This document shows positions 1 through 64,000 of a stretch of DNA of 64,000 bases, piece after piece. The notes under the pieces are model-generated. The model had not been told where the DNA came from, did not search any database, and saw nothing but the letters and a program-made list of their open reading frames with translations. This stretch comes from an uncultured Candidatus Poseidoniales archaeon. GTDB lineage: Archaea; Thermoplasmatota; Poseidoniia; Poseidoniales; Poseidoniaceae. The position numbers and the translations under genes are program-made. The DNA is taken from contig CAZNXM010000006.1 in assembly GCA_964577145.1 (NCBI GenBank), forward strand, positions 878 through 64,877. Direction: 5' to 3'. Numbering within the stretch: position 1 is the first letter of the stretch; every line of letters begins with the position of its first letter.

Positions 1-1290
1 TATGGCGATGGATAGTAGTGCCATCAAGTTGAGTACGATTAACCACTTTAGCATTGTATCGCTGGTTAGCATTACGATTGCTCCCATAGCCTCAGTGAAT
101 GGCGAAGACATTGCTGAAGTCACGTGGCGAGATTCATCGAAAACGATGTAGAAATTTTCATTGTGGCGAGTAATGGTATTCGAAATCTCTTCATTCTCGA
201 TTTCCATCATGTCGCGCATTAATGCCATGAAGTACAATCCATTTCCATACCAAGAAGTATCACCTGCTTGATTGGATAATATATCATCCCAGCAATCATG
301 GTCAGTGTACAAATCAGATGTGCATTGCTGCTTTCCTGTAACCTCTGCATCAGCGAGGTCCCATAGGTGATTAGCAAAGACGGAATGGTCGGAAACGAAT
401 ACAATGCTTCCAGTAACTGAAACTTGACCTTCTCGGTCGCCCTTTACACGGTCGATTACTTCGATTCCTGGATAATCCATTCGGACAATCAATCCAGTAT
501 TATTTCCACCCATTGGGTCGTTCAAGAGATTGTTAACATTCATATCTACAGTAGCAAGGAATGCTGAACTCGATCCATGAGCGAGTACTTTCACGTTGCG
601 AGAAGGATCATCTTGGTCTAAAACCTGAACCGCAGTAGGTCTATGGAATAATACAGGCATTGCGCAATTGTCAACTCTGTCATTGCGTATGTCGTCTTCG
701 CTACATGGTGCTCGGTTTTCATTCTCGTCAGTCCAAACCTTGTTGACACCTGCAACAGACCAAAGTCTGCGCTGGTCATCTGGTTGGACCTCGCCAGTTT
801 GCTTTGCGACCTCATAGTAACGGTATGGATCTACAACTTGTGAATCGAAGAATTTGACACCGAATTCTGCTGCCACGGTCTGGGCATTTGTGGAATTTGA
901 AGCAATGATTACCTTGCCACCTTTCTCAGTAACAAACTCATGGATTGCATTTGCCTCTGCACTATCAAATGGTTTCTCTGGAGCAGCGATAACCAACATT
1001 GTACGATGAGGCTCTCTCCAATCATTAACCAGCATTGGTGTTGACATCGTATTTGCGACCTCATAGCCCATACCACCATTACCCGAACCAAGGTCGGCTC
1101 TCATGGTAGAGATTTGCTGGAATTGTAGGTTCTCATTTTCTGAATCTGTGACATAGGCTGAAAACACGGTATCTTTACCCATGGAAGTAATGACAATTAC
1201 AGAAGTTGAAAGCAATAGAGCCACGATGAATCCAATGAGCAACCAAGTCTCGAGCTTGATGCCCTCAGCCTCTGTGTCTGCCATTTTCAT
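1..1290 (-). CDS. Membrane-anchored hypothetical protein, 3' end runs off the window: N-terminal TM helix, large extracytoplasmic domain (DUF4350-like 'LVIAAPEKPF...GGKVIIASN' pattern), second hydrophobic segment near the window edge
   Basis: My own translation of the minus strand from ATG at 1290/1284 gives over 430 aa with no stop down to position 1. The ORF track misses it because it has no stop inside the window. The listed small ORFs at 219-1384 are shadows of this gene. Confidence 0.5.
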   Translation of the reverse strand, partial: MKMADTEAEGIKLETWLLIGFIVALLLSTSVIVITSMGKDTVFSAYVTDSENENLQFQQISTMRADLGSGNGGMGYEVANTMSTPMLVNDWREPHRTMLVIAAPEKPFDSAEANAIHEFVTEKGGKVIIASNSTNAQTVAAEFGVKFFDSQVVDPYRYYEVAKQTGEVQPDDQRRLWSVAGVNKVWTDENENRAPCSEDDIRNDRVDNCAMPVLFHRPTAVQVLDQDDPSRNVKVLAHGSSSAFLATVDMNVNNLLNDPMGGNNTGLIVRMDYPGIEVIDRVKGDREGQVSVTGSIVFVSDHSVFANHLWDLADAEVTGKQQCTSDLYTDHDCWDDILSNQAGDTSWYGNGLYFMALMRDMMEIENEEISNTITRHNENFYIVFDESRHVTSAMSSPFTEAMGAIVMLTSDTMLKWLIVLNLMALLSIAI

Positions 1291-1433
1291 CAACTCCAAT
1301 GCGGCGCGTGCAATAATGCAACACCCGTCGCATCTTCGCTCCACTCATATAGGTTCTCTAAGTATGATTGAGGGGCATTATTGAGTATCATACCGATATT
1401 AGGAATATCACGCGGTATGTTTTCTAACAGTAG

Positions 1434-2390
1434 TCAGTATTTCCTTCGGGAAATTGCAGCAAAAATTACACACAAAATACCTGAAATCAGAGAAGGCGCA
1501 GGGAGTGAACTCGACTCCACATCATAGTTCGATATGCTTCCATTTGAGGTGTCATCATTCGCATCACTAATGGGGTCGTCTGCTTCGGGTGATTCAACTT
1601 TGAATTCCAATTCTGAAGTACTCACCTTTCCCGAACCCTCGCTCACAACCGAAACCACGAGAGTACATGTTTTCTCATGGTGGCTAGAGGACGCCATTAT
1701 CTTGAGACCAGCCTCCACTGAAGCAGATAGTCCAATACTAACATTGCTCATTTCTGATGTGAACTCAGAACCCATCTGTGGGCATCCTCGAAAACTCGCA
1801 CTCGCATCTGCAATTGCGTCAACACTATTTCCTGTGTTTTCAACCTTCACGAGCAGGCTTTCACTTGTACCAGACTTTACTATTACACTTGACGAACCTT
1901 CTACAGGCATTATTGTGACTACCATATCATGAACAGTAGAAAATTGTAGATCTCTATCGATTTCATTCTCCCCCACGTTCTGCTCAGCAACCAATCGGAT
2001 TGCTTTCAATGAAAGTGTAGCATATATCGAATCCGCTGAAAACAGATCACCAGTCGAATCAACTCCGCTTCCAGTAATTATCAAATTCATCGTCTCATTT
2101 GAATTAGCCTCAACAGTTATTTTCCCGGGATCATCGACTTCAAAGCCATCAACTCCTGAAACCTCAAAGTCAAGGTCGATAGGGGTTGGATGTGAATTTG
2201 AAACCCAGAAGATTATTGTCAACTCAAAATCATAATCTTCGTCGAGTTCCATTATCACTGGACTATCTTCGGTTTCCCAACCGATTTCCCAATTTGGTGC
2301 CTCTGCTTGTGCGCTCGACAGAGGTACGGCCAAAGAAGACAAAACAAGAAGAGCACAAAGGATTCGTTTCACATAAATCACTCCTTGCAA
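1434..2390 (-). CDS. Secreted/surface protein with N-terminal signal peptide and C-terminal TM anchor plus basic tail (…LISGILCVIFAAISRRKY)
   Basis: 318-aa ORF; hydrophobic N-terminus followed by an AQA-like cleavage context; acidic mature domain; C-terminal hydrophobic helix followed by RRKY. Confidence 0.55.
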   Translation of the reverse strand: MQGVIYVKRILCALLVLSSLAVPLSSAQAEAPNWEIGWETEDSPVIMELDEDYDFELTIIFWVSNSHPTPIDLDFEVSGVDGFEVDDPGKITVEANSNETMNLIITGSGVDSTGDLFSADSIYATLSLKAIRLVAEQNVGENEIDRDLQFSTVHDMVVTIMPVEGSSSVIVKSGTSESLLVKVENTGNSVDAIADASASFRGCPQMGSEFTSEMSNVSIGLSASVEAGLKIMASSSHHEKTCTLVVSVVSEGSGKVSTSELEFKVESPEADDPISDANDDTSNGSISNYDVESSSLPAPSLISGILCVIFAAISRRKY

Positions 2391-3319
2391 GCCCTCTTGA
2401 TTAGTACCTTCAGCATGTTTCGCCTATACCTTGGTGGAAGTGCTGTGTTGTTAACAGGTTTTACCTCTTTGTAAACCGCATCAGCAAGTGCTTTGATATC
2501 TCCTGCAGATTCTGCAACCTGCTCATCATGCCTTCGTGGAATGCTTTCCAAAGCAGTTGTTGCAAGCCTAAGTGTACTCTTTTCTCCTTCCTTCCACGCT
2601 GCTGCAACTCCAGCTTCAGGGAAATCCCAAGATTCACGGACTCTGAGTTTTTGATAGGACCCTGTGTACTGTACTGCGTCGCTAGGAAGGGAAATTTTGA
2701 GGACGAACTCTCCTGGCTTCAACACGTTTCGCGTCATTCCGTCGAGTTGGTAAAAATCATGCAGAAGCATTTCTCTTCCACCCTCTGGGCCGATTAAATG
2801 GATTGTAGCATCCAATACCATTAGTGCTGGTGCTAGGTCTCCTTGGTAGGTTGCAACACATAGTTCATTCTGATTTGGAATAACTCTACAGTCAGCCCCT
2901 GTTCCACAATCACATTTGTGACACCAATCGATACTGGACCTCCACTCTTCGGTTTGATTGAACCAGAAACATCGAGTATCCAGACATATATTGCCTCCTA
3001 AGGTTGCACTTCGACGAATGAGAGAAGATGCAACCTTACCTGCAGCCATAGCGATGAGTGGATGAACATCACCACTTTCGGCGATATCTTGGAGTCTTGC
3101 CATACAACCGATCTCGGTCATAGAAATCGTTGCTGCATCCAACCCAACAAGGGAGATTACATGCGGCTTGGTATTGATGTGCCACTTGTAATTGGGAATG
3201 AGGTCGGTACCGCCAGCAATCCAATCAAATTCTTCGCCAGCAGACATCAACTTAGCCGCAATGGCGCAAGCCTCCTCGACAGAAGTAGGGTTGTGAAGTT
3301 CAAATGGAGGCATCAACAT
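2378..3319 (-). CDS. FAD-binding medium subunit of a xanthine-dehydrogenase/CO-dehydrogenase-family molybdoenzyme (CoxM/CutB-like)
   Basis: 313 aa; 'AGGTDLIPNYKWHI' FAD-binding (PCMH-type) signature; 4-nt overlap with the upstream large subunit. Confidence 0.8.
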   Translation of the reverse strand: MLMPPFELHNPTSVEEACAIAAKLMSAGEEFDWIAGGTDLIPNYKWHINTKPHVISLVGLDAATISMTEIGCMARLQDIAESGDVHPLIAMAAGKVASSLIRRSATLGGNICLDTRCFWFNQTEEWRSSIDWCHKCDCGTGADCRVIPNQNELCVATYQGDLAPALMVLDATIHLIGPEGGREMLLHDFYQLDGMTRNVLKPGEFVLKISLPSDAVQYTGSYQKLRVRESWDFPEAGVAAAWKEGEKSTLRLATTALESIPRRHDEQVAESAGDIKALADAVYKEVKPVNNTALPPRYRRNMLKVLIKRACKE

Positions 3320-6123
3320 CAGTTATCCCCTCCCATTTTGCGTTGCTCTTCTTTGAGCCAAGCAGTTCCTGCAAGGCCTAGGTCTTCCATTTGTTCTGGG
3401 GTTGGTTTTGTAGATGCGACCCAACCTTCTGCCTGATATTCAAGAAGGAGACTTGAATCTAGGCCGAATAAGACACCATTTGCATATGCATCGATATCCT
3501 CTAGCCTCTGGCGCCTGCTGTCCCTATCCTCATGTACTTCTGCACGGGCTAGCAACTTATCTTGTAATGGCGAGAGGTCAAGTCGAGGAGTTGGAAGATT
3601 CTCCGGGTCATCAATACCTTCGAGTTTCATCTTCTTCGCAATTGCCGCCCATACCTTGTCTGGAGTCAATGGAAGGTCATTGATTCTAATTCCAATCGCG
3701 TCATAAACCGCATTGACAACTGCTGGAAGAATTGGGAGAAGTGGCCCTTCGCCGGCTTCTTTTGCGCCGAATGGCCCTTCCGGGTCACATGATTCAATGA
3801 GGATGGGAGTTACATTTGGCATCTCGTGTACACTTGGGATTTTGTAATCCAATAGATTCGGATTTTGTAGGTGGCCGGTTCTTCCATACACCATTTGTTC
3901 CGAAAGAACCTGTCCAAGACCCATGTGACATGAGCCGATAATTTGACCTTCAACTGCTAAGGGGTTGAGGGCCTTTCCACAATCATGTGCAGCCCAGACA
4001 TCGGTACATGAAATCATACCAGTTTCAACATCTACATCTACTTCTGCAACATATGCCGAAAAGGAATATGCTGGTGCTAAACCTGCAGCTGCTCCCTTGT
4101 GAACGCCACCCATTGGCGGGCTTCTATATGCACCACTAGCGATGAGAGCGCCCTTATCCTCTTGGGCTTTGTGAAGAGCCTCAAGGTATGAGATGCCAAT
4201 CGCTGGATTGTGCTTGTTGTAGATTCTGCGATCGTTTAGAATTAAATTTGTAGATTGGTCTCCAAGAATCGCATGCGCTGCTTCTAGCAACTCGTCCTTG
4301 ATTTCAAGTGCAGCACGAATTGCTGCATTTGCATTCATGAAGGTAACACGAGATGAATATGACCCGAGGTCAACTGGGCTAGTATCACTCTCATGACTAC
4401 GAACGTGGATCATTTCAATAGGTAAAGCAAGGACTTCAGCCACGACTTGAGCAATTGCAGTAGTCGAACCTTGGCCAATATCAGCAGCACCGGTGTGTAC
4501 TGTTACTCCACCATCCATGTCTACCTGAATGTGAACGGTTGCATGAGGGAAATTGTGCGGGTCCCAATGGATAGGTAGACCAGAGCCAGAGATGAAGAAA
4601 CCGCAACCAATTCCTATGCCTTTTCCAAGTGGTAATTTACGGAATTTATCTTTCCAATTTGATTGGCTGCGAACTTCATGTAAGGCTTGGCGCATACCAT
4701 TTGAAGTAATACGGAAACCTGTAATTGTACTAGAATTTGGAGGTAACAAATTTGCCAGACGCAGGTCGAATGGGTCAACCTGTAATTGTTCAGCCATATC
4801 ATCGAGTCCAACCTCGATAGCACAACGAGTATTTACTGCACCATGCCCCCTCATTGCACCACTTGCTGGCTTATTGGTCCAGACCCTAGCCCCAGTATAG
4901 TAGAAACTTCCCAATTCATATGGGGCTGTTGCTAGAACTCCGTTGTAGTATGAAGTGACATGGCCAAAGGAGGCAAATCCTCCGCCATCGATTAGGGCAT
5001 CGATATCAAACCCAGATATTCTAGCGTCCTCATCAGCATACATCTGTACTTCGATTCTACTTGGGTGGCGGCCACGATTAACCCAAAATACCTCTTCTCG
5101 GTCAAATGTAATTCGTACTGGCTTTCCTGATTTACGTGCTAATATTGCTGCACACATCTCATGGGGAAATGGGTCGGACTTGCCTCCGAATCCACCACCG
5201 ACAAAGGTTCGTATCACGTTGACTTGGTGCATTGGTACATCGAGAACTGTCGCTAATGCTCGGTGGGCATAATGAGGAACTTGCTGTGGAGTATAGAGTT
5301 GAAGACGACCATTGGAATCCCAATGTGCAACTACTGCATGAGGCTCGGTAAAACCATGGTTTACTCCCATGAATTTCCATTTTCCATTGTACATAGCCTT
5401 TGGATCCTCAACCTTTGAGCGGTCACCGAATTCTTGGAATACACGCTTCTGAACATTCGTGTTTCCAACATGATATTGCCCTCTCCAATGGATAGGTTCG
5501 TCCACATCTTCTAGGCCCTTGCGCATATCATGAATCGAGTCTAACACCTCATATTCGACACTGATTAAGGCGGCGGCTTCTCTTGCTGTAGCTTCATCTA
5601 CCGCTGCGACACACGCAACTAGATCTCCTACATGTCGAACCTTCTCAACTGCCATAGCATGCTCATCCTTTGTTACTGGAAGAACTCCGAAACTATTGGG
5701 TGCATCAGCACCTGTTGCAACTGCTAATACTCCAGGTAATGCTTCAGCAGCACTGGTATCAACCGATTTGACTTTTGCATAATGATGTGGAGAGCGAACG
5801 ATACGGCCAATGATTTCACCGGGAAGACGGACATCGTCTCCATACCAAGCCTGCCCTGTCACCTTGGCATTTCCATCGACGAGCGGCGTTCTCTTTCCAA
5901 CAGTAGTTCCAGTACGGGCACTATCATGGATATGGGCTCCTGCAGGCTGTTTCTCACGCCCTCCTTCCATCTCTGGGATGTAATCGAGATCTCGCTCAGC
6001 CATATCTGGCCTTGAACCTCCAGAGCCCGGTGGAGAGAAGGTCTGCTTTCCTGCAACCCGCTTTCCATCGATTCGCTTCTCGGAGGTCCCGCCTCCTGGT
6101 TGCTGTCTGTATCCTCCAGCCAT
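3319..6123 (-). CDS. Molybdopterin-binding large subunit of an XDH/CODH-family molybdoenzyme (CoxL/CutA-like); substrate unknown
   Basis: The ORF is open to 6195, but ATG at 6123 (MAGGYRQQ…) abuts the small-subunit stop. GGGFGGK motif; aldehyde oxidase/xanthine dehydrogenase a/b hammerhead and Mo-binding regions. Active-site loop reads AMRGHGA, which is neither the form I AYRCSFR nor the form II AYRGAGR CODH motif. Confidence 0.85.
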   Translation of the reverse strand: MAGGYRQQPGGGTSEKRIDGKRVAGKQTFSPPGSGGSRPDMAERDLDYIPEMEGGREKQPAGAHIHDSARTGTTVGKRTPLVDGNAKVTGQAWYGDDVRLPGEIIGRIVRSPHHYAKVKSVDTSAAEALPGVLAVATGADAPNSFGVLPVTKDEHAMAVEKVRHVGDLVACVAAVDEATAREAAALISVEYEVLDSIHDMRKGLEDVDEPIHWRGQYHVGNTNVQKRVFQEFGDRSKVEDPKAMYNGKWKFMGVNHGFTEPHAVVAHWDSNGRLQLYTPQQVPHYAHRALATVLDVPMHQVNVIRTFVGGGFGGKSDPFPHEMCAAILARKSGKPVRITFDREEVFWVNRGRHPSRIEVQMYADEDARISGFDIDALIDGGGFASFGHVTSYYNGVLATAPYELGSFYYTGARVWTNKPASGAMRGHGAVNTRCAIEVGLDDMAEQLQVDPFDLRLANLLPPNSSTITGFRITSNGMRQALHEVRSQSNWKDKFRKLPLGKGIGIGCGFFISGSGLPIHWDPHNFPHATVHIQVDMDGGVTVHTGAADIGQGSTTAIAQVVAEVLALPIEMIHVRSHESDTSPVDLGSYSSRVTFMNANAAIRAALEIKDELLEAAHAILGDQSTNLILNDRRIYNKHNPAIGISYLEALHKAQEDKGALIASGAYRSPPMGGVHKGAAAGLAPAYSFSAYVAEVDVDVETGMISCTDVWAAHDCGKALNPLAVEGQIIGSCHMGLGQVLSEQMVYGRTGHLQNPNLLDYKIPSVHEMPNVTPILIESCDPEGPFGAKEAGEGPLLPILPAVVNAVYDAIGIRINDLPLTPDKVWAAIAKKMKLEGIDDPENLPTPRLDLSPLQDKLLARAEVHEDRDSRRQRLEDIDAYANGVLFGLDSSLLLEYQAEGWVASTKPTPEQMEDLGLAGTAWLKEEQRKMGGDN

Positions 6124-6127
6124 GAAA

Positions 6128-6730
6128 TCAACTCTTTTGGCCCGAAGGTGATTCTGGGTTATCTGGTCCAGAAGGATGGGGGTCAGGGTGAGCATCGCTC
6201 ATCGGCGGATTTGATTCTACTTCGCCACGATGAATCGCTGCTGCTGCCTGAATTGATTCAATAATTTGCTGATAGCCTGTGCAGCGACAAAGGTTTCCTT
6301 CAATCGCACAAGCAACCTCTGTATCTGTGGGGTTTGAATTATTGTTTAGTAGAGCTTGTGATGTAATCAAAAACCCAGGTGTACAAAAACCACATTGTGA
6401 GCCGCCATGCTCGGTGAAGCATTGCTGAATTGGCGCGAGGTGAGCACCGTCAGAAAGGCCTTCTACAGTAGTAACTGAACGACCTTCAGCTTCGCTTGCC
6501 ATCATCAAGCAAGAAAGGCGTGGTACGCCGTCTATCATCACCGTACAGCATCCACAAGTGCCCATATCACAGCCCCGTTTTACTCCAAGTGTTCCCACTT
6601 TATCTCTAAGGACATCGAGTAAAATTGAATTTGATGGTGCAAGAACCTCGTAATCCTGCCCATTTACTTCGGCTTTCCAAATTCGATTAGGCAACACTGG
6701 AATCATCGCGATGTGTTCATCACCAACCAT
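6128..6730 (-). CDS. [2Fe-2S] small subunit of the XDH/CODH-family molybdoenzyme (CoxS-like)
   Basis: 200 aa; plant-ferredoxin-type 'CDMGTCGCCTV' and second cluster 'CGFCTPG…CRCTGY' motifs. Confidence 0.85.
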   Translation of the reverse strand: MVGDEHIAMIPVLPNRIWKAEVNGQDYEVLAPSNSILLDVLRDKVGTLGVKRGCDMGTCGCCTVMIDGVPRLSCLMMASEAEGRSVTTVEGLSDGAHLAPIQQCFTEHGGSQCGFCTPGFLITSQALLNNNSNPTDTEVACAIEGNLCRCTGYQQIIESIQAAAAIHRGEVESNPPMSDAHPDPHPSGPDNPESPSGQKS

Positions 6731-6998
6731 TCTTAGGCACCTACGGTGCCACCGAAGACGAAGCCCTCTTTCAGCATTGGCCCACTTATGCTAGATTTTA
6801 TTGGACGGCTTTACTGGTATTTCGTAGTGAAATAGCATCGTGAACATCAATACATATGCCCTGTTCAGTCCACTCTTGACATCTGTCCCAGCATCTGCCG
6901 AAATATCCAATTTACAAAGTATTCTGAATTTTCAACAAAACCACCAGAAGCGAGGATTCAAAGAAGGTGGCTGAGTCGCGCGGAGCGCGGTGAAGGAG

Positions 6999-8912
6999 AT
7001 GAACACTCTCAAGCGATTACTCAGTATATCTGCACTCGTACTTTTGGTAACTCCAATGCTGGTTGCAACAATCCCTGTTGCAGCCGAGCAAAACGAGGAG
7101 CCTGTTGGCTGGTGGACTGAAACAACCGTGGACCGTGATGGAAACGGTGTAGGTGACATGGTAGAGCGCTACATGTACCATCCCTTATTCCTTGACGATG
7201 ATGGGAGAATTTCTTTGATCTTTGATTTTGATCACACTCCTACTGCCGATGATATTACGATGTTAACATTCGAAGTTGATTATGAGCACCAATTCAACCT
7301 TCCTGGAATCGATGCTGTAGCGGGAACTATTCCTGTTGTTGAGATTCTGGATGCCAGAGACCTCCCCGGTATCGTAATGATTGAACTTGATGGAATTCTC
7401 GAAGTCACAAATGGTGATGCACGAGTAGGACACGGGGTTGACGTTGCATTCGAAGAGACCGGATATGATGGTTCAGGTACTACAGTGGCCATCATCGATA
7501 CTGGACTCGATGGCCTCCATGTAAGCATTGACGATATGGATGATGACAACTCAACAGATGACCCCAAGATTCTCGGATTTTATGATGCTGTAAACAATGC
7601 TAGCAACACCAATGGTACCGATTTCCCTTACGATGACCACGGGCATGGTTCGCATTGTGGAGGAACTACTGCGGGTACTGGAGCTCCAGACTACGAACAT
7701 GTAGGAATGGCTCCACAAGCACATCTCGTTGGTGTCAAAGTTCTCGACGGTGGAGGTTCTGGAAGTTTCGCTGGAGTTATGGCTGGAATGCAATGGACTA
7801 TCGATACCATGCACAATTACAATACTCGGGCTGCATCTATGAGCCTAGGTGGTCCAGGTGCTATTGAATGGACTTCATCAGAAGAAGACAGTGTTAACCG
7901 CATGGCTAATGAAATGGTTCGAAGTGGAATTGCACTCTTTATCGCAGCAGGAAATAGTGCCGTAAGTGCACAAATAGGCACTCCAGGTTCTGCAGAAGAT
8001 GTCATCACGGTTGGTGCGCTTGACAAGGACACTGGTATTGCACCATATTCTAGCCAAGGACCAACTGAAGAGGGGAGAGTCAAACCAAATATCGCTTACA
8101 TGGGCAGTAGCATCATGTCTGTAGCTGCTAATACTGGAGATGGTTATACCGCCATGAGTGGCACGAGTATGGCCACCCCTGGGGCTGCTGGAGTTGGAGC
8201 CTTGATGTTCCAAGCTGACCCGGACCTCTCTCCTTTCGATATTCGAAATATCATGCAGGAAACCGCTACTTATCGTCAATGCCATTACATGGCAAAGAAT
8301 GAGCCATGCGCAGAGGATTTAATTCCAAAGAATCGCCAAAATAACGTCTATGGCCATGGTCATACAAATGCCTATGAGTCTGTAATGGAGGCTGCGCAGC
8401 GTTCATTCACTTTCAACAAAAATATCACTCTAACATTAACTAGTCAGGCAAGTATGAATGGGCACATACACCTCTTGCCGGGAGATTCTATTCGCGTCGA
8501 AGTAACCGAAGGTACTGATACCGTTCAATGGATGAGTAATGACCTGCGAGATGGATGGTCCAATATCCATTCGTACGAACACGGTGATGTAGTATCTCTC
8601 ACATACGAAGAAATCGCACATGAACTCGAACACTTACCCGGTACTGAACTCGCTGGCAATCACACCCTCTCAATGCGTGGAATTGAAGGTACTAGTTCAA
8701 GCCCATTAATCACATTCGATATTATGCTAGGTGAGCCCACAACTATCACCGAAGAGGAAGCCTCTCAATCTAACCTCCTTCTCTGGGGATCTTTGACAGC
8801 AGCGATATTGCTCACCATTATTCTCGTAGTTGCAACTATGAAAAACGATAATGCTCAGTACATTCTTACCGATGATGATATCGATGAAGTGGTCGAAGCA
8901 GAGTTGCAATAA
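6999..8912 (+). CDS. Subtilisin-like serine protease (peptidase S8, halolysin-like), secreted, with C-terminal TM anchor and acidic cytoplasmic tail
   Basis: Catalytic triad motifs DTGLDG, HGHGSHCGGT and GTSMATP. The track start at 6990 is GTG; ATG at 6999 is preceded by AAGGAG (6993-6998). Signal peptide; C-terminal TM then DDDIDEVVEAELQ. Confidence 0.85.
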   Translation: MNTLKRLLSISALVLLVTPMLVATIPVAAEQNEEPVGWWTETTVDRDGNGVGDMVERYMYHPLFLDDDGRISLIFDFDHTPTADDITMLTFEVDYEHQFNLPGIDAVAGTIPVVEILDARDLPGIVMIELDGILEVTNGDARVGHGVDVAFEETGYDGSGTTVAIIDTGLDGLHVSIDDMDDDNSTDDPKILGFYDAVNNASNTNGTDFPYDDHGHGSHCGGTTAGTGAPDYEHVGMAPQAHLVGVKVLDGGGSGSFAGVMAGMQWTIDTMHNYNTRAASMSLGGPGAIEWTSSEEDSVNRMANEMVRSGIALFIAAGNSAVSAQIGTPGSAEDVITVGALDKDTGIAPYSSQGPTEEGRVKPNIAYMGSSIMSVAANTGDGYTAMSGTSMATPGAAGVGALMFQADPDLSPFDIRNIMQETATYRQCHYMAKNEPCAEDLIPKNRQNNVYGHGHTNAYESVMEAAQRSFTFNKNITLTLTSQASMNGHIHLLPGDSIRVEVTEGTDTVQWMSNDLRDGWSNIHSYEHGDVVSLTYEEIAHELEHLPGTELAGNHTLSMRGIEGTSSSPLITFDIMLGEPTTITEEEASQSNLLLWGSLTAAILLTIILVVATMKNDNAQYILTDDDIDEVVEAELQ

Positions 8913-8982
8913 TATCGTTGCACACTCTATATTGCCGGGCCAACTTTCAATAGGTTTGTAGTTAGGTGTATCGCTGAGAAAC

Positions 8983-11900
8983 ATGTCAGCACCGCCACGT
9001 CGACCCGTTAGACCCAAAGCAGTTGCAACAACCAAATCAATGGGACAAAGTACCCTAAGTGGTGCTGCAATCCAGCCAACCATCGAGATGGTAAATCCAG
9101 GGAGCCCACTTCCAAATGCAATTGAAAAAGGTATACAGAAATTTGCGCAATTAATCTTGTATGGCGTAGCAATGATTGCCATATGGGCAGCATTACTTTC
9201 GATTGCTTTCGATGATTCAGGCGACAATACTAATTTCCTTTTCCTTGGAGTTGGGGGATTGGTCTCCGCTAGTATGGCAATTGGGTTGGTTGAATTTCAA
9301 AGAAGGAAAGGTGGAGATGAACTTCACTCGGTTCACGATTACCTCATCGGCATGGGATTCTTTTTCATGGCTATAGGAGTTATTTGGGGAGCCAGATGGA
9401 TGATGGGTATCCTTGGAGAAAATGATGTAGATTGGATTCTTGAATCCGGAATCCCATATAGTAGTGACAGTGAATGGCACCCTTCAGCCAATGGAATCTA
9501 TATTCAGATGGGCGCATGCTTACTGATGGTCGCTGGACAATACATGTATCTCGACCGATTGAAGGGCAAAACTACCTTTGGTTGGTCAGTAATGGCATTC
9601 GCACCTTTGGCATTGGTATTGGTAGGATTCAATGTATGGATGGGTTGGGCCAATAATGATGTTTCTTGGGAAATTGGAGTTGCAATCGTATCGATGACTG
9701 CAGTTTCAATGTTCCTTGCTCTACGTTCTGATAGTTTCACAATTTTCGCAGTAGTTGCCGTAGTTAGTGGATTGATTCCGATTCTCTATGAATGGAACAA
9801 CAATCCTCCTGATTTAGATGGTACTGGAAGCGCAATGTCATTATTGGTATTCATTATCATTTTCCAGGGCTGGTTAGCAGCAGATCACCGCCTCCAGAAA
9901 GACAAGATGCAGTTAACTTCAGCTTTCTTAGTTGGAGAAGTAATAATCGCCATGCTTATCGCTCGTTCTGAAGACCTGAACTTAGTTCTTGGATTCCTAA
10001 AGCAAAGTGAACTTGGCGTGCTATCCGACATTTTTACGCTACAAGTTGCACTCTGGCTTACTGTATTATTGGCTTATTTCCCAGCAGCACTAAATCAGAG
10101 AATTCCGTACATGCCTATCGGTTTAGCAGGATGTTTATTCATTATCGTGCCAGAAGCAGGATTGATTCCTTGGACAATAACCATCCTAATGCTACCTTAC
10201 CTTCTCATTATCAGTGATAAGACGAGGAAATGGGTTGCAAATCTGACTATTATTGCTGTTGGTGGTTCCTTCTTCATACAGAGTTACATGGCTGGTGGGT
10301 TCCATTACGAGCACTTTGAGGCGCTAATTTTGTGCTCACTGGTAATCACAGGAGAATTTGCTCGCCAACGAGGTAAACTTTCGAATTGGGCACATTTCTC
10401 TATGCTCGGATTATTGGTTCTCTCGGATTCCGTTCTATTCGGTGAAGATCCATGGATACCATGGATAATCGTAGGCTACACGGTTGTTTCGTCTTGGATG
10501 ATGATGCGAAACGCGGAAATCAACGATAGCCCCAGTGAAGCATTCGAAGGGTCTGCAGCAACCTTTGCCAGCATATTAATCACAATCATTCTGAGTTGGG
10601 CTGGACGCTTGGAGATGCCATTCCTAGAGTCGATTACCGACAAGATGGATGGCTTCAATCTACCACTTGCAATAGTTGGTCTAGGTATTTATGCAGCAAT
10701 GCGACAATACAAGCATATTGAACTAGACCTCGGTAGTCTACTCGCTTGGGGTGATGATAAACGCAAACAGATCATTCCAGTTTTCGACTCAGAGGCCAAT
10801 GCTTGGTTGATTCCTGAACCAGACCCAAATGCGCCACCCGCATGGGTTGTGAAGAGTTGGGGGCCGCTTGGAAGGATGAGTTTACTTGGCTCAATGGTAT
10901 TATTCACCATTGCAGTAGCCACTGTAAGCAACGAAGCGATTTCTTCCAATCTCATCTGGCCGCTTACAATGTTAATACCGGTTGGAATTGTTATCAAAGA
11001 AGTAATTGATGATGATGAAGCATCTTCTCTTGGAAGGATGATTGCAACCTGGACCATCTTCGCAATGGCACTCCCCGTGTCCATGAAGATGATATGGGAA
11101 TCCGGCCATGCCGCAGAATTGCTGACCAATAGTTTGGTTCTCGACCTCATCTTACTCTCTGGCCCGATTGGCGTTTCTATAATGTTAACCAAGAAGGGCT
11201 TGAATGATGATGCTCTGAATGTCAGTGCTGATAGAATGACATTCTTTGGGCTATTAGCACTTGGAATGCTCGATTCTAGTGGAGGTATCCTCTTCCTAGC
11301 AATGTACCTCCTTGTATTTCAGAGGAGTTTGAAGCACAGGCATAACCTCGTACTGAGTCTTGCCCCAATCGCCTTACTATTGTACGGTGATCGCTTCATC
11401 TGGGATGGAGCTACTATCGGTTCAATAATCGGAGTTATTGACTTTGGAAGTTATGACCTAACCGAAATCACTTTCCTTGGATTGACCAGGTTCTCTGGAA
11501 TTGTTATGGCAAGTACTGCCTTGATGATTCTTGGAAAGGGAGTTGCAGACCGACATCATGGCCTGAAAGATGGCGCTATCGAGACTCCGATGGCAGCACC
11601 TGCGATTTGGTTGGCAATCGGTCTGTTAGCAGTTCTCCCTGAGGCAAGTTGGCTACTGCTTACTCTAACTATGATGATCGGATTCTATTCATGGCTATCC
11701 GGACGTATACAATTCATTCCTTGGATGCCATTATTCACACTGGCTTCATTCTGGTTTGGATTCTCATGGGATTCGAACTTCAATCATTTCACCGTTGGGG
11801 AATTTGTTTCACATACCCTATTAGGAACTGGATTTGTCACAATGATTCTCAATCGTATGGCACAAAGTGGAACTCTGTACCGCTGGGCTGATGAACCACT

Positions 11901-13026
11901 AGTAAATCCAGATGCCATTGTGAGTAGTTTCAATCTTAACTTGGTAGCAGGTAGGGAACGAATGATTGAAATCATGAGAATTTGGACACTGGTTTGTCTC
12001 ACAGCATCCTATGATGCATTTGATGGAATTGGAACTGTACTCGGTGCTCTTTGGGCGACATGGGACACCTATGTTCGTGGACAAAAGTACCTAATTCTCG
12101 GTACACCACTACTCCAGGCATTCGCTGCATGGAATATCATTGAACACATCGTTCCAAGCGAACAAATGGCTCAAGATGTAATTGTAGGAACTGTGCTAAT
12201 GGTAAATGGAATGCTGATGACGGTGTTAGCTACAAAGGCCGATATCGCATGGAGTTGGAAGCAATTCAAATGGGATGATGAAACCGATTACTATTCTTGG
12301 CTTGATCGAATTGGTATCATGGCTATCTGTTACTTCTTAATTGGTCTAACATGGGCACTCGGCGATGCTGAAATCGAAGGGGCAATGTGGACAATGTGGG
12401 CGGTATACCTTGCAGGTATAGCGATTCAAGGATTCAGAGATGAGACTGAAACTCCATGGAGAAGAGGATTCGGTTCATTTGGAACTCTATTTGCGATATT
12501 CATGCTCTCTACAACATTCACAGATGACCTATTCATGTACGTCACTTGGATGTTAATGGGAATAGTAGCATTCGGCTTTGGAATCTTGTACATGAATAGA
12601 ATGGGAGATGCTGATACGCTATACGAGCAAGCACCTGTAGCGGAAATTGCAACTAAGGTTTACCAATCTGAGGAAGAAGCAGAGGAAGAGACGGAAGAAG
12701 AAGCCGTTGAAGAATCTGAGGATGCAGAGGAAGAGACGGAAGAAGAAGAAGTCGTTGAAGAATCTGAGGACGCAGAAGAAGAGTCTGAAGAAGCCACTGA
12801 AGAAAAACCCGTTGAAAAGGAAGAGGCTGTAGATGATTCTACAACTGAAGATATACCAACTACGTCAAATGTTGTACCGACCGGTGCTGGATTTAGTATG
12901 GCAATTGACCCGCAAATCATGGCTGTGATTCAGAATACTTTGGCTAGAACTCCGCATGACGGTTTCCAACCGGTAATTACGATGCAACCAAATGGCAACT
13001 TCAAAATTGACTTCACACCACTATGA
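8983..13026 (+). CDS. Giant (1347 aa) polytopic integral membrane protein of unknown function with a poly-acidic (E-rich) tandem-repeat tail and a small C-terminal domain
   Basis: One continuous ORF; dozens of hydrophobic, Trp-flanked helices. Residues about 1225-1285 read EEEAEEETEEEAVEESEDAEEETEEEEVVEESEDAEEESEE, encoded by a tandem DNA repeat of about 45-51 bp at 12694-12786. I recognised no known family motif. Confidence 0.6.
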   Translation: MSAPPRRPVRPKAVATTKSMGQSTLSGAAIQPTIEMVNPGSPLPNAIEKGIQKFAQLILYGVAMIAIWAALLSIAFDDSGDNTNFLFLGVGGLVSASMAIGLVEFQRRKGGDELHSVHDYLIGMGFFFMAIGVIWGARWMMGILGENDVDWILESGIPYSSDSEWHPSANGIYIQMGACLLMVAGQYMYLDRLKGKTTFGWSVMAFAPLALVLVGFNVWMGWANNDVSWEIGVAIVSMTAVSMFLALRSDSFTIFAVVAVVSGLIPILYEWNNNPPDLDGTGSAMSLLVFIIIFQGWLAADHRLQKDKMQLTSAFLVGEVIIAMLIARSEDLNLVLGFLKQSELGVLSDIFTLQVALWLTVLLAYFPAALNQRIPYMPIGLAGCLFIIVPEAGLIPWTITILMLPYLLIISDKTRKWVANLTIIAVGGSFFIQSYMAGGFHYEHFEALILCSLVITGEFARQRGKLSNWAHFSMLGLLVLSDSVLFGEDPWIPWIIVGYTVVSSWMMMRNAEINDSPSEAFEGSAATFASILITIILSWAGRLEMPFLESITDKMDGFNLPLAIVGLGIYAAMRQYKHIELDLGSLLAWGDDKRKQIIPVFDSEANAWLIPEPDPNAPPAWVVKSWGPLGRMSLLGSMVLFTIAVATVSNEAISSNLIWPLTMLIPVGIVIKEVIDDDEASSLGRMIATWTIFAMALPVSMKMIWESGHAAELLTNSLVLDLILLSGPIGVSIMLTKKGLNDDALNVSADRMTFFGLLALGMLDSSGGILFLAMYLLVFQRSLKHRHNLVLSLAPIALLLYGDRFIWDGATIGSIIGVIDFGSYDLTEITFLGLTRFSGIVMASTALMILGKGVADRHHGLKDGAIETPMAAPAIWLAIGLLAVLPEASWLLLTLTMMIGFYSWLSGRIQFIPWMPLFTLASFWFGFSWDSNFNHFTVGEFVSHTLLGTGFVTMILNRMAQSGTLYRWADEPLVNPDAIVSSFNLNLVAGRERMIEIMRIWTLVCLTASYDAFDGIGTVLGALWATWDTYVRGQKYLILGTPLLQAFAAWNIIEHIVPSEQMAQDVIVGTVLMVNGMLMTVLATKADIAWSWKQFKWDDETDYYSWLDRIGIMAICYFLIGLTWALGDAEIEGAMWTMWAVYLAGIAIQGFRDETETPWRRGFGSFGTLFAIFMLSTTFTDDLFMYVTWMLMGIVAFGFGILYMNRMGDADTLYEQAPVAEIATKVYQSEEEAEEETEEEAVEESEDAEEETEEEEVVEESEDAEEESEEATEEKPVEKEEAVDDSTTEDIPTTSNVVPTGAGFSMAIDPQIMAVIQNTLARTPHDGFQPVITMQPNGNFKIDFTPL
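12694..12786 (+). repeat. Tandem repeat of about 45-51 bp encoding the polyacidic EEAVEESEDAEEETEEE units of the giant membrane protein tail
   Basis: Near-identical 'gaagaagaagccgttgaagaatctgaggatgcagaggaagagacg' and 'gaagaagaagtcgttgaagaatctgaggacgcagaagaagagtct'. Confidence 0.8.
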
Positions 13027-14289
13027 TTAATCTCGCTCGACGATAGCCATTCCAATAGAATGGTCATTCGCCGGAGAGTCGATCGAGGGGTATACGCCCC
13101 AGTAAGTTTCTCTTGACTGCTGATTGAGTTCCATACACAAGACAACATCTCCCGGTCTATCCGAAAGTGTTGAAGAGCCGTTGAGGTGAGCAATCATCCC
13201 ATCAATATTGGACCAGTTTAGAACGCCCCATCCGACCTGAGTGCACGGTGCTACTGGCGAGATTGGGATAGTTCCGGTAGTGGGGTCCCATCCTGTACCG
13301 CTAGGATACCATCCCGAGAGATTGAGTGCGTGACGGATGTCAGAGTTGGTAATTTGAACATCGCCGTCGACTAGAGCGCCATCCCTACCTCCGGAACCGC
13401 TGTCATTGAACTCCGCTCTCAATGTCGTCATCACATGACCGAGGAAGCCTGCGGTCCTTGGCGTGGCAAACGAAGTTCCAGAAGTTTCGTGATAACCATC
13501 CACGTCCTGATGATTGGGGAGGACTTGTGTCCAGTCCGATGCCATATCTGGATATGACCCCGACATTGTCTCCTTTTGGTCGTCCTCGCCTTCGGCATAG
13601 CCTGAGACTCCGATAGACCAAGGTGGCCCTGCTGTAGCGTCCTGAATGGCTGGTGAAGGCGAGTTGTCCGCCGCTCCAGTGTGGATTTTGTGATGGTCGA
13701 CAACCGCTACCTTCGTCGCATCTTCGATTCCTGGGACAGGTACGCTTCCTGGAGCACCAAATGATGTGGTTATGACATCGACCATAGGATGAGTTCCTGC
13801 TAATAGGACTGCTTCATCGCTGAAACCCTCGACGAAGTAGATGATTGCATCCGGGTCAGCATCCAGAACCGCTCCGGTCACGGCGGTCCCGTGTCCATCG
13901 GACGGATCATCGAGAATTAACTGGCCTGTATCTCCTGAAGACGATGCGAAAATTCTGGTACCGGTGAAATACACAACATCATCGGTGGTGATTAGATTCC
14001 AGCAGGTCTCCATATCAGCAGAGAGGCGTTCTGAATAGCTGCCATTGGTCGTTAGTTCACATACCAAAGTGGTGAGCATATCATCGATTAGCCATTGGGG
14101 AAGTGTCTCGTTAGTTTGGAAGTGGTTATGGTAGGGATTGATTCCGGTATCGATTGGTGCAATTACGCTAAATGCCCTGAATCCATCATCGATAATCGGT
14201 GGCTCGACCACTATCTCCTCATCATCCGATAAGCATCCTGACAGGCCCGAAAGAAGGACCAAGGAAGTCAGAATGAGGGCCCGAAGCAT
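13027..14289 (-). CDS. Second subtilisin-like serine protease (peptidase S8), probable lipoprotein/secreted
   Basis: 420 aa; N-terminal LLSGLSGC lipobox-like signal; triad motifs DTGINPYH, DGHGTAVTG and SGTSFATPRTAG; convergent with the giant membrane gene, stop-to-stop adjacent. Confidence 0.75.
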   Translation of the reverse strand: MLRALILTSLVLLSGLSGCLSDDEEIVVEPPIIDDGFRAFSVIAPIDTGINPYHNHFQTNETLPQWLIDDMLTTLVCELTTNGSYSERLSADMETCWNLITTDDVVYFTGTRIFASSSGDTGQLILDDPSDGHGTAVTGAVLDADPDAIIYFVEGFSDEAVLLAGTHPMVDVITTSFGAPGSVPVPGIEDATKVAVVDHHKIHTGAADNSPSPAIQDATAGPPWSIGVSGYAEGEDDQKETMSGSYPDMASDWTQVLPNHQDVDGYHETSGTSFATPRTAGFLGHVMTTLRAEFNDSGSGGRDGALVDGDVQITNSDIRHALNLSGWYPSGTGWDPTTGTIPISPVAPCTQVGWGVLNWSNIDGMIAHLNGSSTLSDRPGDVVLCMELNQQSRETYWGVYPSIDSPANDHSIGMAIVERD

Positions 14290-14360
14290 GTCAATACGCG
14301 GCCAGCCATCACTTTAGAACCATCCGCAGCCCTGAAGGGCTGAATCCTACTGGGGAGTAC

Positions 14361-14894
14361 ATGGGCGGAGAGATGGTCTGGATTGATCTGGAGATGACGG
14401 GACTCGACATCGAAAACGAGTCGATCATCGAGATTGCCACAATCGTCACCGATGCTGAACTCAACATCATCGCTACCGGTCCTAATCTTGCAATATCAGT
14501 TTCAGAGGAACTCATCTCAGGTATGGATGAATGGAATACCGAGCACCACCACGCCAGTGGTCTAGTCGACAGAATTCGTAGTGAAGGCGTCTCGCTGGAA
14601 GAGGCTTCTAACCAGACATGTGAATTCATTTCTCAATATATAGAGCCGGGTAAAGCGCCCCTATGCGGCAACTCAATTCACAATGATAGGGCGTTCCTTG
14701 CTAAGGAGATGCCACAAGTTCTCGACCTTCTTCACTATCGCTTAATCGATGTTTCAACTATCAAGGAGCTGGCAAATAGATGGTACCCTGATGTTCAACG
14801 GTACCAGAAAAAGGAAGCGCATCGCGCTCTTGATGATATTCTCGAATCGATTGAAGAATTACGTCACCACAGGGCGACCTTGTTCAAAGATTGA
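14361..14894 (+). CDS. orn: Oligoribonuclease (DEDDh 3'-5' exoribonuclease)
   Basis: 177 aa; near full-length similarity to bacterial Orn (WIDLEMTGLD…IIEIATIVTD…CGNSIHNDRAFL…HRALDDI). Confidence 0.85.
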   Translation: MGGEMVWIDLEMTGLDIENESIIEIATIVTDAELNIIATGPNLAISVSEELISGMDEWNTEHHHASGLVDRIRSEGVSLEEASNQTCEFISQYIEPGKAPLCGNSIHNDRAFLAKEMPQVLDLLHYRLIDVSTIKELANRWYPDVQRYQKKEAHRALDDILESIEELRHHRATLFKD

Positions 14895-15687
14895 CGCCTT
14901 TGTGGGCTGCCAATATCTCAGCAATTACTGCAATTGCAATCTCTTCAGGACTTTCGGCACCAATATCCAATCCAATTGGGCAGTTTACTGCATCCAATTG
15001 GTCTTGAGTTACTCCAGCATCGATAGCAATCTTGCTGAATGCTTTCCATTTTGACTTTGATCCGATTACCCCTAAACGACCAGAATAACCAGCAAATATC
15101 AATCCGAGAAGTCTTTCTTCGTCCTCATTCCAATCATGACCCAGCAATAAGATATCACTAAACCGAGATAGTGAAGACGAATCCTCTGCCATCAAGAAGT
15201 CGCCTGGGCAGGAATGATGAGTCTCTTTTGCACCGTCGATAGAAGAAAATTCTGCTCTAGAGTCTTGTACGGAATATGACCAACTCAGTGGCTTGCAGGC
15301 TTGAGCAATCGCAATTGCACAATGACCTCCACCCATTAGAAGAATGTGCGGCATAGGAATCAGGACCTCCAATGCGACGGTCACTCGCCCGCCACAAAGG
15401 CTGTCGAGTGGTGTTACCTCATAGCCCTTAGCCCCCTTATTCAAACCAAAAGTTAGTACTTCGCCGCATGGTTTTACTGCACTTGTAACAAGTTCTCTCA
15501 ATCGTTTGGATACATTCAATTCCAATCCTGCTCCACCGATTGTACCATGTGAACCCGAATCACATAATGCAAGACGAGCGCCCTCTTTCCCGGGAACTGA
15601 ACCCGAAGTTGAGATTACAGATGCAATCCCTACCTTTTTGCCATTACCAAGGTGCTCTAAAGCCCAAGCAAGAGTTACTGCCGTCAT
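14884..15687 (-). CDS. xdhC: XdhC/CoxI-family molybdoenzyme maturation (Moco insertion) factor
   Basis: 267 aa; Rossmann-like 'ILLMGGGHCAIAIA' C-terminal domain typical of XdhC; 4-nt overlap with the mocA-like gene. Confidence 0.7.
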   Translation of the reverse strand: MTAVTLAWALEHLGNGKKVGIASVISTSGSVPGKEGARLALCDSGSHGTIGGAGLELNVSKRLRELVTSAVKPCGEVLTFGLNKGAKGYEVTPLDSLCGGRVTVALEVLIPMPHILLMGGGHCAIAIAQACKPLSWSYSVQDSRAEFSSIDGAKETHHSCPGDFLMAEDSSSLSRFSDILLLGHDWNEDEERLLGLIFAGYSGRLGVIGSKSKWKAFSKIAIDAGVTQDQLDAVNCPIGLDIGAESPEEIAIAVIAEILAAHKGVNL

Positions 15688-16235
15688 TTGAGCGCCTCCA
15701 AATCGGCGGGTGCATCGATGTTCAAATGTTCACCGGGTGCATCGATTCGAGAAAATCGTACGATTTCACGCAACGGCTCATCGGGCCCACTCGCAAGAAC
15801 GTCCTCGATAGAGCATAGTAGCAGAGGATGTCCGGAAGGATTCGGTGAAGTATCGGTCTTTTCCTCAAGCAAAGTTTCTAGAGTTTCTTTTTGCCAACCA
15901 CAACGGTCAACTGGTACAACAAATACACGTCTTGGAATACGCCCATTATCCCCCATTAATGTAAGGAGTCCTACTTGTAAAGACCCAGTTCTACCTTCTT
16001 CAGGGTGCTGATTAACCACAACATTAGCACCACTTGAAGCGATTGCAACATCGATTAGAAGTTCAGATCTAGTTACCACGATAATCGGTGAGCATCCGCT
16101 ATCATTGAGCAATCGAACAGCACGGCCAACTAGAGTCTCACCATTCCATTCGACCAGTGCCTTGGGTTGTCCAAGTCTTGACGATGCTCCCGCTGCAAGA
16201 ATGACAGCGGGTATGCCTTTGCCCATTTCAATCAC
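15684..16235 (-). CDS. MobA-like NTP transferase, probable molybdenum cofactor cytidylyltransferase (MocA-like)
   Basis: 183 aa; 'IPAVILAAGASSRLGQPKAL' nucleotidyltransferase N-terminus as in MocA/MobA; cotranscribed with xdhC. Confidence 0.7.
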   Translation of the reverse strand: MIEMGKGIPAVILAAGASSRLGQPKALVEWNGETLVGRAVRLLNDSGCSPIIVVTRSELLIDVAIASSGANVVVNQHPEEGRTGSLQVGLLTLMGDNGRIPRRVFVVPVDRCGWQKETLETLLEEKTDTSPNPSGHPLLLCSIEDVLASGPDEPLREIVRFSRIDAPGEHLNIDAPADLEALK

Positions 16236-17380
16236 AGGTCCTTGGTAATCTCGCGTCCGATGATCATGCGTTGAATTTGGCTTGAGCCCTCATAAATTTG
16301 CATAACCTTGGCTCCACGCATTAAGCGAGCGACCGGATATTCCTCAGAGTAGCCATATCCGCCGTAAACCTGTACGGCGTCGGTGGATACTTCCATTGCT
16401 GCATCGGCAGCGAAACGCTTTGCATGCGCTGCGGATTCGGTGTTTTGAATCCCTGCATCGGCTTCGCATGCTGATTTCCAAGTAAGCATCCTAGATGCTT
16501 CGACTTTGGTCTTCATGTCTGCTAACATGAACTGTATAGCTTGATGGCGATGTAATGGTTTACCGAAAGTCTGGCGCTCATTCGAGTATTGTAATGAATG
16601 CTCGTAAGCAGCACGAGCAAGCCCGGTTGCATGAGCCGCAATATTTGGGCGGCTCATGTCAAATGCCTTCATTGCATTCATCCAACCACCTGATTCACTA
16701 CCGCCGCAGAGGTTTTCTGCTGGAACTCTCATGTCATCAAAATTTAGAGAACGTGTATCTGAGCAACGTTGCCCCATATTGCTCTCCTTCTTGCCCAAAG
16801 TCAGACCGGGAGTATCTGCATCTACAATGAACCCAGACATTCCTTTGTACCCGGCTTCGGGGTCGGTCTTAGCCAATATGAAGAACCAATCAGCATGACC
16901 GGCTCCTGTGATGAACATTTTCGAGCCGTTAATGATGTAATCATCACCATCCCGAATTGCTGTAGTTTTGCATGCGGCTACATCTGAGCCGGCCCCGGGC
17001 TCTGTAACTCCGTATGAAGCAAGTGCACCATTTTCGGCTACCATTCGCAAGTACTTCTCCTTCTGTTCATGAGTTGCCCCAGTAATCAGTGGAGCGCAAG
17101 CGAGAGAGGTCGCATATGCTGCTGTAGCAAATCCTGGGTCTCCCCATGCTAATTCTTCGTTAACGAGGACTTCCTCCATACTTCCTAGTCCAGGTCCACC
17201 GTATTCTTCACCGATGTGTAGATTCAACAAACCCATCTCATGGGCTGCCTTGATTGCAGCAAGAGGGTATTCTGAATTCATATCCCAATGCTCAGCATTA
17301 GGCCTGACCTCATCAACTGCAAACTCGTGCGCAAGTTCACGGAGCATCTCCTGCATCTCATCGAGCTGGAAGTCGACCAT
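16232..17380 (-). CDS. Acyl-CoA dehydrogenase
   Basis: 382 aa; ACAD N/M/C domain pattern (…GSKMFITGAG…YGGYGYSEEYPVARLMRGAKV…). Confidence 0.85.
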   Translation of the reverse strand: MVDFQLDEMQEMLRELAHEFAVDEVRPNAEHWDMNSEYPLAAIKAAHEMGLLNLHIGEEYGGPGLGSMEEVLVNEELAWGDPGFATAAYATSLACAPLITGATHEQKEKYLRMVAENGALASYGVTEPGAGSDVAACKTTAIRDGDDYIINGSKMFITGAGHADWFFILAKTDPEAGYKGMSGFIVDADTPGLTLGKKESNMGQRCSDTRSLNFDDMRVPAENLCGGSESGGWMNAMKAFDMSRPNIAAHATGLARAAYEHSLQYSNERQTFGKPLHRHQAIQFMLADMKTKVEASRMLTWKSACEADAGIQNTESAAHAKRFAADAAMEVSTDAVQVYGGYGYSEEYPVARLMRGAKVMQIYEGSSQIQRMIIGREITKDL

Positions 17381-17431
17381 GGTACTCCCACAGGGCCGAG
17401 GGGCATAAGCAGTACTGTGAACAATTGCAAA

Positions 17432-18619
17432 TCACAATGTAATGTAACCCTGACGATGTAATTCTATTAGAATAATATAAATTAGATAGAATGCCATCAA
17501 GATAAGGCCCTCATAACGTGAAAATTTGTAACCACTCCACATCATTACTAAACAGATGAAGACGCCAAGCAGAGTTGCAGGAATAATGAGATTTGCCAAC
17601 AGTGGAGTTGCTGCACTCGTCATCGAAATTGGATTTGCCATTGCGGCTATTCCAATTGAAAGGAGTGGGTCGGTAATGTTTGAGCCAATAAGGGTGCCAA
17701 TTGCAACACCTTGGCTCTTGCGTGCTGCAACCATCGCAACAGTAAGTTCAGGCAATGAAGTTCCAAGACCTGTTATTGTGGCGCCTACAATACTATGCGG
17801 AACATCGAGTTTGTAAGCAATATCTGTGGCGTTACTGACAAATTCATTAGCCGCATAAATCGCCATTGTGAGACCGATTAATAACATGAAAAAATAGGCT
17901 GTACCAGACCAACTAATAGCACTAGATGAACTTACAGAATCCAACTCAAGTTCATCCTCTTTGATGCTTTCACGATCATTCAATAGCCACATAATGTAGA
18001 CAATGTAAATCAAACATAGAATTGCTCCTTCTATTCGAGAAAGTCCGCCTCCTTCCCAAAGTAGTGCAGTTAATGTTAGAATAGACAATAACATCAACAC
18101 ACCATCTCGCCTGAGCCATGCTGGCCTTATTTCTAATGGCCGTAGAAATACGACAATACCGAGTACAAGTGTGATTTGTACCAATACAGAACCATAGATA
18201 TTACCAATCGCTAGATTTGCCAAATTCGGGTCAGCAGTTGACTTTATTGCAGAAGTTGTTGTGAATAATATCTCGGGTAATGATGTACCAATAGACACAA
18301 TTGTTAGCCCAATAACTACCTCCGCAATTCCTGCTCTTCGCGCTAAACCCTTTGCACCCTCAATGAAGTAATTGGTAGAGGTAATCAGCAATGCTAGTGC
18401 AACAATAATCAAAAAAATCAGAATGTAGATTTGCCCCCAATCATTGGAGTCTTTGAGGAAATCAATACTGGCTAATGAAATAAATAGAGTAAGAGTAATT
18501 GTCAATGCATTCCAATGAAGGTAGGAGCCCATACGATGAACGCTTTCCTCCCCACCCATGACCCTTCGGAAATGCAGGTCCTCTTTGATGCTTACCACTA
18601 ATTTTTGCGAAAAGGTCAT
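17432..18619 (-). CDS. Ca2+/cation antiporter (CaCA family, YrbG-like Na+/Ca2+ exchanger)
   Basis: 395 aa; duplicated alpha-repeat 'GTSLPE' motifs (SIGTSLPEIL and GLGTSLPELT); about 10 TM helices. Confidence 0.8.
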   Translation of the reverse strand: MTFSQKLVVSIKEDLHFRRVMGGEESVHRMGSYLHWNALTITLTLFISLASIDFLKDSNDWGQIYILIFLIIVALALLITSTNYFIEGAKGLARRAGIAEVVIGLTIVSIGTSLPEILFTTTSAIKSTADPNLANLAIGNIYGSVLVQITLVLGIVVFLRPLEIRPAWLRRDGVLMLLSILTLTALLWEGGGLSRIEGAILCLIYIVYIMWLLNDRESIKEDELELDSVSSSSAISWSGTAYFFMLLIGLTMAIYAANEFVSNATDIAYKLDVPHSIVGATITGLGTSLPELTVAMVAARKSQGVAIGTLIGSNITDPLLSIGIAAMANPISMTSAATPLLANLIIPATLLGVFICLVMMWSGYKFSRYEGLILMAFYLIYIILIELHRQGYITL

Positions 18620-18621
18620 TG

Positions 18622-18641
18622 ATGGGCCCTAAGGGGCCCAT
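18622..18641. promoter_or_regulatory. Perfect 8-bp inverted repeat ATGGGCCC-TAAG-GGGCCCAT between the divergent Na/Ca-exchanger and aquaporin start codons
   Basis: The palindrome ends 3 nt before the aquaporin ATG (18644); the flanks extend the symmetry imperfectly. Confidence 0.45.
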
Positions 18642-18643
18642 TC

Positions 18644-19243
18644 ATGGACAAAAGGTATGCAGCAGAATTTGCTGGTACATTCTTTATGGTCCTATGTGGA
18701 ACAGGAAGTATTGCTCTAGGATGGAGTCCATTTTTCGTTAGTTTTTCTTTTGGATTGGCAGTCACAATCGCGATTCTTGTATTCCAACCTATTTCTGGAG
18801 CACACATCAACCCCGCGGTCTCAATCGCATTTGCTGCGAGGGGAAATCTCGAACAAAAAGCATTACCCGGATATATTATCGCACAAGTATTGGGCGGATT
18901 TTTTGCGGCACTAATCATCACTGAAGGTCCAACTACTCCTAGGGTCTCTATGCCAACTGCGTGGGGAATCGAAATTGCAATTACGTTGATTCTAATGTTC
19001 TCTATCTTAGTACTTGTAAGATCTAATGCCAGCCTGCGAGTACTTGCGATAGGAGTTGGTTTAACCGTTGCAATATTGGCATTCTTTTTTGGTGAATTCA
19101 CTGGAGCTGGAATGAATCCCGCGCGGTCAATTGGCCCAAATATCGTTACTGGCACAGGAAATTTAATTCTATATTCCGTTGCACCAGTGCTTGGTGCAGT
19201 GCTTGCAAACTTTATCCCTGGGCCACTTGACGAAGAGCCTTGA
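18644..19243 (+). CDS. Aquaporin / MIP-family channel
   Basis: 199 aa; two NPA boxes (HINPAVS and GAGMNPARS); 6-TM pattern. Confidence 0.8.
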   Translation: MDKRYAAEFAGTFFMVLCGTGSIALGWSPFFVSFSFGLAVTIAILVFQPISGAHINPAVSIAFAARGNLEQKALPGYIIAQVLGGFFAALIITEGPTTPRVSMPTAWGIEIAITLILMFSILVLVRSNASLRVLAIGVGLTVAILAFFFGEFTGAGMNPARSIGPNIVTGTGNLILYSVAPVLGAVLANFIPGPLDEEP

Positions 19244-21797
19244 TGACATGTTCAGTTGAAGGAACTGTGTGGTCTTCGAGTGGCGGAGCGAATGGCACAG
19301 GAGTATCTAGGGCGCCGATAACAAGTGGTGCAGATTCAAGAGCATAGAATGCTTCTTCGATAATTCTACTCTGTATGGAATTTCCTAAGCCACCAAACCA
19401 CTGACCTTCTTGTAGAACTACTAGCCTGCCAGTACGGACCACACTTTGAACACATGTTTCTGCATCGAAAGGAATCAAAGTTCGCAGGTCGATAATCTCA
19501 ACTTCAATTCCCTCGGAAGATAACTCATCAGCAGCCTGTAATGCGATGTGAACCATCGCCCCCCAAGTGACTAGAGTGACATCTTTGCCACCTCTTATGA
19601 CTCCGGCCTTGCCAATTTTGAGACGCTTACCTGCTGCAATCGCATCATTGACCGGTTGTGTATCTACATCCTGATTGATATTCATACCCCATCCGGTCTT
19701 ACCTCCTCTTAATCCATACAATCCAATATGCTCGAGAAACATCACTGGGTCATCTAATTCAGCTGCTTCCCTCAGAAGGTCATACGCATCCTGAGGAGTG
19801 CCTGGAGCAAGTACAACCATTCCTGGGTCATTCGCATACCACGATTCGATCATGTTTGCATGGAATGGTCCACTTCGAGTCCTAGCACCTAATGGGCAAC
19901 GGATAGTCAGTGGGACATTTGCCCCCCACCGCCATCGAAGCATTGCGGCATTATTGATTAGAGCATTATGAGCTAATGCTGCGAAACCGCCGAATTGAAT
20001 TTCTGCCATCGGGCGTAATCCAGAGAGGGCAGCGCCTGTTGCTGAGTGGATAATTACCGCCTCGCAAAGAGGCATGTCAAGCAATTTGTCTTGGTGGCCA
20101 TTTGCTTTGAGTGGAATATTCATTCCAAAAGCGCCGGCGACCTCCATGTCTTCACCCATGAAGAAGGTCTTGTCGCCATAATGTGAAGCGATGTCACACA
20201 TGGCTTGCTGGATCGCTCTAGCATATGTCCAACCACCAGATTCAGCGTAAGTAAGTGAACACTCACCTACTGCTAAAGGTGATTCAGATTCCTCATTAAC
20301 TGCTGAACCTCCCAAGCGTTCAAGATGCATTTCATGAGTGTCTGCATCGTGCAGAGAAGTAATACCGATTGTCACTGTTGTAGGGTCTGCCCATTCCATC
20401 TCCTCAACGGCTTCGCGTGCAGTTTCTATCAATTCTTTTTCCTCTATTTCCATCTGCTCTAATTCGGATTCATCGACGCCAAGTTCGAGGAGAAGGCGGC
20501 GATGTGTAGGAATCGGGTCCTTTGCCTCCCAATAAGAGAGCAGTTCACGGTCCACATATCCTGGTGGTGTTCCCGATGGTGCACCGAGATAAAGGTCGTC
20601 ATGATGATGTGCATGTCCGCAACCGCGCATAGTTTCTACATGAATTAGAGTTGGGCCTGAGCCTGAAAGTGAAAATTCTCTTGCAGTTGCAACTGATGCA
20701 TGCCATGCTGCAGGGTCCGAACCATCGATTGCCCATGATGGCATGCCCATTGCCACACCCTTATCCCCCCATAATTCTGCATTGGACTGGTGAGTTGTCG
20801 GAGTATCTAATGCAATCTGATTATTTTGCAAAATATATCCAATTGGGAGGCCACGAGTTGCGGCAAAATTGATCGCTTCCCACCACTCACCAGAGGAGGA
20901 GGAGCCTTCGCCTATACATGCGAGATGAAATCGCTCCTCACCCTTTCTCATAGAGCCAAGTGCCATTCCAGTCATCGTGACCGAAGCAATAGGTAGAGGA
21001 GCGGTTGGGGGCAAAACGCCACGGTGAAAGCATCCAACGTGAAGATCTCTACCACCTGCGCCAGCGTGTCCACCATCCATAACTGACTCGGATTTGCCCA
21101 TTTGGGCAGTGATAATATTTCGAGGACTGTCTCCCATCGCCATGCAAAGTCCCACATCACGAATCATTGGTGCTACATAGTCTCCAGAATACTCGGAATC
21201 TGGCTCATTTAGTGGCTGTCGCTCAAGAGCTGTGCCTGCTGCAACACACGCCTCTTGCCAAGTTGAACGGAAGCCCTTACCACCAAATCTACCACCGTCT
21301 GGTGTTTCCATTCCTTCGAAAAATAACGCCTTCAGGTGCTCGTCTAGATTACGGGTACGTGTCATCATTCTCTGCCATTCAAGTCGTTGCTCAATTGTGA
21401 CTGACATGTACTGTGCTAAACGACGAAGACAAAGGTGTACATCAACGAGTAATCGACTCGCCCTACGGTCAAGGTGTGTCTTTGTATCTCTACGAGGAAT
21501 GACCTCACTATGTTTGGATAGGCCTGTTGCATCAATACGGGCCGAAAGACCTCGCTTTAGTGCATCTAAAACTCTCTGGGTATGGATATGCCATGATTCA
21601 CCATCGAATGAGGTTTCATCACGTATTACATGATCCCAAACCGCTGAAACCAATGGCAGATGGCCATCATGACGTTCAGAAATAAAACGCATCAATTCAT
21701 CCTTTGCTGCATCTGCAGGGAGCAGGTTCTGGAATTCAAGAGGAGTGCCTCCAGACCATTCAGTTCCTCGAATCGTTGGCATCTGGCCTTGCGACAT
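19212..21797 (-). CDS. Fused E1 alpha-beta thiamine-diphosphate-dependent 2-oxoacid (or acetoin-type) dehydrogenase component
   Basis: 861 aa; N-terminal half has the E1-alpha TPP-binding pattern (IGEGSSSSGEWWEAINFAATRGLPIGYILQNNQIA); C-terminal half is a transketolase-like pyrimidine-binding/C-terminal domain (E1-beta). No E2 or E3 gene nearby. Confidence 0.75.
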   Translation of the reverse strand: MSQGQMPTIRGTEWSGGTPLEFQNLLPADAAKDELMRFISERHDGHLPLVSAVWDHVIRDETSFDGESWHIHTQRVLDALKRGLSARIDATGLSKHSEVIPRRDTKTHLDRRASRLLVDVHLCLRRLAQYMSVTIEQRLEWQRMMTRTRNLDEHLKALFFEGMETPDGGRFGGKGFRSTWQEACVAAGTALERQPLNEPDSEYSGDYVAPMIRDVGLCMAMGDSPRNIITAQMGKSESVMDGGHAGAGGRDLHVGCFHRGVLPPTAPLPIASVTMTGMALGSMRKGEERFHLACIGEGSSSSGEWWEAINFAATRGLPIGYILQNNQIALDTPTTHQSNAELWGDKGVAMGMPSWAIDGSDPAAWHASVATAREFSLSGSGPTLIHVETMRGCGHAHHHDDLYLGAPSGTPPGYVDRELLSYWEAKDPIPTHRRLLLELGVDESELEQMEIEEKELIETAREAVEEMEWADPTTVTIGITSLHDADTHEMHLERLGGSAVNEESESPLAVGECSLTYAESGGWTYARAIQQAMCDIASHYGDKTFFMGEDMEVAGAFGMNIPLKANGHQDKLLDMPLCEAVIIHSATGAALSGLRPMAEIQFGGFAALAHNALINNAAMLRWRWGANVPLTIRCPLGARTRSGPFHANMIESWYANDPGMVVLAPGTPQDAYDLLREAAELDDPVMFLEHIGLYGLRGGKTGWGMNINQDVDTQPVNDAIAAGKRLKIGKAGVIRGGKDVTLVTWGAMVHIALQAADELSSEGIEVEIIDLRTLIPFDAETCVQSVVRTGRLVVLQEGQWFGGLGNSIQSRIIEEAFYALESAPLVIGALDTPVPFAPPLEDHTVPSTEHVIKALRQVAQG

Positions 21798-21859
21798 GGT
21801 CTCATCCCCTCATTTCTGCCGAAGGGGAGTATTCCTTCAAAGCATCGCATTTCCAATAA

Positions 21860-23116
21860 TTATTGCTCAGAAGCACGATTAGCCATCTCCGAAGCATAAC
21901 AATCACTGAGCATTTCCTTATTGCGTAGCGTAATCAATAGCCCTATTGCCATCGGTACAGCAAGTATTCCTAATGCAAAAGCCCATGAGTTTGTGTAATC
22001 ATAAACCGGTCCAATGATTAGTGGACCAATGATTGTACCTGCTGCCCATGCGGTTCCAAATGCACCGAATGCAAGTCCAGCACCACCCTCACCATATGCT
22101 TGTGATGTAGCTGTATCAACCATTGGCAACATCGGTACTTGAGCCGCAGCAATCGCGAATTGGAACAAACCAAGAATGATGATAATATAGTAAGCAGCAA
22201 TTACGGAATCTGTTACTTTCCAAGCGACAAGACCTGCTGAAATTAGTGAGATTGTAACGAGTGACCAGCCGAGAATCATGTACCTTACTGGGCCGTTTTT
22301 ATCGACAAGTGTTCCCCATAGCCATCCTCCTGCACCTTGAGCGAGAACCATGACAAGGAGTACCGCACCAATCCATCCCGAGTTCAATCCAAGGCTTTCA
22401 CCAAGGAATAGAGGTACTCCGGCTTCAAGTGCGCCGGTTGCAAGAGTTGTCATCATCACGAGTAAGCCGATTCTAAATAGAACCGGATTATTGATGAAAA
22501 CCGAAATTGGCACACCTCCTTGCACAGGTTCGTCTCCTTTACCTAGTTCATTTGTTGTGACATAAATTAGTGGGATTACTCCTGCGGTTAAAACTGCCAA
22601 TAGGATGAATGCAAGGTCTGGGTCGACCTCGTAGGCAAGTCCTCCAATTACTGGTCCAAGTAGTCCACCAATTGTTGCCATTGCAATCAATTTGCCAGAC
22701 ATCTCTCCAAAACGTGTTGGCCAAATTTGGCTTGCTGCAGCAAAGCCAGCGGTGAGAATCGCCGCCCCTGATGCTCCATGTATTAGCCTCGCCAATGCAA
22801 GTACATAGAATCCATCAATTGGTAACTTCATCGTGGCTACAAGATAGAGAAGGGCTGAGGCCGTTAGGAGAAATAGTGATGCAAGAATCGTTTTTCCTGC
22901 TCCAAACCTATCTGTAATACGTCCGGTTTTGGGACCAAAAAAGAACAAAGGTACTGCCCATAAAGAAACTAAGGCTGTTGCTTCAGTATTTGACAGTGCG
23001 AATTGTGCCTTCCATGAAGGCAATATTGGAACGATGAAGGCATATCCAAGAAAATCTACAATAAATGCAGCAGCAAGTGCCCAAAACGCCCACTTCTGAA
23101 CATTATCATCACTCAT
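21860..23116 (-). CDS. MFS transporter
   Basis: 418 aa; 12 predicted TM helices; MFS loop motif 'GRITDRFG'; 4-nt overlap (ATGA) with the upstream receiver gene. Confidence 0.7.
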   Translation of the reverse strand: MSDDNVQKWAFWALAAAFIVDFLGYAFIVPILPSWKAQFALSNTEATALVSLWAVPLFFFGPKTGRITDRFGAGKTILASLFLLTASALLYLVATMKLPIDGFYVLALARLIHGASGAAILTAGFAAASQIWPTRFGEMSGKLIAMATIGGLLGPVIGGLAYEVDPDLAFILLAVLTAGVIPLIYVTTNELGKGDEPVQGGVPISVFINNPVLFRIGLLVMMTTLATGALEAGVPLFLGESLGLNSGWIGAVLLVMVLAQGAGGWLWGTLVDKNGPVRYMILGWSLVTISLISAGLVAWKVTDSVIAAYYIIIILGLFQFAIAAAQVPMLPMVDTATSQAYGEGGAGLAFGAFGTAWAAGTIIGPLIIGPVYDYTNSWAFALGILAVPMAIGLLITLRNKEMLSDCYASEMANRASEQ

Positions 23117-24240
23117 TCCTCTTCCTCCACTTTTTCAGGAAGAGAAGATAAAACATCACCAAGCATCTCAGTAATATCTTCAATTCGTGTTAGTAGAGTA
23201 AGGTCTGTCACAGTTCCAGGTCGGCCCAAATCCCACATCAATTCGTGTGCGGTTTCGTTGACCAGTCTGGTGAATTCTAGAACTGCTGGGTCAATACGGG
23301 TTTTGTCTTCATCCTCAAGCAAAGCAATCTTATCAGGCACTTCGTCAAGAATTCCATCCATCATTTCCTCAATATCAGTTGCAATACCATCCGCTTGTGT
23401 TTGGAGGATTTTTTCCATTGAAGAGACGCTGCCTTCCCTCTTTGAAACACCTCCTCCTTCTCCAAGTGAACCTGTTTTTTTCATCGTAGGAATAAGGGCT
23501 CCAGCTAATTTTGTTGACTTGGCTTCTTTGGCTCCATCATCACTCTTCTCGACCTCGGCTGGAACTTCATCCATGTCGTTAACAATTGAATTCAGAGCCA
23601 ATCTGAGCATATTAGAAACAAGACTTGGATCTAAACTCTCTTCTACCTCAATACCTTCTTCTCCAAGTTGTCCAAGGATTTCATTTACGAAATCAACATT
23701 GATTTTCTCCGGGGTCACCAAGCCTTTGAGCATGGGTAAAGCCCACGACCCATCGCCCATTACCATCGAGACATCGAAGGTTCCACCACCTCCGGTTCCT
23801 GTCGCATCGCTAACATCTGCAGGTGGTTTGACGAATTGCTTCTTGGAATGCTTCTCAAGTTGCGCTAATAGTAAGTTCATGTCAACCGGTTTGGAAATTA
23901 CTTCACTTATTCCCGCTCTTGCAGCACTTACAAGATATTCTTCTGTTGTTGTTCGAGAAAGAATCACAATCCTACATTTGAAAGCAAACTCCGGGTCGCT
24001 CATCAACCGTTGGCTTGCATCGATAGCATCATCAGTGTTCCATTCGCCATCTATCAAGACAATTTCTGGCATTGTAGCAAGTGCTGTACCCTCTGCCTGC
24101 CGAAGCGTTCCGGCCCGTGTTACATCATAGCCTGCGCGCTCAAGAGTACTGGCGAGAAGACTGCGTCTTCCCTCATTCTCGTCGGCCACAATGAGCTTTG
24201 CCACAAATGGGGGCTCTGTAAGAGCCCCTTGAAGGTTCAC
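23113..24240 (-). CDS. CheY-like receiver-domain protein with a novel acidic C-terminal region of about 230 aa
   Basis: N-terminal REC signature: acidic pair (ADENEG), phospho-acceptor Asp in 'IVLIDGEW', conserved T (SRTTT), KP (ISKPVD). No recognisable output domain. Confidence 0.65.
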   Translation of the reverse strand: MNLQGALTEPPFVAKLIVADENEGRRSLLASTLERAGYDVTRAGTLRQAEGTALATMPEIVLIDGEWNTDDAIDASQRLMSDPEFAFKCRIVILSRTTTEEYLVSAARAGISEVISKPVDMNLLLAQLEKHSKKQFVKPPADVSDATGTGGGGTFDVSMVMGDGSWALPMLKGLVTPEKINVDFVNEILGQLGEEGIEVEESLDPSLVSNMLRLALNSIVNDMDEVPAEVEKSDDGAKEAKSTKLAGALIPTMKKTGSLGEGGGVSKREGSVSSMEKILQTQADGIATDIEEMMDGILDEVPDKIALLEDEDKTRIDPAVLEFTRLVNETAHELMWDLGRPGTVTDLTLLTRIEDITEMLGDVLSSLPEKVEEEE

Positions 24241-24256
24241 CTACAAAGACTGCCTT

Positions 24257-25342
24257 TCAACCGTGGATGATACCATCTGGGTCGACTGCCGACCAACCCG
24301 CAATCCCATCTTCGAGATTGAATAATCTAGTAGAATCAAAACCTGACTGAATTAATTGAGCGATAGCGATAGAAGAACGCACTCCTCCTAAGCAGTGAAG
24401 CAAAACATCCCTGTCATCAGGAATACGCGGAACTACAGAAACTATCTCTGGATGAGGACAAAAATCATCACTACGAGCGATTTTATTTTGCTCTCTCTCG
24501 CCTTGACTCCTCACATCGATTATGTATGGATTCCATCCACCTTCAATTCGTTGTATTGCCTCGCTTGCGTTAAGTGACTGCATCATCGTTTCATCGGCAT
24601 CAATTGCCGCCTCTTCAACCTGTTCACTCTCAATATTACCGAATTTCAATATTCGAATCGATGCTTCAAGTGCATCAAAGATTAGCAACTTCCCTCTAAG
24701 TGGCTCTCCTTGTCCGATGATAATTTTGATTACTTCTGTAGCTTGAAGGCAACCGATAGTCCCTGGAAGAACTCCTAATACTCCTGCTTCAGCACATGAT
24801 GGAATCAATTCATCAGGTGGTGCTTCTGGAAATAGATCTGAATAGGTTGGTCCGCCGTTGAAATTGAAGACCGAAACCTGTCCTTCAAATCTATAAACCG
24901 AACCATATACCCATGGTATCCCTAATTTAATGCATGTGTTATCAATCAAATATCTCGTAGGTATATTGTCGGTACCATCGATGACAATATCATGCCCATC
25001 GAATAGTTGTTCGGCATTGTCCTCACTGACTCTTTCAACAAAATGAGCAACTGAAATATTCGGGTCGAGTTCTGTGATGAACCGTGCTGCAGATTCTGCC
25101 TTTGGAGTCCCAACATCTGCAGTGCGATGGAGAATTTGACGTTGTAAATTTGAGATATCTATCATATCATCATCGACAATTGTGATGTGGCCAACCCCTG
25201 CAGCAGCCAGATACTGGATTACTGGGCAACCTAGGCCACCAGCACCTACGCATAGCACCTTAGCCTTCGAAAGTCTGGTTTGCCCTTCAATCCCAACTTG
25301 GGGCAAAAGGACATGCCGTGAGTGGCGCGCAAGGTCTACCAT
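24257..25342 (-). CDS. moeB: MoeB/ThiF-type E1-like adenylyltransferase fused to a C-terminal rhodanese domain (MOCS3/UbaA-like)
   Basis: 361 aa; 'VLCVGAGGLGCPVIQYLAAAGVG…DDDMIDISNLQRQ' nucleotide-binding motif; C-terminal rhodanese with active-site Cys (LHCLGGVRS). Confidence 0.85.
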   Translation of the reverse strand: MVDLARHSRHVLLPQVGIEGQTRLSKAKVLCVGAGGLGCPVIQYLAAAGVGHITIVDDDMIDISNLQRQILHRTADVGTPKAESAARFITELDPNISVAHFVERVSEDNAEQLFDGHDIVIDGTDNIPTRYLIDNTCIKLGIPWVYGSVYRFEGQVSVFNFNGGPTYSDLFPEAPPDELIPSCAEAGVLGVLPGTIGCLQATEVIKIIIGQGEPLRGKLLIFDALEASIRILKFGNIESEQVEEAAIDADETMMQSLNASEAIQRIEGGWNPYIIDVRSQGEREQNKIARSDDFCPHPEIVSVVPRIPDDRDVLLHCLGGVRSSIAIAQLIQSGFDSTRLFNLEDGIAGWSAVDPDGIIHG

Positions 25343-25353
25343 CAGAGGGTGCG

Positions 25354-26319
25354 TCAGTGAACGTTGTCTTCAAGCCAACGCTCAGCATCGATTGCAGCTT
25401 GACATCCTAAACCAGCAGCAGTAATGGCTTGTTTGTAACGGGTATCAACAACATCTCCAGCGGCAAAAATCCCAGGAACACTTGTCATAGTGAGTTCCTT
25501 ATGAATCAAATATCCCTCTTCATCAGTCTCTAATTGTCCATCGAGGAAAGACGTAATTGGCTTATGCCCTATGGCAATAAATGCACCTGTTACCGAGAGT
25601 TCCTCGGTAGAACCATCTCTGGGGTCCTCAAGAATAGCGCCGGTAAGTCCACTTTCGTCCGACAGCCACTTTTTCACCTGTCGGAAGGTACGAATCTCAA
25701 TTTTGGGATGTGCTACTGCTCGGTCGTACATCACTTGCGATGCACGGAAAACATCACGGCGATGGACCAATGTTACTTTGGATGCGAACCGTGTCAGGAA
25801 AGTGGCTTCTTCCATTGCAGAATCTCCTCCACCAACAACCATGATCTCCTGTTCACGGAAAAAGGCACCATCGCATGTTGCACAAGTTGAAATTCCACGC
25901 CCCTTCTGTTCATTCTCACCTTCGACACCAAGCCATATCGACTCAGCACCAGTGCAAATAATCAGTGTATGTGCTTGGTATTCCTCTCCTTCGCTGTATA
26001 CCTTGAACGGACGAGAAGTTGTGTCGACACTCTCGACATTGCGGTCTTGTACCTCCAAACCAAAGCGTTCGGCTTGTTCACGTAATTGCATCATCATTTC
26101 TGGTCCACCGATTCCTTCGGGGTATCCAGGGAAATTCTCGACGTCGCTGGTCAGCATCAACTGCCCACCGGACATGTATCCTGCGAACATTAGAGGACGC
26201 AACATTGCCCGAGCATTATACAATCCTGCAGTATAGCCTGCGGGACCGCTTCCGATGATGATGACATTGCGCACTTCGTCGCCCATGAGCCCTTCCATGC
26301 GCATGTCATCCTTGAACAT
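25354..26319 (-). CDS. trxB: Thioredoxin-disulfide reductase
   Basis: 'IIIGSGPAGYTAG' FAD-binding motif; redox-active 'CATCDG'; NAD(P)-binding GGGDSAME. True start is probably one of the internal Mets before IIIGSG. Confidence 0.85.
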   Translation of the reverse strand: MFKDDMRMEGLMGDEVRNVIIIGSGPAGYTAGLYNARAMLRPLMFAGYMSGGQLMLTSDVENFPGYPEGIGGPEMMMQLREQAERFGLEVQDRNVESVDTTSRPFKVYSEGEEYQAHTLIICTGAESIWLGVEGENEQKGRGISTCATCDGAFFREQEIMVVGGGDSAMEEATFLTRFASKVTLVHRRDVFRASQVMYDRAVAHPKIEIRTFRQVKKWLSDESGLTGAILEDPRDGSTEELSVTGAFIAIGHKPITSFLDGQLETDEEGYLIHKELTMTSVPGIFAAGDVVDTRYKQAITAAGLGCQAAIDAERWLEDNVH

Positions 26320-26345
26320 TCGCTCTGAAGATTGAAGCCAATGAG

Positions 26346-26906
26346 TTGATTGGCCCCCCTATGGATGTAATATCTCACTGGCTATGGGGGATGGCCTTCA
26401 CAAGAAAAAAAGTATCTTGGAAAGTATCTGGGCCCATGGGTGTTTTACCTGACCTTATGGCATTCATCCCGGCTTCAATCGTAGGACTGATGCAAGGTCG
26501 AGATAGAGTTCATGTCGATGAAAACACGGTCACTTCGGACATGCACCCTATCGCTTGGGACATCTATCAGTGGTCGCATTCTCTATTCTTCGCCTTACTT
26601 ATTTTCCTTGGAGTTTGGTATGTCCTCCATAGAAGAGGTCATGAGACTCCGAGACTATTGGCATGGTACACAACCATACCCTGGATTGCACATATCATCG
26701 TCGATATACCAAGTCACACAATACAATTCTTCCCAACGCCATTCCTACATCCGTTTAGTGATTGGATGATTGATGGTACTAGTTGGGGAACGCCATGGGT
26801 TTGGTTCACCAATGTCGCACTATTGGCACTAACATGGGGTATTGTTCTGTGGAGAGAGCGCAATCAAAGCATGGATGAAATCGCAGATATTGAAGCTCTA
26901 GCATGA
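26346..26906 (+). CDS. Membrane-bound metal-dependent hydrolase-like protein (DUF457/YdjM-like)
   Basis: 186 aa; multi-TM with His-rich motifs (DVISHWLWG, HIIVDIPSH) as in the YdjM family; weak. Confidence 0.4.
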   Translation: MIGPPMDVISHWLWGMAFTRKKVSWKVSGPMGVLPDLMAFIPASIVGLMQGRDRVHVDENTVTSDMHPIAWDIYQWSHSLFFALLIFLGVWYVLHRRGHETPRLLAWYTTIPWIAHIIVDIPSHTIQFFPTPFLHPFSDWMIDGTSWGTPWVWFTNVALLALTWGIVLWRERNQSMDEIADIEALA

Positions 26907-27259
26907 GGTTCCAGACGAGGACCTATGTGTTCTGGCTCAGCACCGGGACCAATTATTCCCAAGCCAATTGGCTTGTCATGTACTAGTTGAAGTTCAATGA
27001 TGGCTTTGGTTACTACTTGGCCCATTACCAAACCATGTTGAGTTTGGCCACGCTCGATAATTCCAAGGCATGCTGCTCCGTCAATATCATCGCCTGAAAG
27101 TAAGCGGTCAAGTGCAAGTGGAACTTCCATTGCCCCTGGAACCCAAACAACTTCTACAACCTCAAGGCCTTCTTCATCGGCCTGCTGTTGAGCGAAAACT
27201 AACATGCGTTCTATCTCTGCTTTGTGAAAACTACCGCACACGATTGCGATTCGACTCAT
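26864..27259 (-). CDS. ribH: 6,7-dimethyl-8-ribityllumazine synthase (or archaeal lumazine-synthase-like riboflavin synthase)
   Basis: 131 aa; 'VVWVPGAMEVP…LGIIERGQTQH' lumazine-synthase core motifs; sits in the rib cluster. Confidence 0.7.
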   Translation of the reverse strand: MSRIAIVCGSFHKAEIERMLVFAQQQADEEGLEVVEVVWVPGAMEVPLALDRLLSGDDIDGAACLGIIERGQTQHGLVMGQVVTKAIIELQLVHDKPIGLGIIGPGAEPEHIGPRLEPHARASISAISSML

Positions 27260-27864
27260 GCCATTCCCTCCATGATCCTCTCTACTGTACTAACTACAGT
27301 CTGTGTCATCGTATCTACTTCGATGTTGACATTGCTACCCAATTGTTTGCCACCGATAGTTGTCAATCGCAGAGTTTCAGGAATAAGGTGCAGTGAAAAA
27401 CCACCCTCTTCGACATGACCAACGGTTAGAGAAATGCCATCTATGGCTACAAATCCCTTTGGCTGAATGAATCGAAGTATGTCATCTGGACAATCTATGA
27501 AAAGGTCTAGATGGTCTTCCCCACCATCTCGAGTGATTATTTCTCCCGTACCCATAATATGTCCAGAAAGAAGGTGACCTCCTAATTCATCTCCCATTTT
27601 CAGAGCGCGCTCGAGATTGACCCAATTGCCCTCAACTTTTTCACCGATTGTTGTTAGTTGAAGAGTTTCAGGAATTACATCAAAAGAAATTTCAGAACCA
27701 TTTATCCCCGCTACGGTTAAGCAAACTCCATCCACACAAACCGAGGCTCCTACTTCAAGTAAGTCGGTGCTAACTAGACTGAAATCAATTATGATTCTAA
27801 TCACTTCATCGCCTTCAGATGATACGATTCTACCCATTCCTGCAACAATTCCAGTGAACATCAA
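27256..27864 (-). CDS. ribE: Riboflavin synthase, eubacterial type (two lumazine-binding repeats)
   Basis: 202 aa; 'MFTGIV…GASVCVDGVCLTV' and 'GFVAIDGISLTVGHV' repeats match bacterial RibE. Confidence 0.85.
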   Translation of the reverse strand: MMFTGIVAGMGRIVSSEGDEVIRIIIDFSLVSTDLLEVGASVCVDGVCLTVAGINGSEISFDVIPETLQLTTIGEKVEGNWVNLERALKMGDELGGHLLSGHIMGTGEIITRDGGEDHLDLFIDCPDDILRFIQPKGFVAIDGISLTVGHVEEGGFSLHLIPETLRLTTIGGKQLGSNVNIEVDTMTQTVVSTVERIMEGMA

Positions 27865-28319
27865 ATCCCCTCCTCATCAAGGCGTTTTCTCGTCCCAGCT
27901 AAGTCAAGAATTCTAGCGATTATTTTACGAGTTCCATCGAGGTCATCAGATAGTCCTTCAACTCGAACCACCTTGATATGACCAAGACCTCGTTCTTCAA
28001 GTGAAGTTCTAATTCTTCCCTCGGCATGCTCTTGGTCATACCCGAGAGCAATTACATCAGGATTGACGCTCGGGAGAATATCGAAGATTGGTACGTCTGG
28101 CGAATTGCCAATAATTGCTTCATCAACTGGCTTGAGTCCCTCTACCATTCGACGTCGTAAGTCTTGCCCTGTCACTGGCTCATGCTTACGCTTTCGTACG
28201 GTATCGTCGTGTGCTACCACTACCGTCAAATGATTGCCCAGAGCCTTTGCCTGCTCCAAATAATGCAGATGTCCTGCGTGAAGAAGGTCGAATACTCCAA
28301 CTGCCATTACTCTGACCAT
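27861..28319 (-). CDS. ribL: Cytidylyltransferase-fold FMN adenylyltransferase (archaeal FAD synthetase RibL-like)
   Basis: 152 aa; 'VMAVGVFDLLHAGHLHYLEQAK' HxGH nucleotidyltransferase motif; located between ribE and ribB. Confidence 0.6.
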   Translation of the reverse strand: MVRVMAVGVFDLLHAGHLHYLEQAKALGNHLTVVVAHDDTVRKRKHEPVTGQDLRRRMVEGLKPVDEAIIGNSPDVPIFDILPSVNPDVIALGYDQEHAEGRIRTSLEERGLGHIKVVRVEGLSDDLDGTRKIIARILDLAGTRKRLDEEGI

Positions 28320-28357
28320 TTGCTTCTCCTCCGTGTTCCGGGATAGGGCTGACTCTC

Positions 28358-29056
28358 TTAGAGACCGAGGGCGGAAATCAATTCCTCTCCAGTCAAGAAT
28401 GGGATGTTTCTCTTATTCGCCCAAATACGGGCATCATCTACTGCAAGTGCTAGGTCGCCATCGGGTTGTAACATCTCTGCCCCAATCACAACTGGAGTCA
28501 ATCCAGCAAGGCGGGCTAGACCTACTGCCAATTCAGTATGGCCTTGTCGCTTGGATAGGCCGCCTTCGGATTCCCTGCAAACAGGTATGTGCCCAGGTGT
28601 GCGGAATTCAGCCCCGAGTGCCTCAAGTGGATTTACCCCGCTCTCATTTACTTCGGCAAACAATTCTGCGAACCTGCGCGTAGTTAGTGCTCGGTCATGA
28701 TCTGTTATTCCAGTGAATGTTTCACGATGATTTATCGAAAGGGTGAACGCACTACGAGTATCGTATTGTAGATCATCCGTTTGGAGATGGCGCAGCACTT
28801 CATGGTCTGCCATCAAACGTTCATCCATGTGCAAATCCTGCAGATAAGGAAGATCGAATAATTCACCAACTTCATGGCCGATAGCAAGGAAAAGTAAGCC
28901 GCCGCAATCAAAGCGAAGTTGGCGCATTGTGGAGGGTGTGGCGGCCTGACCCGGAAATAGCAGGTCGGTTTCCCCTTCCCTGTTCTCTGCATCGAAAAGA
29001 CACACTGGTTGACCTGCACGGAATGCGTCAACCGCGGCCCTGACATGAGGCTGCAT
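28358..29056 (-). CDS. ribB: 3,4-dihydroxy-2-butanone 4-phosphate synthase
   Basis: 'REGETDLLFPGQ' DHBP-synthase signature. The ORF opens at GTG 29095; ATG at 29056 (MQPHVRAAVDAF…) aligns with known RibB N-termini. Confidence 0.85.
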   Translation of the reverse strand: MQPHVRAAVDAFRAGQPVCLFDAENREGETDLLFPGQAATPSTMRQLRFDCGGLLFLAIGHEVGELFDLPYLQDLHMDERLMADHEVLRHLQTDDLQYDTRSAFTLSINHRETFTGITDHDRALTTRRFAELFAEVNESGVNPLEALGAEFRTPGHIPVCRESEGGLSKRQGHTELAVGLARLAGLTPVVIGAEMLQPDGDLALAVDDARIWANKRNIPFLTGEELISALGL

Positions 29057-29179
29057 GGACCCTCCGTTCTGGTTCTCTCTCATGAACCCACGCACGTCGA
29101 ATCGCGGTCATTTAGGAACGCTTGACGGAAAGGGGTTAACATAGGACACCCCTTCGGCCTGACCTGCGGGGATGGAATC

Positions 29180-30388
29180 ATGGGTGTCAAACTTGGACCG
29201 GCCGGAGTACCACTATCCTGTAAGGGTCGCACAATTGTAGAAGGAATGGACGATATTATCTCTCTCGGACTTGAAACAATGGAAGTCCAAACCGTGCGCA
29301 TGGTAGCACCTCAGCACTTCGAGCAGTACTGGCAAGCAGGAGTTCTTGCCAACAAAACTGATTTCGAAATGAATATCCATGGGCCATATTATTCGGAGTT
29401 ACTCGGTAATCGCCTTGAACGAAACCGTAGCCTCGCTAAAGTCGAAGCTGCACTACAGGCTGCGAAGACGATTAACGCACGCCATGTTACACTTCACGCT
29501 GGACATTATGGAGAGATGAATCGCGGACAAGAAGCAAATGAGCAGGTCGCAAGCGTGTTCAAAGGAATTGTTCAGAGAATCCATGACATATGGAATGATG
29601 ATGAAGATGAATACCCAGTATTCCCTTGGTTGAAAGAAGGAACCGCTTCAAAAATCGGAGTAGAAACCAGCGGTCGTCAGGAATTATGGGGTAGCCTCGA
29701 AGAAGTATTGGAGGTCGTCAATCATGTTGAAGGAACCATTCCTGTTCTCAATCTAGCTCATATTCACGCACGTGGCCATGGACGCTTGCGAACCTCGGAA
29801 GACTACGGCGAGTTGTTTGACCAAGTTCGTGAAACCATAGGGACCAAACAATTCTACTGCCATTTCTCCGGTATTGAGCACCGAATGGGTAATGCTCTTC
29901 ACTACACTCAAATCAAGAAATCCGATTTGAACTTTGAACCATTGGCTGAGTTCTTAATCGAAGATGGTGCTTGGCTTGATGTCACATTGATCTCCGATTC
30001 GCCACTACTAGAACACGATGCCATGTTTATGCTTCAGAATATCGAGCGAGCACGCCATCGGCAACTTGAGCGCAAGGCTAGGGAAGACCGCAGAAAGGCC
30101 CTCGCTGCACAAGCGAATATTACTCCTGAAGAAATGGAGGCTCGTGAGGCTCAAGTTTCAGCAGCACGTGCAAAGGATGCTCTTGCAAGAGCAGAAGCTG
30201 CTGTGGCTGAAACCAAGGCTGCAGAGAAAGCAGAGGTCGCACCTGATACCGAGGACAAACCTGAACCCGCTAAGAAAGCGGCTCCTAAGAAAAAAGCGGC
30301 TCCTAAGAAGAAAGCAGCGGCTAAGAAGAAGGAGGAGGACAACTCTGACCTCTTTGCCGTAGACGAAGAAGACGATGACCTCTTCTGA
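29180..30388 (+). CDS. Xylose-isomerase-like TIM-barrel protein (endonuclease IV / AP-endonuclease family 2-like) with a C-terminal histone-H1-like lysine/alanine-rich tail
   Basis: 402 aa; metal-ligand-like pattern (HAGHYG, GVETSG, NLAHIHARGHG, CHFSGIEH) resembling Nfo; tail of about 60 aa reads …KAAPKKKAAPKKKAAAKKKEEDNSDLFAVDEEDDDLF. Confidence 0.5.
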   Translation: MGVKLGPAGVPLSCKGRTIVEGMDDIISLGLETMEVQTVRMVAPQHFEQYWQAGVLANKTDFEMNIHGPYYSELLGNRLERNRSLAKVEAALQAAKTINARHVTLHAGHYGEMNRGQEANEQVASVFKGIVQRIHDIWNDDEDEYPVFPWLKEGTASKIGVETSGRQELWGSLEEVLEVVNHVEGTIPVLNLAHIHARGHGRLRTSEDYGELFDQVRETIGTKQFYCHFSGIEHRMGNALHYTQIKKSDLNFEPLAEFLIEDGAWLDVTLISDSPLLEHDAMFMLQNIERARHRQLERKAREDRRKALAAQANITPEEMEAREAQVSAARAKDALARAEAAVAETKAAEKAEVAPDTEDKPEPAKKAAPKKKAAPKKKAAAKKKEEDNSDLFAVDEEDDDLF

Positions 30389-30401
30389 AGCAACCCCTTC
30401 A

Positions 30402-31709
30402 TCAGCGGTTATCTTGTAGAATTAAGCGGCCACTACCTTGTCCTTTAGGACCACATGCCGGGCAACTATGCCAGATTCCATCTGAGCGTTGATACTTTGA
30501 TTTCTTACTGGTAATAAGTGAAGATACATCCTTACCGCAATCTGAGCACATCATTAGGAAATCAGGGTCTGAATCTGAACTCTCGAATTCTAATTCTAAC
30601 TCGATTTTGTCATTTTTAGATTGTGGGATTCGAACATTTCGACCACCCATTTGGCTCAAAATTGTAGAAACTCCAATTCCACCGAGCAGCGATGCACCGC
30701 CTACTGTGATTAAATCGGCTGTATCGCCACTACCCGTGATACTAACATCGTCTTCCGAACTGCTCACGCTGTTAACTGGCTCATCATTGTTGCACACAGG
30801 GCATATTGTAATACAACCTGAAGAATTTACTGAAGTTTCTGTAAATCTTTCATTTGAAGTTTTATTTGAAGTAAATGGCTCATAACAGATGTCATCAATA
30901 TTTCGAACACCATCACCATCATCATCTCCAAGTGCTTCACAAACGCTTGTACTCATCCTAGATGTTGTTGGACTATTATTGAAGTCAAATGGGTCAGCAC
31001 CACATGCGCTTTCCAATTTATCACTCCACCCATCTTTATCTGAATCTAGCATGAGTAACCCGGGTTTGACTTCATCTGGACATGAACTACCATATCTAAC
31101 GGATTCAGAAACTGCAGTATTCATCAATCGTGATAGTTCCTGGGATTGTGAATCGAAAATTGTGGCAGTAATCCAATAACATCCACTGCTTGAAGCGAGG
31201 CCAGTATTCATAATGAAACCATCACTTTGTATTGTATTTGGAAGAATTGACGAAGTGAATTCACTCTGACCGGACTCACCTGTGTTCACAATTATCCTGC
31301 CGCTAAATGAATCGGCCCCTCCAGCTAAAGATATGTCACTAAGCGCTACGATTGTATTATCGTGTTGAGAAGTATTTGTTGCATCGTTGGCGAGGATTCC
31401 GAACATCTGCCAATTGATCACAAATGTACGATTGAGTTCAAGACCTGATGCGCCGATAACTACCAGAAGACGCTCTGCCGGATAAGACAAATCATAGACT
31501 TGAGCATCTGAATCCCACATTATTGGACTTGTATCCTGTTGATCTTCTAGAATCCTTACTTCAAGATGGCCGTGGGTAGTCAAGTCGCCACCATGCGACT
31601 CGCGACTTACTGATTCTGGAGCAAGTTTTTCGACAGGTTGCTCGTCCAATAATAGTGCAATACTTGTTGTTAATAAACAACAAACCAACAAAACATGTGA
31701 GATTTTCAT
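30402..31709 (-). CDS. Secreted cysteine-rich protein with thrombospondin-type-3-like Ca-binding Asp repeats and a C-terminal CxxC…CxxC zinc-ribbon-like element
   Basis: Signal peptide MKISHVLLVCCLLTTSIALL (ATG 31709); 'DSDKDGWSD…DDDGDGVRNIDD' DxDxDG repeats; C-terminus 'CSDCGKD…HSCPACGPKG'. Confidence 0.55.
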   Translation of the reverse strand: MKISHVLLVCCLLTTSIALLLDEQPVEKLAPESVSRESHGGDLTTHGHLEVRILEDQQDTSPIMWDSDAQVYDLSYPAERLLVVIGASGLELNRTFVINWQMFGILANDATNTSQHDNTIVALSDISLAGGADSFSGRIIVNTGESGQSEFTSSILPNTIQSDGFIMNTGLASSSGCYWITATIFDSQSQELSRLMNTAVSESVRYGSSCPDEVKPGLLMLDSDKDGWSDKLESACGADPFDFNNSPTTSRMSTSVCEALGDDDGDGVRNIDDICYEPFTSNKTSNERFTETSVNSSGCITICPVCNNDEPVNSVSSSEDDVSITGSGDTADLITVGGASLLGGIGVSTILSQMGGRNVRIPQSKNDKIELELEFESSDSDPDFLMMCSDCGKDVSSLITSKKSKYQRSDGIWHSCPACGPKGQGSGRLILQDNR

Positions 31710-31864
31710 ATTTTCCCTCAATTTCGGGAGGGGGTTTTGGGCAATCAACCTTACCAAGGGAATTTCAATCAATGCTGTGCAATGTCATTCAACCCATTGA
31801 ACCCTACTTTGAGCACCTTGCACAAGGGAATCCCCTAAAGGGGATTGGTTAGCCACGAAGTAAC

Positions 31865-32863
31865 ATGGCTCACATCGCAGTGCTCGGATTGGGGAACTGG
31901 GGAAGCGCAATTGCAAAACTGTGGATTGCTGAAGGTCACAGAGTCAAGGGCTGGACTATTGAGCAAGAAGTCTACGAATCTATCACCATGGAGGGTATGA
32001 ATCACAAGTACCTACCAGAGCACTCACTCGAAGGTATTGAAGCTACTATGCACCTCGAAGAAGCTCTTGATGGAACAGAGATTATCGTACTCGCTCTTCC
32101 CTCATCTGTAATCTTAGGAGTTGTAGAAGACATCCTTCCTCACCTTCGCCCAGGTCATGTTTTACTCGACCTCGCCAAAGGTTTAGCTCCTGGGAAGCGT
32201 TTGATCAGTGAAGCCATTCACGAAATGCTCAGCGAGAAGGATATGCACAATCCGTTAGCAGTTCTAACTGGACCTACCATCGCTCCTGAAGCAGCAGGCG
32301 GAGTAATGACAACTGCGTTAGTAGCAAGCGAAGATGAATCGGTTGCAGTTCGGCTCGCGAAAACCTTGACCACTCCAACTTTTATTCTGCATGCAGCCTC
32401 TGACCCTGCGGGTGCAGAATTGTGGGGGGCATTCAAGAATGTCGTCGCTCTTGCTTGTGGCCTTGTCGACGGCTTGAAACAAACTGGTACCCTTGGTGGA
32501 GACAATCTCAAAGCTGCAATTTTCAGTGCCGGATTCCGTGAAGGGTGTATCCTTCTACCTCAATTAGGAGCAAGGGCGGAAGTTGCATTCGGACCTGCAG
32601 GTCTTGGGGACCTCTATGTTACTGCAACTTCACCACACGGCAGAAATCGTAGAATGGGTGAAAAACTCGGAAGTGGATTAACTCTTGAACAAGCTCTAGA
32701 GGAGATGGTAATGGTCGCTGAAGGAGTAAGGGCTGCTCGTATGTTTAGGGATAGAGCAAAGGATCTTGGCCTTGATGTGCCATTCGTAAATGCACTCAAT
32801 ACTCTCCTCGATGGATTCATCGAAAGCGAAGAATGTTGCCGCCGAATGGTCGCCCTTACCTGA
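31865..32863 (+). CDS. gpsA: NAD(P)H-dependent glycerol-3-phosphate dehydrogenase (bacterial type)
   Basis: 332 aa; 'IAVLGLGNWGSAIA' Rossmann motif; GpsA core conserved throughout. Confidence 0.85.
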   Translation: MAHIAVLGLGNWGSAIAKLWIAEGHRVKGWTIEQEVYESITMEGMNHKYLPEHSLEGIEATMHLEEALDGTEIIVLALPSSVILGVVEDILPHLRPGHVLLDLAKGLAPGKRLISEAIHEMLSEKDMHNPLAVLTGPTIAPEAAGGVMTTALVASEDESVAVRLAKTLTTPTFILHAASDPAGAELWGAFKNVVALACGLVDGLKQTGTLGGDNLKAAIFSAGFREGCILLPQLGARAEVAFGPAGLGDLYVTATSPHGRNRRMGEKLGSGLTLEQALEEMVMVAEGVRAARMFRDRAKDLGLDVPFVNALNTLLDGFIESEECCRRMVALT

Positions 32864-32900
32864 TGGTCAGGTTGAAGGTCTGGGCCTTCATGGCAAGGTC

Positions 32901-33116
32901 ATGGCAGAGGAGATTACTGAGTTTGAGATGAGACTCTTTGAGTGGATTCGCCAATCGGATTTCGAAGAGGTCCCTTGGTCTACCAAGAAGGCTGCAAAAT
33001 CATTCAAAGTCAAGGAAGATGAAATCTACGAATCCTTAGCTGCATTAACACGCAAACTCCCAAACAGAATCCAAATCTCATATGCGGATGGCAACCTTCA
33101 CATTGCTGCTGAGTGA
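32901..33116 (+). CDS. Small acidic hypothetical protein
   Basis: ORF 32790-33116 overlaps the gpsA 3' end. The internal ATG at 32901 (MAEEITEF…) gives a 72-aa product ending 2 nt before the DUF393 gene start. Confidence 0.3.
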   Translation: MAEEITEFEMRLFEWIRQSDFEEVPWSTKKAAKSFKVKEDEIYESLAALTRKLPNRIQISYADGNLHIAAE

Positions 33117-33117
33117 T

Positions 33118-33456
33118 ATGACTGACACACTCTTTCTCGATGGCCTGTGTGCAATGTGCACGCGTTCGGGGTATTTTCTTTCACAACGTCTCTCTAAGGA
33201 ACTGATATTATCTGAATTGCAAAGTCCAGAAGGTGAAGAGACCCTCAAAAACAATCAGATTACTGCTGATACAGTAGTTTTAGTACGAAATGGCAAGGCA
33301 TACATTCGCTCTGCAGCAGGAATAAGGTGTCTGCTCTACATGCGTTGGAATTGGCGATGGATGTTTCCTTTCGCTTGGCTTATTCCACTACCATTACGGG
33401 ATCTCGTTTACATCATCATCTCAAAGACGAGACACAACTTCTCAAAGGCGAATTGA
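33118..33456 (+). CDS. DUF393 / DCC-family thiol-disulfide oxidoreductase-like protein
   Basis: 'LFLDGLCAMCTRS' matches the DCC-family 'xDGxCxLC' motif near the N-terminus. Confidence 0.6.
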   Translation: MTDTLFLDGLCAMCTRSGYFLSQRLSKELILSELQSPEGEETLKNNQITADTVVLVRNGKAYIRSAAGIRCLLYMRWNWRWMFPFAWLIPLPLRDLVYIIISKTRHNFSKAN

Positions 33457-33463
33457 ATTCACT

Positions 33464-35089
33464 TCACAATCCGCCATCTCTGCGACCTTCGCGATATGCT
33501 TCAATCGCAGCACGAGCAATTGCTGCTGGGTCATTTACGATTTGACTATCGATTTTCGTCGAACCAAATAGAGCATCACCCACTAACACAGAATCAGACA
33601 TCACAAGCGACTTGCCATCTGATTCTTCAGATTCGCCGGCAATTGATTCCATGTTGTCCAATACTGCCTTCATATCTTCCAATTCCTCACTCTTTTCTTC
33701 GAGTTCATCTTCCATCACAATTACCCTTTCTTTAGTTTCATTCAATTCGGCTGTGAGAGTTTCTGCCTCTAGACGCGCCATTATCATTTGATGCTCTAGA
33801 CTTTGTATTACATCCTCAAGACGTGCAGCCTCATCTGATGATGATGGAGCAAGCAGTTCAGGTAATTCTTGTTGACCAGATTCTCTCGGCCTAACTGACT
33901 CGAGAAGTGATTCTTCTCCAGAATTGATTGTGGTATTGAGGAGTTTTACAACCGCTAATGAGCCTAGGAATGATAACAAAATATACATTAGCAAAAAAGC
34001 GTGTAATACGAATTCACCAGTTTGTCTGTGATCCCAGACTTCCCATTTGTAATATTGATATCCATCCAAGATTTCTAGGAATATTGCCATTAGCCCAATA
34101 ACAGTCAAAGTAGTAGATAGAATTAGAATAATTTCACTGCTTTTACTTTCATATTCTCCAGGCGTACTGGGTTCCATTTGTGGTGGTAGTTCAATTCTAC
34201 CTTCTACTACTCCGTCTGGGTCTAATGCTAGTTTTCTTATTGTGGAAACCTCAAGGTTTCTCAACTTTGATCTAGTAGTAATGAATTTCCCTGATCTAAT
34301 GAAGAACGGAACCATTCCACCAATGATAAATACTGACACAAAGAGATATCCTATCCAGAAATATGGACCATCCGGACCAAATGGAATATCCGTAGAATAA
34401 TCATCGAACATCGTTGGCCCTTCTACACTAAAATCGCTAGGGCCTGAACCCATGTATCTACCATCTACCCAAGTCTCCTCATAGGGGCTCCCCGCGTTTC
34501 TTTGCTCTGAATTGAAATAACAATTCTCTAAGTCGAAATTCCAATGGGAATCTAATCCTTCAACGAATTCTTCTTCCGTTTGTAAATAATTAAGTGATTC
34601 AGCGGCATTTTCACATTCGTCTTGCCCGAATCGCCACCCACTGCCAGACCATTCCTCAAACATAAACGCTGTAGCAGACATGATGAAAATTAATCCTGCA
34701 ATAGCAAACACAAGAGCAAACGGAGAGGTATGTTCTCCGGGATCAGATAATCCCGAGAACATTGGTTTCAACATAATTGAAACACCAATGATTATCGCTA
34801 TGAGAAAAATCCAATTAATGTATGAAAAATAAATATTCATCTCAAAACCTGGTAATCCTGCAGCGATGAGTCCTTGTAATAGAATAAATGCCAATATCGA
34901 GTAAACAACAACCCAAGAATGCTGCAACTCCACCCCCTTGAGTCTAGCAAAGATACCCCCGCCTTTGCCAGAGAGGAAACCTCCAACAGTTGATGGTATC
35001 TTAAACAGCTTGAATGATAATGCAATTATTGCGAAAATGAAAATAATACCAAAAATGCTCACATTCATGTTTATTGCTAATCGTTCCAT
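33464..35089 (-). CDS. Membrane protein with N-terminal TM helices, a large central domain and a C-terminal coiled-coil
   Basis: 541 aa; several hydrophobic helices; C-terminal heptad-like EELEEKSEELEDMKAVLDNMESIAGE region; no family motif recognised. Confidence 0.5.
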   Translation of the reverse strand: MERLAINMNVSIFGIIFIFAIIALSFKLFKIPSTVGGFLSGKGGGIFARLKGVELQHSWVVVYSILAFILLQGLIAAGLPGFEMNIYFSYINWIFLIAIIIGVSIMLKPMFSGLSDPGEHTSPFALVFAIAGLIFIMSATAFMFEEWSGSGWRFGQDECENAAESLNYLQTEEEFVEGLDSHWNFDLENCYFNSEQRNAGSPYEETWVDGRYMGSGPSDFSVEGPTMFDDYSTDIPFGPDGPYFWIGYLFVSVFIIGGMVPFFIRSGKFITTRSKLRNLEVSTIRKLALDPDGVVEGRIELPPQMEPSTPGEYESKSSEIILILSTTLTVIGLMAIFLEILDGYQYYKWEVWDHRQTGEFVLHAFLLMYILLSFLGSLAVVKLLNTTINSGEESLLESVRPRESGQQELPELLAPSSSDEAARLEDVIQSLEHQMIMARLEAETLTAELNETKERVIVMEDELEEKSEELEDMKAVLDNMESIAGESEESDGKSLVMSDSVLVGDALFGSTKIDSQIVNDPAAIARAAIEAYREGRRDGGL

Positions 35090-35155
35090 CTTTTGTTTCT
35101 TTCGCCAACAATGAGATCATAGATTCTGGGTTACTCTTTACTTGTTTCTTAGAAT

Positions 35156-35371
35156 TCACTCTTTAAGCTCTTTTGCAATTTCAGCATACTTCTCAGGATT
35201 CTGTACCTTGAGGAATTCGAGATAGTCTTCGATATTATCAAACTCGATTGGTAAGACCAGTATCTCTTCACAATCTTGACATTGGTAACGTTCTCCGGTC
35301 ATGAATCCCATCCATGGATAAACTCGGTAACCAAAACAATTTGAACAGATTCTAAAAGAAGACATTTTCAT
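35156..35371 (-). CDS. Small zinc-ribbon protein
   Basis: About 72 aa from ATG 35371 (MKMSSFRICSNCFGY…CQDCEE): two CxxC pairs. The longer ORF upstream would overlap the VOC gene. Confidence 0.35.
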   Translation of the reverse strand: MKMSSFRICSNCFGYRVYPWMGFMTGERYQCQDCEEILVLPIEFDNIEDYLEFLKVQNPEKYAEIAKELKE

Positions 35372-35444
35372 CCCTACATTTGAATGTTGAAGTGGATAAT
35401 ATTTGAGTACTTCTTTGATGGTCCTTTCTAGGCTTTCCCTTTTA

Positions 35445-35873
35445 CTATGCGTCAGAGTAATCATTTTGCGAAGCGAAATCCGGCTTGAGATACTCAACGA
35501 ATTCGTACTCATTTTCATCAGCATCATAGAAGTAAATACGCTTTCGGTTGGGGTTGCCCAGAGAACTCATTCCTTCAGTAAACCCTGCATCGATTAATCT
35601 CTTTGATACTGCAGCAACATCTGAGACTACGAATCCTAGATGGTTTAGTCCAGGGTCAACATAAGGCTCATGTGGCCCCTTTTCCTTTGCACCCCTGTCT
35701 TCTATGGCAATATAATTGGTATCTGTACCAAGATGTACCCATCTGCGACAATTACTTTCCTCGTCACTTACATCTGCTCGAACTTTCCAATCTGGCATTG
35801 CAGTTTGGAAAAAACGAATCGCTTCATCGACATCGGTCACGGTGATGTTTACGTGCTCAAGATATGAGACCAT
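35445..35873 (-). CDS. VOC-family (glyoxalase/bleomycin-resistance/dioxygenase) protein
   Basis: 142 aa; 'LEHVNITVTDVDEAIRFF' and 'HLGFVVSDV' paired beta-alpha-beta-beta-beta modules. Confidence 0.65.
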   Translation of the reverse strand: MVSYLEHVNITVTDVDEAIRFFQTAMPDWKVRADVSDEESNCRRWVHLGTDTNYIAIEDRGAKEKGPHEPYVDPGLNHLGFVVSDVAAVSKRLIDAGFTEGMSSLGNPNRKRIYFYDADENEYEFVEYLKPDFASQNDYSDA

Positions 35874-35923
35874 GGCTGGTTTATTCTACCAACAGCCAAT
35901 AACATTGCCCTAGGACAACTTGT

Positions 35924-36790
35924 TCAGTTTAGCGGCTCTGATTCTTCTGCTGGGGTATGAGCATCTGTATCTCGCTTGTAGAGAATACCCATGATTGAAA
36001 GGTATCCTATCCAGGTGAAGAATTCAAGCATAGTAGGGTCGCCATTCCATCCTATTGTAGCTCGCATCATTCCACCTATTGCTCCTTTGTCATGCATTAC
36101 TGGGGCATCTCCAGAACCATCCCAATCTGGGTTTACATTCCATATTTCCTCATTGTATACTGGAATAATTCCCGCATCTTCTTCTTGTAATTCATGAACG
36201 CCATGAGCCGCTAAGCCAGCACCTACGAAGATCAGCAGGATTGTAGTTGCGGTGAATAATTTCTTGATATTGATTTTAGCGCCTTTGGAATGAATTAACC
36301 ATCCAAGGAAAACCGCCGCACTGATACCGATTAGCAGCCCAAGTATGGCCCAGTTAGTCTCTGTTCCAGCAGACATGAAAACAACTGTTTCCGAGCCCTC
36401 TCTCCAAACTGAGAGGAAGGCAATTACCGAGAGTGCTTTGGCTCCACCATCGAGGTCGGTTACTGCATCTTCTGCCAATTTTTCGAGTTCAGATTTGGAG
36501 TGGTGTTTGATCAAATGGAATACAACAATAGCGATTAGCCCTGCAGAAACCAACATCAGTACTCCCTCAAACCAAGCTTCGTTCTCAGCAAATCCTCCAA
36601 TGATGAATTCGAATGCTATTGCAGTGAAAATGCTCGCAATGATACCCAATCCCACTCCCTTCCAGATGCTATTCATTAATTCTGGCCGTGCTGATTTCTT
36701 CAGGATAAGCATGAAGATTACCACGATTAATGTGGCCTCCAGAGCTTCTCTAAATCCGATAAGACCTCCAGTCCAGAAATCGGCCATCAT
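35924..36790 (-). CDS. FTR1/EfeU-family high-affinity iron permease
   Basis: 288 aa; two RExxE motifs in TM helices (REALEATLIV and REGSETVVFM); 7-TM pattern. Confidence 0.7.
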   Translation of the reverse strand: MMADFWTGGLIGFREALEATLIVVIFMLILKKSARPELMNSIWKGVGLGIIASIFTAIAFEFIIGGFAENEAWFEGVLMLVSAGLIAIVVFHLIKHHSKSELEKLAEDAVTDLDGGAKALSVIAFLSVWREGSETVVFMSAGTETNWAILGLLIGISAAVFLGWLIHSKGAKINIKKLFTATTILLIFVGAGLAAHGVHELQEEDAGIIPVYNEEIWNVNPDWDGSGDAPVMHDKGAIGGMMRATIGWNGDPTMLEFFTWIGYLSIMGILYKRDTDAHTPAEESEPLN

Positions 36791-36842
36791 AGACCGGCGG
36801 GGGTAAAGCGCCCACTATAATATTTAGGGCACCCTAAATCTC

Positions 36843-37682
36843 TTATTCATTGGCTTCGAGATACTGTAAAACTATCATTTCTTCGAATACATCATTCCTC
36901 TGCGAAATGGTTGGGCGAGTAATTGTTAGTAAGGTTAGTTCGCCTCCAGTAGAAGGGAAACACACTACAATTACATTTGCAATAGTCGTGGTGAAACCAT
37001 CGTCTCTAATAACTTCAAAACGCATTACTGAGTACTCTTCTCCGTTATAATTATGCGTGGATTCTGTTTCTATTTCAGATAAGGAAAATGCATTTGCATC
37101 GATACTGATCACTGGAACTTTTTCATCTATTACTTCGATAGATTGACGAAGGCGTTCTTCATGCATTCCTAGCATGATGCCAATTTCTAGTGTAGATGTG
37201 GATTGGCCATAATGCGCAAATGTATGAGGTGTTCTAGCCACCAAAATACCGATTACTGCCCCATCGTGAAACCAGGTATATTGCTCACTAGCAGGCCATG
37301 CTGGAGCATGGGGATTCTCGGTAGCAATAGGCTCTCCCCAAGCAGTTGAACCAATAGGTGTCGATGTAGGTGTAAATGCACCTCCTACCAGTACAATGAC
37401 TAAGGCAATCGAAGTCAGTATTCGGCGTTGTCTGAATTGTGTCCATTCATCCCTGCCAGCCGGACTGATTACTGAGATAACAATCGCAAGGGGCCCTAGA
37501 ATCAATATTCCCAATGGTGTGAACCACATTGCTGCAATACCACAAGTTAGCGCAATAAGGGTAGTACGATCGAATCTTTCTGCCTTCCAACGGAGTGCCC
37601 CATATAGGGTTCCGAGAAGAGCAAACGATGTCACTACCCCGCCAATCACGGTTCGGCGAGTGATGGAAGATGGATAAGTCAA
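36843..37682 (-). CDS. Membrane protein: 3 N-terminal TM helices plus an extracytoplasmic domain, unknown function
   Basis: 279 aa ORF; divergent from the ABC transporter genes. Confidence 0.45.
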   Translation of the reverse strand: MTYPSSITRRTVIGGVVTSFALLGTLYGALRWKAERFDRTTLIALTCGIAAMWFTPLGILILGPLAIVISVISPAGRDEWTQFRQRRILTSIALVIVLVGGAFTPTSTPIGSTAWGEPIATENPHAPAWPASEQYTWFHDGAVIGILVARTPHTFAHYGQSTSTLEIGIMLGMHEERLRQSIEVIDEKVPVISIDANAFSLSEIETESTHNYNGEEYSVMRFEVIRDDGFTTTIANVIVVCFPSTGGELTLLTITRPTISQRNDVFEEMIVLQYLEANE

Positions 37683-37741
37683 ACCCTATTCAAGGGACTT
37701 TAGCGGCACATTGTAATGGGTGGCACGATATCTCAGGCCTA

Positions 37742-38554
37742 ATGGAGTCCATCCTCAGCCTGTCCGATGTGACTTATCGCCATCAGATTCGTGACACTTC
37801 TACATGGAAACCATGGGTTAAACGTGATGGAGCTGGAATACATTCCATTGACCTTGAAATCAAAGAAGGCGTAATCCTCGGATTAATCGGGCCTAATGGT
37901 GCAGGAAAAACAACTCTGCTCCGAGTGATTAGTGGAATTTTTACTCACGATGGTGAAATAGACAAGAACATCGAAACTAGGCGTAGCAACATCGGCCATA
38001 TGCCCGAACAAGTCCGGTGGGAAGGGCGTAGCACAGTAGCTGAAACTTTGACTGCTATGTCATTGATGCATGGAAGTGAAGTAGATGTCAATAAATTACT
38101 CAAACGGGTTGGCCTTAGTTCACGCTCTGATTTAATTCTCGATAATCTATCTCAAGGAATGCGTCAACGTTTATCGCTAGCCTGTGCCTTATTGGGAAAC
38201 CCTCGGATTCTCGTAATGGACGAACCCTTGAATGGCCTTGACCCGCTTGCACAGCGGGCTTTTTGCAATCTACTCAAACAATTGGCATCCAAGGGCGTTG
38301 CAATCATCATCTCTTCCCATCAAGTTGCAGAAATGGCAGACCTAGTTGACCGAATTGCCCTACTACACCACGGACAACTCTTGATTGAAGGCACTATCGA
38401 TTCAGTAAAAGATGCACTAGGGCTCGATGCTGATGATGTCGACTTAGTCGACATGATTTGTGCTGCAACAGGTATCGATCCTAGTGATGTGAGTATGGAC
38501 CTATCAGAAGATTCAATGTTACCATTCAAACGACTTGGAGTTGAGGAAGAATGA
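37742..38554 (+). CDS. ABC transporter ATP-binding protein
   Basis: Walker A 'GPNGAGKTT'; signature 'LSQGMRQRL'; Walker B 'ILVMDEP'. ATG 37742 (MESILSLSDVTYRH) is the likely start inside the 37670 ORF. Confidence 0.8.
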   Translation: MESILSLSDVTYRHQIRDTSTWKPWVKRDGAGIHSIDLEIKEGVILGLIGPNGAGKTTLLRVISGIFTHDGEIDKNIETRRSNIGHMPEQVRWEGRSTVAETLTAMSLMHGSEVDVNKLLKRVGLSSRSDLILDNLSQGMRQRLSLACALLGNPRILVMDEPLNGLDPLAQRAFCNLLKQLASKGVAIIISSHQVAEMADLVDRIALLHHGQLLIEGTIDSVKDALGLDADDVDLVDMICAATGIDPSDVSMDLSEDSMLPFKRLGVEEE

Positions 38555-39372
38555 GTCAACTTTTCGACCTTTCAAAGGCGATAATGTATGAGAGAATTCG
38601 TGCAGGCAGAATGATGGTGATTTGGCCACTTCTTGCAATGTTCATCCTCTTTAGTACATGGGGATTATCAGACCCCAAGGCAAATCTTCCTTCTGGCCTA
38701 GTGATTGATTCAGCATACGATGTAATGTACGCCTCAACAGCATTCATCATTTTCTCTGCAACAATGGGGGCTGTTTTGGTTTCCTTTGACGGAATTAGTA
38801 GAGACCGTATTTCAGGAGTACTTGAAGTCAAACTCTCCCAGCCGATTAACAGAAAGGTGCTTGCTAGGTCAATGGTTATCGGTCATTGGGCAGCGATTGC
38901 AATACCGGTTATTGTTCTTAACATTCTATCTTTGTTCATAATTTGGTACCGAATGAATTCAGTTCCAAATCTTGATGAGTTATTCATTCATTTCCTCGCC
39001 AATTGCCTTCTCTTACTATGGTACACATCGATTCAATTACTCGCTTCTTCTTGGGCTAGAGATATGGGTTCATCTATGGCTGTCGGACTTGGAACTTGGA
39101 TGATTTTTACCCTACTTTGGTTAGTCCTGACCACCCTTGTAGCAGGCCTAATGGGCATCGAAATTGCGGACCTCACATCTCCTGAATACCTTAGGATTGA
39201 AGCCATGGTGGATTTATTTTCACCAAATGGTGTATATCACCACATGTTGGAATGGCCACTTGCAGAAAGTGGCAGACATATGCACCCAGGTATGACTTCT
39301 CTAGCAGCCATTATCTGGAGTGTTCTCCCGGTGTACCTTTTCACAGTAAGAATGGACAAACTCACTCCATGA
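38551..39372 (+). CDS. ABC-2 type permease
   Basis: 273 aa; 6 TM helices; 4-nt overlap with the ATPase gene. Confidence 0.6.
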   Translation: MSQLFDLSKAIMYERIRAGRMMVIWPLLAMFILFSTWGLSDPKANLPSGLVIDSAYDVMYASTAFIIFSATMGAVLVSFDGISRDRISGVLEVKLSQPINRKVLARSMVIGHWAAIAIPVIVLNILSLFIIWYRMNSVPNLDELFIHFLANCLLLLWYTSIQLLASSWARDMGSSMAVGLGTWMIFTLLWLVLTTLVAGLMGIEIADLTSPEYLRIEAMVDLFSPNGVYHHMLEWPLAESGRHMHPGMTSLAAIIWSVLPVYLFTVRMDKLTP

Positions 39373-39412
39373 GCCGAAACACACTAAGGGGTCTCTGCCC
39401 GTAGGGCAGAAT

Positions 39413-41299
39413 ATGAGGAGAAGCCTAACGGCCTTCATTTTGGCTATTTTGATTAGCACAGTATCCCTTACTGGGATGAGCAGCGCTGAGACTAGTGGAC
39501 GACAACTTAGCGATGTCGACTGTTCTGGTTATACATTTGAAGATCTATTTGATTACAATCATGCAAACTTCGATATCGAGATTCTTTCCGATTGGGCAAG
39601 TGCTGAAATTTATGCTAATTCATGGGTAAATGACAGCAAAGCTGCTATTGTTAGAGAGAACATTGACGGATTATTCGATGGCGTACCAGGCGGCAATAAC
39701 TCATGGCTATCTACCGATGAAAGAGAAGCGGTAAGAGAAATTGGCCCCAAATGTATCGCTGATATGGACACGAGGTTAGGACTGAGAGAAGGAGTGGCAC
39801 ATCGTGGTGGAGTTGATTGGAATGACCTTGAATTTGTTGAGGATGGTATCGCTCTAGATGAAATTAATTTGGTTCCTGAAGAACATTCTGAAGAACGCCA
39901 GTGCCAGAATATGTTCGCAAGTTCTGATTGCCGAGAAGTACCGGTCACTGCTACTGATAATCTTGAAATCTCAATGTTCCTCAAAGAAGGTGAAACCAAC
40001 AATATGCGTTTCAACCAATTACCTAATTCGGGACAGAGTAACTTCACCCTCGCACTTAATGCAACCAACATGACTCATGCTCGCCTTGAATTTACATTCC
40101 CGGCAGTTGAAGGACTTCGTATGGCAGAATACGATGTTCAAGATGATGGGGTTTCAAATCCCAATGCTGCTATGGTTTCTGAACTTCATTTACCTGATGG
40201 TCGCTTGAAAATTATTCTCGATGTCGACTACGACAAAACAGATTGGCCTATGGGAAGAAACCTATTCATCGACCTGACTACAATGCCTCCAGATACTAAT
40301 GAAGCGCCTGTTTGGGGCACTGCTGCACCAACAGACGACACGGTATTCCCAATGTTTGTCCAAGGCAGTGAGGAACTAATTGTAATGGGGGCTGATTTGG
40401 CAGACTGGGCGAGTGACGACAATGGTTGGAGCCTAGATTGCACATTCGATGAGACTGGATGGTCTAGTAGGATGAATGGAGATGGTGACCTCCTAGCAAT
40501 TGCTGGAACCAGTGAGTCTAGTACCGCAACATGTTCGCTTGTAGACCCATATGGGGAGAATGCTGATTCGACTCGAACCTGGCGATTCGGACAACCACTA
40601 TCGTTCAGTGCGACCGAAGGAACCTATGGGGATTCGGTCGAAATTGAAGTAAATCCTACTCTACTAGTTCAGAGTATTTCCCTTGATTTAGCAGCAACTC
40701 AGAGTGGAACTGATGGCCCTTCGAGTGGATTAAACCTCGGCTCTTCAATGGCGACTTCAACACTTAGCCTCTCTGGAATGACCCCCGGTTCATTCGAAGT
40801 CCACCTAACTGCTACAGCTGATGGAATGCTTGACTGGAATGCATACATCGATCTCGGACTCATGAAAGAAAATACCCCTCCTGTGATTAGCATTAATTCA
40901 TTAATAGATGATACAAATGCAACTTGGTCTGCTGATTACTTATCATTCTCTCTAAGTGGTAGTGTTATTGACCCCGATGGTGGAGATGTTAGTCTAACTG
41001 CAATAATGTGTGGAGATAGTACAACTGGATTCAGCCAAAGTGGAGTTTCTTGGGATGTATCCCTTTCAGTTGCTGCTTGCTTTACTCAAGATAACGTAGA
41101 TTATACCGTCGAAATTCATGCTCAAGATTCAGATGGAGCGACTGCGATTCTAGTGGTAAATGTGGATGACCCACTCGAAACTGATGAGCCAGATATTATC
41201 GTCGACCTTGTAGAAGATGAAAGTGGGTTACCGGCTCTCAGTATGATTGCAACTATCGTTTGTATGCTAGGAGCGGCACTAATTGCGCGCAGAGATTGA
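39413..41299 (+). CDS. Secreted acidic surface protein with C-terminal TM anchor (…LPALSMIATIVCMLGAALIARRD)
   Basis: 628 aa; signal peptide; D/N/T-rich mature domain; C-terminal helix plus RRD. Confidence 0.55.
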   Translation: MRRSLTAFILAILISTVSLTGMSSAETSGRQLSDVDCSGYTFEDLFDYNHANFDIEILSDWASAEIYANSWVNDSKAAIVRENIDGLFDGVPGGNNSWLSTDEREAVREIGPKCIADMDTRLGLREGVAHRGGVDWNDLEFVEDGIALDEINLVPEEHSEERQCQNMFASSDCREVPVTATDNLEISMFLKEGETNNMRFNQLPNSGQSNFTLALNATNMTHARLEFTFPAVEGLRMAEYDVQDDGVSNPNAAMVSELHLPDGRLKIILDVDYDKTDWPMGRNLFIDLTTMPPDTNEAPVWGTAAPTDDTVFPMFVQGSEELIVMGADLADWASDDNGWSLDCTFDETGWSSRMNGDGDLLAIAGTSESSTATCSLVDPYGENADSTRTWRFGQPLSFSATEGTYGDSVEIEVNPTLLVQSISLDLAATQSGTDGPSSGLNLGSSMATSTLSLSGMTPGSFEVHLTATADGMLDWNAYIDLGLMKENTPPVISINSLIDDTNATWSADYLSFSLSGSVIDPDGGDVSLTAIMCGDSTTGFSQSGVSWDVSLSVAACFTQDNVDYTVEIHAQDSDGATAILVVNVDDPLETDEPDIIVDLVEDESGLPALSMIATIVCMLGAALIARRD

Positions 41300-41315
41300 A
41301 CCGGCATCATGAAAA

Positions 41316-42503
41316 GTGGAACCTAGAGGGCAGGTTATGTTCAAAGGGACGGTCGAGAGGGTCAGCCACGAAGGTGGTTTGCTCGTTAGCTACAGCGGCT
41401 CATGTCCAGCCCTGGGTTCAGTCATGGTCGATGGAAGTGAGAAATATGTCGGCAAAGTCGATGGAGTAATCGGCAACCTAGACAATTCACTTGTCCATAT
41501 CGCCCACTTGGATCGCAAGGCTAATGCAAATTCCTTAGTAGGGGCTGAAATCACAATTCGCCCTCGCCGTCAAAGAGATGACAGGCGACCTGCAAGAGAT
41601 GACAGACGAGGACGAGACGATCGAAGAGGACGTGATGACCGTCGTGGTCGTGATAACAATCGTGACGGGGGTTACAATAATGATTGGGATTGCCCCAAGT
41701 GCAACAACTCAAATTTCTCTTTCCGTACAGAATGCAATCGCTGTGGAGAATCCAAAGGCGGAGGTGGAGGAGGACGTGGACGTGACGACCGAAGAGGACG
41801 TGACGACAATAGAGGCCGAGACGAACGACGTGGCAGAGATTCCGGCCGTGGTGAAGACTGGTTGTGTCGCGATTGCGGCAATATCAACTATGCAAGTAGA
41901 AGTGAATGCAATCGCTGTCAGAAACCTAAGAGTGAACGAGATTCTAGACCTGAGCGTCGTGAAAGGCGAGATGACCGTCGTGGACGAGACGATAACCGTG
42001 GTAGAGATGGACGAAGAGGTCGTGATGATAATCGTGACAAAGGTCATTTCACCAACAATGATTGGGATTGCCCCAAGTGCAACAACTCAAATTTCTCTTT
42101 CCGTACAGAATGCAATCGCTGTGGAGAATCCAAAGGCGGAGGTGGCGGAGGACGTGGTCGTGATGATAACCGCGGTAGAGATGACCGTAGAGGTCGCGAT
42201 GACCGACGCGGACGTGACGACCGTAGAGGACGAGATGACCGACGTGGACGTGACGACCGTAGAGGACGAGATGACCGACGTGGACGTGACGACCGTAGAG
42301 AACCTCAGAAAAGAGCTGGAGATTGGGATTGTCCTAAATGCCGAAAGAACAACTTCGCAAGCAGGGATGAATGTTTCAGTTGCGGTACCTCCAAGCGAGT
42401 AGGTGGCCCTAGACAAAAGGGGCACCACTTCTCACGAGACCCATCGCCACTCCGTTCACAGAGATACGGTAAGGGCGATGGAGGCAGAAATGATGAACGC
42501 TGA
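41316..42503 (+). CDS. Gar1-like beta-barrel protein fused to RD/RG-rich low-complexity arrays, Gly tracts and four RanBP2-type zinc fingers (putative RNA-binding protein)
   Basis: N-terminus (GTVERVSHEGGLLVSYSG…LGSVMVDGSEKYVGKVDGVIGNLDNSLVHIAHL) matches the Gar1 core pattern; four W-C-x2-C-x3-N-x6-C-x2-C fingers (e.g. DWDCPKCNNSNFSFRTECNRCGESK); DDRRGRDDRRGRDD repeats. Confidence 0.6.
   Translation: MEPRGQVMFKGTVERVSHEGGLLVSYSGSCPALGSVMVDGSEKYVGKVDGVIGNLDNSLVHIAHLDRKANANSLVGAEITIRPRRQRDDRRPARDDRRGRDDRRGRDDRRGRDNNRDGGYNNDWDCPKCNNSNFSFRTECNRCGESKGGGGGGRGRDDRRGRDDNRGRDERRGRDSGRGEDWLCRDCGNINYASRSECNRCQKPKSERDSRPERRERRDDRRGRDDNRGRDGRRGRDDNRDKGHFTNNDWDCPKCNNSNFSFRTECNRCGESKGGGGGGRGRDDNRGRDDRRGRDDRRGRDDRRGRDDRRGRDDRRGRDDRRGRDDRREPQKRAGDWDCPKCRKNNFASRDECFSCGTSKRVGGPRQKGHHFSRDPSPLRSQRYGKGDGGRNDER
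41679..42145 (+). repeat. Intragenic direct repeat: two perfect 89-bp copies (41679-41767 and 42057-42145) encoding identical RanBP2 zinc fingers
   Basis: Identical string 'aatgattgggattgccccaagtgcaacaactcaaatttctctttccgtacagaatgcaatcgctgtggagaatccaaaggcggaggtgg' at both positions. Confidence 0.85.
42180..42300 (+). repeat. 36-bp tandem repeat array (about 3 units) encoding DDRRGRDDRRGR
   Basis: 'gaccgtagaggacgagatgaccgacgtggacgtgac' repeated head-to-tail. Confidence 0.8.
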
Positions 42504-43527
42504 AGACCATTATCTCGATGCAATTGCTGCAGAAGATGAAGGTGATGTTGAAGGTGCTCTCAAGTCGGCTAGAGCAGCCGTAAAGGCTGACCCTGCTCAT
42601 GCTGAATCTTGGTGGATGATTTCTAGTCTAGAATTATCTGATACGTCACAAGCAGACCTAGGTCGAGCATCTAGGTCCTTGACCGCGTGCAGAAAAGTAG
42701 TCGCTCTGGAACCATCAAGAGTAGATGCTTGGGTTAGAGGTGGTCGCCTAATGGCAGACGAACTTGGGTTGTATGAGGATGCACTCTTCTGGTGGCAAGA
42801 ATGTCGTGAAGTTGCGCCATTTGAATCTGTACCACTCGTCGAACAAGCTGCTATTCTTACCGATATGGGGTTCTATGACAAGGCAATGGATCGCTTAGCA
42901 GCAATTCAGGAAGAAAACCTCGATGTTGGCACCGCTCAATTCACTAGAATTAGTAGATTGCATGCATTGGTTTCAAAGGCAGCAGAACAAGACAAGGGTA
43001 ATCACTTCCGCCCTTGGGAGAGAAATCACAATGGATGGAGTGCCATTCATTCAAGGAGAAACAAAGGCCCGGTATCTGAAAATTTGATTTTTATGATGAC
43101 TACCGTACCATTTCTGATGATGGAAGTTTTCATTTCTAGGGCATTATTCGGCGATGGCTGGACTGGTTTTTGCCTAACATCTATCATGATTCTAATCACT
43201 GTTATCATGGGCATGAGGTTTACTCGTGGATTGTTCCAAAAGGTGAACAGACCAGCATTTAATCTCCTTAGAGCAATGGATTTTGAGGCGAGTACTGCAA
43301 AATTGGTCATTCCAGATGATGTACGGGATTCTCGGCTCTACCTTTTCCTCGTAGGTAGAAGAGCACGTGCATATCAAGAAAGATATTCCAAGATTGTCCT
43401 AGCAGGAAAAACCCTACCGCGAAATTGGAAACCTAGGTTCCCTGACTTCGATTCTCACCTAGATGATATCGGAATAATCGAAGATGATGATGATTCCAAT
43501 GAACTCCCTGGATTTGAGGAAGAGTGA
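42475..43527 (+). CDS. TPR-like helical N-terminal domain protein with two TM helices, unknown function
   Basis: The ORF opens at 42403, overlapping the upstream gene; ATG 42475 (MEAEMMNAEDHY) is the likely start. Amphipathic helical repeats, then two hydrophobic helices. Confidence 0.45.
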   Translation, partial: AMEAEMMNAEDHYLDAIAAEDEGDVEGALKSARAAVKADPAHAESWWMISSLELSDTSQADLGRASRSLTACRKVVALEPSRVDAWVRGGRLMADELGLYEDALFWWQECREVAPFESVPLVEQAAILTDMGFYDKAMDRLAAIQEENLDVGTAQFTRISRLHALVSKAAEQDKGNHFRPWERNHNGWSAIHSRRNKGPVSENLIFMMTTVPFLMMEVFISRALFGDGWTGFCLTSIMILITVIMGMRFTRGLFQKVNRPAFNLLRAMDFEASTAKLVIPDDVRDSRLYLFLVGRRARAYQERYSKIVLAGKTLPRNWKPRFPDFDSHLDDIGIIEDDDDSNELPGFEEE

Positions 43528-43530
43528 ATC

Positions 43531-44823
43531 TCAAGTTCCGGCTGTATAGTCGGTTAGGTAGGCGATTTGTTCGGCGGTAAGTTCGTCGATTCCAAAACCC
43601 AAAGTAGCCAATTTGGTATTGGCGAGGTCTTGGTCTTGTTCAAGGCTGATGTCATGTACAATTGGTGCCATTCCAGTACCTTCTGCTGCAAGACGACACA
43701 GAGAAAGGAATTGGTTTGCAAAACTCATGTCCATTACCTCGGAAGGATGGCCTTCTGCTGCTGCAAGATTGACCAAACGGCCATCAGCCAATAAGAAAAT
43801 ACGCCTCCCATCTGCCATTGTATACTCATCATTCTCAGGCCTGATATTACGCATTGATACTGCTTGAGACTTCAGTTGCTCGATATTAATCTCACAATCA
43901 TAATGACCAGTATTAGCGATAATTGCCCCGTCCTTCATCGAATCAAAATGGCGGTTTACGAGGATATCTTTCATACCTGTAGCGGTACAGAAAATATCAC
44001 CTAATGGGGCTGCATCATCCATTTTCATGACTCTAAATCCATCCATCACTGCTCTGAGTGCCGGTAGTGGGTCCACTTCAGTAATGATGACATTGGCACC
44101 CATCCCTTTCGCTCTCATGGCAAGACCACTTCCACAGTGGCCATATCCACCTACAACGAAAGTCTTCCCAGCGATTAGTACTGAGGTTGCACGAATTATT
44201 CCATCAAGAGTAGATTGTCCTGTCCCGTAGATATTATCGAAATCCCACTTAGTTATTGCATCATTAACTGCAATCACTGGATAGAGAAGGTCACCTGCAT
44301 CACCCATTGCTCTCAATCGATGAACGCCGGTTGTTGTCTCCTCCGTACCACCTATCACTCCATCAGCGAACTCTTTCTTTTCGCCGTGCACTCGCACGAT
44401 TAAATCTGCGCCATCATCCAAAGTAAGAGTTGGTTTGAATTCTAGAGTACGGTCAATGCACCAGTAGAAATCCTCAACCGACTGGCCGTGCCAAGCGAAA
44501 ACTGAGTATCCTTCACGAGCAAGCCAAGCAGCAACATCGTCTTGAGTTGAAAGGGGATTGCAACCCGACCAGGAGATTTTGGCACCTGCTGCTTCTATTG
44601 TCTCGATCAATACTGCTGTTTCCTTGGTAACATGAAGACAACCGGCTACTCTCATACCCTCGAGAGGGCGGTTCTTTTCCGCTTCATCACGTAATGCTGC
44701 AAGAACAGGCATCCTTGAACGAGCCCAGTCAACCCGTAATGCACCTTGATCAGCTAGGCTGATATCGGCCACGGTGTAGTTCTCACCCTCGTCCATGGAA
44801 TGGGCGCTGTGACCACTGTTCAT
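43531..44823 (-). CDS. ahcY: Adenosylhomocysteinase
   Basis: 430 aa; full-length SAHH pattern including the NAD-binding 'GYGHCGSGLA' motif. Confidence 0.9.
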   Translation of the reverse strand: MNSGHSAHSMDEGENYTVADISLADQGALRVDWARSRMPVLAALRDEAEKNRPLEGMRVAGCLHVTKETAVLIETIEAAGAKISWSGCNPLSTQDDVAAWLAREGYSVFAWHGQSVEDFYWCIDRTLEFKPTLTLDDGADLIVRVHGEKKEFADGVIGGTEETTTGVHRLRAMGDAGDLLYPVIAVNDAITKWDFDNIYGTGQSTLDGIIRATSVLIAGKTFVVGGYGHCGSGLAMRAKGMGANVIITEVDPLPALRAVMDGFRVMKMDDAAPLGDIFCTATGMKDILVNRHFDSMKDGAIIANTGHYDCEINIEQLKSQAVSMRNIRPENDEYTMADGRRIFLLADGRLVNLAAAEGHPSEVMDMSFANQFLSLCRLAAEGTGMAPIVHDISLEQDQDLANTKLATLGFGIDELTAEQIAYLTDYTAGT

Positions 44824-44845
44824 AGGTCAATCGGTTGAGTGGCCA

Positions 44846-44867
44846 CTCCGGCCCTTACGGGCCGGAG
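44846..44867 (-). terminator. Perfect 9-bp GC-rich stem-loop (CTCCGGCCC-TTAC-GGGCCGGAG) directly after the stop of the giant surface-protein gene and before ahcY
   Basis: Inverted repeat read directly from the sequence; 3' of the 44893 stop on the minus strand. Confidence 0.5.
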
Positions 44868-44892
44868 CGCTCAAACACAGAAGTGAGACTCA

Positions 44893-47800
44893 CTACTGTT
44901 GCTGGAAATGCCCAGCATATTGCTGGGCATAAGCCCGCGCCGTTTCTTCTGGGTATCCCTGTGCGATTAACTGCTGCACATACTGTTCCATTGGGTCCAT
45001 TTGTGCGACTCCACCATATCCTGCTGCTGCTGTCGCATTGAAATCCTTAACAGTATCATCCTCATCACTTCCGCCTCTTAAGACGAAGAATAATGATAAT
45101 ATGACTACAAGAAGTAGACCAACACCAATCGATGCATACATAATCATGTCACTGTTATCGCCAGAAGTAGGATCTTCAGTCTTCGGTTCAGTAAAGGTAC
45201 CATCACCTGGATTGAATGTGTATTCTCCTTCCCACTCACAAGCATCATTTGCCCAAACCCAGCGTCCTTCAGGATCCTCTGCAAGAACCTCAACTGGAAC
45301 TTCCAAACCTTGGCATGCTGGTAGGTGAATAATGAGATACTTCTCTACAGGCCAGCGCTTGTCATCGCCTTCATAGATTAGCAAGTATATCTCCTGCGTA
45401 GAGGTTTCATTGGTGTATAGGTCAGAGATGGTTAGAGTAAGGTCAAATCCATCTTCATCACCAAGTTTGTCTGACTTTGCCCAACTTCCCTCGAGTTGCA
45501 TGTTATACTTTGCAACTGCAGACTGTTCGAATGCCTCTGAACTCAGTGCTGCTTCGACATAGACATCTCCTTGCTCAGCACCCGAAAGTACTGTTCCAGA
45601 GATAGTAATGGTATCAGAAGTGACTTGGCTACCATTGACTGATAGGTCGATTTGAACCACTGGTTCTTCATCCCCGAATCCTTCTGGTACTACTGAGAAA
45701 TACATACGGTATTTCTCGCTAGACTTTCCAGCCTTATCGAATACGACTAATTCGATACGGATTAGAGATTCTGTCTGTCCACTTGCGTCTACAGTTACAT
45801 TCTGGAAAGTGTATGCCCATGCACCATCAGAAGATGATGGCTTGGTGAATACGTGACCTTCGAGATCGAAGTTGTCATCGCCATATGGGGCATCAAAGAG
45901 TACTGTCCACTCATAGGTGTCGATTCCATTTCCATCTAAGGCATCTGCATCAGAGGATTCGGATGCATCGAAGTGGATGACAACCTCTCCATCCTCATCA
46001 AGGTGAATTCGGTTTACCGGCCAATCTGTGTCAGATACTGTCTTAGTACCACGGTTCTCAATTTGGTCTTGGTATTCTTCACGCATGTCGATAACAACAT
46101 CTGCAACTGGTCGGTGCTCATCAGCCCGCACATCGTCGGTCATGACAGTGACGGAAATTGAGCGCCCGTGTCCAGCAGCATCGTGTAAGTAAAGTGTGAT
46201 ATCCCAAGTTGCACCCTGAAGACATCCAGTTGCTGAAGATAGGTCGACCTTACAGAAAGTAGAGGTCGGGCTCATCTCATCGGTATGGTCGGTACCACTT
46301 GCCATTGAAGCTCCAAGCCAATCGGTTGGACCGCTGATTACCCAATCGGTCGAAAGTGGCTCAGATGTAGCGGTAGTGTATCCAAAGGTTACCTGTGAAT
46401 CACTCTTCATGTAATGGTAAGAATATCCACCAGTCGAAGGGTCGAGAGTTGGAACCTCTCCATTGATTGTGAGGTCTAGTCCGTTTCCTAGAGTACCAAA
46501 GCCCTGAGGGTATTGGCTAACCTGGTAAGATAGCATGTTACCCAATAATGGGAAAGTAGCACTGTCAGCACGCTCTGAAACTCCTGCAACATCGATTGTG
46601 GTGACAATCATTCCACCGTCAACATAACTGCATGTTGCAAGCACAGTATCCTGTGGCTCTGCTTCAGACTGAATAAGGCGCTGGAATCCACCGCCATTCT
46701 CTGAATATCCATTACATGCGGATGGGATAGAAGTTGCTGCAACACTCTTGGTGTTGAGTACTGCTTCTGTCACTGTTCCGTATTGGTCGAAGCCTTGGAA
46801 GGCTGCTAGGTCTACTCCGTCAAGAATTGGATGGTATGCATCTGCAACATCCATGTTGTTGTATGTAACACGGGTTTCAGGAGTGTTTCTAGGTTGTACA
46901 TCCATGTCGAATGGAAGTAGGCTAGATCCAGTACTGCTACTAAACTCGTAATAATCGGTAGATGTTCCAAGATGAACCTGTACAGTTCCACCTGAAGACA
47001 TGAAGTTCTTCAGAGTGGTCTTATGACTTGAGATACCCAACTTCTCGTAGTATCCCTTGCCTCCTGCATCAGAAGGTTTTGCGGTGTTGACATCTTGAAT
47101 TGGCATCAGAACCTTGTCATAATGAGTTAGCCATCCAGTCTCTAGATAATCATCCCAGTCGTTGATATCGAACTGAGTATAACTCATATCGAGGAGAACC
47201 AGATCCTCCTTGATTGACTGAGTACGCGATGTATCACCGGACAGTATTGCGACATCAACCATGTCAGCGAAGCCAGCATGGAAGAATCTCTCATTTCCAG
47301 ACATGTCACCATTTGGTAAGGTTGCATGATAGGTTATGTTGTATGTGTGGCCATCTTGCCAACCATTCCATGGTGTGAATGAGACCATGGTCCTCTCATG
47401 AGGCCCAAGGACCTGTGAGGGTCCAGCAGTCGTAGTATGAACTTGGCTACCATCTGCAAGGTCGTTGATGGTCATGTGGAAGGTGTAATCACCTTGTAAG
47501 ACACCATTGGTTGCAGAAAGTCCCCAATCATGGGTTAGTACGCTATCGATTGGTAGCACACAATCTAGAACCACATCGGAAAGACAAGAAATCTGGTCTG
47601 GCTTTCCAAGTGTAATATCTACGCTTTCAACCGAGAAGATAACTCGTGCTAGGTTATTTGCAACAGATATCTCTTGGTGGCCATACCATGAGGTTCCAGC
47701 AGTTGTATTATCGAAGAGTGTCTCGATTTCAATCTTGTAAACACCAGAAACGAAATCGTGGTCTGAAATTGCTATTGTTCGGTTTTCCTCTGCATCTAGG

Positions 47801-50800
47801 TCGATGACGGTGGATGAATAGGTCGCATCTTGGGTGAAGGTGAATTCTTCCAAGGAGATATTGTCGAATGCAATACCACGAACGCCATCATTCTGGCCAT
47901 TATGGCCATCATCGTTCGACTGGAATTCAAAGTTGAGGTCAACTGTTGAACCAGCTAGACTTAGGCACTCAGGACCCCAATTATTGGAATCTATGTCTGA
48001 GTTGTTAAACATGTATAGATGAGTTAAGTCGATACTACGTGACTTGACAAGACCATCGCTATTGTAGAAGATTTCCCAGTTTCCTGTTCCACCATTTACA
48101 TTGCGTGAATCACCGATTAAGTCTACTTCTATTCCATCAATCTGTGTTTCATTCTCGTCGATGAAACCATCACCGTTCTCATCGACTAAGCATGTTCCAT
48201 CCTCGTTGTAATCGTTCCATTGTCCCCAAAGAACTCCAGAGTAATCGGTTCCTCCTCGGTTCCAATCAGCGGTCAATGCAGCATAATCGCCAACATTGTA
48301 CGCATCTCCATCAGCATCAATTTCGAACCAAGTCTCAGCGAAGTATTCGAAGTTTAGCGCAACGAAGTCTCCAGACATATTGTTCAAATCAATATCGGGG
48401 ATTGTTAGGGTCTCATTCTCCCACACGTCACCGAAACTGTTCGGAGTATCACATGGGTTTCCAAACCAATAGGAGTGTGAGCCGAATAATACCTCGGGGC
48501 AGGTAGAATCGTCTACGATTCCGCCATTTCCATTATTGTCATCAGTGTAGCGGAATCCAGAAGATCCTCCCTCAAACATCTCATCGCAAACAACTAGTGG
48601 CGAGCCACAGTAGATGTCTGCAGGAAGTGCGCTGTAAACCGATGCTTCAACATCGAATGAAACATTGGTGTTTCCAAAGTGTTCGACTTGAACCTCGATT
48701 GGGAATATTCCCTCAGCGTATAGCCCACCAGGATTGAATGATTCGATTTCATTAACTCCAGGGTCAAAGATGTTGAATGCAGTGATGTATCCCACAATCT
48801 CATCATTTGCCGGCTGCTCATCCTGACCATAATTCAAGGTAGCTGAAATTCGGTAAGTGGTTCCGTTGACGAAGTCAGCAGTAATCGAAGATGTGTATTC
48901 ATCATTTGGTGCGAGGTTGTTCATGTTGATGTTGGACTGCTTGGTCTGTACATTGCTTGTGAATGCAGTATTTTGCTTCCAAATTGAAATGTTATCGAGA
49001 GCGAAACCATCTCGACCTGTCCAACGAGATTCTTCATCATTGGAGTTAGATCCTTCCCAACCCGACTTGAAGCGGAAACGAATATCGACAGTCTTGCCTG
49101 CGAAAGTGGAGAGGTCGAATGCACCAAGGTCATCCTCAGTGAAGTTGCCCCATCCATAGTTGGTTCCTGCTGAATAGACACCATAGTAGGAAATCGATTC
49201 AGCATATCCACCCTGTTGAAGATTGAATACTCGGTCAGCATCATATCCGCCCCATATACTCTCTCCAGAAGCGCATTGTCCAGAGAAGTACGCTTCATTT
49301 GGACAGCCAATGGTAACCCAACCATAGTCTTCATCGAAAACCTCGATGATTGCCATGTCATCCCAAATGTCTGCAAGGATATATTGTCCAGATTGGTCCT
49401 GTATGAATGTAGATGCATATCCAAGATGACGGAAAATCTCCATACTCATCCAAGCACGGTCAGCGCCGGTTAAATCTACATCTTCTAGAATCATTGCTTC
49501 ATCCCAATTTGCACCATAACCAGACCATTCCGAGCCAGAACTATTTGTTTCATAGGTTCCAGACCACATGTAATCAGTTGGATTATTGGTATTAGCATTC
49601 TGTGCTGGCGCGTTATTACCTGATGTGTGGCCAGTTGTATGATTGGTCTCTTCCATCCAGTGATGGTTGCCAAAGTAGGATTCGTATGTCCAGGTACATC
49701 CAGAGGTGCAACCTGTCTTGACCTCAGAATTATCCCAGTCCATCTCATAGACTGTGACATTGGTTGAAGCTGCTTCATCGACTTCCTTGATCTCAACATC
49801 GAGAGTCGCTTGACCGTTCAGAATATCCATTCCAGTATTCTTCACTGTTACCTCAACATCCCTGTTACCTTCTCCTAAAGCACCGACATATGCATCGGTT
49901 GGAGAAATATCGATACTAGAAACTGCAAGGTCCTTGTTGTCCATTTCGACTACGACAATTCGGTCATAAGAACCGTCCCATCCCCAATTGTCATCCCAAG
50001 TGGTCTGATCGTATGCACCATGTCCTACGACAATATCTGGAGCACTATTTGGCCCACCGATAACCTGTCCTATTACTGCAGTTGTTGGACGCATTGCACC
50101 AAAGTATGCCAATGGGCTCATGTGTCCACCTCCACCATTGGATAAGGTGACCTGAACACTTGTTGGCAAGTTAAGGTAGAAATTGCTTGTAGAGTCGCCT
50201 GTAGACGAAGTTGAGTTCGACTGCTTGAACTTAGCAGCGTGGATGAAATCTGGCTCACCATCACCATTGAGTTCAGCAATTGTTACTTCCCATGCGATAT
50301 ATGGGCCAAAGTACACTGTCTTCGAAGCACTATAGGTATGAGTTGCTTGATTGATTGTAGCATAAGTTACATTCTCGGTATTGCCGTCATTGATAGCGAC
50401 TACGTCGATGATTCCATCATTGTTCATGTCGCCAATGTCCATTCCGCCAAATTCAGGGCCTACTGCGTGGACGTGCATGCCGCTACCACCTGTTGAACTC
50501 CATGTCACTGCTGTAGGGAATCCTTGGGCTGGATTAAGACAATCATATTCGATGACTGTCATGTTATCGGACTTTCCTGGATTTGTTGCTGCTCCAGTTA
50601 GGTAATCCACTCCTTCAGAGCGAACTAACCAGAGATCTACATCGTCACAATTTCCGTTAACTGGATGAGTTTGACTCGTCTCTCCCCAATCACCTAATTC
50701 TAATTCACGATAGGAATTTTGAGTAGAGTCTCCTAGGCTGGTAAGTTGACCATTTGTGGAAGAAGTAATTGGTCCCATATAGGTGACTACTCGCTGATTC

Positions 50801-51393
50801 TTAAGGTCAGCAAGTAACTCAAGAGTGACGATGTCATCATTACCATCCTCATCCAAATCCGCTACTGCCAGGTCCCACATCCAGACAACATCGAAGCGCT
50901 CTCCGACTGTGAATGTATCAACACTGCAACCATCGTTCTCGATGATTGTTACGTTACCAGGTTTGTCAACGACTATCGCTCCACTAGAATCTCGCTTTAG
51001 TGGTTGGTTGCGTGCATAGATAACTATGTCAATAGCGCTGTCACCAGTGAATTCTCCAACTTCTACTTGTTGAGTGTTAGAATGATCTTCGAAGTTTGCA
51101 TTCATACTGGTATTTGCTGAAGTCCAAATATCTGACCTGCGCTGGAATTGGCCATTGTCATTCCAAAGAACTGAAATTTTCAAGCTCTGGTCATTCGCAG
51201 AAACGATATCTAGGTCGCCATCACAATCGAAATCTCCCAACGCTACATCGACAGGATCTGTACCTGTAGAATATTGCCGGGAAGTAGAAGCCGAAGCCAT
51301 ATTCGCAGCAGTTGTCGAAAGCAACATCAGAAGGGCAAGTAGAACCGCTCTATTGCGGCCACCATCATTCAAGGTCTTCCAAAGCATCATCAT
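44893..51393 (-). CDS. Giant (about 2166 aa) secreted surface/adhesin-like protein with FG-GAP/integrin-alpha-like repeats, C-terminal TM anchor and a Q/Y-rich cytoplasmic tail
   Basis: Signal peptide. Repeated DxDxDG Ca-binding loops (DFDCDGDLDIVSAND, GDMNNDGIIDVVAINDG, LNGDGEPDFIHAA). TM helix IMYASIGVGLLLVVILSLFFVL, then a tail of about 55 aa. The track start at 51396 is GTG; the first ATG is at 51393. Confidence 0.7.
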   Translation of the reverse strand: MMMLWKTLNDGGRNRAVLLALLMLLSTTAANMASASTSRQYSTGTDPVDVALGDFDCDGDLDIVSANDQSLKISVLWNDNGQFQRRSDIWTSANTSMNANFEDHSNTQQVEVGEFTGDSAIDIVIYARNQPLKRDSSGAIVVDKPGNVTIIENDGCSVDTFTVGERFDVVWMWDLAVADLDEDGNDDIVTLELLADLKNQRVVTYMGPITSSTNGQLTSLGDSTQNSYRELELGDWGETSQTHPVNGNCDDVDLWLVRSEGVDYLTGAATNPGKSDNMTVIEYDCLNPAQGFPTAVTWSSTGGSGMHVHAVGPEFGGMDIGDMNNDGIIDVVAINDGNTENVTYATINQATHTYSASKTVYFGPYIAWEVTIAELNGDGEPDFIHAAKFKQSNSTSSTGDSTSNFYLNLPTSVQVTLSNGGGGHMSPLAYFGAMRPTTAVIGQVIGGPNSAPDIVVGHGAYDQTTWDDNWGWDGSYDRIVVVEMDNKDLAVSSIDISPTDAYVGALGEGNRDVEVTVKNTGMDILNGQATLDVEIKEVDEAASTNVTVYEMDWDNSEVKTGCTSGCTWTYESYFGNHHWMEETNHTTGHTSGNNAPAQNANTNNPTDYMWSGTYETNSSGSEWSGYGANWDEAMILEDVDLTGADRAWMSMEIFRHLGYASTFIQDQSGQYILADIWDDMAIIEVFDEDYGWVTIGCPNEAYFSGQCASGESIWGGYDADRVFNLQQGGYAESISYYGVYSAGTNYGWGNFTEDDLGAFDLSTFAGKTVDIRFRFKSGWEGSNSNDEESRWTGRDGFALDNISIWKQNTAFTSNVQTKQSNINMNNLAPNDEYTSSITADFVNGTTYRISATLNYGQDEQPANDEIVGYITAFNIFDPGVNEIESFNPGGLYAEGIFPIEVQVEHFGNTNVSFDVEASVYSALPADIYCGSPLVVCDEMFEGGSSGFRYTDDNNGNGGIVDDSTCPEVLFGSHSYWFGNPCDTPNSFGDVWENETLTIPDIDLNNMSGDFVALNFEYFAETWFEIDADGDAYNVGDYAALTADWNRGGTDYSGVLWGQWNDYNEDGTCLVDENGDGFIDENETQIDGIEVDLIGDSRNVNGGTGNWEIFYNSDGLVKSRSIDLTHLYMFNNSDIDSNNWGPECLSLAGSTVDLNFEFQSNDDGHNGQNDGVRGIAFDNISLEEFTFTQDATYSSTVIDLDAEENRTIAISDHDFVSGVYKIEIETLFDNTTAGTSWYGHQEISVANNLARVIFSVESVDITLGKPDQISCLSDVVLDCVLPIDSVLTHDWGLSATNGVLQGDYTFHMTINDLADGSQVHTTTAGPSQVLGPHERTMVSFTPWNGWQDGHTYNITYHATLPNGDMSGNERFFHAGFADMVDVAILSGDTSRTQSIKEDLVLLDMSYTQFDINDWDDYLETGWLTHYDKVLMPIQDVNTAKPSDAGGKGYYEKLGISSHKTTLKNFMSSGGTVQVHLGTSTDYYEFSSSTGSSLLPFDMDVQPRNTPETRVTYNNMDVADAYHPILDGVDLAAFQGFDQYGTVTEAVLNTKSVAATSIPSACNGYSENGGGFQRLIQSEAEPQDTVLATCSYVDGGMIVTTIDVAGVSERADSATFPLLGNMLSYQVSQYPQGFGTLGNGLDLTINGEVPTLDPSTGGYSYHYMKSDSQVTFGYTTATSEPLSTDWVISGPTDWLGASMASGTDHTDEMSPTSTFCKVDLSSATGCLQGATWDITLYLHDAAGHGRSISVTVMTDDVRADEHRPVADVVIDMREEYQDQIENRGTKTVSDTDWPVNRIHLDEDGEVVIHFDASESSDADALDGNGIDTYEWTVLFDAPYGDDNFDLEGHVFTKPSSSDGAWAYTFQNVTVDASGQTESLIRIELVVFDKAGKSSEKYRMYFSVVPEGFGDEEPVVQIDLSVNGSQVTSDTITISGTVLSGAEQGDVYVEAALSSEAFEQSAVAKYNMQLEGSWAKSDKLGDEDGFDLTLTISDLYTNETSTQEIYLLIYEGDDKRWPVEKYLIIHLPACQGLEVPVEVLAEDPEGRWVWANDACEWEGEYTFNPGDGTFTEPKTEDPTSGDNSDMIMYASIGVGLLLVVILSLFFVLRGGSDEDDTVKDFNATAAAGYGGVAQMDPMEQYVQQLIAQGYPEETARAYAQQYAGHFQQQ

Positions 51394-51446
51394 CACTCAT
51401 TTCGCCGACTTCCCCCTCCACTTTAATCCCTTTGGGGTACTGTCTC

Positions 51447-51458
51447 TCGCAATTGCGA
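51447..51458. promoter_or_regulatory. Perfect 12-bp palindrome TCGCAATTGCGA about 55-65 nt upstream of the giant surface-protein gene start, next to an AT-rich (CATATTT) element
   Basis: Read directly; a related ATTGCGCAAT lies at 56348-56357 upstream of the second giant gene. Confidence 0.4.
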
Positions 51459-51514
51459 AATATGGGCTCGCAGTGCAACGAATAAATGAAAAGGCCGTGA
51501 ACCCAAGGAATCAC

Positions 51515-52192
51515 TTACAATGTACGTGAAAGCCATCCCGGAGAGGGGCCCCAACCAGTCTCATCGCCACCATGAACCTTGACGAGTTTTCCTCCTCTAA
51601 ACAAACTCTCTAACCAGAGTTCTAGTTCCAAATCTTCTCTATCGCCGAGAAGGTCGGTAGCTGCAAGTTCAATATTCTCGGTAGAAATAGCAGTAATTCC
51701 ATAGGTTCGAACTACAATTCTGAGAAGTTCCTTTAGCCAAGCCTCAGCCATTGGGTCTGTGGACATCGGATCCTTTGTTGGAAATGGCTTCTCGAGTTCA
51801 TCTAATTCATCACGGAGGTCTTCAGGAGTAGGCCGTTCTGGCCTCTCAAGTCCAACCTCATCTAGCTTAGCGGCGAGGTCTAGTTGACCAATTGGGCGTC
51901 GAACGATTGGGATTCTAGATGGATCTGGTTCCGGGCCCATATCTTTTGGCTTACCAGATATTTCGATTGAGGAATCATCGGAAAGTCCAGATGATGACAA
52001 ATTGACGCTATCAACCGCCAAAGGCATCATCCAACCGACCCCATCGAGGCCGAGTTCTTTCACAAGACTGCGTACCCAGTCCGCTTCGCCCTCAAATAGA
52101 ACATCTACGTCCTCTTCGGCGGAACGAAAGCGATAACGGACATATCCGCGCAGTTCGTGCATAATTCGACCCCATAGGTCAAGGGAAATCAA
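51515..52192 (-). CDS. Acidic cytoplasmic hypothetical protein between the two giant surface-protein genes
   Basis: 225-aa ORF; no TM helix or signal peptide; no recognised motif. Confidence 0.45.
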   Translation of the reverse strand: MISLDLWGRIMHELRGYVRYRFRSAEEDVDVLFEGEADWVRSLVKELGLDGVGWMMPLAVDSVNLSSSGLSDDSSIEISGKPKDMGPEPDPSRIPIVRRPIGQLDLAAKLDEVGLERPERPTPEDLRDELDELEKPFPTKDPMSTDPMAEAWLKELLRIVVRTYGITAISTENIELAATDLLGDREDLELELWLESLFRGGKLVKVHGGDETGWGPSPGWLSRTL

Positions 52193-52201
52193 ACCACCGG
52201 T

Positions 52202-55200
52202 TCAGACCCTTTCGAATTTACCGTCGGGATGTTGCCACCACCAAACGCCATCAAGCGTTTCATACCATGTGCCATCATCCCTCTGATGATACTGACCGCC
52301 ACCAGGTAATTCCTCCCAAGAGCCTAGTATTTGTGGAGCGTCACCGATTGGCTCCACCACTTCCTCAACTGTAGCAATTGAGTCTACAGGTGCTGGTTCA
52401 GCAATTTCCATTGGGTCAATTGCTGGCATTTGCTCGGTTTCAACCGATGGTAACGAAAAGTCAACTTCTTCTTTGTCAAAAATTTCTTCTTCTCTATTAC
52501 GGAATACAAAGAAGAGGGACCCGGCAATAATTAGGACCACAGCACCTAGGATGCTAAGGGTAAGTGGAGTGATGATTGATTTTGATCCATCATCGATTGG
52601 GTCCTCATTATCGCTTGGCTCAGGCTCAGGCTCCGGCTCTGGTTCGGGTTCAGCAATTGTGAAGTTATGTGTTCCCTCTTTGAGAGTGAGCCAATAACCT
52701 CCTCTATCCTGAGATTCTAGTCGCCAATCAAGAACATATTCTCCAACATCCATTCCATCCTTAATCGTACATGAGATTTCATCGGTTGCTTGTGAATCCA
52801 CGATTATCTCATTGCAATCGAAATTCGCTGAGGGTTTCGAACTAATGATTCGTACTGTAGTTGGATAATCTCCTGCATTGGTCACCGAACAGTTGGCATC
52901 GCTACAGAATGCAATGAGCTCAATATTCCACCAAGGCGTTGCATCAACGTCTTGCGAATAATTCTCACATTCATTTGTGCTACATATTTCAAGCGTGACA
53001 TTATGCGAAGAATTACTCAAATTCGATAGCGATAAGAGTTCAGAAAGAGTACCATCCACTATGGGAACTACTAGCCAGACTTCATCATCTACTATCCAAT
53101 TTAGAGTCCCTTCGCCGGTTCTAAATATTACATCACCAGATAATATGACACTCTCTCCATCAACTATCAAGGATACATTTGTGGAATTTATTACAGGAAG
53201 TGGCACTGGGATATCAACCAAATCGATTGTGGTATCGACCTCATTAGCAAAATTATCTCTCACATGTATTTTAGCGGTATATGCGCCCGGAGATAGAACG
53301 TTTTTGTCCAGTATTGTGTAACCAATTCCATTGCTGGTTTGCTCAATGATTTCAGTTCCAATATTCTCACCATTAGGCCCGAAAATGATTGCCCAAACAC
53401 TTACCGTATCTCCTGCTTCTATTTCCCACTGGACATCTATTCTGACCTCGTCGATAGTCTCGGTTGATGTTGCTGAAAGTATTACTGGAGGGACTCCATC
53501 TCTAAGATAGAAACTTGCATCATTGCCGTTATGTAATCCATCTTCATCGGCCTCTCCGCCATTTGGCTCCTCGGCAAAGACCTCTACATCCCATGAACCG
53601 AGGTCCGCAAATTCAGGTTCCCACACTACAGAATATACGGAATCGGATGAATTCCATACCATCTGAAGAGTCTGCGTTGAAGATTCTGAGTCCAGTTCTA
53701 TTTCGACATTGAGATCGCTTCTATCATTAGCATCCTTGACTAAGAAACGAAGATTATCTGGAGTGCTGAAACTACCATTATTTGCTGGTTCGCCATCAAC
53801 AGTCATTATCGCAAGTTGACTTACCGAAGGTAAGGCTGGTAATACCGTAATCGAATCCGCATTTAACTGAGTTACTGAGTTGCCATTTGCATCGGATAAC
53901 TCTACGCTAATCCACAGAGAATGTTCGGTACTTGCATCCAATTGGTAAGTTGGAACACTCCCCCAATATCCCTGTATTTGCGAGTTCCAAGCTAATGGAA
54001 TACTCGTAATATTCACGAGTTCAGTTGCAGCAGATACTGAAGATGAATGTGCCCACATTTCCCCTTGCAAGTCATCATCTGCAAGATTATCACGTACGAT
54101 TACTACGATAGTTTCTCCATTTCTAGCATCAGCATCGTCCACTCCATCGACCTTATGTGAGACCGATTGGATTTGAGGTTCGATATCATCAATCCATACG
54201 ATGTTCAAATTTTTGAGTTCCAATGTTTGATTCCACATCTCACCTTCTGGGTCCCCTTTGACATCAATAGAATATTCATCGAGACATGCTTCTGTAGCAG
54301 CGTACCATGAACCACACTGTGAAATTGCATGAGTTTCCATTGCCGATGAAAATTCAAGGCTGCCAACAATAGTGTGATGGAAACTGGCATTTGTAATGTT
54401 AAATGCGGAAGGATTTGACAAAGTCAAACTAAAGTTAGAAACCGCCCAATCAATACCTTCAGAGGTTGAATTGTAAACTGTTGGCCATTCGTTTTGAATC
54501 ACACTCATTGGGATAATTAGGTCAATTCCCCCAGCAACAACATCTGCTGAGGACCACGAAATTGTGTATCCACTATCGAATGTACCTGTGACATTTCCAG
54601 TGAATCCTGGCTCCACATCCATCCACATTGAAAAATCAGTGACCGCTGTTCCGTTTAATGGAACATCTATCCACAAATCAGCTCCTGTTGCCGTTGGCGA
54701 AGAACCACCTTCCTCGAGCCAACCAATAGGCATTTGATGTACGAGAGGATCTAGAATGGTTTGACCTTCTAACTCGATACTGAGATTCTCCATGTGTTCA
54801 ATATTCGTTGAACCCGGCACAATAGCGGTTAGAATTGGAGATGCTCCAGCACTCGACCTCTCAAACTCATATAGTAAACTGATATTAGAAAATCGTGGTA
54901 ATTCCTGATGGGAAAGATTGCCATCTAACCACCCAGACCAGTCTATTCCATTCATTGTGTAATTATATTTCATGTCCAATACTGCGCCTGCTGGAACCGA
55001 CGCAGTTGTATTCAACCATGCCCTTTCCACAATTTCGTCATCCCCTAATCCTGGGATTAAGAAACTGCCATTATACGCAGTAGTATTACCACTAGAAACA
55101 AATCCAGTGAAAGTAGAATATGAGGTATTTCCTACAACACTATTTGACCCTGCAATCCCATCTGAACCAGTTCCCAGTTTCAGACCATAGTCGCCACCAG

Positions 55201-56293
55201 CACCTGCTGAAACATCAACTGTACCGGAGTTTGTTATTCCACTTGGAAGAGTCGTCATTGTGATGTATCCGCCAGAGCCGCCTCCACCGCCGTCACCACC
55301 ATGGTAAAGGAAAAGGGAAGGCCCAGATGGCCAAACTGCATCTGCACCATCGCCACCATCGCCTCCAGCGGAACTAACGATTCCATTTGAGCCGATTGAG
55401 ATAGCGTTTGCTTTGAGAATAATTGAGCCACCAGAGCCGCCTCCTGCAGCATTACCACCGTTTCCACCATTTGGTGGAGCAGGGCCATTGTCACCTACGC
55501 CACCATTCGTTGTAATCGTACCATTAATCGTGATTGTGCCTGCAACAATAGTAATCACTGTACCGCCATTACCACCGAGAGTTGTCGCGCCACTAGGATG
55601 TGAATTTCCTCCACCGGGGGAGCCGGGTTCTGTGCCATTTCCATACGATGAGCCACCATTAGTAGAGGAGCCACCGCCATCGCCTCCTGCGCCAACGTGA
55701 CCTCCACCACCGGCTCCATCGCCAATCCAACTACTGGATGCGGTCTCTGAACCACCATTACCAAGGTAAGTGTTAACTCGATCACTTCCATCAATGCTAG
55801 TAAAAGAATCAATGATTACTTCATTTGCATGAATTGTAAGATTTCCAGTTGCAGTAATTGAACCGCAACTAACAATTCCACATGATAATTGTAAGGTATC
55901 ATATGCATGGAATCCTTGCAGATTTGAATTGTTGAATAAATGAAGTTGTGCAGTTCCAGCCGTAGAAGGGCCAACTGTAGATTGATTTAGAATAAGCCCA
56001 TTTGTCGTTGAAGTCAAATTGGTTGCATTTCCGATATAAGTAGAATATGTCGCCATATCCATTGTCCAAGATTCGTCAACTATTTCAGGTGATAATTCCC
56101 AATCGAATGAAGCTGAATCAGCCCGGTATCCAGCGTTATGAGGAATGGCTGTTGATTCATTCAAACCTGGGTGAAGCAGCACATCGGTTTGCAAAAATTC
56201 GAACTCATCAGCAATTACTGGATTTGCAGTGATAATGGGGACTATTGCAGACATTGCCAACAAAAATGCAATCGAAAATGACTTTGTTTTCAT
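52202..56293 (-). CDS. Giant (about 1363 aa) secreted surface protein: Gly/Asn-rich beta-helix-like region, PEPEPEPEPEP linker, C-terminal TM anchor and cytoplasmic tail of about 100 aa
   Basis: Signal peptide MKTKSFSIAFLLAMSAIVPIITANPVIA (ATG 56293; the ORF opens at 56323). GGxGGxGG-rich segment; (PE)n linker before TM helix IITPLTLSILGAVVLIIAGSLFFVF. Confidence 0.65.
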   Translation of the reverse strand: MKTKSFSIAFLLAMSAIVPIITANPVIADEFEFLQTDVLLHPGLNESTAIPHNAGYRADSASFDWELSPEIVDESWTMDMATYSTYIGNATNLTSTTNGLILNQSTVGPSTAGTAQLHLFNNSNLQGFHAYDTLQLSCGIVSCGSITATGNLTIHANEVIIDSFTSIDGSDRVNTYLGNGGSETASSSWIGDGAGGGGHVGAGGDGGGSSTNGGSSYGNGTEPGSPGGGNSHPSGATTLGGNGGTVITIVAGTITINGTITTNGGVGDNGPAPPNGGNGGNAAGGGSGGSIILKANAISIGSNGIVSSAGGDGGDGADAVWPSGPSLFLYHGGDGGGGGSGGYITMTTLPSGITNSGTVDVSAGAGGDYGLKLGTGSDGIAGSNSVVGNTSYSTFTGFVSSGNTTAYNGSFLIPGLGDDEIVERAWLNTTASVPAGAVLDMKYNYTMNGIDWSGWLDGNLSHQELPRFSNISLLYEFERSSAGASPILTAIVPGSTNIEHMENLSIELEGQTILDPLVHQMPIGWLEEGGSSPTATGADLWIDVPLNGTAVTDFSMWMDVEPGFTGNVTGTFDSGYTISWSSADVVAGGIDLIIPMSVIQNEWPTVYNSTSEGIDWAVSNFSLTLSNPSAFNITNASFHHTIVGSLEFSSAMETHAISQCGSWYAATEACLDEYSIDVKGDPEGEMWNQTLELKNLNIVWIDDIEPQIQSVSHKVDGVDDADARNGETIVVIVRDNLADDDLQGEMWAHSSSVSAATELVNITSIPLAWNSQIQGYWGSVPTYQLDASTEHSLWISVELSDANGNSVTQLNADSITVLPALPSVSQLAIMTVDGEPANNGSFSTPDNLRFLVKDANDRSDLNVEIELDSESSTQTLQMVWNSSDSVYSVVWEPEFADLGSWDVEVFAEEPNGGEADEDGLHNGNDASFYLRDGVPPVILSATSTETIDEVRIDVQWEIEAGDTVSVWAIIFGPNGENIGTEIIEQTSNGIGYTILDKNVLSPGAYTAKIHVRDNFANEVDTTIDLVDIPVPLPVINSTNVSLIVDGESVILSGDVIFRTGEGTLNWIVDDEVWLVVPIVDGTLSELLSLSNLSNSSHNVTLEICSTNECENYSQDVDATPWWNIELIAFCSDANCSVTNAGDYPTTVRIISSKPSANFDCNEIIVDSQATDEISCTIKDGMDVGEYVLDWRLESQDRGGYWLTLKEGTHNFTIAEPEPEPEPEPEPSDNEDPIDDGSKSIITPLTLSILGAVVLIIAGSLFFVFRNREEEIFDKEEVDFSLPSVETEQMPAIDPMEIAEPAPVDSIATVEEVVEPIGDAPQILGSWEELPGGGQYHQRDDGTWYETLDGVWWWQHPDGKFERV

Positions 56294-56338
56294 ACCACTC
56301 ACAGTGCCCCAAATTATTGACATATTTAGACTACTAAG

Positions 56339-58990
56339 TCAGACGAGATTGCGCAATACGGTGTGGAGGATTCCTCCATTGCGATAATATTCGACCTCAA
56401 CTGGGGTGTCGATTCTTACATCAACGGTGAAATCGATAGTAGTGCCATCGCCGCGAGTTGCGGTCACAACCAACTCTTGCAAAGCCTGAACATCATCTGT
56501 TACAGGAATGTCGAAACTCTCAGTTCCATCGAGCCCAAGTGAGTTTGCATCTTGGCCTGATTTGAAGGTCAATGGCAATACACCCATGCCGACAAGATTG
56601 GAGCGGTGAATTCTCTCAAATGAAGTTGCTATGACCGCCTTAACCCCGAGGAGGAATGTGCCCTTTGCAGCCCAGTCTCTACTGCTGCCAGTGCCATACT
56701 GAGCGCCTGCAAGCACAACCATTGGAGAAGCGCTAGCCATTGCAGCCTCGTAAACTGAAGTAATTTCGCCTGTCGAGTGATCAAGCGCAAAACCACCTTC
56801 GGTTCCGGGCGCCATTTCATTTCTGACTCGCACATTTGCAAAAGTACCTCGCATCATAATCTCGTGGTTACCTCTACGGCTACCAAATGAATTGAAATCA
56901 CCCTTCTGAACTCCACGCTCGGTTAGCCAGGTCCCAGCGGGCCCGTCCTCTGGAAATGCACCTGCTGGAGATATGTGATCTGTTGTAATAGAATCACCCA
57001 ATTTCAGCAGAACCTTTGCACCGGAAATCGGCTCGATAGGTTGTGCTTCAGGCGATAGACCTTGGAAGAAGGAAGGTAGTCGAATGTAAGTGGAATCATC
57101 TTGCCATGGATAGAGTGGAGATTCTTCACTCGGGATTGCATCCCATCGTGGCTCTTGCATTACTGTAGCATAGCGGTCTCTGAACATTTCAGGAGAAATA
57201 TTCGCCATTGCTTCTGCTAATTGTGAGTCGCTTGGCCAAACATCGGAAAGCATGACTGGGTTTCCTTCTGCATCATGTCCAAGCGGCTCAGTAATCAAAT
57301 CGACATACAAGCTACCTGCAATTGCATAGGCGACTACCAGAGGTGGACTTGCAAGATATGAAGCCTTGACTTTCTGATGAACTCGTCCCTCGAAATTACG
57401 ATTGCCAGAGATTACAGAACCTACGATTAGACCTTCTTCATCAATTGCAGACTCGATGTCTTCGGGAAGGGGGCCAGAATTACCGATACATGTTGTGCAT
57501 CCATATCCAACATTGTTGAAACCAAGTGCTGCTAAATCCTCATCTAAACCATTGGCCGCATAATACTCTGTGACTACTCTCGAACCAGGTGCTAAAGAGG
57601 TCTTAACCCATGGTTTGACCATCAAACCACGGGCTCTGGCATTTCGTGCTAGAAGACCTGCGGCAAGCATTACTCCAGGATTGGAAGTATTGGTACAAGA
57701 TGTAATTGCAGCGATAACAACATCGCCATGATTCAAATCGTATTCATCGCCAATAAGTGCCGAATTTGAAAGGTCCTCTTTCGCAATTCCATGCCCTTGG
57801 TGTCCTACCTCATTGGATAGCGTTTCAACAAAATGATTTGCCATTGCAGAAAGGTCAACACGGTCTTGAGGACGCTTTGGGCCTGCAAGTGCAGGCTCAA
57901 CTGTTGAAAGGTCAAGTTCAAGGGTCGCACTGTATGATTTCTCAGGTGCGGACGAATCATACCACAATCCCTGTGCTCTACAGAATGTTTCCACACTAGC
58001 AATCGCATCCTCTTCACGACCGCTTAGACGCATGTAAGCAAGAGTGTTCTCATCGACCGGGAAGAATCCACAGGTTGCACCATATTCAGGCGCCATATTT
58101 GCGATAGTCGCACGGTCTGGTAATGTTAGTGCGGCCATTCCAGAACCAAAGAATTCAACAAATTTGCCAACTACTCCATGTTCTCTAAGAATCTCAACAA
58201 TTCTCAAAGTCATGTCTGTTGCAGTCACTCCAGGGTTGAGTGAGCCATTTAGACGGAACCCAACAACATCCGGCGATAACATGTAGATAGGCTGACCGAG
58301 CATTACCGCTTCAGCCTCAATTCCACCTACTCCCCAGCCAAGAACTCCCAATCCGTTAATCATAGTCGTGTGGGAATCGGTACCTACCAAACTATCGGGT
58401 AGCCATATACCGTTTTCCTCTCTTGCTACGGTTGCTATCCATTCGAGGTTTACCTGATGAACAATACCCCTTGAAGGAGGGACTGCTCGAAAGTTTTTCA
58501 AGGATTGCTGGCCCCATTTTAGGAATGTGTATCGTTCCATATTGCGATGGTATTCAATGTCGAGATTGAGTTCAAGAGCTTGCGTGTTTGAACCTGAGAC
58601 ATCAACCTGAACCGAATGGTCGATTACCAAGTCTACTGGGACCTGCGGATTTACTTTCTCTGGGTCACCACCCATCTCGACCATTGCATCACGCAATGCA
58701 GCGAGATCCACAACTGCGGGAACACCAGTGAAATCCTGTAAAATTACTCTGGAAGGGCGGAATGGTATCTCGCCTCTGTCTCCATCAGCAGTCCAGCCAG
58801 CAATGTTGCGAACATCATCTTCAGTGATTAGAAATCCATCGCAATTACGTAATGCGCCTTCGAGTAATACGCGAATGGAATAAGGAAGTGACGAGGTATC
58901 CATGCCTGATGCATCGAGAGAATCAAGCGCGAAATAATGTCCACCAAGAGAAAATTCTCTCTTTGAACCAAAGGGTCCCGAGTCGCTCAT
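56339..58990 (-). CDS. acnA: Aconitate hydratase A
   Basis: 883 aa; full-length aconitase with Fe-S ligand cysteines and the 'SGSRD…SFERIHRSN' C-terminal swivel-domain motifs. Confidence 0.9.
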   Translation of the reverse strand: MSDSGPFGSKREFSLGGHYFALDSLDASGMDTSSLPYSIRVLLEGALRNCDGFLITEDDVRNIAGWTADGDRGEIPFRPSRVILQDFTGVPAVVDLAALRDAMVEMGGDPEKVNPQVPVDLVIDHSVQVDVSGSNTQALELNLDIEYHRNMERYTFLKWGQQSLKNFRAVPPSRGIVHQVNLEWIATVAREENGIWLPDSLVGTDSHTTMINGLGVLGWGVGGIEAEAVMLGQPIYMLSPDVVGFRLNGSLNPGVTATDMTLRIVEILREHGVVGKFVEFFGSGMAALTLPDRATIANMAPEYGATCGFFPVDENTLAYMRLSGREEDAIASVETFCRAQGLWYDSSAPEKSYSATLELDLSTVEPALAGPKRPQDRVDLSAMANHFVETLSNEVGHQGHGIAKEDLSNSALIGDEYDLNHGDVVIAAITSCTNTSNPGVMLAAGLLARNARARGLMVKPWVKTSLAPGSRVVTEYYAANGLDEDLAALGFNNVGYGCTTCIGNSGPLPEDIESAIDEEGLIVGSVISGNRNFEGRVHQKVKASYLASPPLVVAYAIAGSLYVDLITEPLGHDAEGNPVMLSDVWPSDSQLAEAMANISPEMFRDRYATVMQEPRWDAIPSEESPLYPWQDDSTYIRLPSFFQGLSPEAQPIEPISGAKVLLKLGDSITTDHISPAGAFPEDGPAGTWLTERGVQKGDFNSFGSRRGNHEIMMRGTFANVRVRNEMAPGTEGGFALDHSTGEITSVYEAAMASASPMVVLAGAQYGTGSSRDWAAKGTFLLGVKAVIATSFERIHRSNLVGMGVLPLTFKSGQDANSLGLDGTESFDIPVTDDVQALQELVVTATRGDGTTIDFTVDVRIDTPVEVEYYRNGGILHTVLRNLV

Positions 58991-59039
58991 AGAGCGACTG
59001 CGGTTGGCGCTCGGTAATCAATTATCCTGAATGACCAAA

Positions 59040-60065
59040 TCACCAGAATTGCCACCAAGGGGTGGAACTTCCTTCTTCAGGAATAGTTACTGATACTATT
59101 GTTACATCCTCAACAGGCTTGTCGCCACTCATTGTAGTTACTTGAGAAATAGCATCGACATGCACCTTACCTTCGATCACTTTTCCAAAGACTGTGTGAA
59201 GGCCATCAAGATGACTAGGGGTGCTATCCTTATCGACGATGAAGAACTGTGAGCCACCGGTATGTGGTGCACTTGTCTTAGCCATCGAAAGCACATATGG
59301 AGCATGTATGACTCCATTATCTGCCTCATCAGGAATTGTGTAGGAGGTTACTGAACAATCAGACGCTGAATTTGCTTCTTGTCCGTCACAGTATCCAAAG
59401 AATTTAGCTGCATGGCCACCAGTGCCTGAATTTTGAGTGAAATCTCCTCCTTGAATCATGAATTCATCTATGACGCGGTGGAATAATACGCCATCATACT
59501 TGCCTTCTTGGGCTAGTAAAGCGAAATTCTCAACATGGATTGGTGCATCATCTGGATATAATTCGATAATTAGAGTTTCAGTATGTTCTACTCCGGCGCT
59601 ATCGGTCCAGTTTACGACCATGCTCGCTTCTGTGGGAAGAGCGGAGCCACTCTGGCTATTTACCGCTTGAACACCGGCTATTACGAGTAATAGGGATGCA
59701 ACCAATGCAAAAATTCCTGCTGGAGTTGGTGCTCCGCCATCAGTCATTAAACGTGGAATTACAGTCTCAGAAACGTGCTTGTCTTGCATTTCATTGCGCA
59801 GTTGATTGTAAAGTGAATTTGCTTGCTTATCACGAGGATTCTTTCGTACTGAATCTCGTAATAGTTTAGCGGCTTGGCGATATTCAGCCTTAGAACCACT
59901 TTTTCCTGCCTTCAAGTATACTGCTTGTCCAGCAAGTCTTAGAGTTGTAGCATGGGTTCCATCGGGGTCTGCATCACGCAATACATCCAATGCGCCCTCG
60001 GTTTTACCTTTGCTGAGGAGCCCTTCTGCCTCTTTCCATGCGTCTGCACGCTTATCGTCGGCCAT
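59040..60065 (-). CDS. Membrane-anchored cyclophilin-type peptidyl-prolyl cis-trans isomerase with an N-terminal cytoplasmic helical (TPR-like) region
   Basis: 341 aa; N-terminal helical region, one TM helix (LVASLLLVIAGVQAV), then cyclophilin core 'FHRVIDEFMIQGGDF…GTGG'. Confidence 0.8.
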   Translation of the reverse strand: MADDKRADAWKEAEGLLSKGKTEGALDVLRDADPDGTHATTLRLAGQAVYLKAGKSGSKAEYRQAAKLLRDSVRKNPRDKQANSLYNQLRNEMQDKHVSETVIPRLMTDGGAPTPAGIFALVASLLLVIAGVQAVNSQSGSALPTEASMVVNWTDSAGVEHTETLIIELYPDDAPIHVENFALLAQEGKYDGVLFHRVIDEFMIQGGDFTQNSGTGGHAAKFFGYCDGQEANSASDCSVTSYTIPDEADNGVIHAPYVLSMAKTSAPHTGGSQFFIVDKDSTPSHLDGLHTVFGKVIEGKVHVDAISQVTTMSGDKPVEDVTIVSVTIPEEGSSTPWWQFW

Positions 60066-60160
60066 GTTCGGCCCGAGACCCCGTTTGGTTTTGATAACTG
60101 CCCTTCGCCCACTTAGGTGAATATGACATCAACACATTCAAAGGGCGTAGGCTTGGCAGG

Positions 60161-60189
60161 TTGCGCAATGGCCCCGCCCCCGTAGGGGG
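60161..60189 (+). promoter_or_regulatory. Palindrome TTGCGCAA (60161-60168) plus CCCCC-GTA-GGGGG hairpin (60177-60189) in the korA upstream/leader region
   Basis: Read directly from the sequence; lies 26-54 nt upstream of ATG 60215. Confidence 0.45.
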
Positions 60190-60214
60190 CTGGGCTCAAG
60201 GGGACAGACCCGAA

Positions 60215-62002
60215 ATGGCACGAATCGTAAACGATTTTTCCATCAATATCGCAACTGCGAATGGAACAGGTTCACAATCAGCAAATTTGATTTTGCTTCA
60301 AACATTATTTGATATGGGCATCCCAGTTAGCGGGAAAAATCTCTTCCCGTCGAATATCTCCGGTCTCCCAACTTGGTATATTGCTCGTGTTTCTGACCTA
60401 GGTTACCAAGCACCTGGGGACAGAACCCACATCCAAATTCTGGTCAATCCAGCAACATGGGATGAAGACCTCGCAGAACTAGAGCCTGGCAGCGTCGTCA
60501 TCTGGAATACCGATTCCAAGATGGCAATGGAAAGAGAGGATGTAGTCTCCTACCCTGTTCCAATGACAAAGATCGCCCGTACACTCAATCCCAAACTGGC
60601 ACGAATGATTGCAAATGTGGTCTATGTCGGAGTACTGGCCGAACTCCTAGGAATGGACCAAGATGTTCTTGAAACCGCTATTGCTAAGCAATTCGGTAGC
60701 AAAGCAAAGGCGATTGAACTCAATGTAGAGGCTAGTCGTCTTGGCAGACAATATGTCATTGAAAATCTCACTAAATCCGATGAGTATTTTGTTGAAACAA
60801 GGGATATTGAGGCTGGAGGGTTCTTCCTCGAAGGAAACGAGGCTGTGGCTCTGGGTTCGATTTTCGGTGGCGTACAGATGCTTGCATGGTACCCAATTAC
60901 TCCATCATCGAGCATTGCAGAAGGGATCATCGCATGGTTGCCTGAACTACGGGAAAAGGATGGAAAGTCAACATACGCAGTATTGCAAGCTGAGGATGAA
61001 CTCGCTGCGGCAGGAATGGTACTTGGCGCTGGTTGGGCCGGCGCAAGAGGTATGACTGCTACCTCTGGACCTGGTATTTCTCTGATGCAGGAATTCATTG
61101 GACTGTCATATTTCTCTGAAATCCCATCTGTATTCTGGGATGTCAATCGTGTTGGTCCATCTACGGGCCTGCCAACTCGAACTCAGCAGGGTGACCTAAC
61201 GATGCTCTACGAAGGAAGTCACGGTGATACCCAACATATTGTTTTCATTCCGGGAACCGTAGAGGAATGTTTCGAATTTGGATGGCGGGTCTTTGATGCT
61301 GCAGAGCGATTCCAGACACCTGTATTCGGTTTCTCTGACCTTGATTTGGGAATGAATCGTTGGTCTTGTAACGGCCTTGAATATCCTACAGAATCCATGG
61401 ATCGTGGCAAGGTTGTATTGACTCGAGAACAATTAGATTCGATTGAAAATTATGGACGTTACCGGGATGTTGACGGTGATGGAATACCTTACCGTACACT
61501 CCCTGGGTCTGGGCTCGACCCAATTCTCTATCGTGGCACAGGCCATGACGAAGATGGAGTTTATTCCGAAAAACCTGATGTCTATCATGCATTGATGGAA
61601 CGCCTAAAGAGAAAAATCGAAGGCTCCAGAGATCTTCTACCAGCGCCTATGGTTCGCCAAGAAGATGAATGTGACATTGGAATTGTATTCTATGGTTCAA
61701 TGGAGAATACTATCACAGAAATTGACGATATCCTCGAAGAAGCGACTGGCAAGAAGGTCAGTACATGCAGAGTTAGAGCATTACCACTTCACTCTGAAGT
61801 TCAGGATTTCGTTGAGCGCCACGATGTAGTAATCATTCTCGAGATTAACAGAGATGGACAACTCTATGGAATCATGCGTAAGGAATACCCTAACCATTTG
61901 ATTCCAAAGATGAAGAGCGTTGCATTCAGCGATGGTATGCCTCCAAGAGCAAGGATGTATGCCGACCGAATTATGACTGTTCTAAAGGAGGTGGGACTTT
62001 GA
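60215..62002 (+). CDS. korA: 2-oxoacid:ferredoxin oxidoreductase, fused alpha/gamma subunit
   Basis: Gamma-domain N-terminus 'NGTGSQSANLILLQT' then the alpha (pyrimidine-binding) domain. The track ORF opens at TTG 60161; ATG 60215 (MARIVNDF) is the likely start. 4-nt overlap with the beta subunit. Confidence 0.8.
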   Translation: MARIVNDFSINIATANGTGSQSANLILLQTLFDMGIPVSGKNLFPSNISGLPTWYIARVSDLGYQAPGDRTHIQILVNPATWDEDLAELEPGSVVIWNTDSKMAMEREDVVSYPVPMTKIARTLNPKLARMIANVVYVGVLAELLGMDQDVLETAIAKQFGSKAKAIELNVEASRLGRQYVIENLTKSDEYFVETRDIEAGGFFLEGNEAVALGSIFGGVQMLAWYPITPSSSIAEGIIAWLPELREKDGKSTYAVLQAEDELAAAGMVLGAGWAGARGMTATSGPGISLMQEFIGLSYFSEIPSVFWDVNRVGPSTGLPTRTQQGDLTMLYEGSHGDTQHIVFIPGTVEECFEFGWRVFDAAERFQTPVFGFSDLDLGMNRWSCNGLEYPTESMDRGKVVLTREQLDSIENYGRYRDVDGDGIPYRTLPGSGLDPILYRGTGHDEDGVYSEKPDVYHALMERLKRKIEGSRDLLPAPMVRQEDECDIGIVFYGSMENTITEIDDILEEATGKKVSTCRVRALPLHSEVQDFVERHDVVIILEINRDGQLYGIMRKEYPNHLIPKMKSVAFSDGMPPRARMYADRIMTVLKEVGL

Positions 62003-63045
62003 CTGAAAAACCAGTAAGAGCTGTCAAACTCAATGTCATCAATGAGCCAAAAGATTCCTACACAGGTGGAAAGTCATCTCTATGTCCAGGATGTGGACAC
62101 GACCAAATTAGCAGCGTAATTGTCAATGCTGCATGGGAGAATGGTATTGAGCCGCACCGCATCGCAAAGATGAGTGGAATAGGATGTTCTTCTAAGACAC
62201 CAGCATATTACCTCGGACAATCCCACGGATTCAACACTGTTCACGGCCGAATGCCATCGGTCACTACAGGAGCACATGTTGTCAACAAAGATTTGACCTA
62301 TCTCGGTGTTTCTGGTGACGGAGATTCTGCATCGATTGGTATTGGCCAATTAATACATGCAATTCGTCGTAATATCAACATGGTATACATTATTGAGAAT
62401 AACGGAGTTTACGGTCTGACAAAGGGGCAGTACTCCGCTACTGCAGATAAGGGTTCGAAGAAGAAAAAGGGCTCAACAAATGAGACTCAGCCAATCGATC
62501 TATGCGCTATGGCAGTAAATCTTGGCTGCTCCTTCGTAGCGAGGTCATTCTCTGGCTCAAAGAAGCAACTATCCGCCATTATCAAGGCTGCATTATCTCA
62601 CAAAGGGTTCGCATTAATCGACGTCATTAGCCCATGTGTAACTTTCAACAATAACGATGAGAGTCTACGCTCCTATGGATATGTCAAGGATAACTCAGCA
62701 GAACTCCATTCCGTGGATTACATTCCACACTTCTCGCCTCTTGAGCAAGTAGAGGTCCCCGCTGGTGCATTCAAGGACATCACACTACACGATGGTTCGA
62801 CAGTACGTCTTGAGACGATTTCTGAAGACCACGACCCTTCTGATGCTGTAGCTGCTCTTACCGCTCTCCATGAGGCTGATGTTGAAAAGAAGCACGTAAT
62901 GGGATTGTTATATTTCAATGCAGACCGACCTGCACTACACGAGGACCTCAACCTTACCGATACTCCGCTTTGCGAACTTGATGAGGACGATTTGCGTCCT
63001 TCACCTGAGGCACTTGAGAAGGTTGTCGCATCACTGCGTGGATGA
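61999..63045 (+). CDS. korB: 2-oxoacid:ferredoxin oxidoreductase beta subunit (TPP-binding)
   Basis: 348 aa; 'CPGCGH' N-terminal Cys motif and TPP-binding 'GDGDSASIG…ENNGVYGLTKGQ'. Confidence 0.85.
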   Translation: MTEKPVRAVKLNVINEPKDSYTGGKSSLCPGCGHDQISSVIVNAAWENGIEPHRIAKMSGIGCSSKTPAYYLGQSHGFNTVHGRMPSVTTGAHVVNKDLTYLGVSGDGDSASIGIGQLIHAIRRNINMVYIIENNGVYGLTKGQYSATADKGSKKKKGSTNETQPIDLCAMAVNLGCSFVARSFSGSKKQLSAIIKAALSHKGFALIDVISPCVTFNNNDESLRSYGYVKDNSAELHSVDYIPHFSPLEQVEVPAGAFKDITLHDGSTVRLETISEDHDPSDAVAALTALHEADVEKKHVMGLLYFNADRPALHEDLNLTDTPLCELDEDDLRPSPEALEKVVASLRG

Positions 63046-63100
63046 GTGAAGTCACCTTACCGTTGACTTGAAGAATGAAAGGCCTCTGGCCTCCCCTGAT

Positions 63101-63173
63101 AGTCTCTTAGTGTAGCGGTCCATCATGGTGGGTTCTGGTCCCGCCGACCTCGGTTCAAATCCGAGAGAGACTA
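63101..63173 (+). tRNA. tRNA-Gln (anticodon CUG)
   Basis: Acceptor stem AGTCTCT/AGAGACT; T-arm CTCGG-TTCAAAT-CCGAG; anticodon stem GTGGG/CCCGC with loop TTCTGGT (CTG). Discriminator A then CC; T-rich tract follows. The D-arm is imperfect, so this needs tRNAscan confirmation. Confidence 0.65.
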
Positions 63174-63193
63174 CCTCTGCCCTTTTTCATAGT

Positions 63194-63940
63194 TCACTCA
63201 AACTCATGTTTGCGGGTTCTAATCAATGCAGCAATGATGAGTAATACTGCGATTAGAACAACTATCTGTATAGAGGTATTATTGAGGAAACTCGCTTGGT
63301 CATCAGAACCAACCCTTCCATTATCACCAGAATTACTTGGCGATGTTGAGCATGCTTGCCAGTCGCCTTCAACGGTGAATGTATGGTCGATATTTGCAGA
63401 GTTTCCAGATGGGTCAACGGCGGTAATAGTAGCACTGTGTGAACCAACACAAAGATCGAACGAAAGTGCGTGATTCTTGCCGAGATTATCTGTGCCTATT
63501 GCATCTGAACCTATGCTGATATGAGCAAATGTATCTTCATCGGTGAACCAAGATATCGTCGTCATTTCAGCCTCATCAGACGTGACCAATATGTTGAGAA
63601 TTTGTGGTGAGATCACATCGGCATCAGCAGAAGTTGTGAATGAAACATCTACAGGTGTTGCATTGTCTACTGAAATGCTACACGAATAGGTTTGATTTGA
63701 TTGTAAACCCTCGACTGAGAGGCCATGACTCAGAGTACCATCATACTGTCCGCCTGCTGAAATTCCATCTCCACAATCAATTGTGCCAGCATCTATTTTG
63801 GTTGTGGACCAAGTAATCAGGGCACTATTATGGGTAATAGCAGCAACCTGAGCGCCATAGATTTGTTGAGATAATTCAGGAATTTCAAATCCAGTTAATT
63901 GGACGTATTGTTGGTTATCGACATCGTAGTTGCTAAGCAT
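63194..63940 (-). CDS. Secreted surface protein (FN3/Ig-like beta-rich) with C-terminal TM anchor plus basic tail (…IVVLIAVLLIIAALIRTRKHEFE); N-terminus may extend further
   Basis: 248-aa ORF close to the window edge; T/S-rich beta-strand pattern; C-terminal helix plus RTRKHEFE. Confidence 0.45.
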   Translation of the reverse strand: MLSNYDVDNQQYVQLTGFEIPELSQQIYGAQVAAITHNSALITWSTTKIDAGTIDCGDGISAGGQYDGTLSHGLSVEGLQSNQTYSCSISVDNATPVDVSFTTSADADVISPQILNILVTSDEAEMTTISWFTDEDTFAHISIGSDAIGTDNLGKNHALSFDLCVGSHSATITAVDPSGNSANIDHTFTVEGDWQACSTSPSNSGDNGRVGSDDQASFLNNTSIQIVVLIAVLLIIAALIRTRKHEFE

Positions 63941-64000
63941 GTTTAGTTGACTATCAAAGGCCTGTCCGAGATCTTCGAGAATTACATCTACAATATTGGG

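What the first reader, a model, noticed from the sequence alone, without database searches (positions are those of the whole stretch)
6999..14289. Module of two S8 subtilases flanking a giant 1347-aa polytopic membrane protein with a polyacidic tail
A halolysin-like S8 protease (6999-8912), a 1347-aa protein that is almost entirely transmembrane helices (8983-13026), and a second, convergent S8 lipoprotein-like protease (13027-14289) lie back-to-back with 70-nt and 0-nt spacers. The membrane protein has no recognisable family motif. It ends with about 60 residues of Glu-rich tandem repeats plus a small C-terminal domain. This size and architecture is unusual for an archaeal membrane protein and may be an uncharacterised transporter or scaffold working with the proteases (e.g. 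peptide uptake or surface-protein processing). The block sits between the two halves of the Mo-enzyme gene set (see separate finding), which suggests it is an insertion.
Basis: partly seen in the sequence, partly recalled or inferred. Interest (0 to 1): 0.6.

Follow-up and report, generated by a model that had tools for sequence, protein, structure and literature searches.

The report
Orphan 38-helix archaeal membrane protein
Between two ordinary subtilisin-type protease genes of a Marine Group II archaeon lies a gene for a 1347-residue protein that is almost entirely buried in the membrane (about 38 helices), is found only in this archaeal order, and resembles no known family or solved fold; its tie to the proteases looks like inherited gene order, not a proven working unit.

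Summary
The three ORFs are real and lie at the stated coordinates. S8a (6999-8912) is a signal-peptide, C-terminally membrane-anchored subtilase. S8b (13027-14289, minus strand) is a divergent lipobox subtilase. Both keep the Asp/His/Asn/Ser catalytic residues.

The 1347-aa protein has about 38 membrane helices (18 + 20), both termini cytoplasmic, and no outside loop over 34 aa. It ends in a poly-Glu tail plus a small C-terminal domain.

It matches nothing in Pfam, NCBIfam or PDB sequences. A confident N-domain model (pTM 0.86) has no significant Foldseek match in the PDB. Named homologues come only from Poseidoniales (Marine Group II): 195 hits among 1.84 billion cluster representatives.

The S8a-membrane gene pair occurs in one monophyletic clade (about 35 loci) plus one deeper lineage, always inside the same collinear neighbourhood of about 15 kb. 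In about 30 other loci the membrane gene has unrelated neighbours. S8b is usually absent next to it, and in a Thalassarchaeaceae genome S8b stays with the Mo-enzyme genes without it. The membrane gene carries its own conserved BRE/TATA-like element.

Verdict: a truly orphan, unusual membrane protein. A protease "module" is unproven, and a recent insertion is refuted.

The parts
6999..8912 (+). S8a: a 637-aa subtilase. It has a Sec-type signal peptide, a propeptide, a catalytic domain (nt 7470-8360), a C-terminal beta domain, a single TM anchor (nt 8775-8840) and a short acidic cytoplasmic tail.
   Evidence: Pfam PF00082 at 163.8 bits. Best solved relative is 3afg Tk-SP, E 1e-48. Catalytic residues D167/H216/N319/S390 and the anchor LLLWGSLTAAILLTIILVVATM are present. 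Orthologues at 62-75 % identity sit at the same position in about 35 loci.
8935..8953 (+). BRE/TATA-like promoter element of the membrane gene (CCGGGCCAAC-TTTCAATAG). It starts 47 nt upstream of the ATG, inside the 70-nt S8a-BIG spacer.
   Evidence: The same element (CGG-N-N-N-AA, then an A/T-rich box) lies at -48 to -45 in 54 of 55 non-redundant loci, whatever gene lies upstream. This includes the divergent L077 lineage. Promoter function is inferred, not shown.
8983..9144 (+). BIG residues 1-54: a Pro/Arg-rich cytoplasmic N-terminus (conserved MSxxPxRPxRP).
   Evidence: Alignment consensus. Seven K+R fall in this segment.
9145..10710 (+). BIG N-domain, TM1-18 (residues 55-576). This is the most conserved part. 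It holds the invariant core RRIPYMPIGLA...PEA...LPYL...TRxWVA, a short Pro/Gly-rich helical hairpin at residues 376-410.
   Evidence: AlphaFold model of residues 41-560: pLDDT 88.5, pTM 0.86. The residues invariant across 52 family members (P208, W219, S313, W358, R373, P375, W397, R415, W417) all lie here. Distant homologues match mainly this part.
10711..10875 (+). BIG residues 577-631: a 55-aa cytoplasmic linker between the two halves. It has a small beta hairpin and is rich in K/R.
   Evidence: Model secondary structure and the loop table.
10876..12606 (+). BIG C-domain, TM19-38 (residues 632-1208). It holds the conserved cytoplasmic motif QGFRDETETPWRRGxGSFG.
   Evidence: Full-length model, pLDDT 75.5. 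Twenty hydropathy peaks. Loop K+R is 34 inside versus 4 outside across the whole protein.
12607..12867 (+). Cytoplasmic polyacidic tail (residues 1209-1295). Glu-rich 16-aa repeats are encoded by a 48-nt tandem repeat at 12665-12793.
   Evidence: TRF. 34 E and 5 D in the 80 residues 1216-1295. Length and sequence vary among homologues.
12868..13026 (+). Small conserved C-terminal domain (residues 1296-1347, consensus LxPxxxxxIxxxLAxTPHxGFKPV...NG...F) plus the stop codon.
   Evidence: tblastn finds it only at the C-terminus of BIG homologues, and gives no significant match in the clade of 1240-1260-aa proteins.
13027..14289 (-). S8b: a 420-aa divergent subtilase with a lipobox-like signal (LSGC, Cys19). 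It is convergent with BIG, and the two stop codons abut.
   Evidence: Pfam PF00082 at 34.5 bits (cut-off 21.8). The D47, H133 and N209 columns and the G-T of the GTS motif are invariant in 8 orthologues; S273 is seen in the window protein's own GTSFATP motif. More than 2000 homologues at E<=1e-5, the best-scoring at 63-78 % identity and named from both MGII families. It is adjacent to BIG in only 8 of the 66 scanned loci, plus L077.

Best explanation
The block is vertically inherited chromosome of a Poseidoniaceae (Marine Group II) archaeon, not a mobile insertion. It holds three separately functioning genes.

S8a is an extracellular subtilase tethered to the cell by a C-terminal helix. S8b is a lipoprotein-type subtilase that is widespread and well conserved in the order. 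Both fit the known protein-degrading lifestyle of these archaea.

The gene between them encodes the founding member of an order-restricted orphan family. It has about 36-38 membrane helices in two halves (18 + 20), with N- and C-termini in the cytoplasm. Almost no surface is exposed outside the cell. It ends in a cytoplasmic poly-Glu tail plus a small docking-type domain. It appears to be transcribed from its own BRE/TATA-like promoter.

Most likely mechanism (inferred, about 0.4): it is an autonomous transporter- or channel-like machine of a new fold. Its working centre would be the invariant Pro/Gly-rich short helical hairpin (residues 376-410). This hairpin is flanked by two invariant cytoplasmic-face arginines (R373, R415) and is too short to cross the bilayer twice, which resembles a re-entrant gating or substrate hairpin. 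The substrate is unknown. Adjacency to S8a reflects conserved gene order in one lineage; any functional coupling, such as uptake of proteolysis products, is optional.

Shown: gene structure, family membership of the proteases, topology, phyletic restriction, absence of known relatives, the synteny pattern, and the conserved upstream element.

Inferred: promoter activity, re-entrant geometry, and transport function.
For: - Genes and domains.
- Orphan status: no Pfam or NCBIfam family; no consistent weak Pfam hit in 28 members or in 8 distant members; the PDB sequence profile search returned 0 hits at E<=1. Foldseek against the PDB gave no hit at E<=1e-3 for the full model or the confident N-domain model (pTM 0.86; best TM-score 0.39, to designed helical repeats).
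- Restriction to MGII: 202 hits, with only Poseidoniales/'Euryarchaeota archaeon' names. 195 hits among 1.84e9 representatives. All 66 loci found in the GTDB species genomes are Poseidoniales MAGs. The few source names of distant members are 'hypothetical', from Thalassarchaeaceae, Poseidoniaceae or unclassified Thermoplasmatota/Euryarchaeota MAGs.
- Topology: 38 helices or hydropathy peaks; loop K+R 34 inside versus 4 outside; longest outside loop 34 aa.
- Invariant residues cluster in TM5-13, around a 12 + 6 + 17-residue hairpin.
- Own promoter-like element at a fixed distance in 54/55 loci.
- Synteny.
- Not an island: composition; the same arrangement in about 30 species.
- MGII genomes are known to carry 1-4 extracellular S8 genes each (PMC6864105). 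They also hold about 199 order-specific families (PMC9258230); that paper notes that lineage-specific hypothetical proteins in general are rich in transmembrane helices and signal peptides.
Against: - No substrate, partner or expression data exist.
- No known transporter fold and no internal inverted repeat was detected (hhalign probabilities are at most 2 % for large segments), although most secondary transporters have one.
- Few strictly conserved charged residues lie deep in the membrane. The conserved residues are mostly Gly/Pro/Trp/Arg, which suits a structural protein equally well.
- The Foldseek neighbours, although not significant, are all helical-repeat or toroid proteins. This fits a scaffold-like hairpin array.
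- S8a stays next to the gene even in a lineage where S8a is inverted and the membrane protein has diverged to 31 % identity. This leaves room for real coupling.
Confidence: 0.55

Rival explanations
1. Structural scaffold. The protein is a membrane-embedded array of helical hairpins, a 'transmembrane solenoid' comparable in principle to a Piezo blade. It would organise, curve or stiffen the membrane, or anchor a cytoplasmic partner through the poly-Glu tail and C-terminal domain. It would transport nothing.
For: The top Foldseek neighbours of both models are designed helical repeats or toroids, TPR proteins and VPS35. Conserved residues are mainly Gly/Pro/Trp/Phe/Arg at interfaces. No internal inverted repeat was found. 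The helix count is the same as Piezo's 38 (PMC10095409). The tail plus its domain look like a docking module.
Against: Those Foldseek matches are not significant (E>=0.01, TM<=0.39). No Piezo chain appears among the listed hits. No 4-helix repeat unit was detected. The tail and domain are missing in a whole clade. The invariant short Pro/Gly hairpin looks more like an active element than like packing.
Confidence: 0.25
2. True protease-permease module. S8a, with or without S8b, and the membrane protein act together, for example surface proteolysis coupled to peptide uptake, or the membrane protein holding or processing the anchored protease.
For: S8a is directly upstream with a constant spacer of about 66-73 nt in about 35 loci. 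Adjacency survives inversion of S8a and divergence of the membrane protein to 31 % in L077. The S8b stop codon abuts or overlaps the membrane gene's stop. S8a has a TM anchor that could contact the protein within the bilayer.
Against: The whole neighbourhood of about 15 kb is collinear in the same loci, so adjacency is not specific. All S8a-linked copies form one clade. About 30 other loci have unrelated neighbours with no common theme: MscS, a CARDB protein, LVIVD, LemA, an alpha/beta hydrolase, ribosomal genes. S8b is absent in most loci and stays with the Mo cluster without the membrane gene in L078. The membrane gene has its own promoter-like element. The longest outside loop is 34 aa, so there is nothing for an extracellular protease domain to bind.
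Confidence: 0.15
3. A very divergent member of a known family (MMPL/RND, GT-C/OST, Mrp-type antiporter, ESX EccD-like) that these searches were too insensitive to recognise.
Against: All traces are below cut-off and inconsistent between members. The EccD3 TM-score is 0.18-0.20. The mycosin cut-off is 278.75 bits. A confident N-domain model (pTM 0.86) should recover any common transporter or GT-C fold with Foldseek, but the best TM-score is 0.39, to soluble repeat proteins.
Confidence: 0.05

Closest known systems
Tk-SP / subtilisin-type S8 proteases (PDB 3afg), for S8a and more distantly S8b
   Same: S8 catalytic domain with the Asp-His-Ser order, an oxyanion Asn, an N-terminal propeptide and a C-terminal beta domain. 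The role is extracellular.
   Different: S8a adds a C-terminal transmembrane anchor and an acidic cytoplasmic tail. S8b is so divergent that it finds no solved structure by sequence, and it has a lipobox-type signal.
Piezo channels (38 TM helices per subunit)
   Same: The number of membrane helices is comparable, and very few proteins reach it. Most of the mass lies within the bilayer.
   Different: There is no sequence or Foldseek similarity, no detectable 4-helix repeat units, no cap or beam domains, half the length, and an archaeal origin. The resemblance is numerical only.
Re-entrant-hairpin transporters and channels (for example glutamate-transporter HP1/HP2, aquaporin half-helices)
   Same: A short, Pro/Gly-rich helical hairpin that enters and leaves the membrane on the same side. 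Here it carries the family's invariant residues.
   Different: The surrounding fold does not match any of them. This is an analogy inferred from segment lengths, not a tested homology.
Poseidoniales-specific hypothetical protein families (modules 32/71 of PMC9258230)
   Same: An order-restricted, function-unknown family of the kind catalogued there.
   Different: That catalogue does not describe this protein individually. Its size, helix count and lack of any fold relative set it apart.
ESX/type VII secretion: mycosin (S8) with the polytopic EccD
   Same: An S8 protease encoded beside a polytopic membrane protein.
   Different: The mycosin model scores 67 bits against a cut-off of 278.75. The EccD3 match has TM-score 0.18. 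No EccB/C/E or substrate genes are present, and the host is an archaeon.

Membership tests
Peptidase S8 (subtilase) - S8a | Pfam PF00082 above the gathering score; catalytic Asp, His, Ser in that order, plus the oxyanion Asn | tested here: met
   163.8 bits against a cut-off of 21.8. DTG at 167, HGS at 216, AAGN at 316-319, GTSMATP at 388-394. 3afg matches at E 1e-48.
Peptidase S8 (subtilase) - S8b | Pfam PF00082 above the gathering score; catalytic residues conserved | tested here: met
   34.5 bits against a cut-off of 21.8. The D47, H133 and N209 columns and the G-T of the GTS motif are invariant in 8 orthologues; S273 is seen in the window protein's own GTSFATP motif. Sources name homologues 'S8/S53 family peptidase'.
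Halolysin subgroup of S8 | Haloarchaeal origin, twin-arginine (Tat) signal peptide, and the halolysin C-terminal extension | tested here: not met
   The host is Poseidoniales. The signal peptide MNTLKRLL has K-R, not R-R. The nearest solved relative is Tk-SP, and the C-terminus is a TM anchor. The halolysin C-terminal extension itself was not compared.
MMPL / RND transporters | 12-TM core with two large periplasmic loops; Pfam MMPL or ACR_tran | tested here: not met
   No Pfam or NCBIfam hit. No outside loop exceeds 34 aa. No Foldseek PDB hit.
Oligosaccharyltransferase / GT-C (STT3, AglB, PMT, ArnT) | 13-TM GT-C fold, an acidic motif in the first outside loop, and a large C-terminal outside domain | tested here: not met
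   No Pfam hit. The first outside loop is 6 aa. There is no outside domain, and the C-terminus is cytoplasmic. No Foldseek hit.
Piezo | Nine 4-TM repeat units, plus beam, anchor and cap domains; Piezo Pfam domains | tested here: not met
   No Pfam hit. hhalign of 2-, 4- and 6-helix units gives no repeat signal; the best match is a 14-column motif at 63 % probability. No Piezo chain appears among the listed Foldseek hits.
Type VII (ESX) mycosin-EccD pair | Mycosin equivalog score; EccD fold; other ecc genes nearby | tested here: not met
   TIGR03921 scores 67.3 bits against a cut-off of 278.75. 6umm_B gives E 0.097 and TM 0.18-0.20. The neighbours are Mo-enzyme, XdhC, MocA and acyl-CoA dehydrogenase genes.
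Recently inserted genomic island | Atypical composition, patchy presence among close relatives, mobility genes or repeats at the borders | tested here: not met
   GC is 0.43-0.52 against flanks of 0.44-0.50. The same arrangement occurs in about 30 species. No integrase or transposase is among the annotated neighbours. Border repeats were not searched.
Operon with S8a (co-transcription) | A single transcript, with no internal promoter | tested here: inconclusive
   A conserved BRE/TATA-like element lies in the 70-nt spacer at a fixed distance from the ATG in 54/55 loci, which argues for an own promoter. No obvious T-run terminator follows S8a, so read-through is not excluded. No transcript data are available.

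The most novel reading that the evidence does not exclude
The protein founds a new structural class of membrane protein, made of 36-38 helices with a fold unrelated to any solved structure. It would be specific to one of the ocean's most abundant archaeal groups. It would be either a new type of transporter or channel built around a re-entrant Pro/Gly hairpin, or a Piezo-like in-membrane scaffold. In the Poseidoniaceae lineage that keeps it beside S8a, it might take up the products of cell-surface proteolysis.
Probability: 0.15. Interest if true: 0.8.

Novelty: categorically new. Interest (0 to 1): 0.5.

Why it matters
Marine Group II archaea are among the most abundant uncultured plankton, and about half of their genes have no assigned function. 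This protein is of about 1250-1400 residues and was found in every named MGII lineage sampled, although no census of genomes was made. It has one of the highest helix counts predicted for any protein and no relative by sequence or solved fold. That makes it a concrete, well-delimited target for structural and functional work, and a possible new membrane-protein fold.

The analysis also corrects the tempting 'protease module' reading. Gene order here is inherited synteny, so the proteases should not be used to annotate the membrane protein. The protein's function remains unknown, so the value lies in its strangeness and testability, not in a solved mechanism.

Tried and rejected
- Pfam, NCBIfam, PDB sequence profile. 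hmmscan of the protein, of 28 family members at E<=1 and of 8 distant members gave only scattered sub-threshold hits: PFF1_TM, MbhE, DUF2619, SHR3. I treated these as noise. The profile search against PDB sequences gave 0 hits.
- Foldseek against the PDB. The full model (pTM 0.52) and the N-domain model (pTM 0.86) gave nothing at E<=1e-3. The EccD3, complex I subunit L and ABC-transporter rows have TM-scores of at most 0.2 and I rejected them.
- Internal duplication. hhalign of 300-residue windows and of 2-, 4- and 6-helix units gave no repeat signal. The only signal is a 14-column motif shared by the starts of TM11 and TM29.
- First representative search. It failed because the profile exceeded 1200 positions. 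I repeated it with trimmed sequences.
- Neighbour themes. Pfam scans of neighbours in the other clades showed no recurring partner. The 443-aa and 457-aa upstream genes of different clades are unrelated to each other.
- C-terminal domain elsewhere. tblastn of the domain against about 1 Mb of MGII DNA found it only in homologues of this protein.
- Inside versus outside loop conservation. The means are 0.58 and 0.57, so this is uninformative.
Full report
**1. Observation**

The ORF list and translations confirm three genes.
- S8a: 6999-8912 (+). The ATG lies 9 nt inside a GTG-started ORF that begins at 6990.
- BIG: 8983-13026 (+), 1347 aa.
- S8b: 13027-14289 (-), 420 aa.

The spacers are 70 nt and 0 nt. 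Pfam assigns Peptidase_S8 to S8a (163.8 bits) and to S8b (34.5 bits; cut-off 21.8). The catalytic Asp/His/Asn/Ser motifs are intact in both. The Asp, His and Asn columns, and the G-T of the Ser motif, are invariant in eight S8b orthologues.

S8a has a Sec-type signal peptide and a C-terminal TM anchor (residues 593-614), followed by a short acidic tail. Its nearest solved relative is Tk-SP of Thermococcus kodakarensis (3afg, E 1e-48), so 'halolysin-like' is only loosely right. S8b starts with a lipobox-like LSGC.

The BIG tail (residues 1216-1295) has 34 Glu and 5 Asp in 80 residues. It is encoded by a 48-nt tandem repeat, and a conserved domain of about 45 aa follows.

Upstream lie a xanthine-dehydrogenase-family large subunit and a 2Fe-2S subunit. 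Downstream lie RNase T, XdhC, a MocA-like transferase, an acyl-CoA dehydrogenase and a Na/Ca exchanger.

**2. The membrane protein: topology**

A first AlphaFold model of residues 41-1240 (28-sequence alignment) gave pLDDT 75.5 and pTM 0.52, and is almost entirely helical. A second model of residues 41-560, with a 52-sequence alignment that includes distant members, gave pLDDT 88.5 and pTM 0.86.

Model helices combined with hydropathy give 38 membrane segments. The family-averaged hydropathy profile independently shows 38 peaks at the same places: 18 before and 20 after a 55-aa loop at residues 577-631.

With the Arg/Pro-rich N-terminus inside, the loops hold 34 Lys+Arg on the cytoplasmic side and 4 outside. 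The longest outside loop is 34 aa. The tail and C-terminal domain fall in the cytoplasm. For comparison, a Piezo subunit is described as having 38 TM helices (PMC10095409).

**3. The membrane protein: relatives**

- It has no Pfam hit above cut-off and no NCBIfam hit.
- No weak Pfam hit recurs among 28 members at E<=1, or among 8 distant members.
- A family profile finds nothing in PDB sequences at E<=1.
- Foldseek against the PDB gives no match at E<=1e-3 for either model. The best rows are designed helical repeats or toroids, TPR proteins and VPS35, with TM-scores of at most 0.39.

Homologues:
- 202 in the 5.8-billion-protein collection. All are 'hypothetical' where named, from Poseidoniales or 'Euryarchaeota archaeon' MAGs.
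- Only 195 among 1.84 billion cluster representatives, most of them fragments.
- The few named distant members come from Thalassarchaeaceae or unclassified Thermoplasmatota/Euryarchaeota MAGs.
- All 66 loci found in the GTDB species genomes are MGII MAGs. The closest (94 %) is a Candidatus Poseidoniaceae MAG.

The family is therefore order-restricted and orphan. A published survey reports about 199 Poseidoniales-specific families, and notes that lineage-specific hypothetical proteins in general tend to be membrane-associated or secreted. It does not describe this protein (PMC9258230).

**4. Conserved features**

Across 52 members the invariant residues are P208, W219, S313, W358, R373, P375, W397, R415 and W417. 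All lie in TM5-13.

They surround the most conserved stretch, RRIPYMPIGLAGSLFIITPEASLIPWIITLIMLPYLLIISKVTRxWVAN. This is a 12-residue helix, a 6-residue turn with Pro-Glu-Ala, and a 17-residue helix. Both ends sit at the cytoplasmic face beside invariant arginines. Thirty-five residues are short for two full crossings. I infer a re-entrant hairpin, the kind of element that forms substrate or gating sites in several transporter and channel families.

No internal duplication is detectable. The one exception is a 14-column motif, R-I-P-x-M-P, shared by the starts of TM11 and TM29. The offset is exactly 18 helices, the size of the N-domain. This is suggestive but weak.

**5. Synteny**

*Linked loci.* Seven context look-ups and a tblastn survey of the 66 genome loci show S8a directly upstream on the same strand in about 35 loci, counting the 66 scanned loci, the context look-ups and the window. 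The spacer is 66-73 nt. In every case the context is the same: Mo-enzyme genes, a PlsC-like 457-aa gene, S8a, BIG, (S8b), RNase T, XdhC, MocA, acyl-CoA dehydrogenase. In a neighbour-joining tree of BIG these copies form one clade. S8b lies beside BIG in only 8 of the 66 scanned loci.

*Unlinked loci.* Other clades have quite different neighbours.
- BIG 52-54 % identical: an MscS channel, LVIVD and DUF2071 proteins.
- BIG 42-46 % identical: LemA and unknown bitopic proteins.
- BIG 41 % identical: a 187-aa membrane protein and an alpha/beta hydrolase.
- BIG 41 % identical: a 1250-aa CARDB surface protein and ribosomal genes.

No theme recurs.

*S8b tells a different story.* The S8b family has more than 2000 hits at E<=1e-5, the best-scoring at 63-78 % identity and named from both MGII families. 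Looking up two of them was informative.
- On a 1.88-Mb contig (L077), S8b (67 %), a BIG homologue of only 31 % identity and an S8a orthologue (61 %) are still adjacent. There S8a is inverted, so it is divergent from BIG. The same XdhC/MocA/acyl-CoA dehydrogenase context is present.
- In a Thalassarchaeaceae genome (L078), S8b lies between XdhC and the Mo-enzyme genes. An S8 only 33 % identical to S8a lies nearby. No BIG gene lies within the 15-kb locus.

*What this means.* S8b belongs to the ancestral Mo-cluster neighbourhood. S8a plus BIG joined it anciently in a Poseidoniaceae lineage and have stayed. BIG is unlinked to any S8 in many other lineages. Because the whole region is collinear wherever the triad occurs, adjacency alone does not show functional coupling.

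**6. Own promoter**

A conserved element lies upstream of the BIG start codon. It reads CCGG(C/G)NNAA followed by an A/T-rich box: ATTCAAAAG, TTTCAATAG or ATATAATAT. It begins 45-48 nt before the ATG in 54 of 55 non-redundant loci, regardless of the upstream gene. It is also present in L077. In the window it occupies 8935-8953, inside the S8a-BIG spacer.

Its form and distance fit an archaeal BRE/TATA promoter with a very short leader. That is an inference from established promoter architecture, and no transcript data are available. It explains the constant spacer and argues for independent transcription.

**7. Not an island**

GC content (0.43-0.52) is within the range of the flanks. The arrangement is shared by about 30 species.

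**8. Interpretation**

The two proteases are ordinary members of a known family, in an organism known to carry several extracellular S8 enzymes (PMC6864105).

The membrane protein is the interesting part. It is an order-specific, roughly 38-helix protein with no detectable relative. My best mechanistic guess (about 0.4) is a transporter- or channel-like machine of a new fold, centred on the invariant hairpin. The main rival (about 0.25) is a structural hairpin array or scaffold that uses the acidic tail for docking. A dedicated protease-permease module is possible but unsupported (about 0.15). A missed known family is unlikely (about 0.05).

I score interest at 0.5: strange and well delimited, but of unknown function.

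Noticed in passing
window 6872-6877 (junction); L010 3401-4738: The closest relative (L010, 88-90 % DNA identity) and nearly all syntenic genomes carry a 457-aa PlsC/acyltransferase-like membrane gene between the 2Fe-2S subunit gene and S8a. The window lacks these 1338 bp cleanly, and tblastn finds no trace of the gene. This is either a lineage-specific deletion or an assembly artefact.
   Followed up: partly
L078 2637-12360 (Thalassarchaeaceae, JBJLBO010000005.1): In an MGIIb genome the S8b orthologue (65 %) and an S8 only 33 % identical to S8a sit inside the Mo-enzyme/XdhC/MocA cluster, with no BIG gene in the 15-kb locus. The lipoprotein subtilase is therefore an old resident of this metabolic cluster. 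The reason is unexplained.
   Followed up: partly
L077 7001-14700 (1.88-Mb contig): Here the BIG homologue has diverged to about 31 % identity, while the flanking S8a and S8b remain 61-67 % identical and the acyl-CoA dehydrogenase 80 %. S8a is inverted relative to the window. The membrane protein is either evolving unusually fast or was replaced by a deep paralogue.
   Followed up: partly
window 10108-10140 and 11707-11745 (BIG residues about 373-385 and 907-920): A short motif, R-I-P-x-M-P, recurs at the cytoplasmic entry of TM11 and of TM29. The offset of exactly 18 helices equals the size of the N-domain (hhalign probability 63 %, 14 columns). It may be a faint trace of an ancient internal duplication.
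   Followed up: no
window 14361-14894 (+) and 14884-15687 (-): The RNase T-like gene and XdhC converge and overlap by 11 nt at their 3' ends. The same tight convergent pair is conserved in the related loci.
   Followed up: no
window 6128-6195: The ORFs for the Mo-enzyme large subunit (3319-6195) and the 2Fe-2S subunit (6128-6730) overlap by 68 nt as listed. In relatives the large subunit is 933-934 aa, against 958 aa here. The true start is therefore probably an internal codon about 24 codons downstream.
   Followed up: no
L039 and L060 (MAG EAC30, two contigs): One MAG carries two BIG copies, with nearly the same identity to the query (42-43 %) and the same U443/U303 neighbours, on different contigs. 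This could be strain heterogeneity in the bin or a recent duplication.
   Followed up: no
L022 4440-6786: In MAG UBA10 the S8a orthologue is split into ORFs of 645 and 131 aa. This is a frameshift or sequencing error, or a decaying gene.
   Followed up: no
L076 5381-10819: An 1812-aa distant family member (P0157) matches mainly in the N-domain and has about 500 extra residues. It lies in an unrelated context next to a DUF3754 protein and PaaA/PaaC-like genes. Its taxonomic origin was not determined.
   Followed up: no

Follow-up and report, generated by a model that had tools for sequence, protein, structure and literature searches.

The window (the whole stretch of DNA that was analysed, 64 kb in length) belongs to an archaeon of the Poseidoniaceae (Marine Group II, MGII), and the ORF studied here starts with ATG and encodes a 402-aa protein. 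All of the motifs and tail elements quoted in the first-pass annotation could be located in this protein (Table 1): LHAGH (H106/H109), ETSG (E162), NLAHIHARGHG (N191/H194/H196/H200) and CHFS (H228), together with an A/E-rich helix, KKAAPKKKAAPKKKAAAKKK at aa 364-384 and the terminal EDNSDLFAVDEEDDDLF. We found 1394 homologs of the ORF product, the best 120 of which are Poseidoniales proteins that are 75-96% identical to it. Given this number of homologs, and given that the C-terminal tip is kept in 121 aligned orthologs while the columns of the preceding linker are 25-60% conserved, the features of the ORF go beyond what chance would produce.

Table 1. Features of the ORF, with positions in the 64-kb window and the basis of each assignment
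Feature	Position	Strand	Basis or remark
Complete ORF, 402 aa + stop	29180..30388	+	MGII (Poseidoniaceae) ortholog of Thermoplasmatota-specific Endo-IV-like paralog
Xylose-isomerase-like / Endo-IV-like TIM barrel, aa 1-277	29180..30010	+	Pfam, AF2, Foldseek, hmmalign/hhalign to E. coli Nfo, conservation
Clade-specific invariant loop S13-C14-K15-G-R17-T18	29216..29233	+	Conservation; part of divergent-clade signature
E278-H279-D280 of SPLLEHDA motif	30011..30019	+	Conservation: D280 invariant family-wide, H279 only in divergent clade
Net-basic helical stalk, aa 283-335 (..NIERARHRQLERKAREDRRKALAAQ..ARAKDAL)	30026..30184	+	Conserved; AF2, ortholog alignment
Disordered low-complexity variable linker, aa 336-385	30185..30334	+	AF2, ortholog comparison
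18-nt tandem repeat, 3.3 copies, encoding the KKAAPKKK 'H1-like' patch	30272..30330	+	No conservation among orthologs
Acidic-aromatic tip EDNSDLFAVDEEDDDLF	30335..30385	+	Conserved in orthologs; disordered (AF2 prediction)

As judged by both profile and fold, the closest relatives of the barrel are endonuclease IV (Endo IV) and APN1, in agreement with the Endo-IV-like barrel proposed initially. PF01261 (AP_endonuc_2) covers aa 28-263 at E=2.7e-11 and 44 bits (cut-off 31), and the AF2 model, which has a pLDDT of 89, mostly above 90 in the barrel, is an Endo-IV-like TIM barrel with APN1 and E. coli Nfo as its best Foldseek matches (1QTW/8RLY, TMt 0.78-0.80, rmsd 3.2). Alignment of the barrel to E. 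coli Nfo by hhalign has a probability of 97%. Searching the PDB with the single protein sequence returned only spurious low-complexity matches; the family profile hits MJ1311 from M. jannaschii first (1.5e-17) and Endo IV at 2.8e-16, with epimerases far weaker (~1e-5). MJ1311 (PDB 3WQO) and PF1383 from P. furiosus are, like the ORF product, archaeal Endo-IV-like barrels with a partial ligand set, but both are distant (~17% identity), tail-less and characterised by another conserved signature; PF1383 is devoid of AP-endonuclease activity.

The metal-ligand pattern of Nfo, which the first-pass annotation had recognised in the barrel, is retained in part. In our mapping, which rests on hmmalign and hhalign to E. 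coli Nfo and not on coordinates, four of the nine ligands are kept, namely H67, H106, E162 and H194 (Nfo H69, H109, E145 and H182), and the other five positions are changed: D179 to N191, H216 to Y226, D229 to A239, H231 to Y242 and E261 to D273. N191, Y226, A239, H241, Y242 and D273 are each invariant across the 121 orthologs. At the DNA-recognition positions, the Y72 wedge is conserved as Y70, N75 is replaced by E73 (D in sister lineages) and R230 by H241. The NCBIfam nfo model (TIGR00587) scores 19.3 bits, below its cut-off of 129.65. While the fold, the HxxY motif and the four kept ligands are common to the ORF product, Nfo and yeast Apn1 (PDB 1QTW, 8RLY, 10NH), Nfo lacks the stalk, the linker and the acidic tip. 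The barrel here is acidic (net charge -18, as compared to -3.5 in canonical archaeal Endo IV). With five of nine ligands and the equivalent of N75 changed, DNA cleavage in the style of Endo IV is doubtful. Residues that are 100% invariant on the catalytic face of the barrel in MGII and most of the wider clade include H67, H106, E162, H194, H196, R198, H228, K246, K247, E278, H279 and D280. Some 25 invariant polar residues are specific to the divergent clade, which argues for new selection and not for decay; among them, H279 is a candidate replacement metal ligand.

The family splits in two: tail-less members with the full ligand set, and ligand-changed members with C-terminal extensions. The ORF product belongs to the latter, a paralog clade with invariants of its own and a more acidic barrel that extends across Thermoplasmatota (at least 582 species genomes), so that an architecture initially regarded as unusual for archaea is not unusual within Thermoplasmatota. 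It carries the signature of this divergent clade, G[IV]PLSCKGRT … N191 … Y226-x-H-F-S-G … [PQ]IKK[GS]D … SPLLEHDA[MQ][YF]M with a basic helix after the barrel. The canonical archaeal Endo IV subfamily, also present in Thermoplasmatota and annotated as endonuclease IV in its Thermococci members, is ~270 aa long, has no extension and is recognised by 'FGPAGxP…HxHFT…ESP' and the invariant series H, H, E, D, H, H-x-H, E, H, E. By its N191, Y226 and 122-aa extension the ORF product is placed in the sister clade. The two subfamilies are 30-37% identical over the whole barrel and have the invariants E35, Y70, Y110, R198 and D280 in common, but canonical members retain the full set of nine ligand positions, are tail-less and occur in unrelated gene neighbourhoods. 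The canonical type probably also includes P. furiosus PF0258 and T. eurythermalis EndoIV; for PF0258 this placement is suggested by its residue numbering and its low identity to Nfo. The names under which we found the canonical paralog are Thermoplasmatota, Thermoplasmatales and Thermoplasmata, none of them explicitly Poseidoniales.

The C-terminal extension combines conserved and freely varying segments. The stalk has a net charge of +2 to +7 across the 121 orthologs, and its first helix is found clade-wide as ERVLTRREAKA.... The linker ranges in length from 29 to 62 aa and in net charge from -14 to +12, and is net acidic in 30 of the 121 MGII orthologs. The KAAP stretch, initially read as an H1-like DNA-binding tail, does not qualify as such here: it is a lineage-specific 18-nt repeat that is absent or acidic in many orthologs. 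Of the tail elements followed through MGII, the stalk and the acidic tip are conserved and the KAAP patch is not. C-terminal nucleic-acid-binding extensions as such are nevertheless recurrent in the clade. Sister lineages include orthologs with tails 80-240 aa long and 40-55% K/R, one of them matching Pfam HC2 at 30 bits (under the cut-off of 40), and other members are fused to two SAP domains (E=9e-19) or to C2H2 zinc fingers; most GTDB species representatives have a basic helix of 25-45 aa only and no long tail. The likeness to histone H1, Chlamydia Hc1-Hc2 and AlgP therefore applies to the sister Thermoplasmatota orthologs with long K/R-rich tails, and not to the patch in the window, which is 21 aa long, repeat-encoded and unconserved in MGII, in a tail of net charge 0 and a strongly acidic protein (about -17 to -20 in MGII). 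A proteome-wide habit of K-rich tails was ruled out, as K/R-rich tails are absent from all 742 conserved neighbour proteins.

The tip follows the MGII consensus DD[LV]F…DDD[LI]F-COOH after the disordered tail, with a net charge of -8 to -11; it ends in [LI]F in all 121 orthologs and carries the double acidic-aromatic motif in 117 of them. Of the partner-docking tails to which the DLF pair had been likened, the SSB type agrees with our results, the tip being a conserved short motif of the SSB-Ct/gp2.5 kind, and the PIP-like type does not: the tail lacks any motif anchored by Gln that contains a pair of neighbouring aromatics, as the PIP box does (Q-x-x-[LIM]-x-x-[FY]-[FYW]). An HbYX reading is likewise ruled out on sequence by the absence of the penultimate Tyr. 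Phage gp2.5-like SSBs (phrog_112) and a RecT-like protein share the ending …DDDLF (pattern [DE]3DD[LF]F-stop), and the bacterial SSB tip (DDDIPF) and T7 gp2.5 tails show the same succession of disordered linker, acidic run, hydrophobic residue and C-terminal Phe. Unlike in these systems, the tip is carried here by an enzyme-like TIM barrel instead of an OB-fold SSB, it contains the motif twice and its host is archaeal. AF2 was run with 3 MGII sequences and again with an MGII-rich MSA of 87 sequences; neither run docked the tip intramolecularly, and pLDDT was below 50 for aa ~350-402 in both, which weighs neither for nor against such docking. As a point of comparison, the Endo IV of P. furiosus interacts with PCNA although it has no PIP box (PMC2770678).

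Outside MGII the gene has a conserved neighbour. In 61 of 80 non-MGII Thermoplasmatota loci (61 of 73 when restricted to loci with enough downstream DNA) it is directly followed by the gene for 6-phospho-3-hexuloisomerase (hxlB, PHI), in 44 of the 61 with a 4-nt ATGA/GTGA overlap, and the downstream protein passes TIGR03127 with a score of 162.3 (cut-off 160). This adjacency is a pointer towards sugar-phosphate metabolism. No PHI homolog is present in the 64-kb window or near the gene on syntenic MGII contigs. The r-protein genes L18e, L13 and S9 also lie near the gene in non-MGII loci. A literature search on PHI together with Endo IV, on Ta0095 and on lysine-rich tails of Thermoplasmatota returned nothing relevant.

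We tentatively favour the reading that the ORF product is an archaeal Endo IV paralog that has been neo-functionalised and carries a docking tail, although we would not put this at even odds. The fold, the ligand substitutions, the pattern of conservation, the disorder and the spread of tails and fusions are what the data show; continued catalysis, a substrate in nucleic acid and docking by the tip are deduced from them. One His-His-Glu metal site (H67/H106/E162) would be intact in the barrel, together with H194 and H228, while the second and third metal sites of Endo IV would have been rebuilt as N191, Y226, A239, Y242 and D273, with S-C-K-x-R-T at 13-18, K246-K247 and H279 as newly arisen invariants. 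Such a protein would have lost the classical three-metal AP endonuclease role and may still depend on metal for catalysis, its substrate being a phosphorylated sugar or a phosphodiester, most likely within nucleic acid. The C-terminal extension would serve as a tether, composed of the conserved stalk, which is basic and helical, a disordered spacer that is free to drift in sequence and charge (the KAAP patch of the window presumably being a recent slippage repeat) and the strictly conserved acidic tip with its terminal Phe. As a short linear docking motif of the SSB-Ct/T7-gp2.5 kind, the tip may insert into a basic pocket of a partner protein, for instance a hub of replication, repair or chromatin; alternatively, it could transiently cover the basic stalk of the same molecule. 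A more specific version, to which we give little credence, would make the clade a hitherto unrecognised enzyme family, spread across Thermoplasmatota, that acts on sugar-phosphate lesions of nucleic acid (AP sites, 5'-dRP ends), with the tri-zinc centre swapped for another metal centre and a PHI-like SIS partner, and with the polycationic tether replaced in MGII by an SSB-Ct/gp2.5-like hook that docks on a replication, RPA or histone hub.

A second reading starts from the genomic context outside MGII. The frequent and often overlapping position of hxlB, with the gene sitting where HPS sits in HPS-PHI fusions, would suit a sugar-phosphate enzyme, for example a non-orthologous hexulose-6-phosphate synthase (HPS) replacement or partner that works with PHI in the ribulose-monophosphate route, the tails being incidental. 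The superfamily is rich in sugar-phosphate epimerases and isomerases, the barrel is acidic, and a mononuclear His-His-Glu site with new Lys/Arg residues could accommodate a phosphosugar. However, the single-metal E-D-H-E tetrad of sugar 3-epimerases and isomerases is broken as well: its positions hold E162, N191, Y226/H228 and D273, with G/S/D seen at position 273. Furthermore, epimerase matches fall far below those to Endo IV (1e-5 vs 1e-16), fusions to SAP domains, C2H2 fingers and long polycationic tails fit a soluble metabolic enzyme poorly, and the PHI gene is missing near the gene in the MGII window and its syntenic relatives. We consider this reading unlikely.

Quite unlikely, too, is a dead pseudo-enzyme, in which the barrel would only bind lesions or ligands or act as a scaffold within a protein associated with the nucleoid or the ribosome. 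Metal ligands have been lost, basic tails have been gained, ribosomal protein genes lie close by in non-MGII loci, inactive PF1383 offers a precedent, and the clade members P0196, P0209, P0221 and P0266 have gone further by losing H106, E162, H194 or H228. While these observations are compatible with loss of catalysis, the large set of fully invariant polar residues on the catalytic face is typical of an active site, and N191 and Y226 are fixed and have not drifted. Finally, a bona fide Endo-IV-type AP endonuclease / 3'-diesterase held on the nucleoid by an H1-like tail and recruited to clamp or SSB by its DLF motifs is improbable: it has in its favour the nearest fold and profile, the JGI label of the orthologs (deoxyribonuclease-4), the conserved H67, Y70, H106, E162 and H194, the possibility that MGII depends on the divergent copy (no canonical paralog being explicitly assigned to Poseidoniales among the names found) and the tolerance of the fold to ligand loss, since P. 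furiosus Endo IV keeps some activity in each of the single mutants H70A, H110A and E261A (PMC2770678), but against it stand the essentially missing Zn3 site with only four of nine ligands left, E73 in place of N75, the nfo score of 19 bits against 130, and an unconserved KAAP patch in a net acidic protein.

The preferred reading of a neo-functionalised paralog bears on how the gene is annotated. The automatic 'deoxyribonuclease IV' label is accepted at face value in metabolic reconstructions of the abundant marine MGII, and base-excision-repair capacity in Thermoplasmatota may be mis-assigned, because the protein is a distinct and highly conserved paralog whose active site has been rebuilt. 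The tight coupling to phosphohexulose isomerase ties a fold of the DNA-repair type to sugar-phosphate metabolism in a way that is unexplained and directly testable. The clade as a whole is a natural experiment in which one catalytic scaffold is combined with targeting modules that can be exchanged for one another, be it a polycationic tail, SAP domains, zinc fingers or an acidic docking hook. A basic C-terminal extension is reportedly found on yeast Apn1 as well (Ramotar et al. 1993).

The ORF of the window protein (402 aa, ATG start) and all the motifs quoted for it in the first-pass annotation are present in the sequence, and its closest homologs (75–96% identity, 366–417 aa) belong to Candidatus Poseidoniales/Poseidoniaceae (Marine Group II, MGII), which assigns the window to an MGII archaeon. 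The best explanation, which we hold tentatively, is a neo-functionalised paralog of endonuclease IV (Endo IV, Nfo) carrying a stalk-spacer-tip tether. Residues 28–263 match the xylose-isomerase-like TIM barrel AP_endonuc_2 (Pfam PF01261, E=2.7e-11), while a PDB search with the single sequence gave no meaningful match. The AlphaFold2 model (mean pLDDT 89) comprises an eight-stranded barrel (aa 1–277), long helices (278–311 and 316–352) and disorder from approximately aa 353 to the end. As judged by Foldseek against the PDB, the barrel is most similar to Babesia APN1 and E. coli Endo IV (TMt 0.78–0.80, rmsd 3.2 Å), with MJ1311 (3WQO) and then sugar epimerases and UVDE ranking lower; the family profile matched MJ1311 (1.5e-17), S. 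aureus Endo IV (2.8e-16) and epimerases (~1e-5), and 48 of 53 family members gave sub-threshold matches to the NCBIfam nfo model. The original label ‘Endo-IV-like’ is therefore correct for the fold and superfamily. Against the nfo model the protein scores just 19.3 bits versus a cut-off of 129.65.

Just 675 clusters with E<1e-3 emerged when 1.84 billion cluster representatives were searched exhaustively, and tabulation of the ligand columns divided the family into two groups. The canonical group (~265–290 aa, at most ~20 aa beyond the barrel), found in Thermococci (as ‘endonuclease IV’), Thermoprotei, Nitrososphaerota, Micrarchaeota, Aenigmatarchaeota, Thermoplasmatales, Thermoplasmata and Thermoplasmatota among others, has invariant H67, H106, E162, D191, H194, H226, H228, E239, H242 and E273. 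The divergent group, which includes the window protein, is defined by N191 and Y226, with positions 242 and 273 variable, and nearly all its representatives in this search bear a K/R-rich C-terminal extension. Scanning genomes with the clade profile located the divergent paralog in at least 582 species genomes; those informatively named (Thermoplasmata, Methanomassiliicoccales, Methanomethylophilaceae, DHVE2, Sysuiplasma) are all Thermoplasmatota, while for many records the label is no more specific than, for example, ‘Methanobacteriota archaeon’. The paralog is widely conserved and mis-annotated, and our literature search found no publication on the clade, its tails or its genomic coupling described below. 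Of the two Endo-IV-like genes in P. furiosus, PF0258 encodes an active AP endonuclease; it binds PCNA but has no recognisable PIP box (PMC2770678). T. eurythermalis EndoIV requires H70, Y73, N76, H110, R231 and H232 (PMC6341776), a pattern consistent with the canonical subfamily. Non-MGII clade members (e.g. P0132, P0137, P0356) have a ~55-aa insertion between strand 2 and helix 2 of the barrel (aa ~40–100; …VRVNxxER…E.G..P.E…IV.V.R…), lacking in MGII and the canonical subfamily.

A same-strand gene for a 180-aa SIS protein lies directly downstream of the Endo-IV-like gene in 61 of 80 non-MGII Thermoplasmatota loci (61 of the 73 with sufficient downstream DNA), with a 4-nt ATGA/GTGA stop-start overlap in 44. 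The equivalog model TIGR03127 identifies the product as 6-phospho-3-hexuloisomerase (PHI; 162.3 bits versus 160). The pairing speaks for a sugar-phosphate enzyme partnered with PHI, the absence of a PHI homolog within the 64-kb window speaks against it, and we consider this reading unlikely. One canonical Thermoplasmatales copy is solitary, without PHI. In HPS-PHI fusions, hexulose-6-phosphate synthase (HPS) takes the position that the Endo-IV-like gene has before the PHI gene, and two fragments (P0192 and P0211) are barrel–SIS read-throughs or fusions. Upstream, on the other strand, the non-MGII loci have the ribosomal protein genes L18e, L13 and S9. Genes for a JAB/MPN protease, an E2-like UQ_con protein and a ThiF-like E1, conserved in 35–46 of the 80 loci, lie ~0.6–2 kb downstream on the opposite strand, and look like an archaeal ubiquitin-like modification cassette adjoining the pair.

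Mapping the metal ligands to E. coli Nfo by alignment (hmmalign and hhalign, 97% probability) showed that of the Nfo pattern claimed initially, four of nine ligands are kept: H69, H109, E145 and H182 correspond to H67, H106, E162 and H194. The other positions are replaced: D179 by N191, H216 by Y226, D229 by A239, H231 by Y242 and E261 by approximately D273. By this alignment, metal site 1 is intact and most of sites 2 and 3 has been rebuilt. The equivalent of N75, which contacts DNA in Nfo, is E73; neither this residue nor the replaced ligands vary among the 121 MGII orthologs. A pseudo-enzyme scaffold, for which such losses could argue, is improbable in our judgement. While a few outlying clade members additionally lack H106, E162, H194 or H228, ~25 polar or aromatic positions are ≥85–100% conserved in MGII and non-MGII divergent members and not in the canonical group (e.g. 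S13-C14-K15-x-R17-T18, D25, Y71, N191, Y226, N238, T243, K246-K247, D249, E278-H279 and Y283), which argues for neo-functionalisation rather than relaxed selection. Under the neo-functionalised paralog reading, the barrel is probably still a metal-dependent enzyme, and its substrate would be a phosphorylated sugar or a phosphodiester, most likely in nucleic acid. The barrel grew more acidic in the divergent clade: from a median of -3.5 in the canonical group, net charge falls to -11.5 in divergent members outside MGII and to -18 in MGII.

Alignment of the 121 orthologs dissects the MGII tail into three parts. The stalk (aa 283–335) is a conserved basic helical segment whose net charge ranges from +2 to +7; the entire clade shares the first of its helices. 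The linker (29–62 aa) drifts freely in sequence and in charge (-14 to +12, negative in 30 of 121), with EEVVEEKTAEPE repeats in place of KAAP in some orthologs. The KKAAPKKK patch is encoded by an 18-nt tandem repeat (3.3 copies), and net charge is 0 for the whole tail of the window protein and about -17 for the protein itself. The proposed histone-H1-like tail is therefore not conserved in the MGII group, and a classical AP endonuclease with such a tail is, the Endo IV fold notwithstanding, the least probable reading; the initial interpretation holds in part. An 83-aa antisense ORF containing AAFFLGAAFFLGAAFL is no gene, but a shadow of the coding-strand KAAP and acidic repeats.

All 121 orthologs close with [LI]F at the tip (net charge -8 to -11), and 117 of them have the double motif DD[LV]F-x2-3-acidic-DDD[LI]F. 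T7 gp2.5 and bacterial SSB (DDDIPF) have acidic tails with a terminal Phe; these bind polymerases, helicases and repair enzymes, and also mimic DNA on their own protein's binding cleft. By analogy, the MGII tip would be a docking device of the same kind, mounted on an enzyme rather than an SSB. In the proposed tether, the freely drifting linker joins the basic stalk to the acidic, Phe-terminated docking tip. The suggested partner-docking likeness survives as a conserved gp2.5/SSB-type ending, but not as a PIP box; an HbYX motif was likewise rejected. In both AlphaFold2 runs the tip is disordered and undocked, compatible with a short linear motif binding in trans; the tip may also touch the basic stalk of its own chain in a fuzzy manner. 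In viral contigs the pattern [DE]3-DD-[LF]-F-stop matched 52 stretches, most at ends of genuine ORFs, including gp2.5-like ssDNA-binding proteins (phrog_112; 3 of 10 tested), a RecT-like annealing protein and a portal protein.

Elsewhere in the clade, most of 114 non-MGII profile matches have tails of 80–240 aa (40–55% K/R, with KKKK or KKKR ends; one matches Pfam HC2 sub-threshold at 30 bits), and about a third have just a ~25–35-aa basic helix. Tails reach 60 aa or more in 18 of 80 GTDB species representatives, and in most the extension is a 25–45-aa basic helix alone. In P0121, a 472-aa, 75%-identical ortholog with the same tip, an insertion of two SAP domains (E=9.4e-19) separates the basic stalk from the acidic DLF tip; P0199 carries C2H2 fingers. 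Our best argument for a clade acting on or near nucleic acid is that it gained DNA-binding modules repeatedly and independently. Not one of 742 conserved neighbour proteins bears a K/R-rich tail, which makes the trait specific to the Endo-IV-like protein. P0165 (441 aa) is a fusion of the barrel with a DUF5611 domain, a homolog of Thermoplasma acidophilum Ta0095 (NMR structure PDB 2JOI) that may be a partner in the barrel's function in Thermoplasmatales. Four members (P0356, P0366, P0367 and P0379), one encoded on a Methanomassiliicoccales chromosome, have acidic-aromatic ends such as …DDDDLEDDYD.

The MGII neighbourhood is conserved and distinct from the non-MGII one, with gpsA downstream and a divergent riboflavin/FAD cluster upstream, syntenic in MGII contigs. 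The cluster encodes DMRL synthase, riboflavin synthase (Lum_binding), a cytidylyltransferase-like protein (probably RibL) and DHBP synthase.

Features of the window and their coordinates
Feature	Position	Strand
Endo-IV-like gene	29180–30388	+
KKAAPKKK tandem repeat	30272–30330	
83-aa antisense ORF	30151–30402	-
ribB-ribL-ribE-ribH	26864–29095	-
456-aa ORF	30402–31772	-
2167-aa ORF	44893–51396	-
1373-aa ORF	52202–56323	-
1347-aa ORF	8983–13026	+

The 456-aa ORF, between the Endo-IV-like gene and gpsA, has no Pfam match; it features an N-terminal hydrophobic segment, Asp-rich DxDxDG-type repeats and a C-terminal CxxC…CxxC. It is an insertion: the 93%-identical relative (L082/L083) has just an 85-nt gap between the Endo-IV-like gene and gpsA. 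The three very large ORFs, one with only an FG-GAP repeat match and two without a Pfam match, probably encode large surface proteins.

Follow-up and report, generated by a model that had tools for sequence, protein, structure and literature searches.

Judging by the source names of homologues and loci, the 64,000-nt stretch of DNA analysed here, which we call the window, belongs to an archaeon of Marine Group II (Ca. Poseidoniaceae). Its minus strand carries three co-oriented open reading frames (44893-51396, 51515-52192 and 52202-56323), as the original prediction had it, and these encode two very large proteins, here giant 1 and giant 2, and a small protein whose gene lies between them (Table 1). 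The prediction took the three genes for one island of surface proteins. Its observations stand for the reading frames, the architectures of the giants and a hairpin after the last gene, and fall for the start of the small gene, the short gap in front of it and a pair of palindromes; of its interpretation, the type I giants, the integrin-alpha-like character of giant 2 and the linkage of the small gene with giant 2 are supported, while the island is not. The 2,166-aa giant 2 and the small gene are a pair; the three genes are not one unit.

The GC content of the three-gene region is slightly below that of the rest of the window (0.444-0.448 over giant 1 versus 0.40-0.49 across the window), a scan of nine proteins at and around the locus brought up no integrase or transposase, and the only tRNA of the window is at 63101. 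By composition, mobility genes and flanking repeats or tRNA the region does not qualify as a genomic island or mobile element, patchiness being a property of giant 1 only. The PADLOC models of anti-phage defence matched none of the three proteins, and our search of the literature found no expression or abundance data on these genes.

Table 1. Positions of genes and features within the window
Feature	Position	Strand	Remarks
GC-rich hairpin CTCCGGCCC-GTAA-GGGCCGGAG	44846-44867	-	9-bp stem, 26 nt after the giant 2 stop
Giant 2	44893-51393	-	2,166-aa type I membrane protein; ORF, homologues, AF2 model
Giant 2 cytoplasmic tail	44896-45060	-	residues 2112-2166, 55 aa; alignment
Giant 2 tail motif DPMEQYVQQLIAQGYPEETARAYAQQYA	~44917-44979	-	near-invariant
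Giant 2 TM helix	45061-45156	-	single, C-terminal, residues 2080-2111; hydropathy peak 2.82; aligned in homologues
Giant 2 FG-GAP/VCBS beta-propeller head	49948-51282	-	residues ~38-482; Pfam, AF2, Foldseek, regex loops
BRE/TATA-like element CAAAGGGATTAAAGTG	51419-51434	-	~25-40 nt upstream of the giant 2 start
Palindrome TCGCAATTGCGA	51447-51458	-	intergenic
Small protein gene	51515-52162	-	215 aa; homologue starts, alignments, AF2
Small protein, winged helix	51518-51757	-	residues 136-215; C-terminal, acidic
Small protein, proline-rich motif	51881-51952	-	residues 71-94, KPKDMGPEPDPSRIPxVRRPIGxL
Element ACCGGTGGTTTGATTTCC	52184-52201	-	directly after the stop of the gene preceding the small gene
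Giant 1	52202-56293	-	1,363-aa type I membrane protein (ORF 52202-56323, 1,373 aa)
Giant 1 W-rich module	52220-52267	-	end of the tail
TGGTATGAAA, 3' repeat copy	52258-52267	-	same direct repeat; L017 scar alignment
Giant 1 TM helix	52493-52585	-	residues ~1237-1267
Giant 1 (EP)6 linker	52616-52651	-	residues 1215-1226
TGGTATGAAA, 5' repeat copy	56288-56297	-	bounds the giant 1 deletion of L017
Aconitase stop	56339		upstream of giant 1
Palindrome TTGCGCAA	56349-56356	-	inside the aconitase coding sequence

A conserved gene block and its variable insertion

We compared the locus with 80 GTDB species-representative loci, of which 75 extend far enough to show giant 2 and 79 are informative for aconitase. 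The order cyclophilin-aconitase-small gene-giant 2 was found in all 75 of the loci that extend far enough, with giant 2 directly after the small gene in every case, and aconitase stands ahead of the small gene in 79/79, at a distance of about 6-160 nt. The same order recurs on 11 contigs whose small-protein homologues are only 26-46% identical (L097-L101, L104-L110), and on one contig the C-terminus of aconitase is fused in frame to the small protein. The cyclophilin of the block is membrane-anchored. The flanks of the block rearrange: several clades lack AdoHcyase or have it inverted, and L106 carries additional inserted genes. Giant 1 is the only gene seen to interrupt the block itself, and it does so after aconitase, never after the small gene. 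Giant 2 is a core gene of this conserved housekeeping block and not island cargo.

The picture of two giants bracketing the small gene is not supported, for of the 79 informative species loci just one has giant 1 at this site, as have the closest metagenome relatives of the window (L040 and L013-L016 only). Synteny had been proposed as a check on whether the giants occur independently, and the outcome is divided: giant 2 accompanies the small gene in every lineage examined, whereas giant 1 does so in a few lineages only. A homologue of giant 1 that is 85% identical resides in another genomic context (L010-L012). In the nearest relative of the window, L017, giant 1 has been removed by a deletion of 4,030 nt between two 10-nt direct repeats, a case of microhomology; the scar was placed by a three-way alignment with both copies of TGGTATGAAA, a sequence that occurs exactly twice in the window where 0.2 copies are expected by chance. 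These repeats explain the loss of giant 1 and not its arrival.

Giant 1 has a signal-peptide-like start, a Gly-rich tract (residues ~160-400) with seven GGxGG motifs at residues 203-342, beta-rich repeats, the Pro-Glu linker, the TM helix and a 96-aa tail; of these the GGxGG motifs, linker, helix and tail had been predicted. For the beta-helix suggested in the Gly-rich tract the one hint is a match to the Pfam family Gly_rich_2 that stays sub-threshold (E = 0.029). The W-rich module that ends the tail, of the form ...LPGGxY..DG.WY...G.WWW..PDG.F.R, is kept across divergent members of the family. A search with the tail (98 aa) returned no Pfam family at E <= 10, a WW domain being rejected on this ground; the module is reminiscent of one in its two-Trp pattern only, and no description of such a module was found in the literature searched. 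Of the 51 homologues of giant 1, 15 are close and the others 26-35% identical; some carry an SGNH domain (PF13472) or a lectin C domain (PF00059). Sequons for N-glycosylation are enriched (34 versus 14.9 +/- 3.7 expected). Giant 1 belongs to a separate, fast-evolving and patchily distributed family and is dispensable, movable cargo. It resembles the variable, glycosylated and adhesin-like giant surface proteins of the flexible genome of marine prokaryotes, and the MGII 'adhesion-domain' hypothetical proteins noted by Iverson 2012 (as cited in Orsi 2015, PMC4511931), in being large, sequon-rich, fast-diverging and patchy, in the varying domain content of its homologues and in its presence/absence polymorphism among near relatives; it differs from them in the conserved cytoplasmic W-rich module at the C-terminus of its family.

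The small protein and the signals between the genes

The most likely start of the small gene is the ATG at 52162, giving a protein of 215 aa and not the 225 aa first proposed: its homologues are 213-215 aa long and open with MxELRG, and a GGTGAT-like Shine-Dalgarno sequence precedes the equivalent ATG in relatives. Because this start is the probable one, the gap that follows the stop of giant 1 is 39 nt and not about 10 nt, and the suggested co-transcription of giant 1 and the small gene is unsupported, since it depended on a TTG start that is probably wrong. The acidic, soluble character foreseen for the protein was confirmed (pI 4.5, without a hydrophobic segment). The original prediction had made the conservation of this reading frame a test of itself and the frame is conserved, with 795 homologues, none of which is named. 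There were 104 matches only among 1.84 billion cluster representatives, and none in Pfam, NCBIfam, PADLOC or the PDB. The small protein is a lineage-restricted cytoplasmic family.

Its AF2 model (pLDDT 75.8) predicts an N-terminal alpha/beta domain (beta-beta-alpha-beta, residues 7-47), a disordered linker carrying the invariant proline-rich motif, two helices and then the winged helix, composed of helices 137-154, 161-167 and 177-189 and strands 193-198 and 201-206. Fold searches returned generic winged-helix matches only (DsrD, F93, Zalpha), with E above 0.1 in each case. We considered a DNA-binding regulator and rejected it, the fold being present and a basic surface and a conserved operator being absent. 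The winged helix has a net charge of -6, a pI of 4.6 and an acidic third helix, and this acidity favours protein binding over DNA binding.

Giant 2 and the small gene each appear to have a promoter-like element of their own. The BRE/TATA-like CAAAGGGATTAAAGTG keeps its position in all 29 relatives inspected, slightly varied in L082, L083 and L091, and has no other close copy in the window; it is a putative dedicated promoter of giant 2. ACCGGTGGTTTGATTTCC follows the stop of giant 1 here and that of aconitase in relatives. A comparison of the upstream regions of 35 loci found the element conserved in the clade with small proteins of ~65% identity or more, and a TTGAT/TTGAA core in more distant clades as well. 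A T-run lies between the small gene and giant 2 and, taken with the separate elements, it removes the operon argument for this pair.

The palindromes said to be shared by the two giants are two different sequences. TTGCGCAA is lost in L017, where it reads TTGCGAAA, and in L019, where the codons differ, and we rejected it as a regulatory element because it lies within the aconitase coding sequence and is not kept in relatives; TCGCAATTGCGA is not conserved beyond the nearest relative in the intergenic comparison. The elements that are conserved, ACTGCG and CAAAGGAATTAAAGTG, are not palindromic. The GC-rich hairpin expected after the last stop is present, and RNAfold places hairpins of different sequence at the equivalent position in L001, L040, L047, L053 and L008. 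No T-run follows it and no terminator-like site was called there.

Giant 2 and its cytoplasmic tail

Both giants are type I membrane proteins by hydropathy, in agreement with the first reading. In giant 2 a signal peptide (residues ~1-37) is followed by the FG-GAP propeller, a stalk of beta-sandwich and MAM-like jelly-roll domains, the TM helix and the tail. An HMM above its curated threshold (PF13517), the propeller fold and calcium loops place it in the FG-GAP/VCBS superfamily: FG-GAP_3 scored 49.2 bits over three stretches against a Pfam cut-off of 26.9 (E = 7.9e-13), although FG-GAP itself (PF01839), the family named for the domain check, remained just under its threshold (21.5 versus 22.1). 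Homologues of giant 2 carry both families. A regex search found DxDxDG-like loops at residues 54, 179, 322, 952, 1061 and 1071, of which those in the propeller, DFDCDG (54), DLDEDG (179) and DMNNDG (322), are putative metal sites. An AF2 model of residues 1-1200 (pLDDT 72.7) has ~28-31 beta-strands at residues 38-482 and is taken to show a multi-bladed propeller, a fold that typically has seven blades. The top Foldseek matches of this model in the PDB are the integrin alpha subunits alphaV, alphaM, alphaX, alphaIIb and alpha5 (E = 1.6e-12), and the probability is 1.0 against integrin alpha propellers and aldos-2-ulose dehydratase. At the level of the fold, the modelled structure supports the integrin-alpha-like character that had been read from the DxDxDG loops.

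The likeness to integrin alpha extends from the N-terminal propeller with its loops and the beta-sandwiches behind it to the single-pass type I topology with its short tail in the cytoplasm. In contrast, sequence similarity is confined to the FG-GAP repeats, giant 2 is about twice as long, and its MAM-like jelly rolls and alpha/beta-looking segment have no counterpart in integrins. There is no beta subunit or vWA gene nearby, a vWA-like domain being absent from all nine ORFs scanned around the locus by Pfam, and another motif stands in the tail in place of KxGFFxR. Without that motif and without a beta subunit nearby, giant 2 does not qualify as a bona fide integrin alpha subunit. Integrin-type/VCBS FG-GAP beta-propellers (PF01839, PF13517) are known from prokaryotes (Chouhan et al. 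2011, PMC3192720; Pereira and Lupas 2021, PMC8023676); the bacterial integrin-type proteins that PMC3192720 describes lacked TM helices, unlike the archaeal giant 2.

The tail reads RGGSDE...YVQQLIAQGYPEETARAYAQQY, and the helical motif YVQQLIAQGYPEETARAYAQQY is nearly invariant in an alignment of 18 lineages that includes orthologues at 37-40% identity. The tail motif is duplicated in one clade and, among all the loci fetched, is restricted to orthologues of giant 2. A UBA domain (PF00627) was rejected for the tail, its 14.7 bits over 18 residues only (E = 0.029) falling below the gathering score of 22.4 and amounting to a resemblance. Full-length homologues of giant 2 are 2,160-2,260 aa long and 53-99% identical, and the protein is an order-wide, apparently single-copy core surface protein of the Poseidoniales.

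A proposed surface receptor and its possible reader

Our tentative proposal, to which we give somewhat less than an even chance, is that the core protein giant 2 is a receptor whose tail is read by its small neighbour. Giant 2 would project from the membrane and bind external ligands through its modelled propeller and jelly-roll domains, the candidates being particles, polymers and neighbouring envelope proteins. The invariant tail would be read inside the cell, most likely by the small protein, and the putative contact may be made by the acidic winged helix or by the invariant proline-rich motif. Such reading would resemble, in outline, that of cytoplasmic adaptors on integrin tails. Talin, kindlin and filamin are comparable in that a cytoplasmic protein is proposed to read the short conserved tail of an adhesion receptor, whereas the small protein, an alpha/beta domain joined to a winged helix, has no relationship to them in sequence or fold. 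Given the separate promoter-like elements, what links the two genes would be function and dosage, and not obligatory co-transcription. A role as partner or chaperone, suggested earlier for both giants, would be compatible with the data for giant 2 only.

The adjacency of the two genes may also be no more than frozen synteny, because aconitase and the membrane-anchored cyclophilin are neighbours just as constant. The small protein would then be a general cytoplasmic factor with no functional tie to giant 2, perhaps a winged-helix adaptor in a housekeeping process or an aconitase-associated factor, in a block that is never broken. We take this to be a serious contender, if on the doubtful side: aconitase precedes the small gene in every informative species locus and on the 11 divergent contigs, the small gene and giant 2 each show a promoter-like element, with a T-run lying in between, and the aconitase fusion points the same way. 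However, the families of the small protein and giant 2 share a single lineage to which both are restricted, suggesting that they arose together, and rearrangement does occur at the flanks of the block. The single insertion seen inside it parts aconitase from the small gene while the small gene stays with giant 2, and the invariant tail needs a reader, with no other apparent nearby.

A different question is whether giant 2 might be an S-layer or main envelope lattice protein and not an adhesin or receptor, its tail and the small protein serving in anchoring or assembly. This concerns the role of giant 2 only, fits either view of the small protein and is in our judgement unlikely. Archaeal S-layer glycoproteins, that of Haloferax volcanii for example, commonly combine a signal peptide with a C-terminal membrane anchor. 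Giant 2 shares this layout, a very acidic ectodomain, the status of an apparently single-copy core gene and a strong-looking, highly conserved promoter-like element; conservation is even along ~2,000 residues and indels are nearly absent, as expected where lattice contacts are many. Against this, its sequons are at chance level (24 versus 22 +/- 4 expected), family searches gave no match to a known S-layer family, and no PGF-CTERM-type sorting signal was recognised. It is also far larger than such glycoproteins and has a conserved structured tail, and a propeller on a stalk is more typical of receptors and adhesins.

The single island, with the small protein as chaperone or winged-helix regulator of both giants through shared palindromes, can draw on the adjacency and common orientation of the genes in the window, on an acidity like that of many secretion chaperones and on the winged-helix fold, but it is very improbable and largely refuted by the lack of giant 1 here in 78 of the 79 informative species loci and its other context in L010-L012, the unlike and unconserved palindromes, the acidic winged helix, the unlikely TTG start behind the 10-nt gap, the barely lowered GC content and the lack of mobility genes among the proteins scanned.

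The receptor reading of giant 2 can be carried one step further, to an integrin-like linkage of independent origin in the Poseidoniales in which the helical YVQQLIAQGYPEETARAYAQQY of a propeller-headed, single-pass receptor is bound by the 215-aa protein, as a dedicated and lineage-specific adaptor, through its acidic winged helix or PDPSRIPxVRRPIG. We consider this step improbable. If true, the cell would couple an intracellular response to its contact with particles or algal surfaces, or would control from within where surface proteins are placed. The giant 1 family and its W-rich tail module would then represent a second, exchangeable receptor class with a different tail code.

Gene models and setting of the locus

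The three minus-strand genes, whose presence and placement are borne out by the ORF calls, encode a core surface protein of type I topology and integrin-alpha-like build whose tail is invariant (giant 2), a lineage-specific cytoplasmic protein that is always adjacent to it, and a second giant that is dispensable (giant 1). The original prediction had drawn them together as one island in which the small protein might be chaperone or partner to both giants. Its observations were largely accurate save for a start codon, a gap and the palindromes, but its interpretation was only partly correct: the linkage of the small gene to giant 2 is conserved, while giant 1 is variable in position and has been lost from the nearest species-representative relative (L017). 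The names under which homologues of all three proteins are filed include Candidatus Poseidoniaceae and Poseidoniales archaeon, so the window, which has a GC content of about 46%, belongs to a Marine Group II (MGIIa) archaeon. That nearest relative, ETNP1_MAG_19, is identical to it at 97% in aconitase, 96% in giant 2 and 95% in the small protein.

The small gene had been started at a TTG at 52192, leaving a gap of 10 nt. Homologues of the protein are 213-215 aa long and start MxELRG, and in relatives a GGTGAT-like Shine-Dalgarno sequence stands directly before the ATG equivalent to 52162; the gene therefore most likely begins there and encodes 215 aa, with 39 nt between the giant-1 stop and this ATG. 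Giant 1 most likely starts at the ATG at 56293, since the gene calls of its homologues align from the same residue, and giant 2 starts at one of the ATGs near 51393. Palindromes had been proposed upstream of both giants; one lies within the aconitase coding sequence and neither is conserved in relatives. The hairpin after the giant-2 stop is real, and hairpins of differing sequence occur at the same position in relatives. Beyond it lies ACCGATTGACCTATG, which is kept across the clade with adjacent S-adenosylhomocysteine hydrolase (AdoHcyase) and runs into the start codon of that gene; its first bases are similar to ACCGGTGG, an element that precedes the small gene. Three neighbours of AdoHcyase recur downstream of it in relatives and, elsewhere in the window, a large polytopic protein adjoins two subtilase genes.

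Features of the locus and its neighbourhood (window coordinates unless residues are given)
Feature	Position	Description
Giant 2	44893-51393 (-)	2,166 aa
Giant 2, signal-peptide-like segment	residues 16-35	hydropathy
Giant 2, TM helix	residues 2080-2111	one, strong; hydropathy
Small gene	51515-52162 (-)	215 aa
Small protein, N-terminal domain	residues 7-47	beta-beta-alpha-beta (AF2)
Small protein, linker	residues 51-95	disordered (AF2)
Small protein, two helices	between linker and winged helix	AF2
Small protein, winged helix	residues 137-212	canonical (AF2)
Giant 1	52202-56293 (-)	1,363 aa
TGGTATGAAA	56288-56297; 52258-52267	10-mer, only two occurrences in the window
ACCGGTGGNTTGATTTCC	52184-52201 (-)	about 30 nt before the small-gene ATG
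ACCGATTGACCTATG	44826-44845 (-)	after the giant-2 hairpin
Pyruvate:ferredoxin oxidoreductase (divergent), cyclophilin, aconitase	upstream flank	housekeeping
AdoHcyase, TPR protein, RanBP2-type zinc-finger protein	downstream flank	housekeeping
Cyclophilin	59040-60065 (-)	TM helix at about residues 116-135; PPIase domain, residues 163-327
Three recurring neighbours	39413-43527 (+)	628-aa type I membrane protein (signal peptide, C-terminal TM, no Pfam match); protein bearing an (RGRDD)n repeat besides four RanBP2-type zinc fingers; single-TM TPR protein
Polytopic membrane protein	8983-13026 (+)	1,347 aa; many hydrophobic segments, long Glu-rich acidic C-terminal region, no Pfam match
Subtilase genes	6990-8912 (+); 13027-14289 (-)	adjoin the polytopic protein

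A conserved block in the Poseidoniales

Across GTDB species, each represented by one genome, a pattern scan yielded 199 stretches that encode relatives of the small protein. The 80 best loci, all of them from Poseidoniales, were retained and six window proteins were placed on them by tblastn. Among these 80, giant 2 lies downstream of the small gene at all 75 loci whose contig reaches far enough, and aconitase lies upstream at every informative locus (79 of 79). Where the contig reaches that far, cyclophilin lies upstream of aconitase; AdoHcyase follows giant 2 in some clades only. More divergent relatives came from a profile search of 1.84 billion representatives (104 hits, about 20 full length). 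The order aconitase, small gene, giant is found on 11 contigs (L097-L101, L104-L110) whose small proteins are 26-46% identical to that of the window and whose giants are 2,114-2,305 aa long; L102 and L103, too short for their neighbours to be identified, are outside this count. One of the 11, a contig of 3.0 Mb, keeps the block in rearranged surroundings. The recurrence of the same order in species loci and divergent contigs makes the small gene/giant 2 pair order-wide. The sole break seen inside the block is giant 1 itself, which sits between aconitase and the small gene and leaves the latter still adjoining giant 2.

Such constancy is also what would be expected of frozen synteny in which nothing functional ties the small protein to giant 2. 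The adjacency of aconitase and cyclophilin is just as order-wide, so synteny alone does not discriminate between a functional tie and an unbroken ancestral block.

The N-terminal 115 aa or so of the cyclophilin are helical and cytoplasmic; a TM helix follows and then, outside the membrane, a PPIase domain bearing an NWT sequon. Given this anchoring and its membership of the block, the cyclophilin could act on secreted proteins as an extracytoplasmic foldase. Two contigs of the metagenome-assembled genome SP3054 (PBGS01; L041 and L043) each carry a complete block from cyclophilin to AdoHcyase, with small proteins 70% and 69% identical to that of the window; this is probably a mixed bin rather than a true duplication. 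In one clade (L004-L006, locus positions 1-1434), a gene lying a few genes upstream of the block codes for a protein of 1,164 aa that has faint EF-hand hits and may be another large Ca-binding surface protein.

The two proteins of the pair

Searches of Pfam, NCBIfam, PADLOC and PDB sequences with the proteins, whole and in segments, returned FG-GAP alone above threshold; InhA-like_MAM (0.056), Gly_rich_2 (0.029), UBA (0.029) and MG2 (0.061) fell below it. The threshold match is that of FG-GAP_3 to giant 2, to which PDB sequences, NCBIfam and segment-wise Pfam searches add nothing but a sub-threshold MAM-like hint. The predicted DxDxDG-like loops are present, three within the propeller and three beyond, as are the TM helix and a tail of 55 cytoplasmic residues; the protein has a pI of 4.05. 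Residues 1-1200, modelled with AlphaFold2 from an alignment of 33 sequences (pLDDT 72.7, pTM 0.64), are all-beta. Integrin alpha subunits are the top Foldseek matches of this model in the PDB, with alphaV (1.6e-12) followed by alphaM, alphaX, alphaIIb and alpha5, all with probability 1.0; another high-ranking match is aldos-2-ulose dehydratase, a propeller enzyme. The domains are arranged differently from those of the matches and TM-scores are therefore low, so the modelled likeness to integrin is one of domain types and their order rather than a rigid match. Beyond the modelled part, a segment at about residues 1380-1640 has an alpha/beta look. Integrin-type FG-GAP propellers are known in prokaryotes (PMC3192720, PMC8023676), and the bacterial proteins described in PMC3192720 are without TM helices, whereas the archaeal giant 2 has the full head-stalk-TM-tail layout. 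By integrin-specific tests giant 2 falls short, being without the KxGFFxR motif and having no beta subunit nearby.

Homologues of giant 2 are full length (2,160-2,260 aa, 53-99% identity), with an even identity of 0.5-0.7 per 50 residues and almost no gaps, dropping solely at the membrane-proximal stalk and TM region; the orthologues of divergent lineages are 37-40% identical throughout. The tail motif DPxE(Q/A)YVQQ(L/M)(I/V)AQGYPEETARAYAQQY is near-invariant in 18 of 18 aligned lineages and is duplicated in one clade (L004-L006). Across the window and all fetched loci it is confined to giant-2 orthologues, and its sole database resemblance is the sub-threshold UBA hit. We considered that tail motifs might be modules shared among many membrane proteins; in the same material each is restricted to its own family. 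Some 25-40 nt upstream of the giant-2 start, CAAAGGAATTAAAGTG, at 51419-51434 in the window, is kept in 29 of 29 relatives inspected, and another 50 nt or so upstream stands a conserved ACTGCG with a T-run after it. We infer that the former is a BRE/TATA-type promoter and the latter the end of the small-gene transcript.

The small protein is acidic in all its segments and has no hydrophobic stretch. Its AF2 model (pLDDT 75.8) has four parts. Conservation within the family peaks in a proline-rich motif of the linker, GPxPDPSRIPxVRRPIGxL, and a C-terminal KVHGG..GWGPSPxWL is also kept. Searches of Pfam, NCBIfam, PADLOC and PDB profiles gave no hit, and the fold matches are generic winged helices with non-significant E-values. 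The winged helix carries a net charge of -6 and no conserved palindromic operator is found near the gene, which argues that the domain is a protein-binding module; a role as a DNA-binding regulator was rejected on the same two grounds.

Directly after the stop of whichever gene precedes the small gene lies ACCGGTGGNTTGATTTCC, kept at equivalent positions in L001, L017 and L019-L047; it may be a promoter, a terminator or a processing site. P0089, a 365-aa protein from a 1.4-kb ENA contig, joins the aconitase C-terminus to the small protein in one reading frame, with no stop in the spacer. This fusion probably reflects a rare variant or a sequencing error, given that the 38-40 nt spacers elsewhere are mostly out of frame. 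Programmed readthrough from the preceding gene, which P0089 and the in-frame 39-nt spacer had suggested, was rejected as a general feature in view of spacers of 38 and 40 nt in relatives.

Giant 1 and the Marine Group II cell surface

Giant 1 has the glycine-rich tract (with seven GGxGG motifs), linker, here (EP)6, TM helix and tail (96 aa) that had been predicted, together with a signal peptide and beta-rich repeats, and is enriched in sequons (34 against 14.9 +/- 3.7 expected). Fifteen of its 51 homologues are close; the others are 26-35% identical, some of these divergent proteins having added SGNH or C-type lectin domains. A W-rich module at the extreme C-terminus, ...LP(P)GGxY...DG.WY...G.WWW..PDG.F.R, is kept across divergent homologues and has no Pfam match.

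The gene occupies the window site in L040 (75% identity) and in the four closest metagenome contigs, L013-L016. L010-L012 carry an 85% homologue flanked by ABA4-like and YgaP-like genes, and one scaffold, possibly chimeric, carries such a homologue together with a giant-1-free aconitase-small gene-giant 2 block. When the flanks on L010 and L011 were compared with the window with regard to horizontal transfer of giant 1, they had no counterpart there. L017 is without giant 1 but retains a scar in which the ORF passes, exactly at TGGTATGAAA, from its first ~36 nt to its last ~70 nt, leaving a frameshifted 34-codon remnant (L017 7097-7200) after a deletion of 4,030 nt between two repeats of this 10-mer. 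The scar and the two window copies indicate that the common ancestor had giant 1 and that L017 lost it through a microhomology deletion. As variable cargo of the surface, giant 1 stands outside the conserved unit, and it is a clean example of presence/absence polymorphism of a surface gene (4 kb) between genomes whose neighbouring proteins share 95-97% identity.

Marine Group II archaea, which are uncultured, rank with the most abundant archaea of surface oceans; to our knowledge, their cell envelope is undescribed. In the literature found, their adhesion is treated in general terms only (archaella, thrombospondin-like and unnamed adhesion domains), and our searches returned no paper on the small gene/giant 2 pair and nothing specific on Marine Group II FG-GAP/VCBS proteins or a Marine Group II S-layer. 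The locus points to one very large surface protein, full length and in the same place in every lineage examined. The small protein may read the cytoplasmic tail of giant 2, and the two make a testable candidate tail-adaptor pair; the rival readings are frozen synteny and a lattice (S-layer) role for giant 2. Giant 2 is a candidate main envelope or attachment protein and a possible virus receptor, and a target for metaproteomics, antibodies and cryo-ET. The result is a conserved, uncharacterised gene pair in an important uncultured group, together with a clear case of surface-gene loss.
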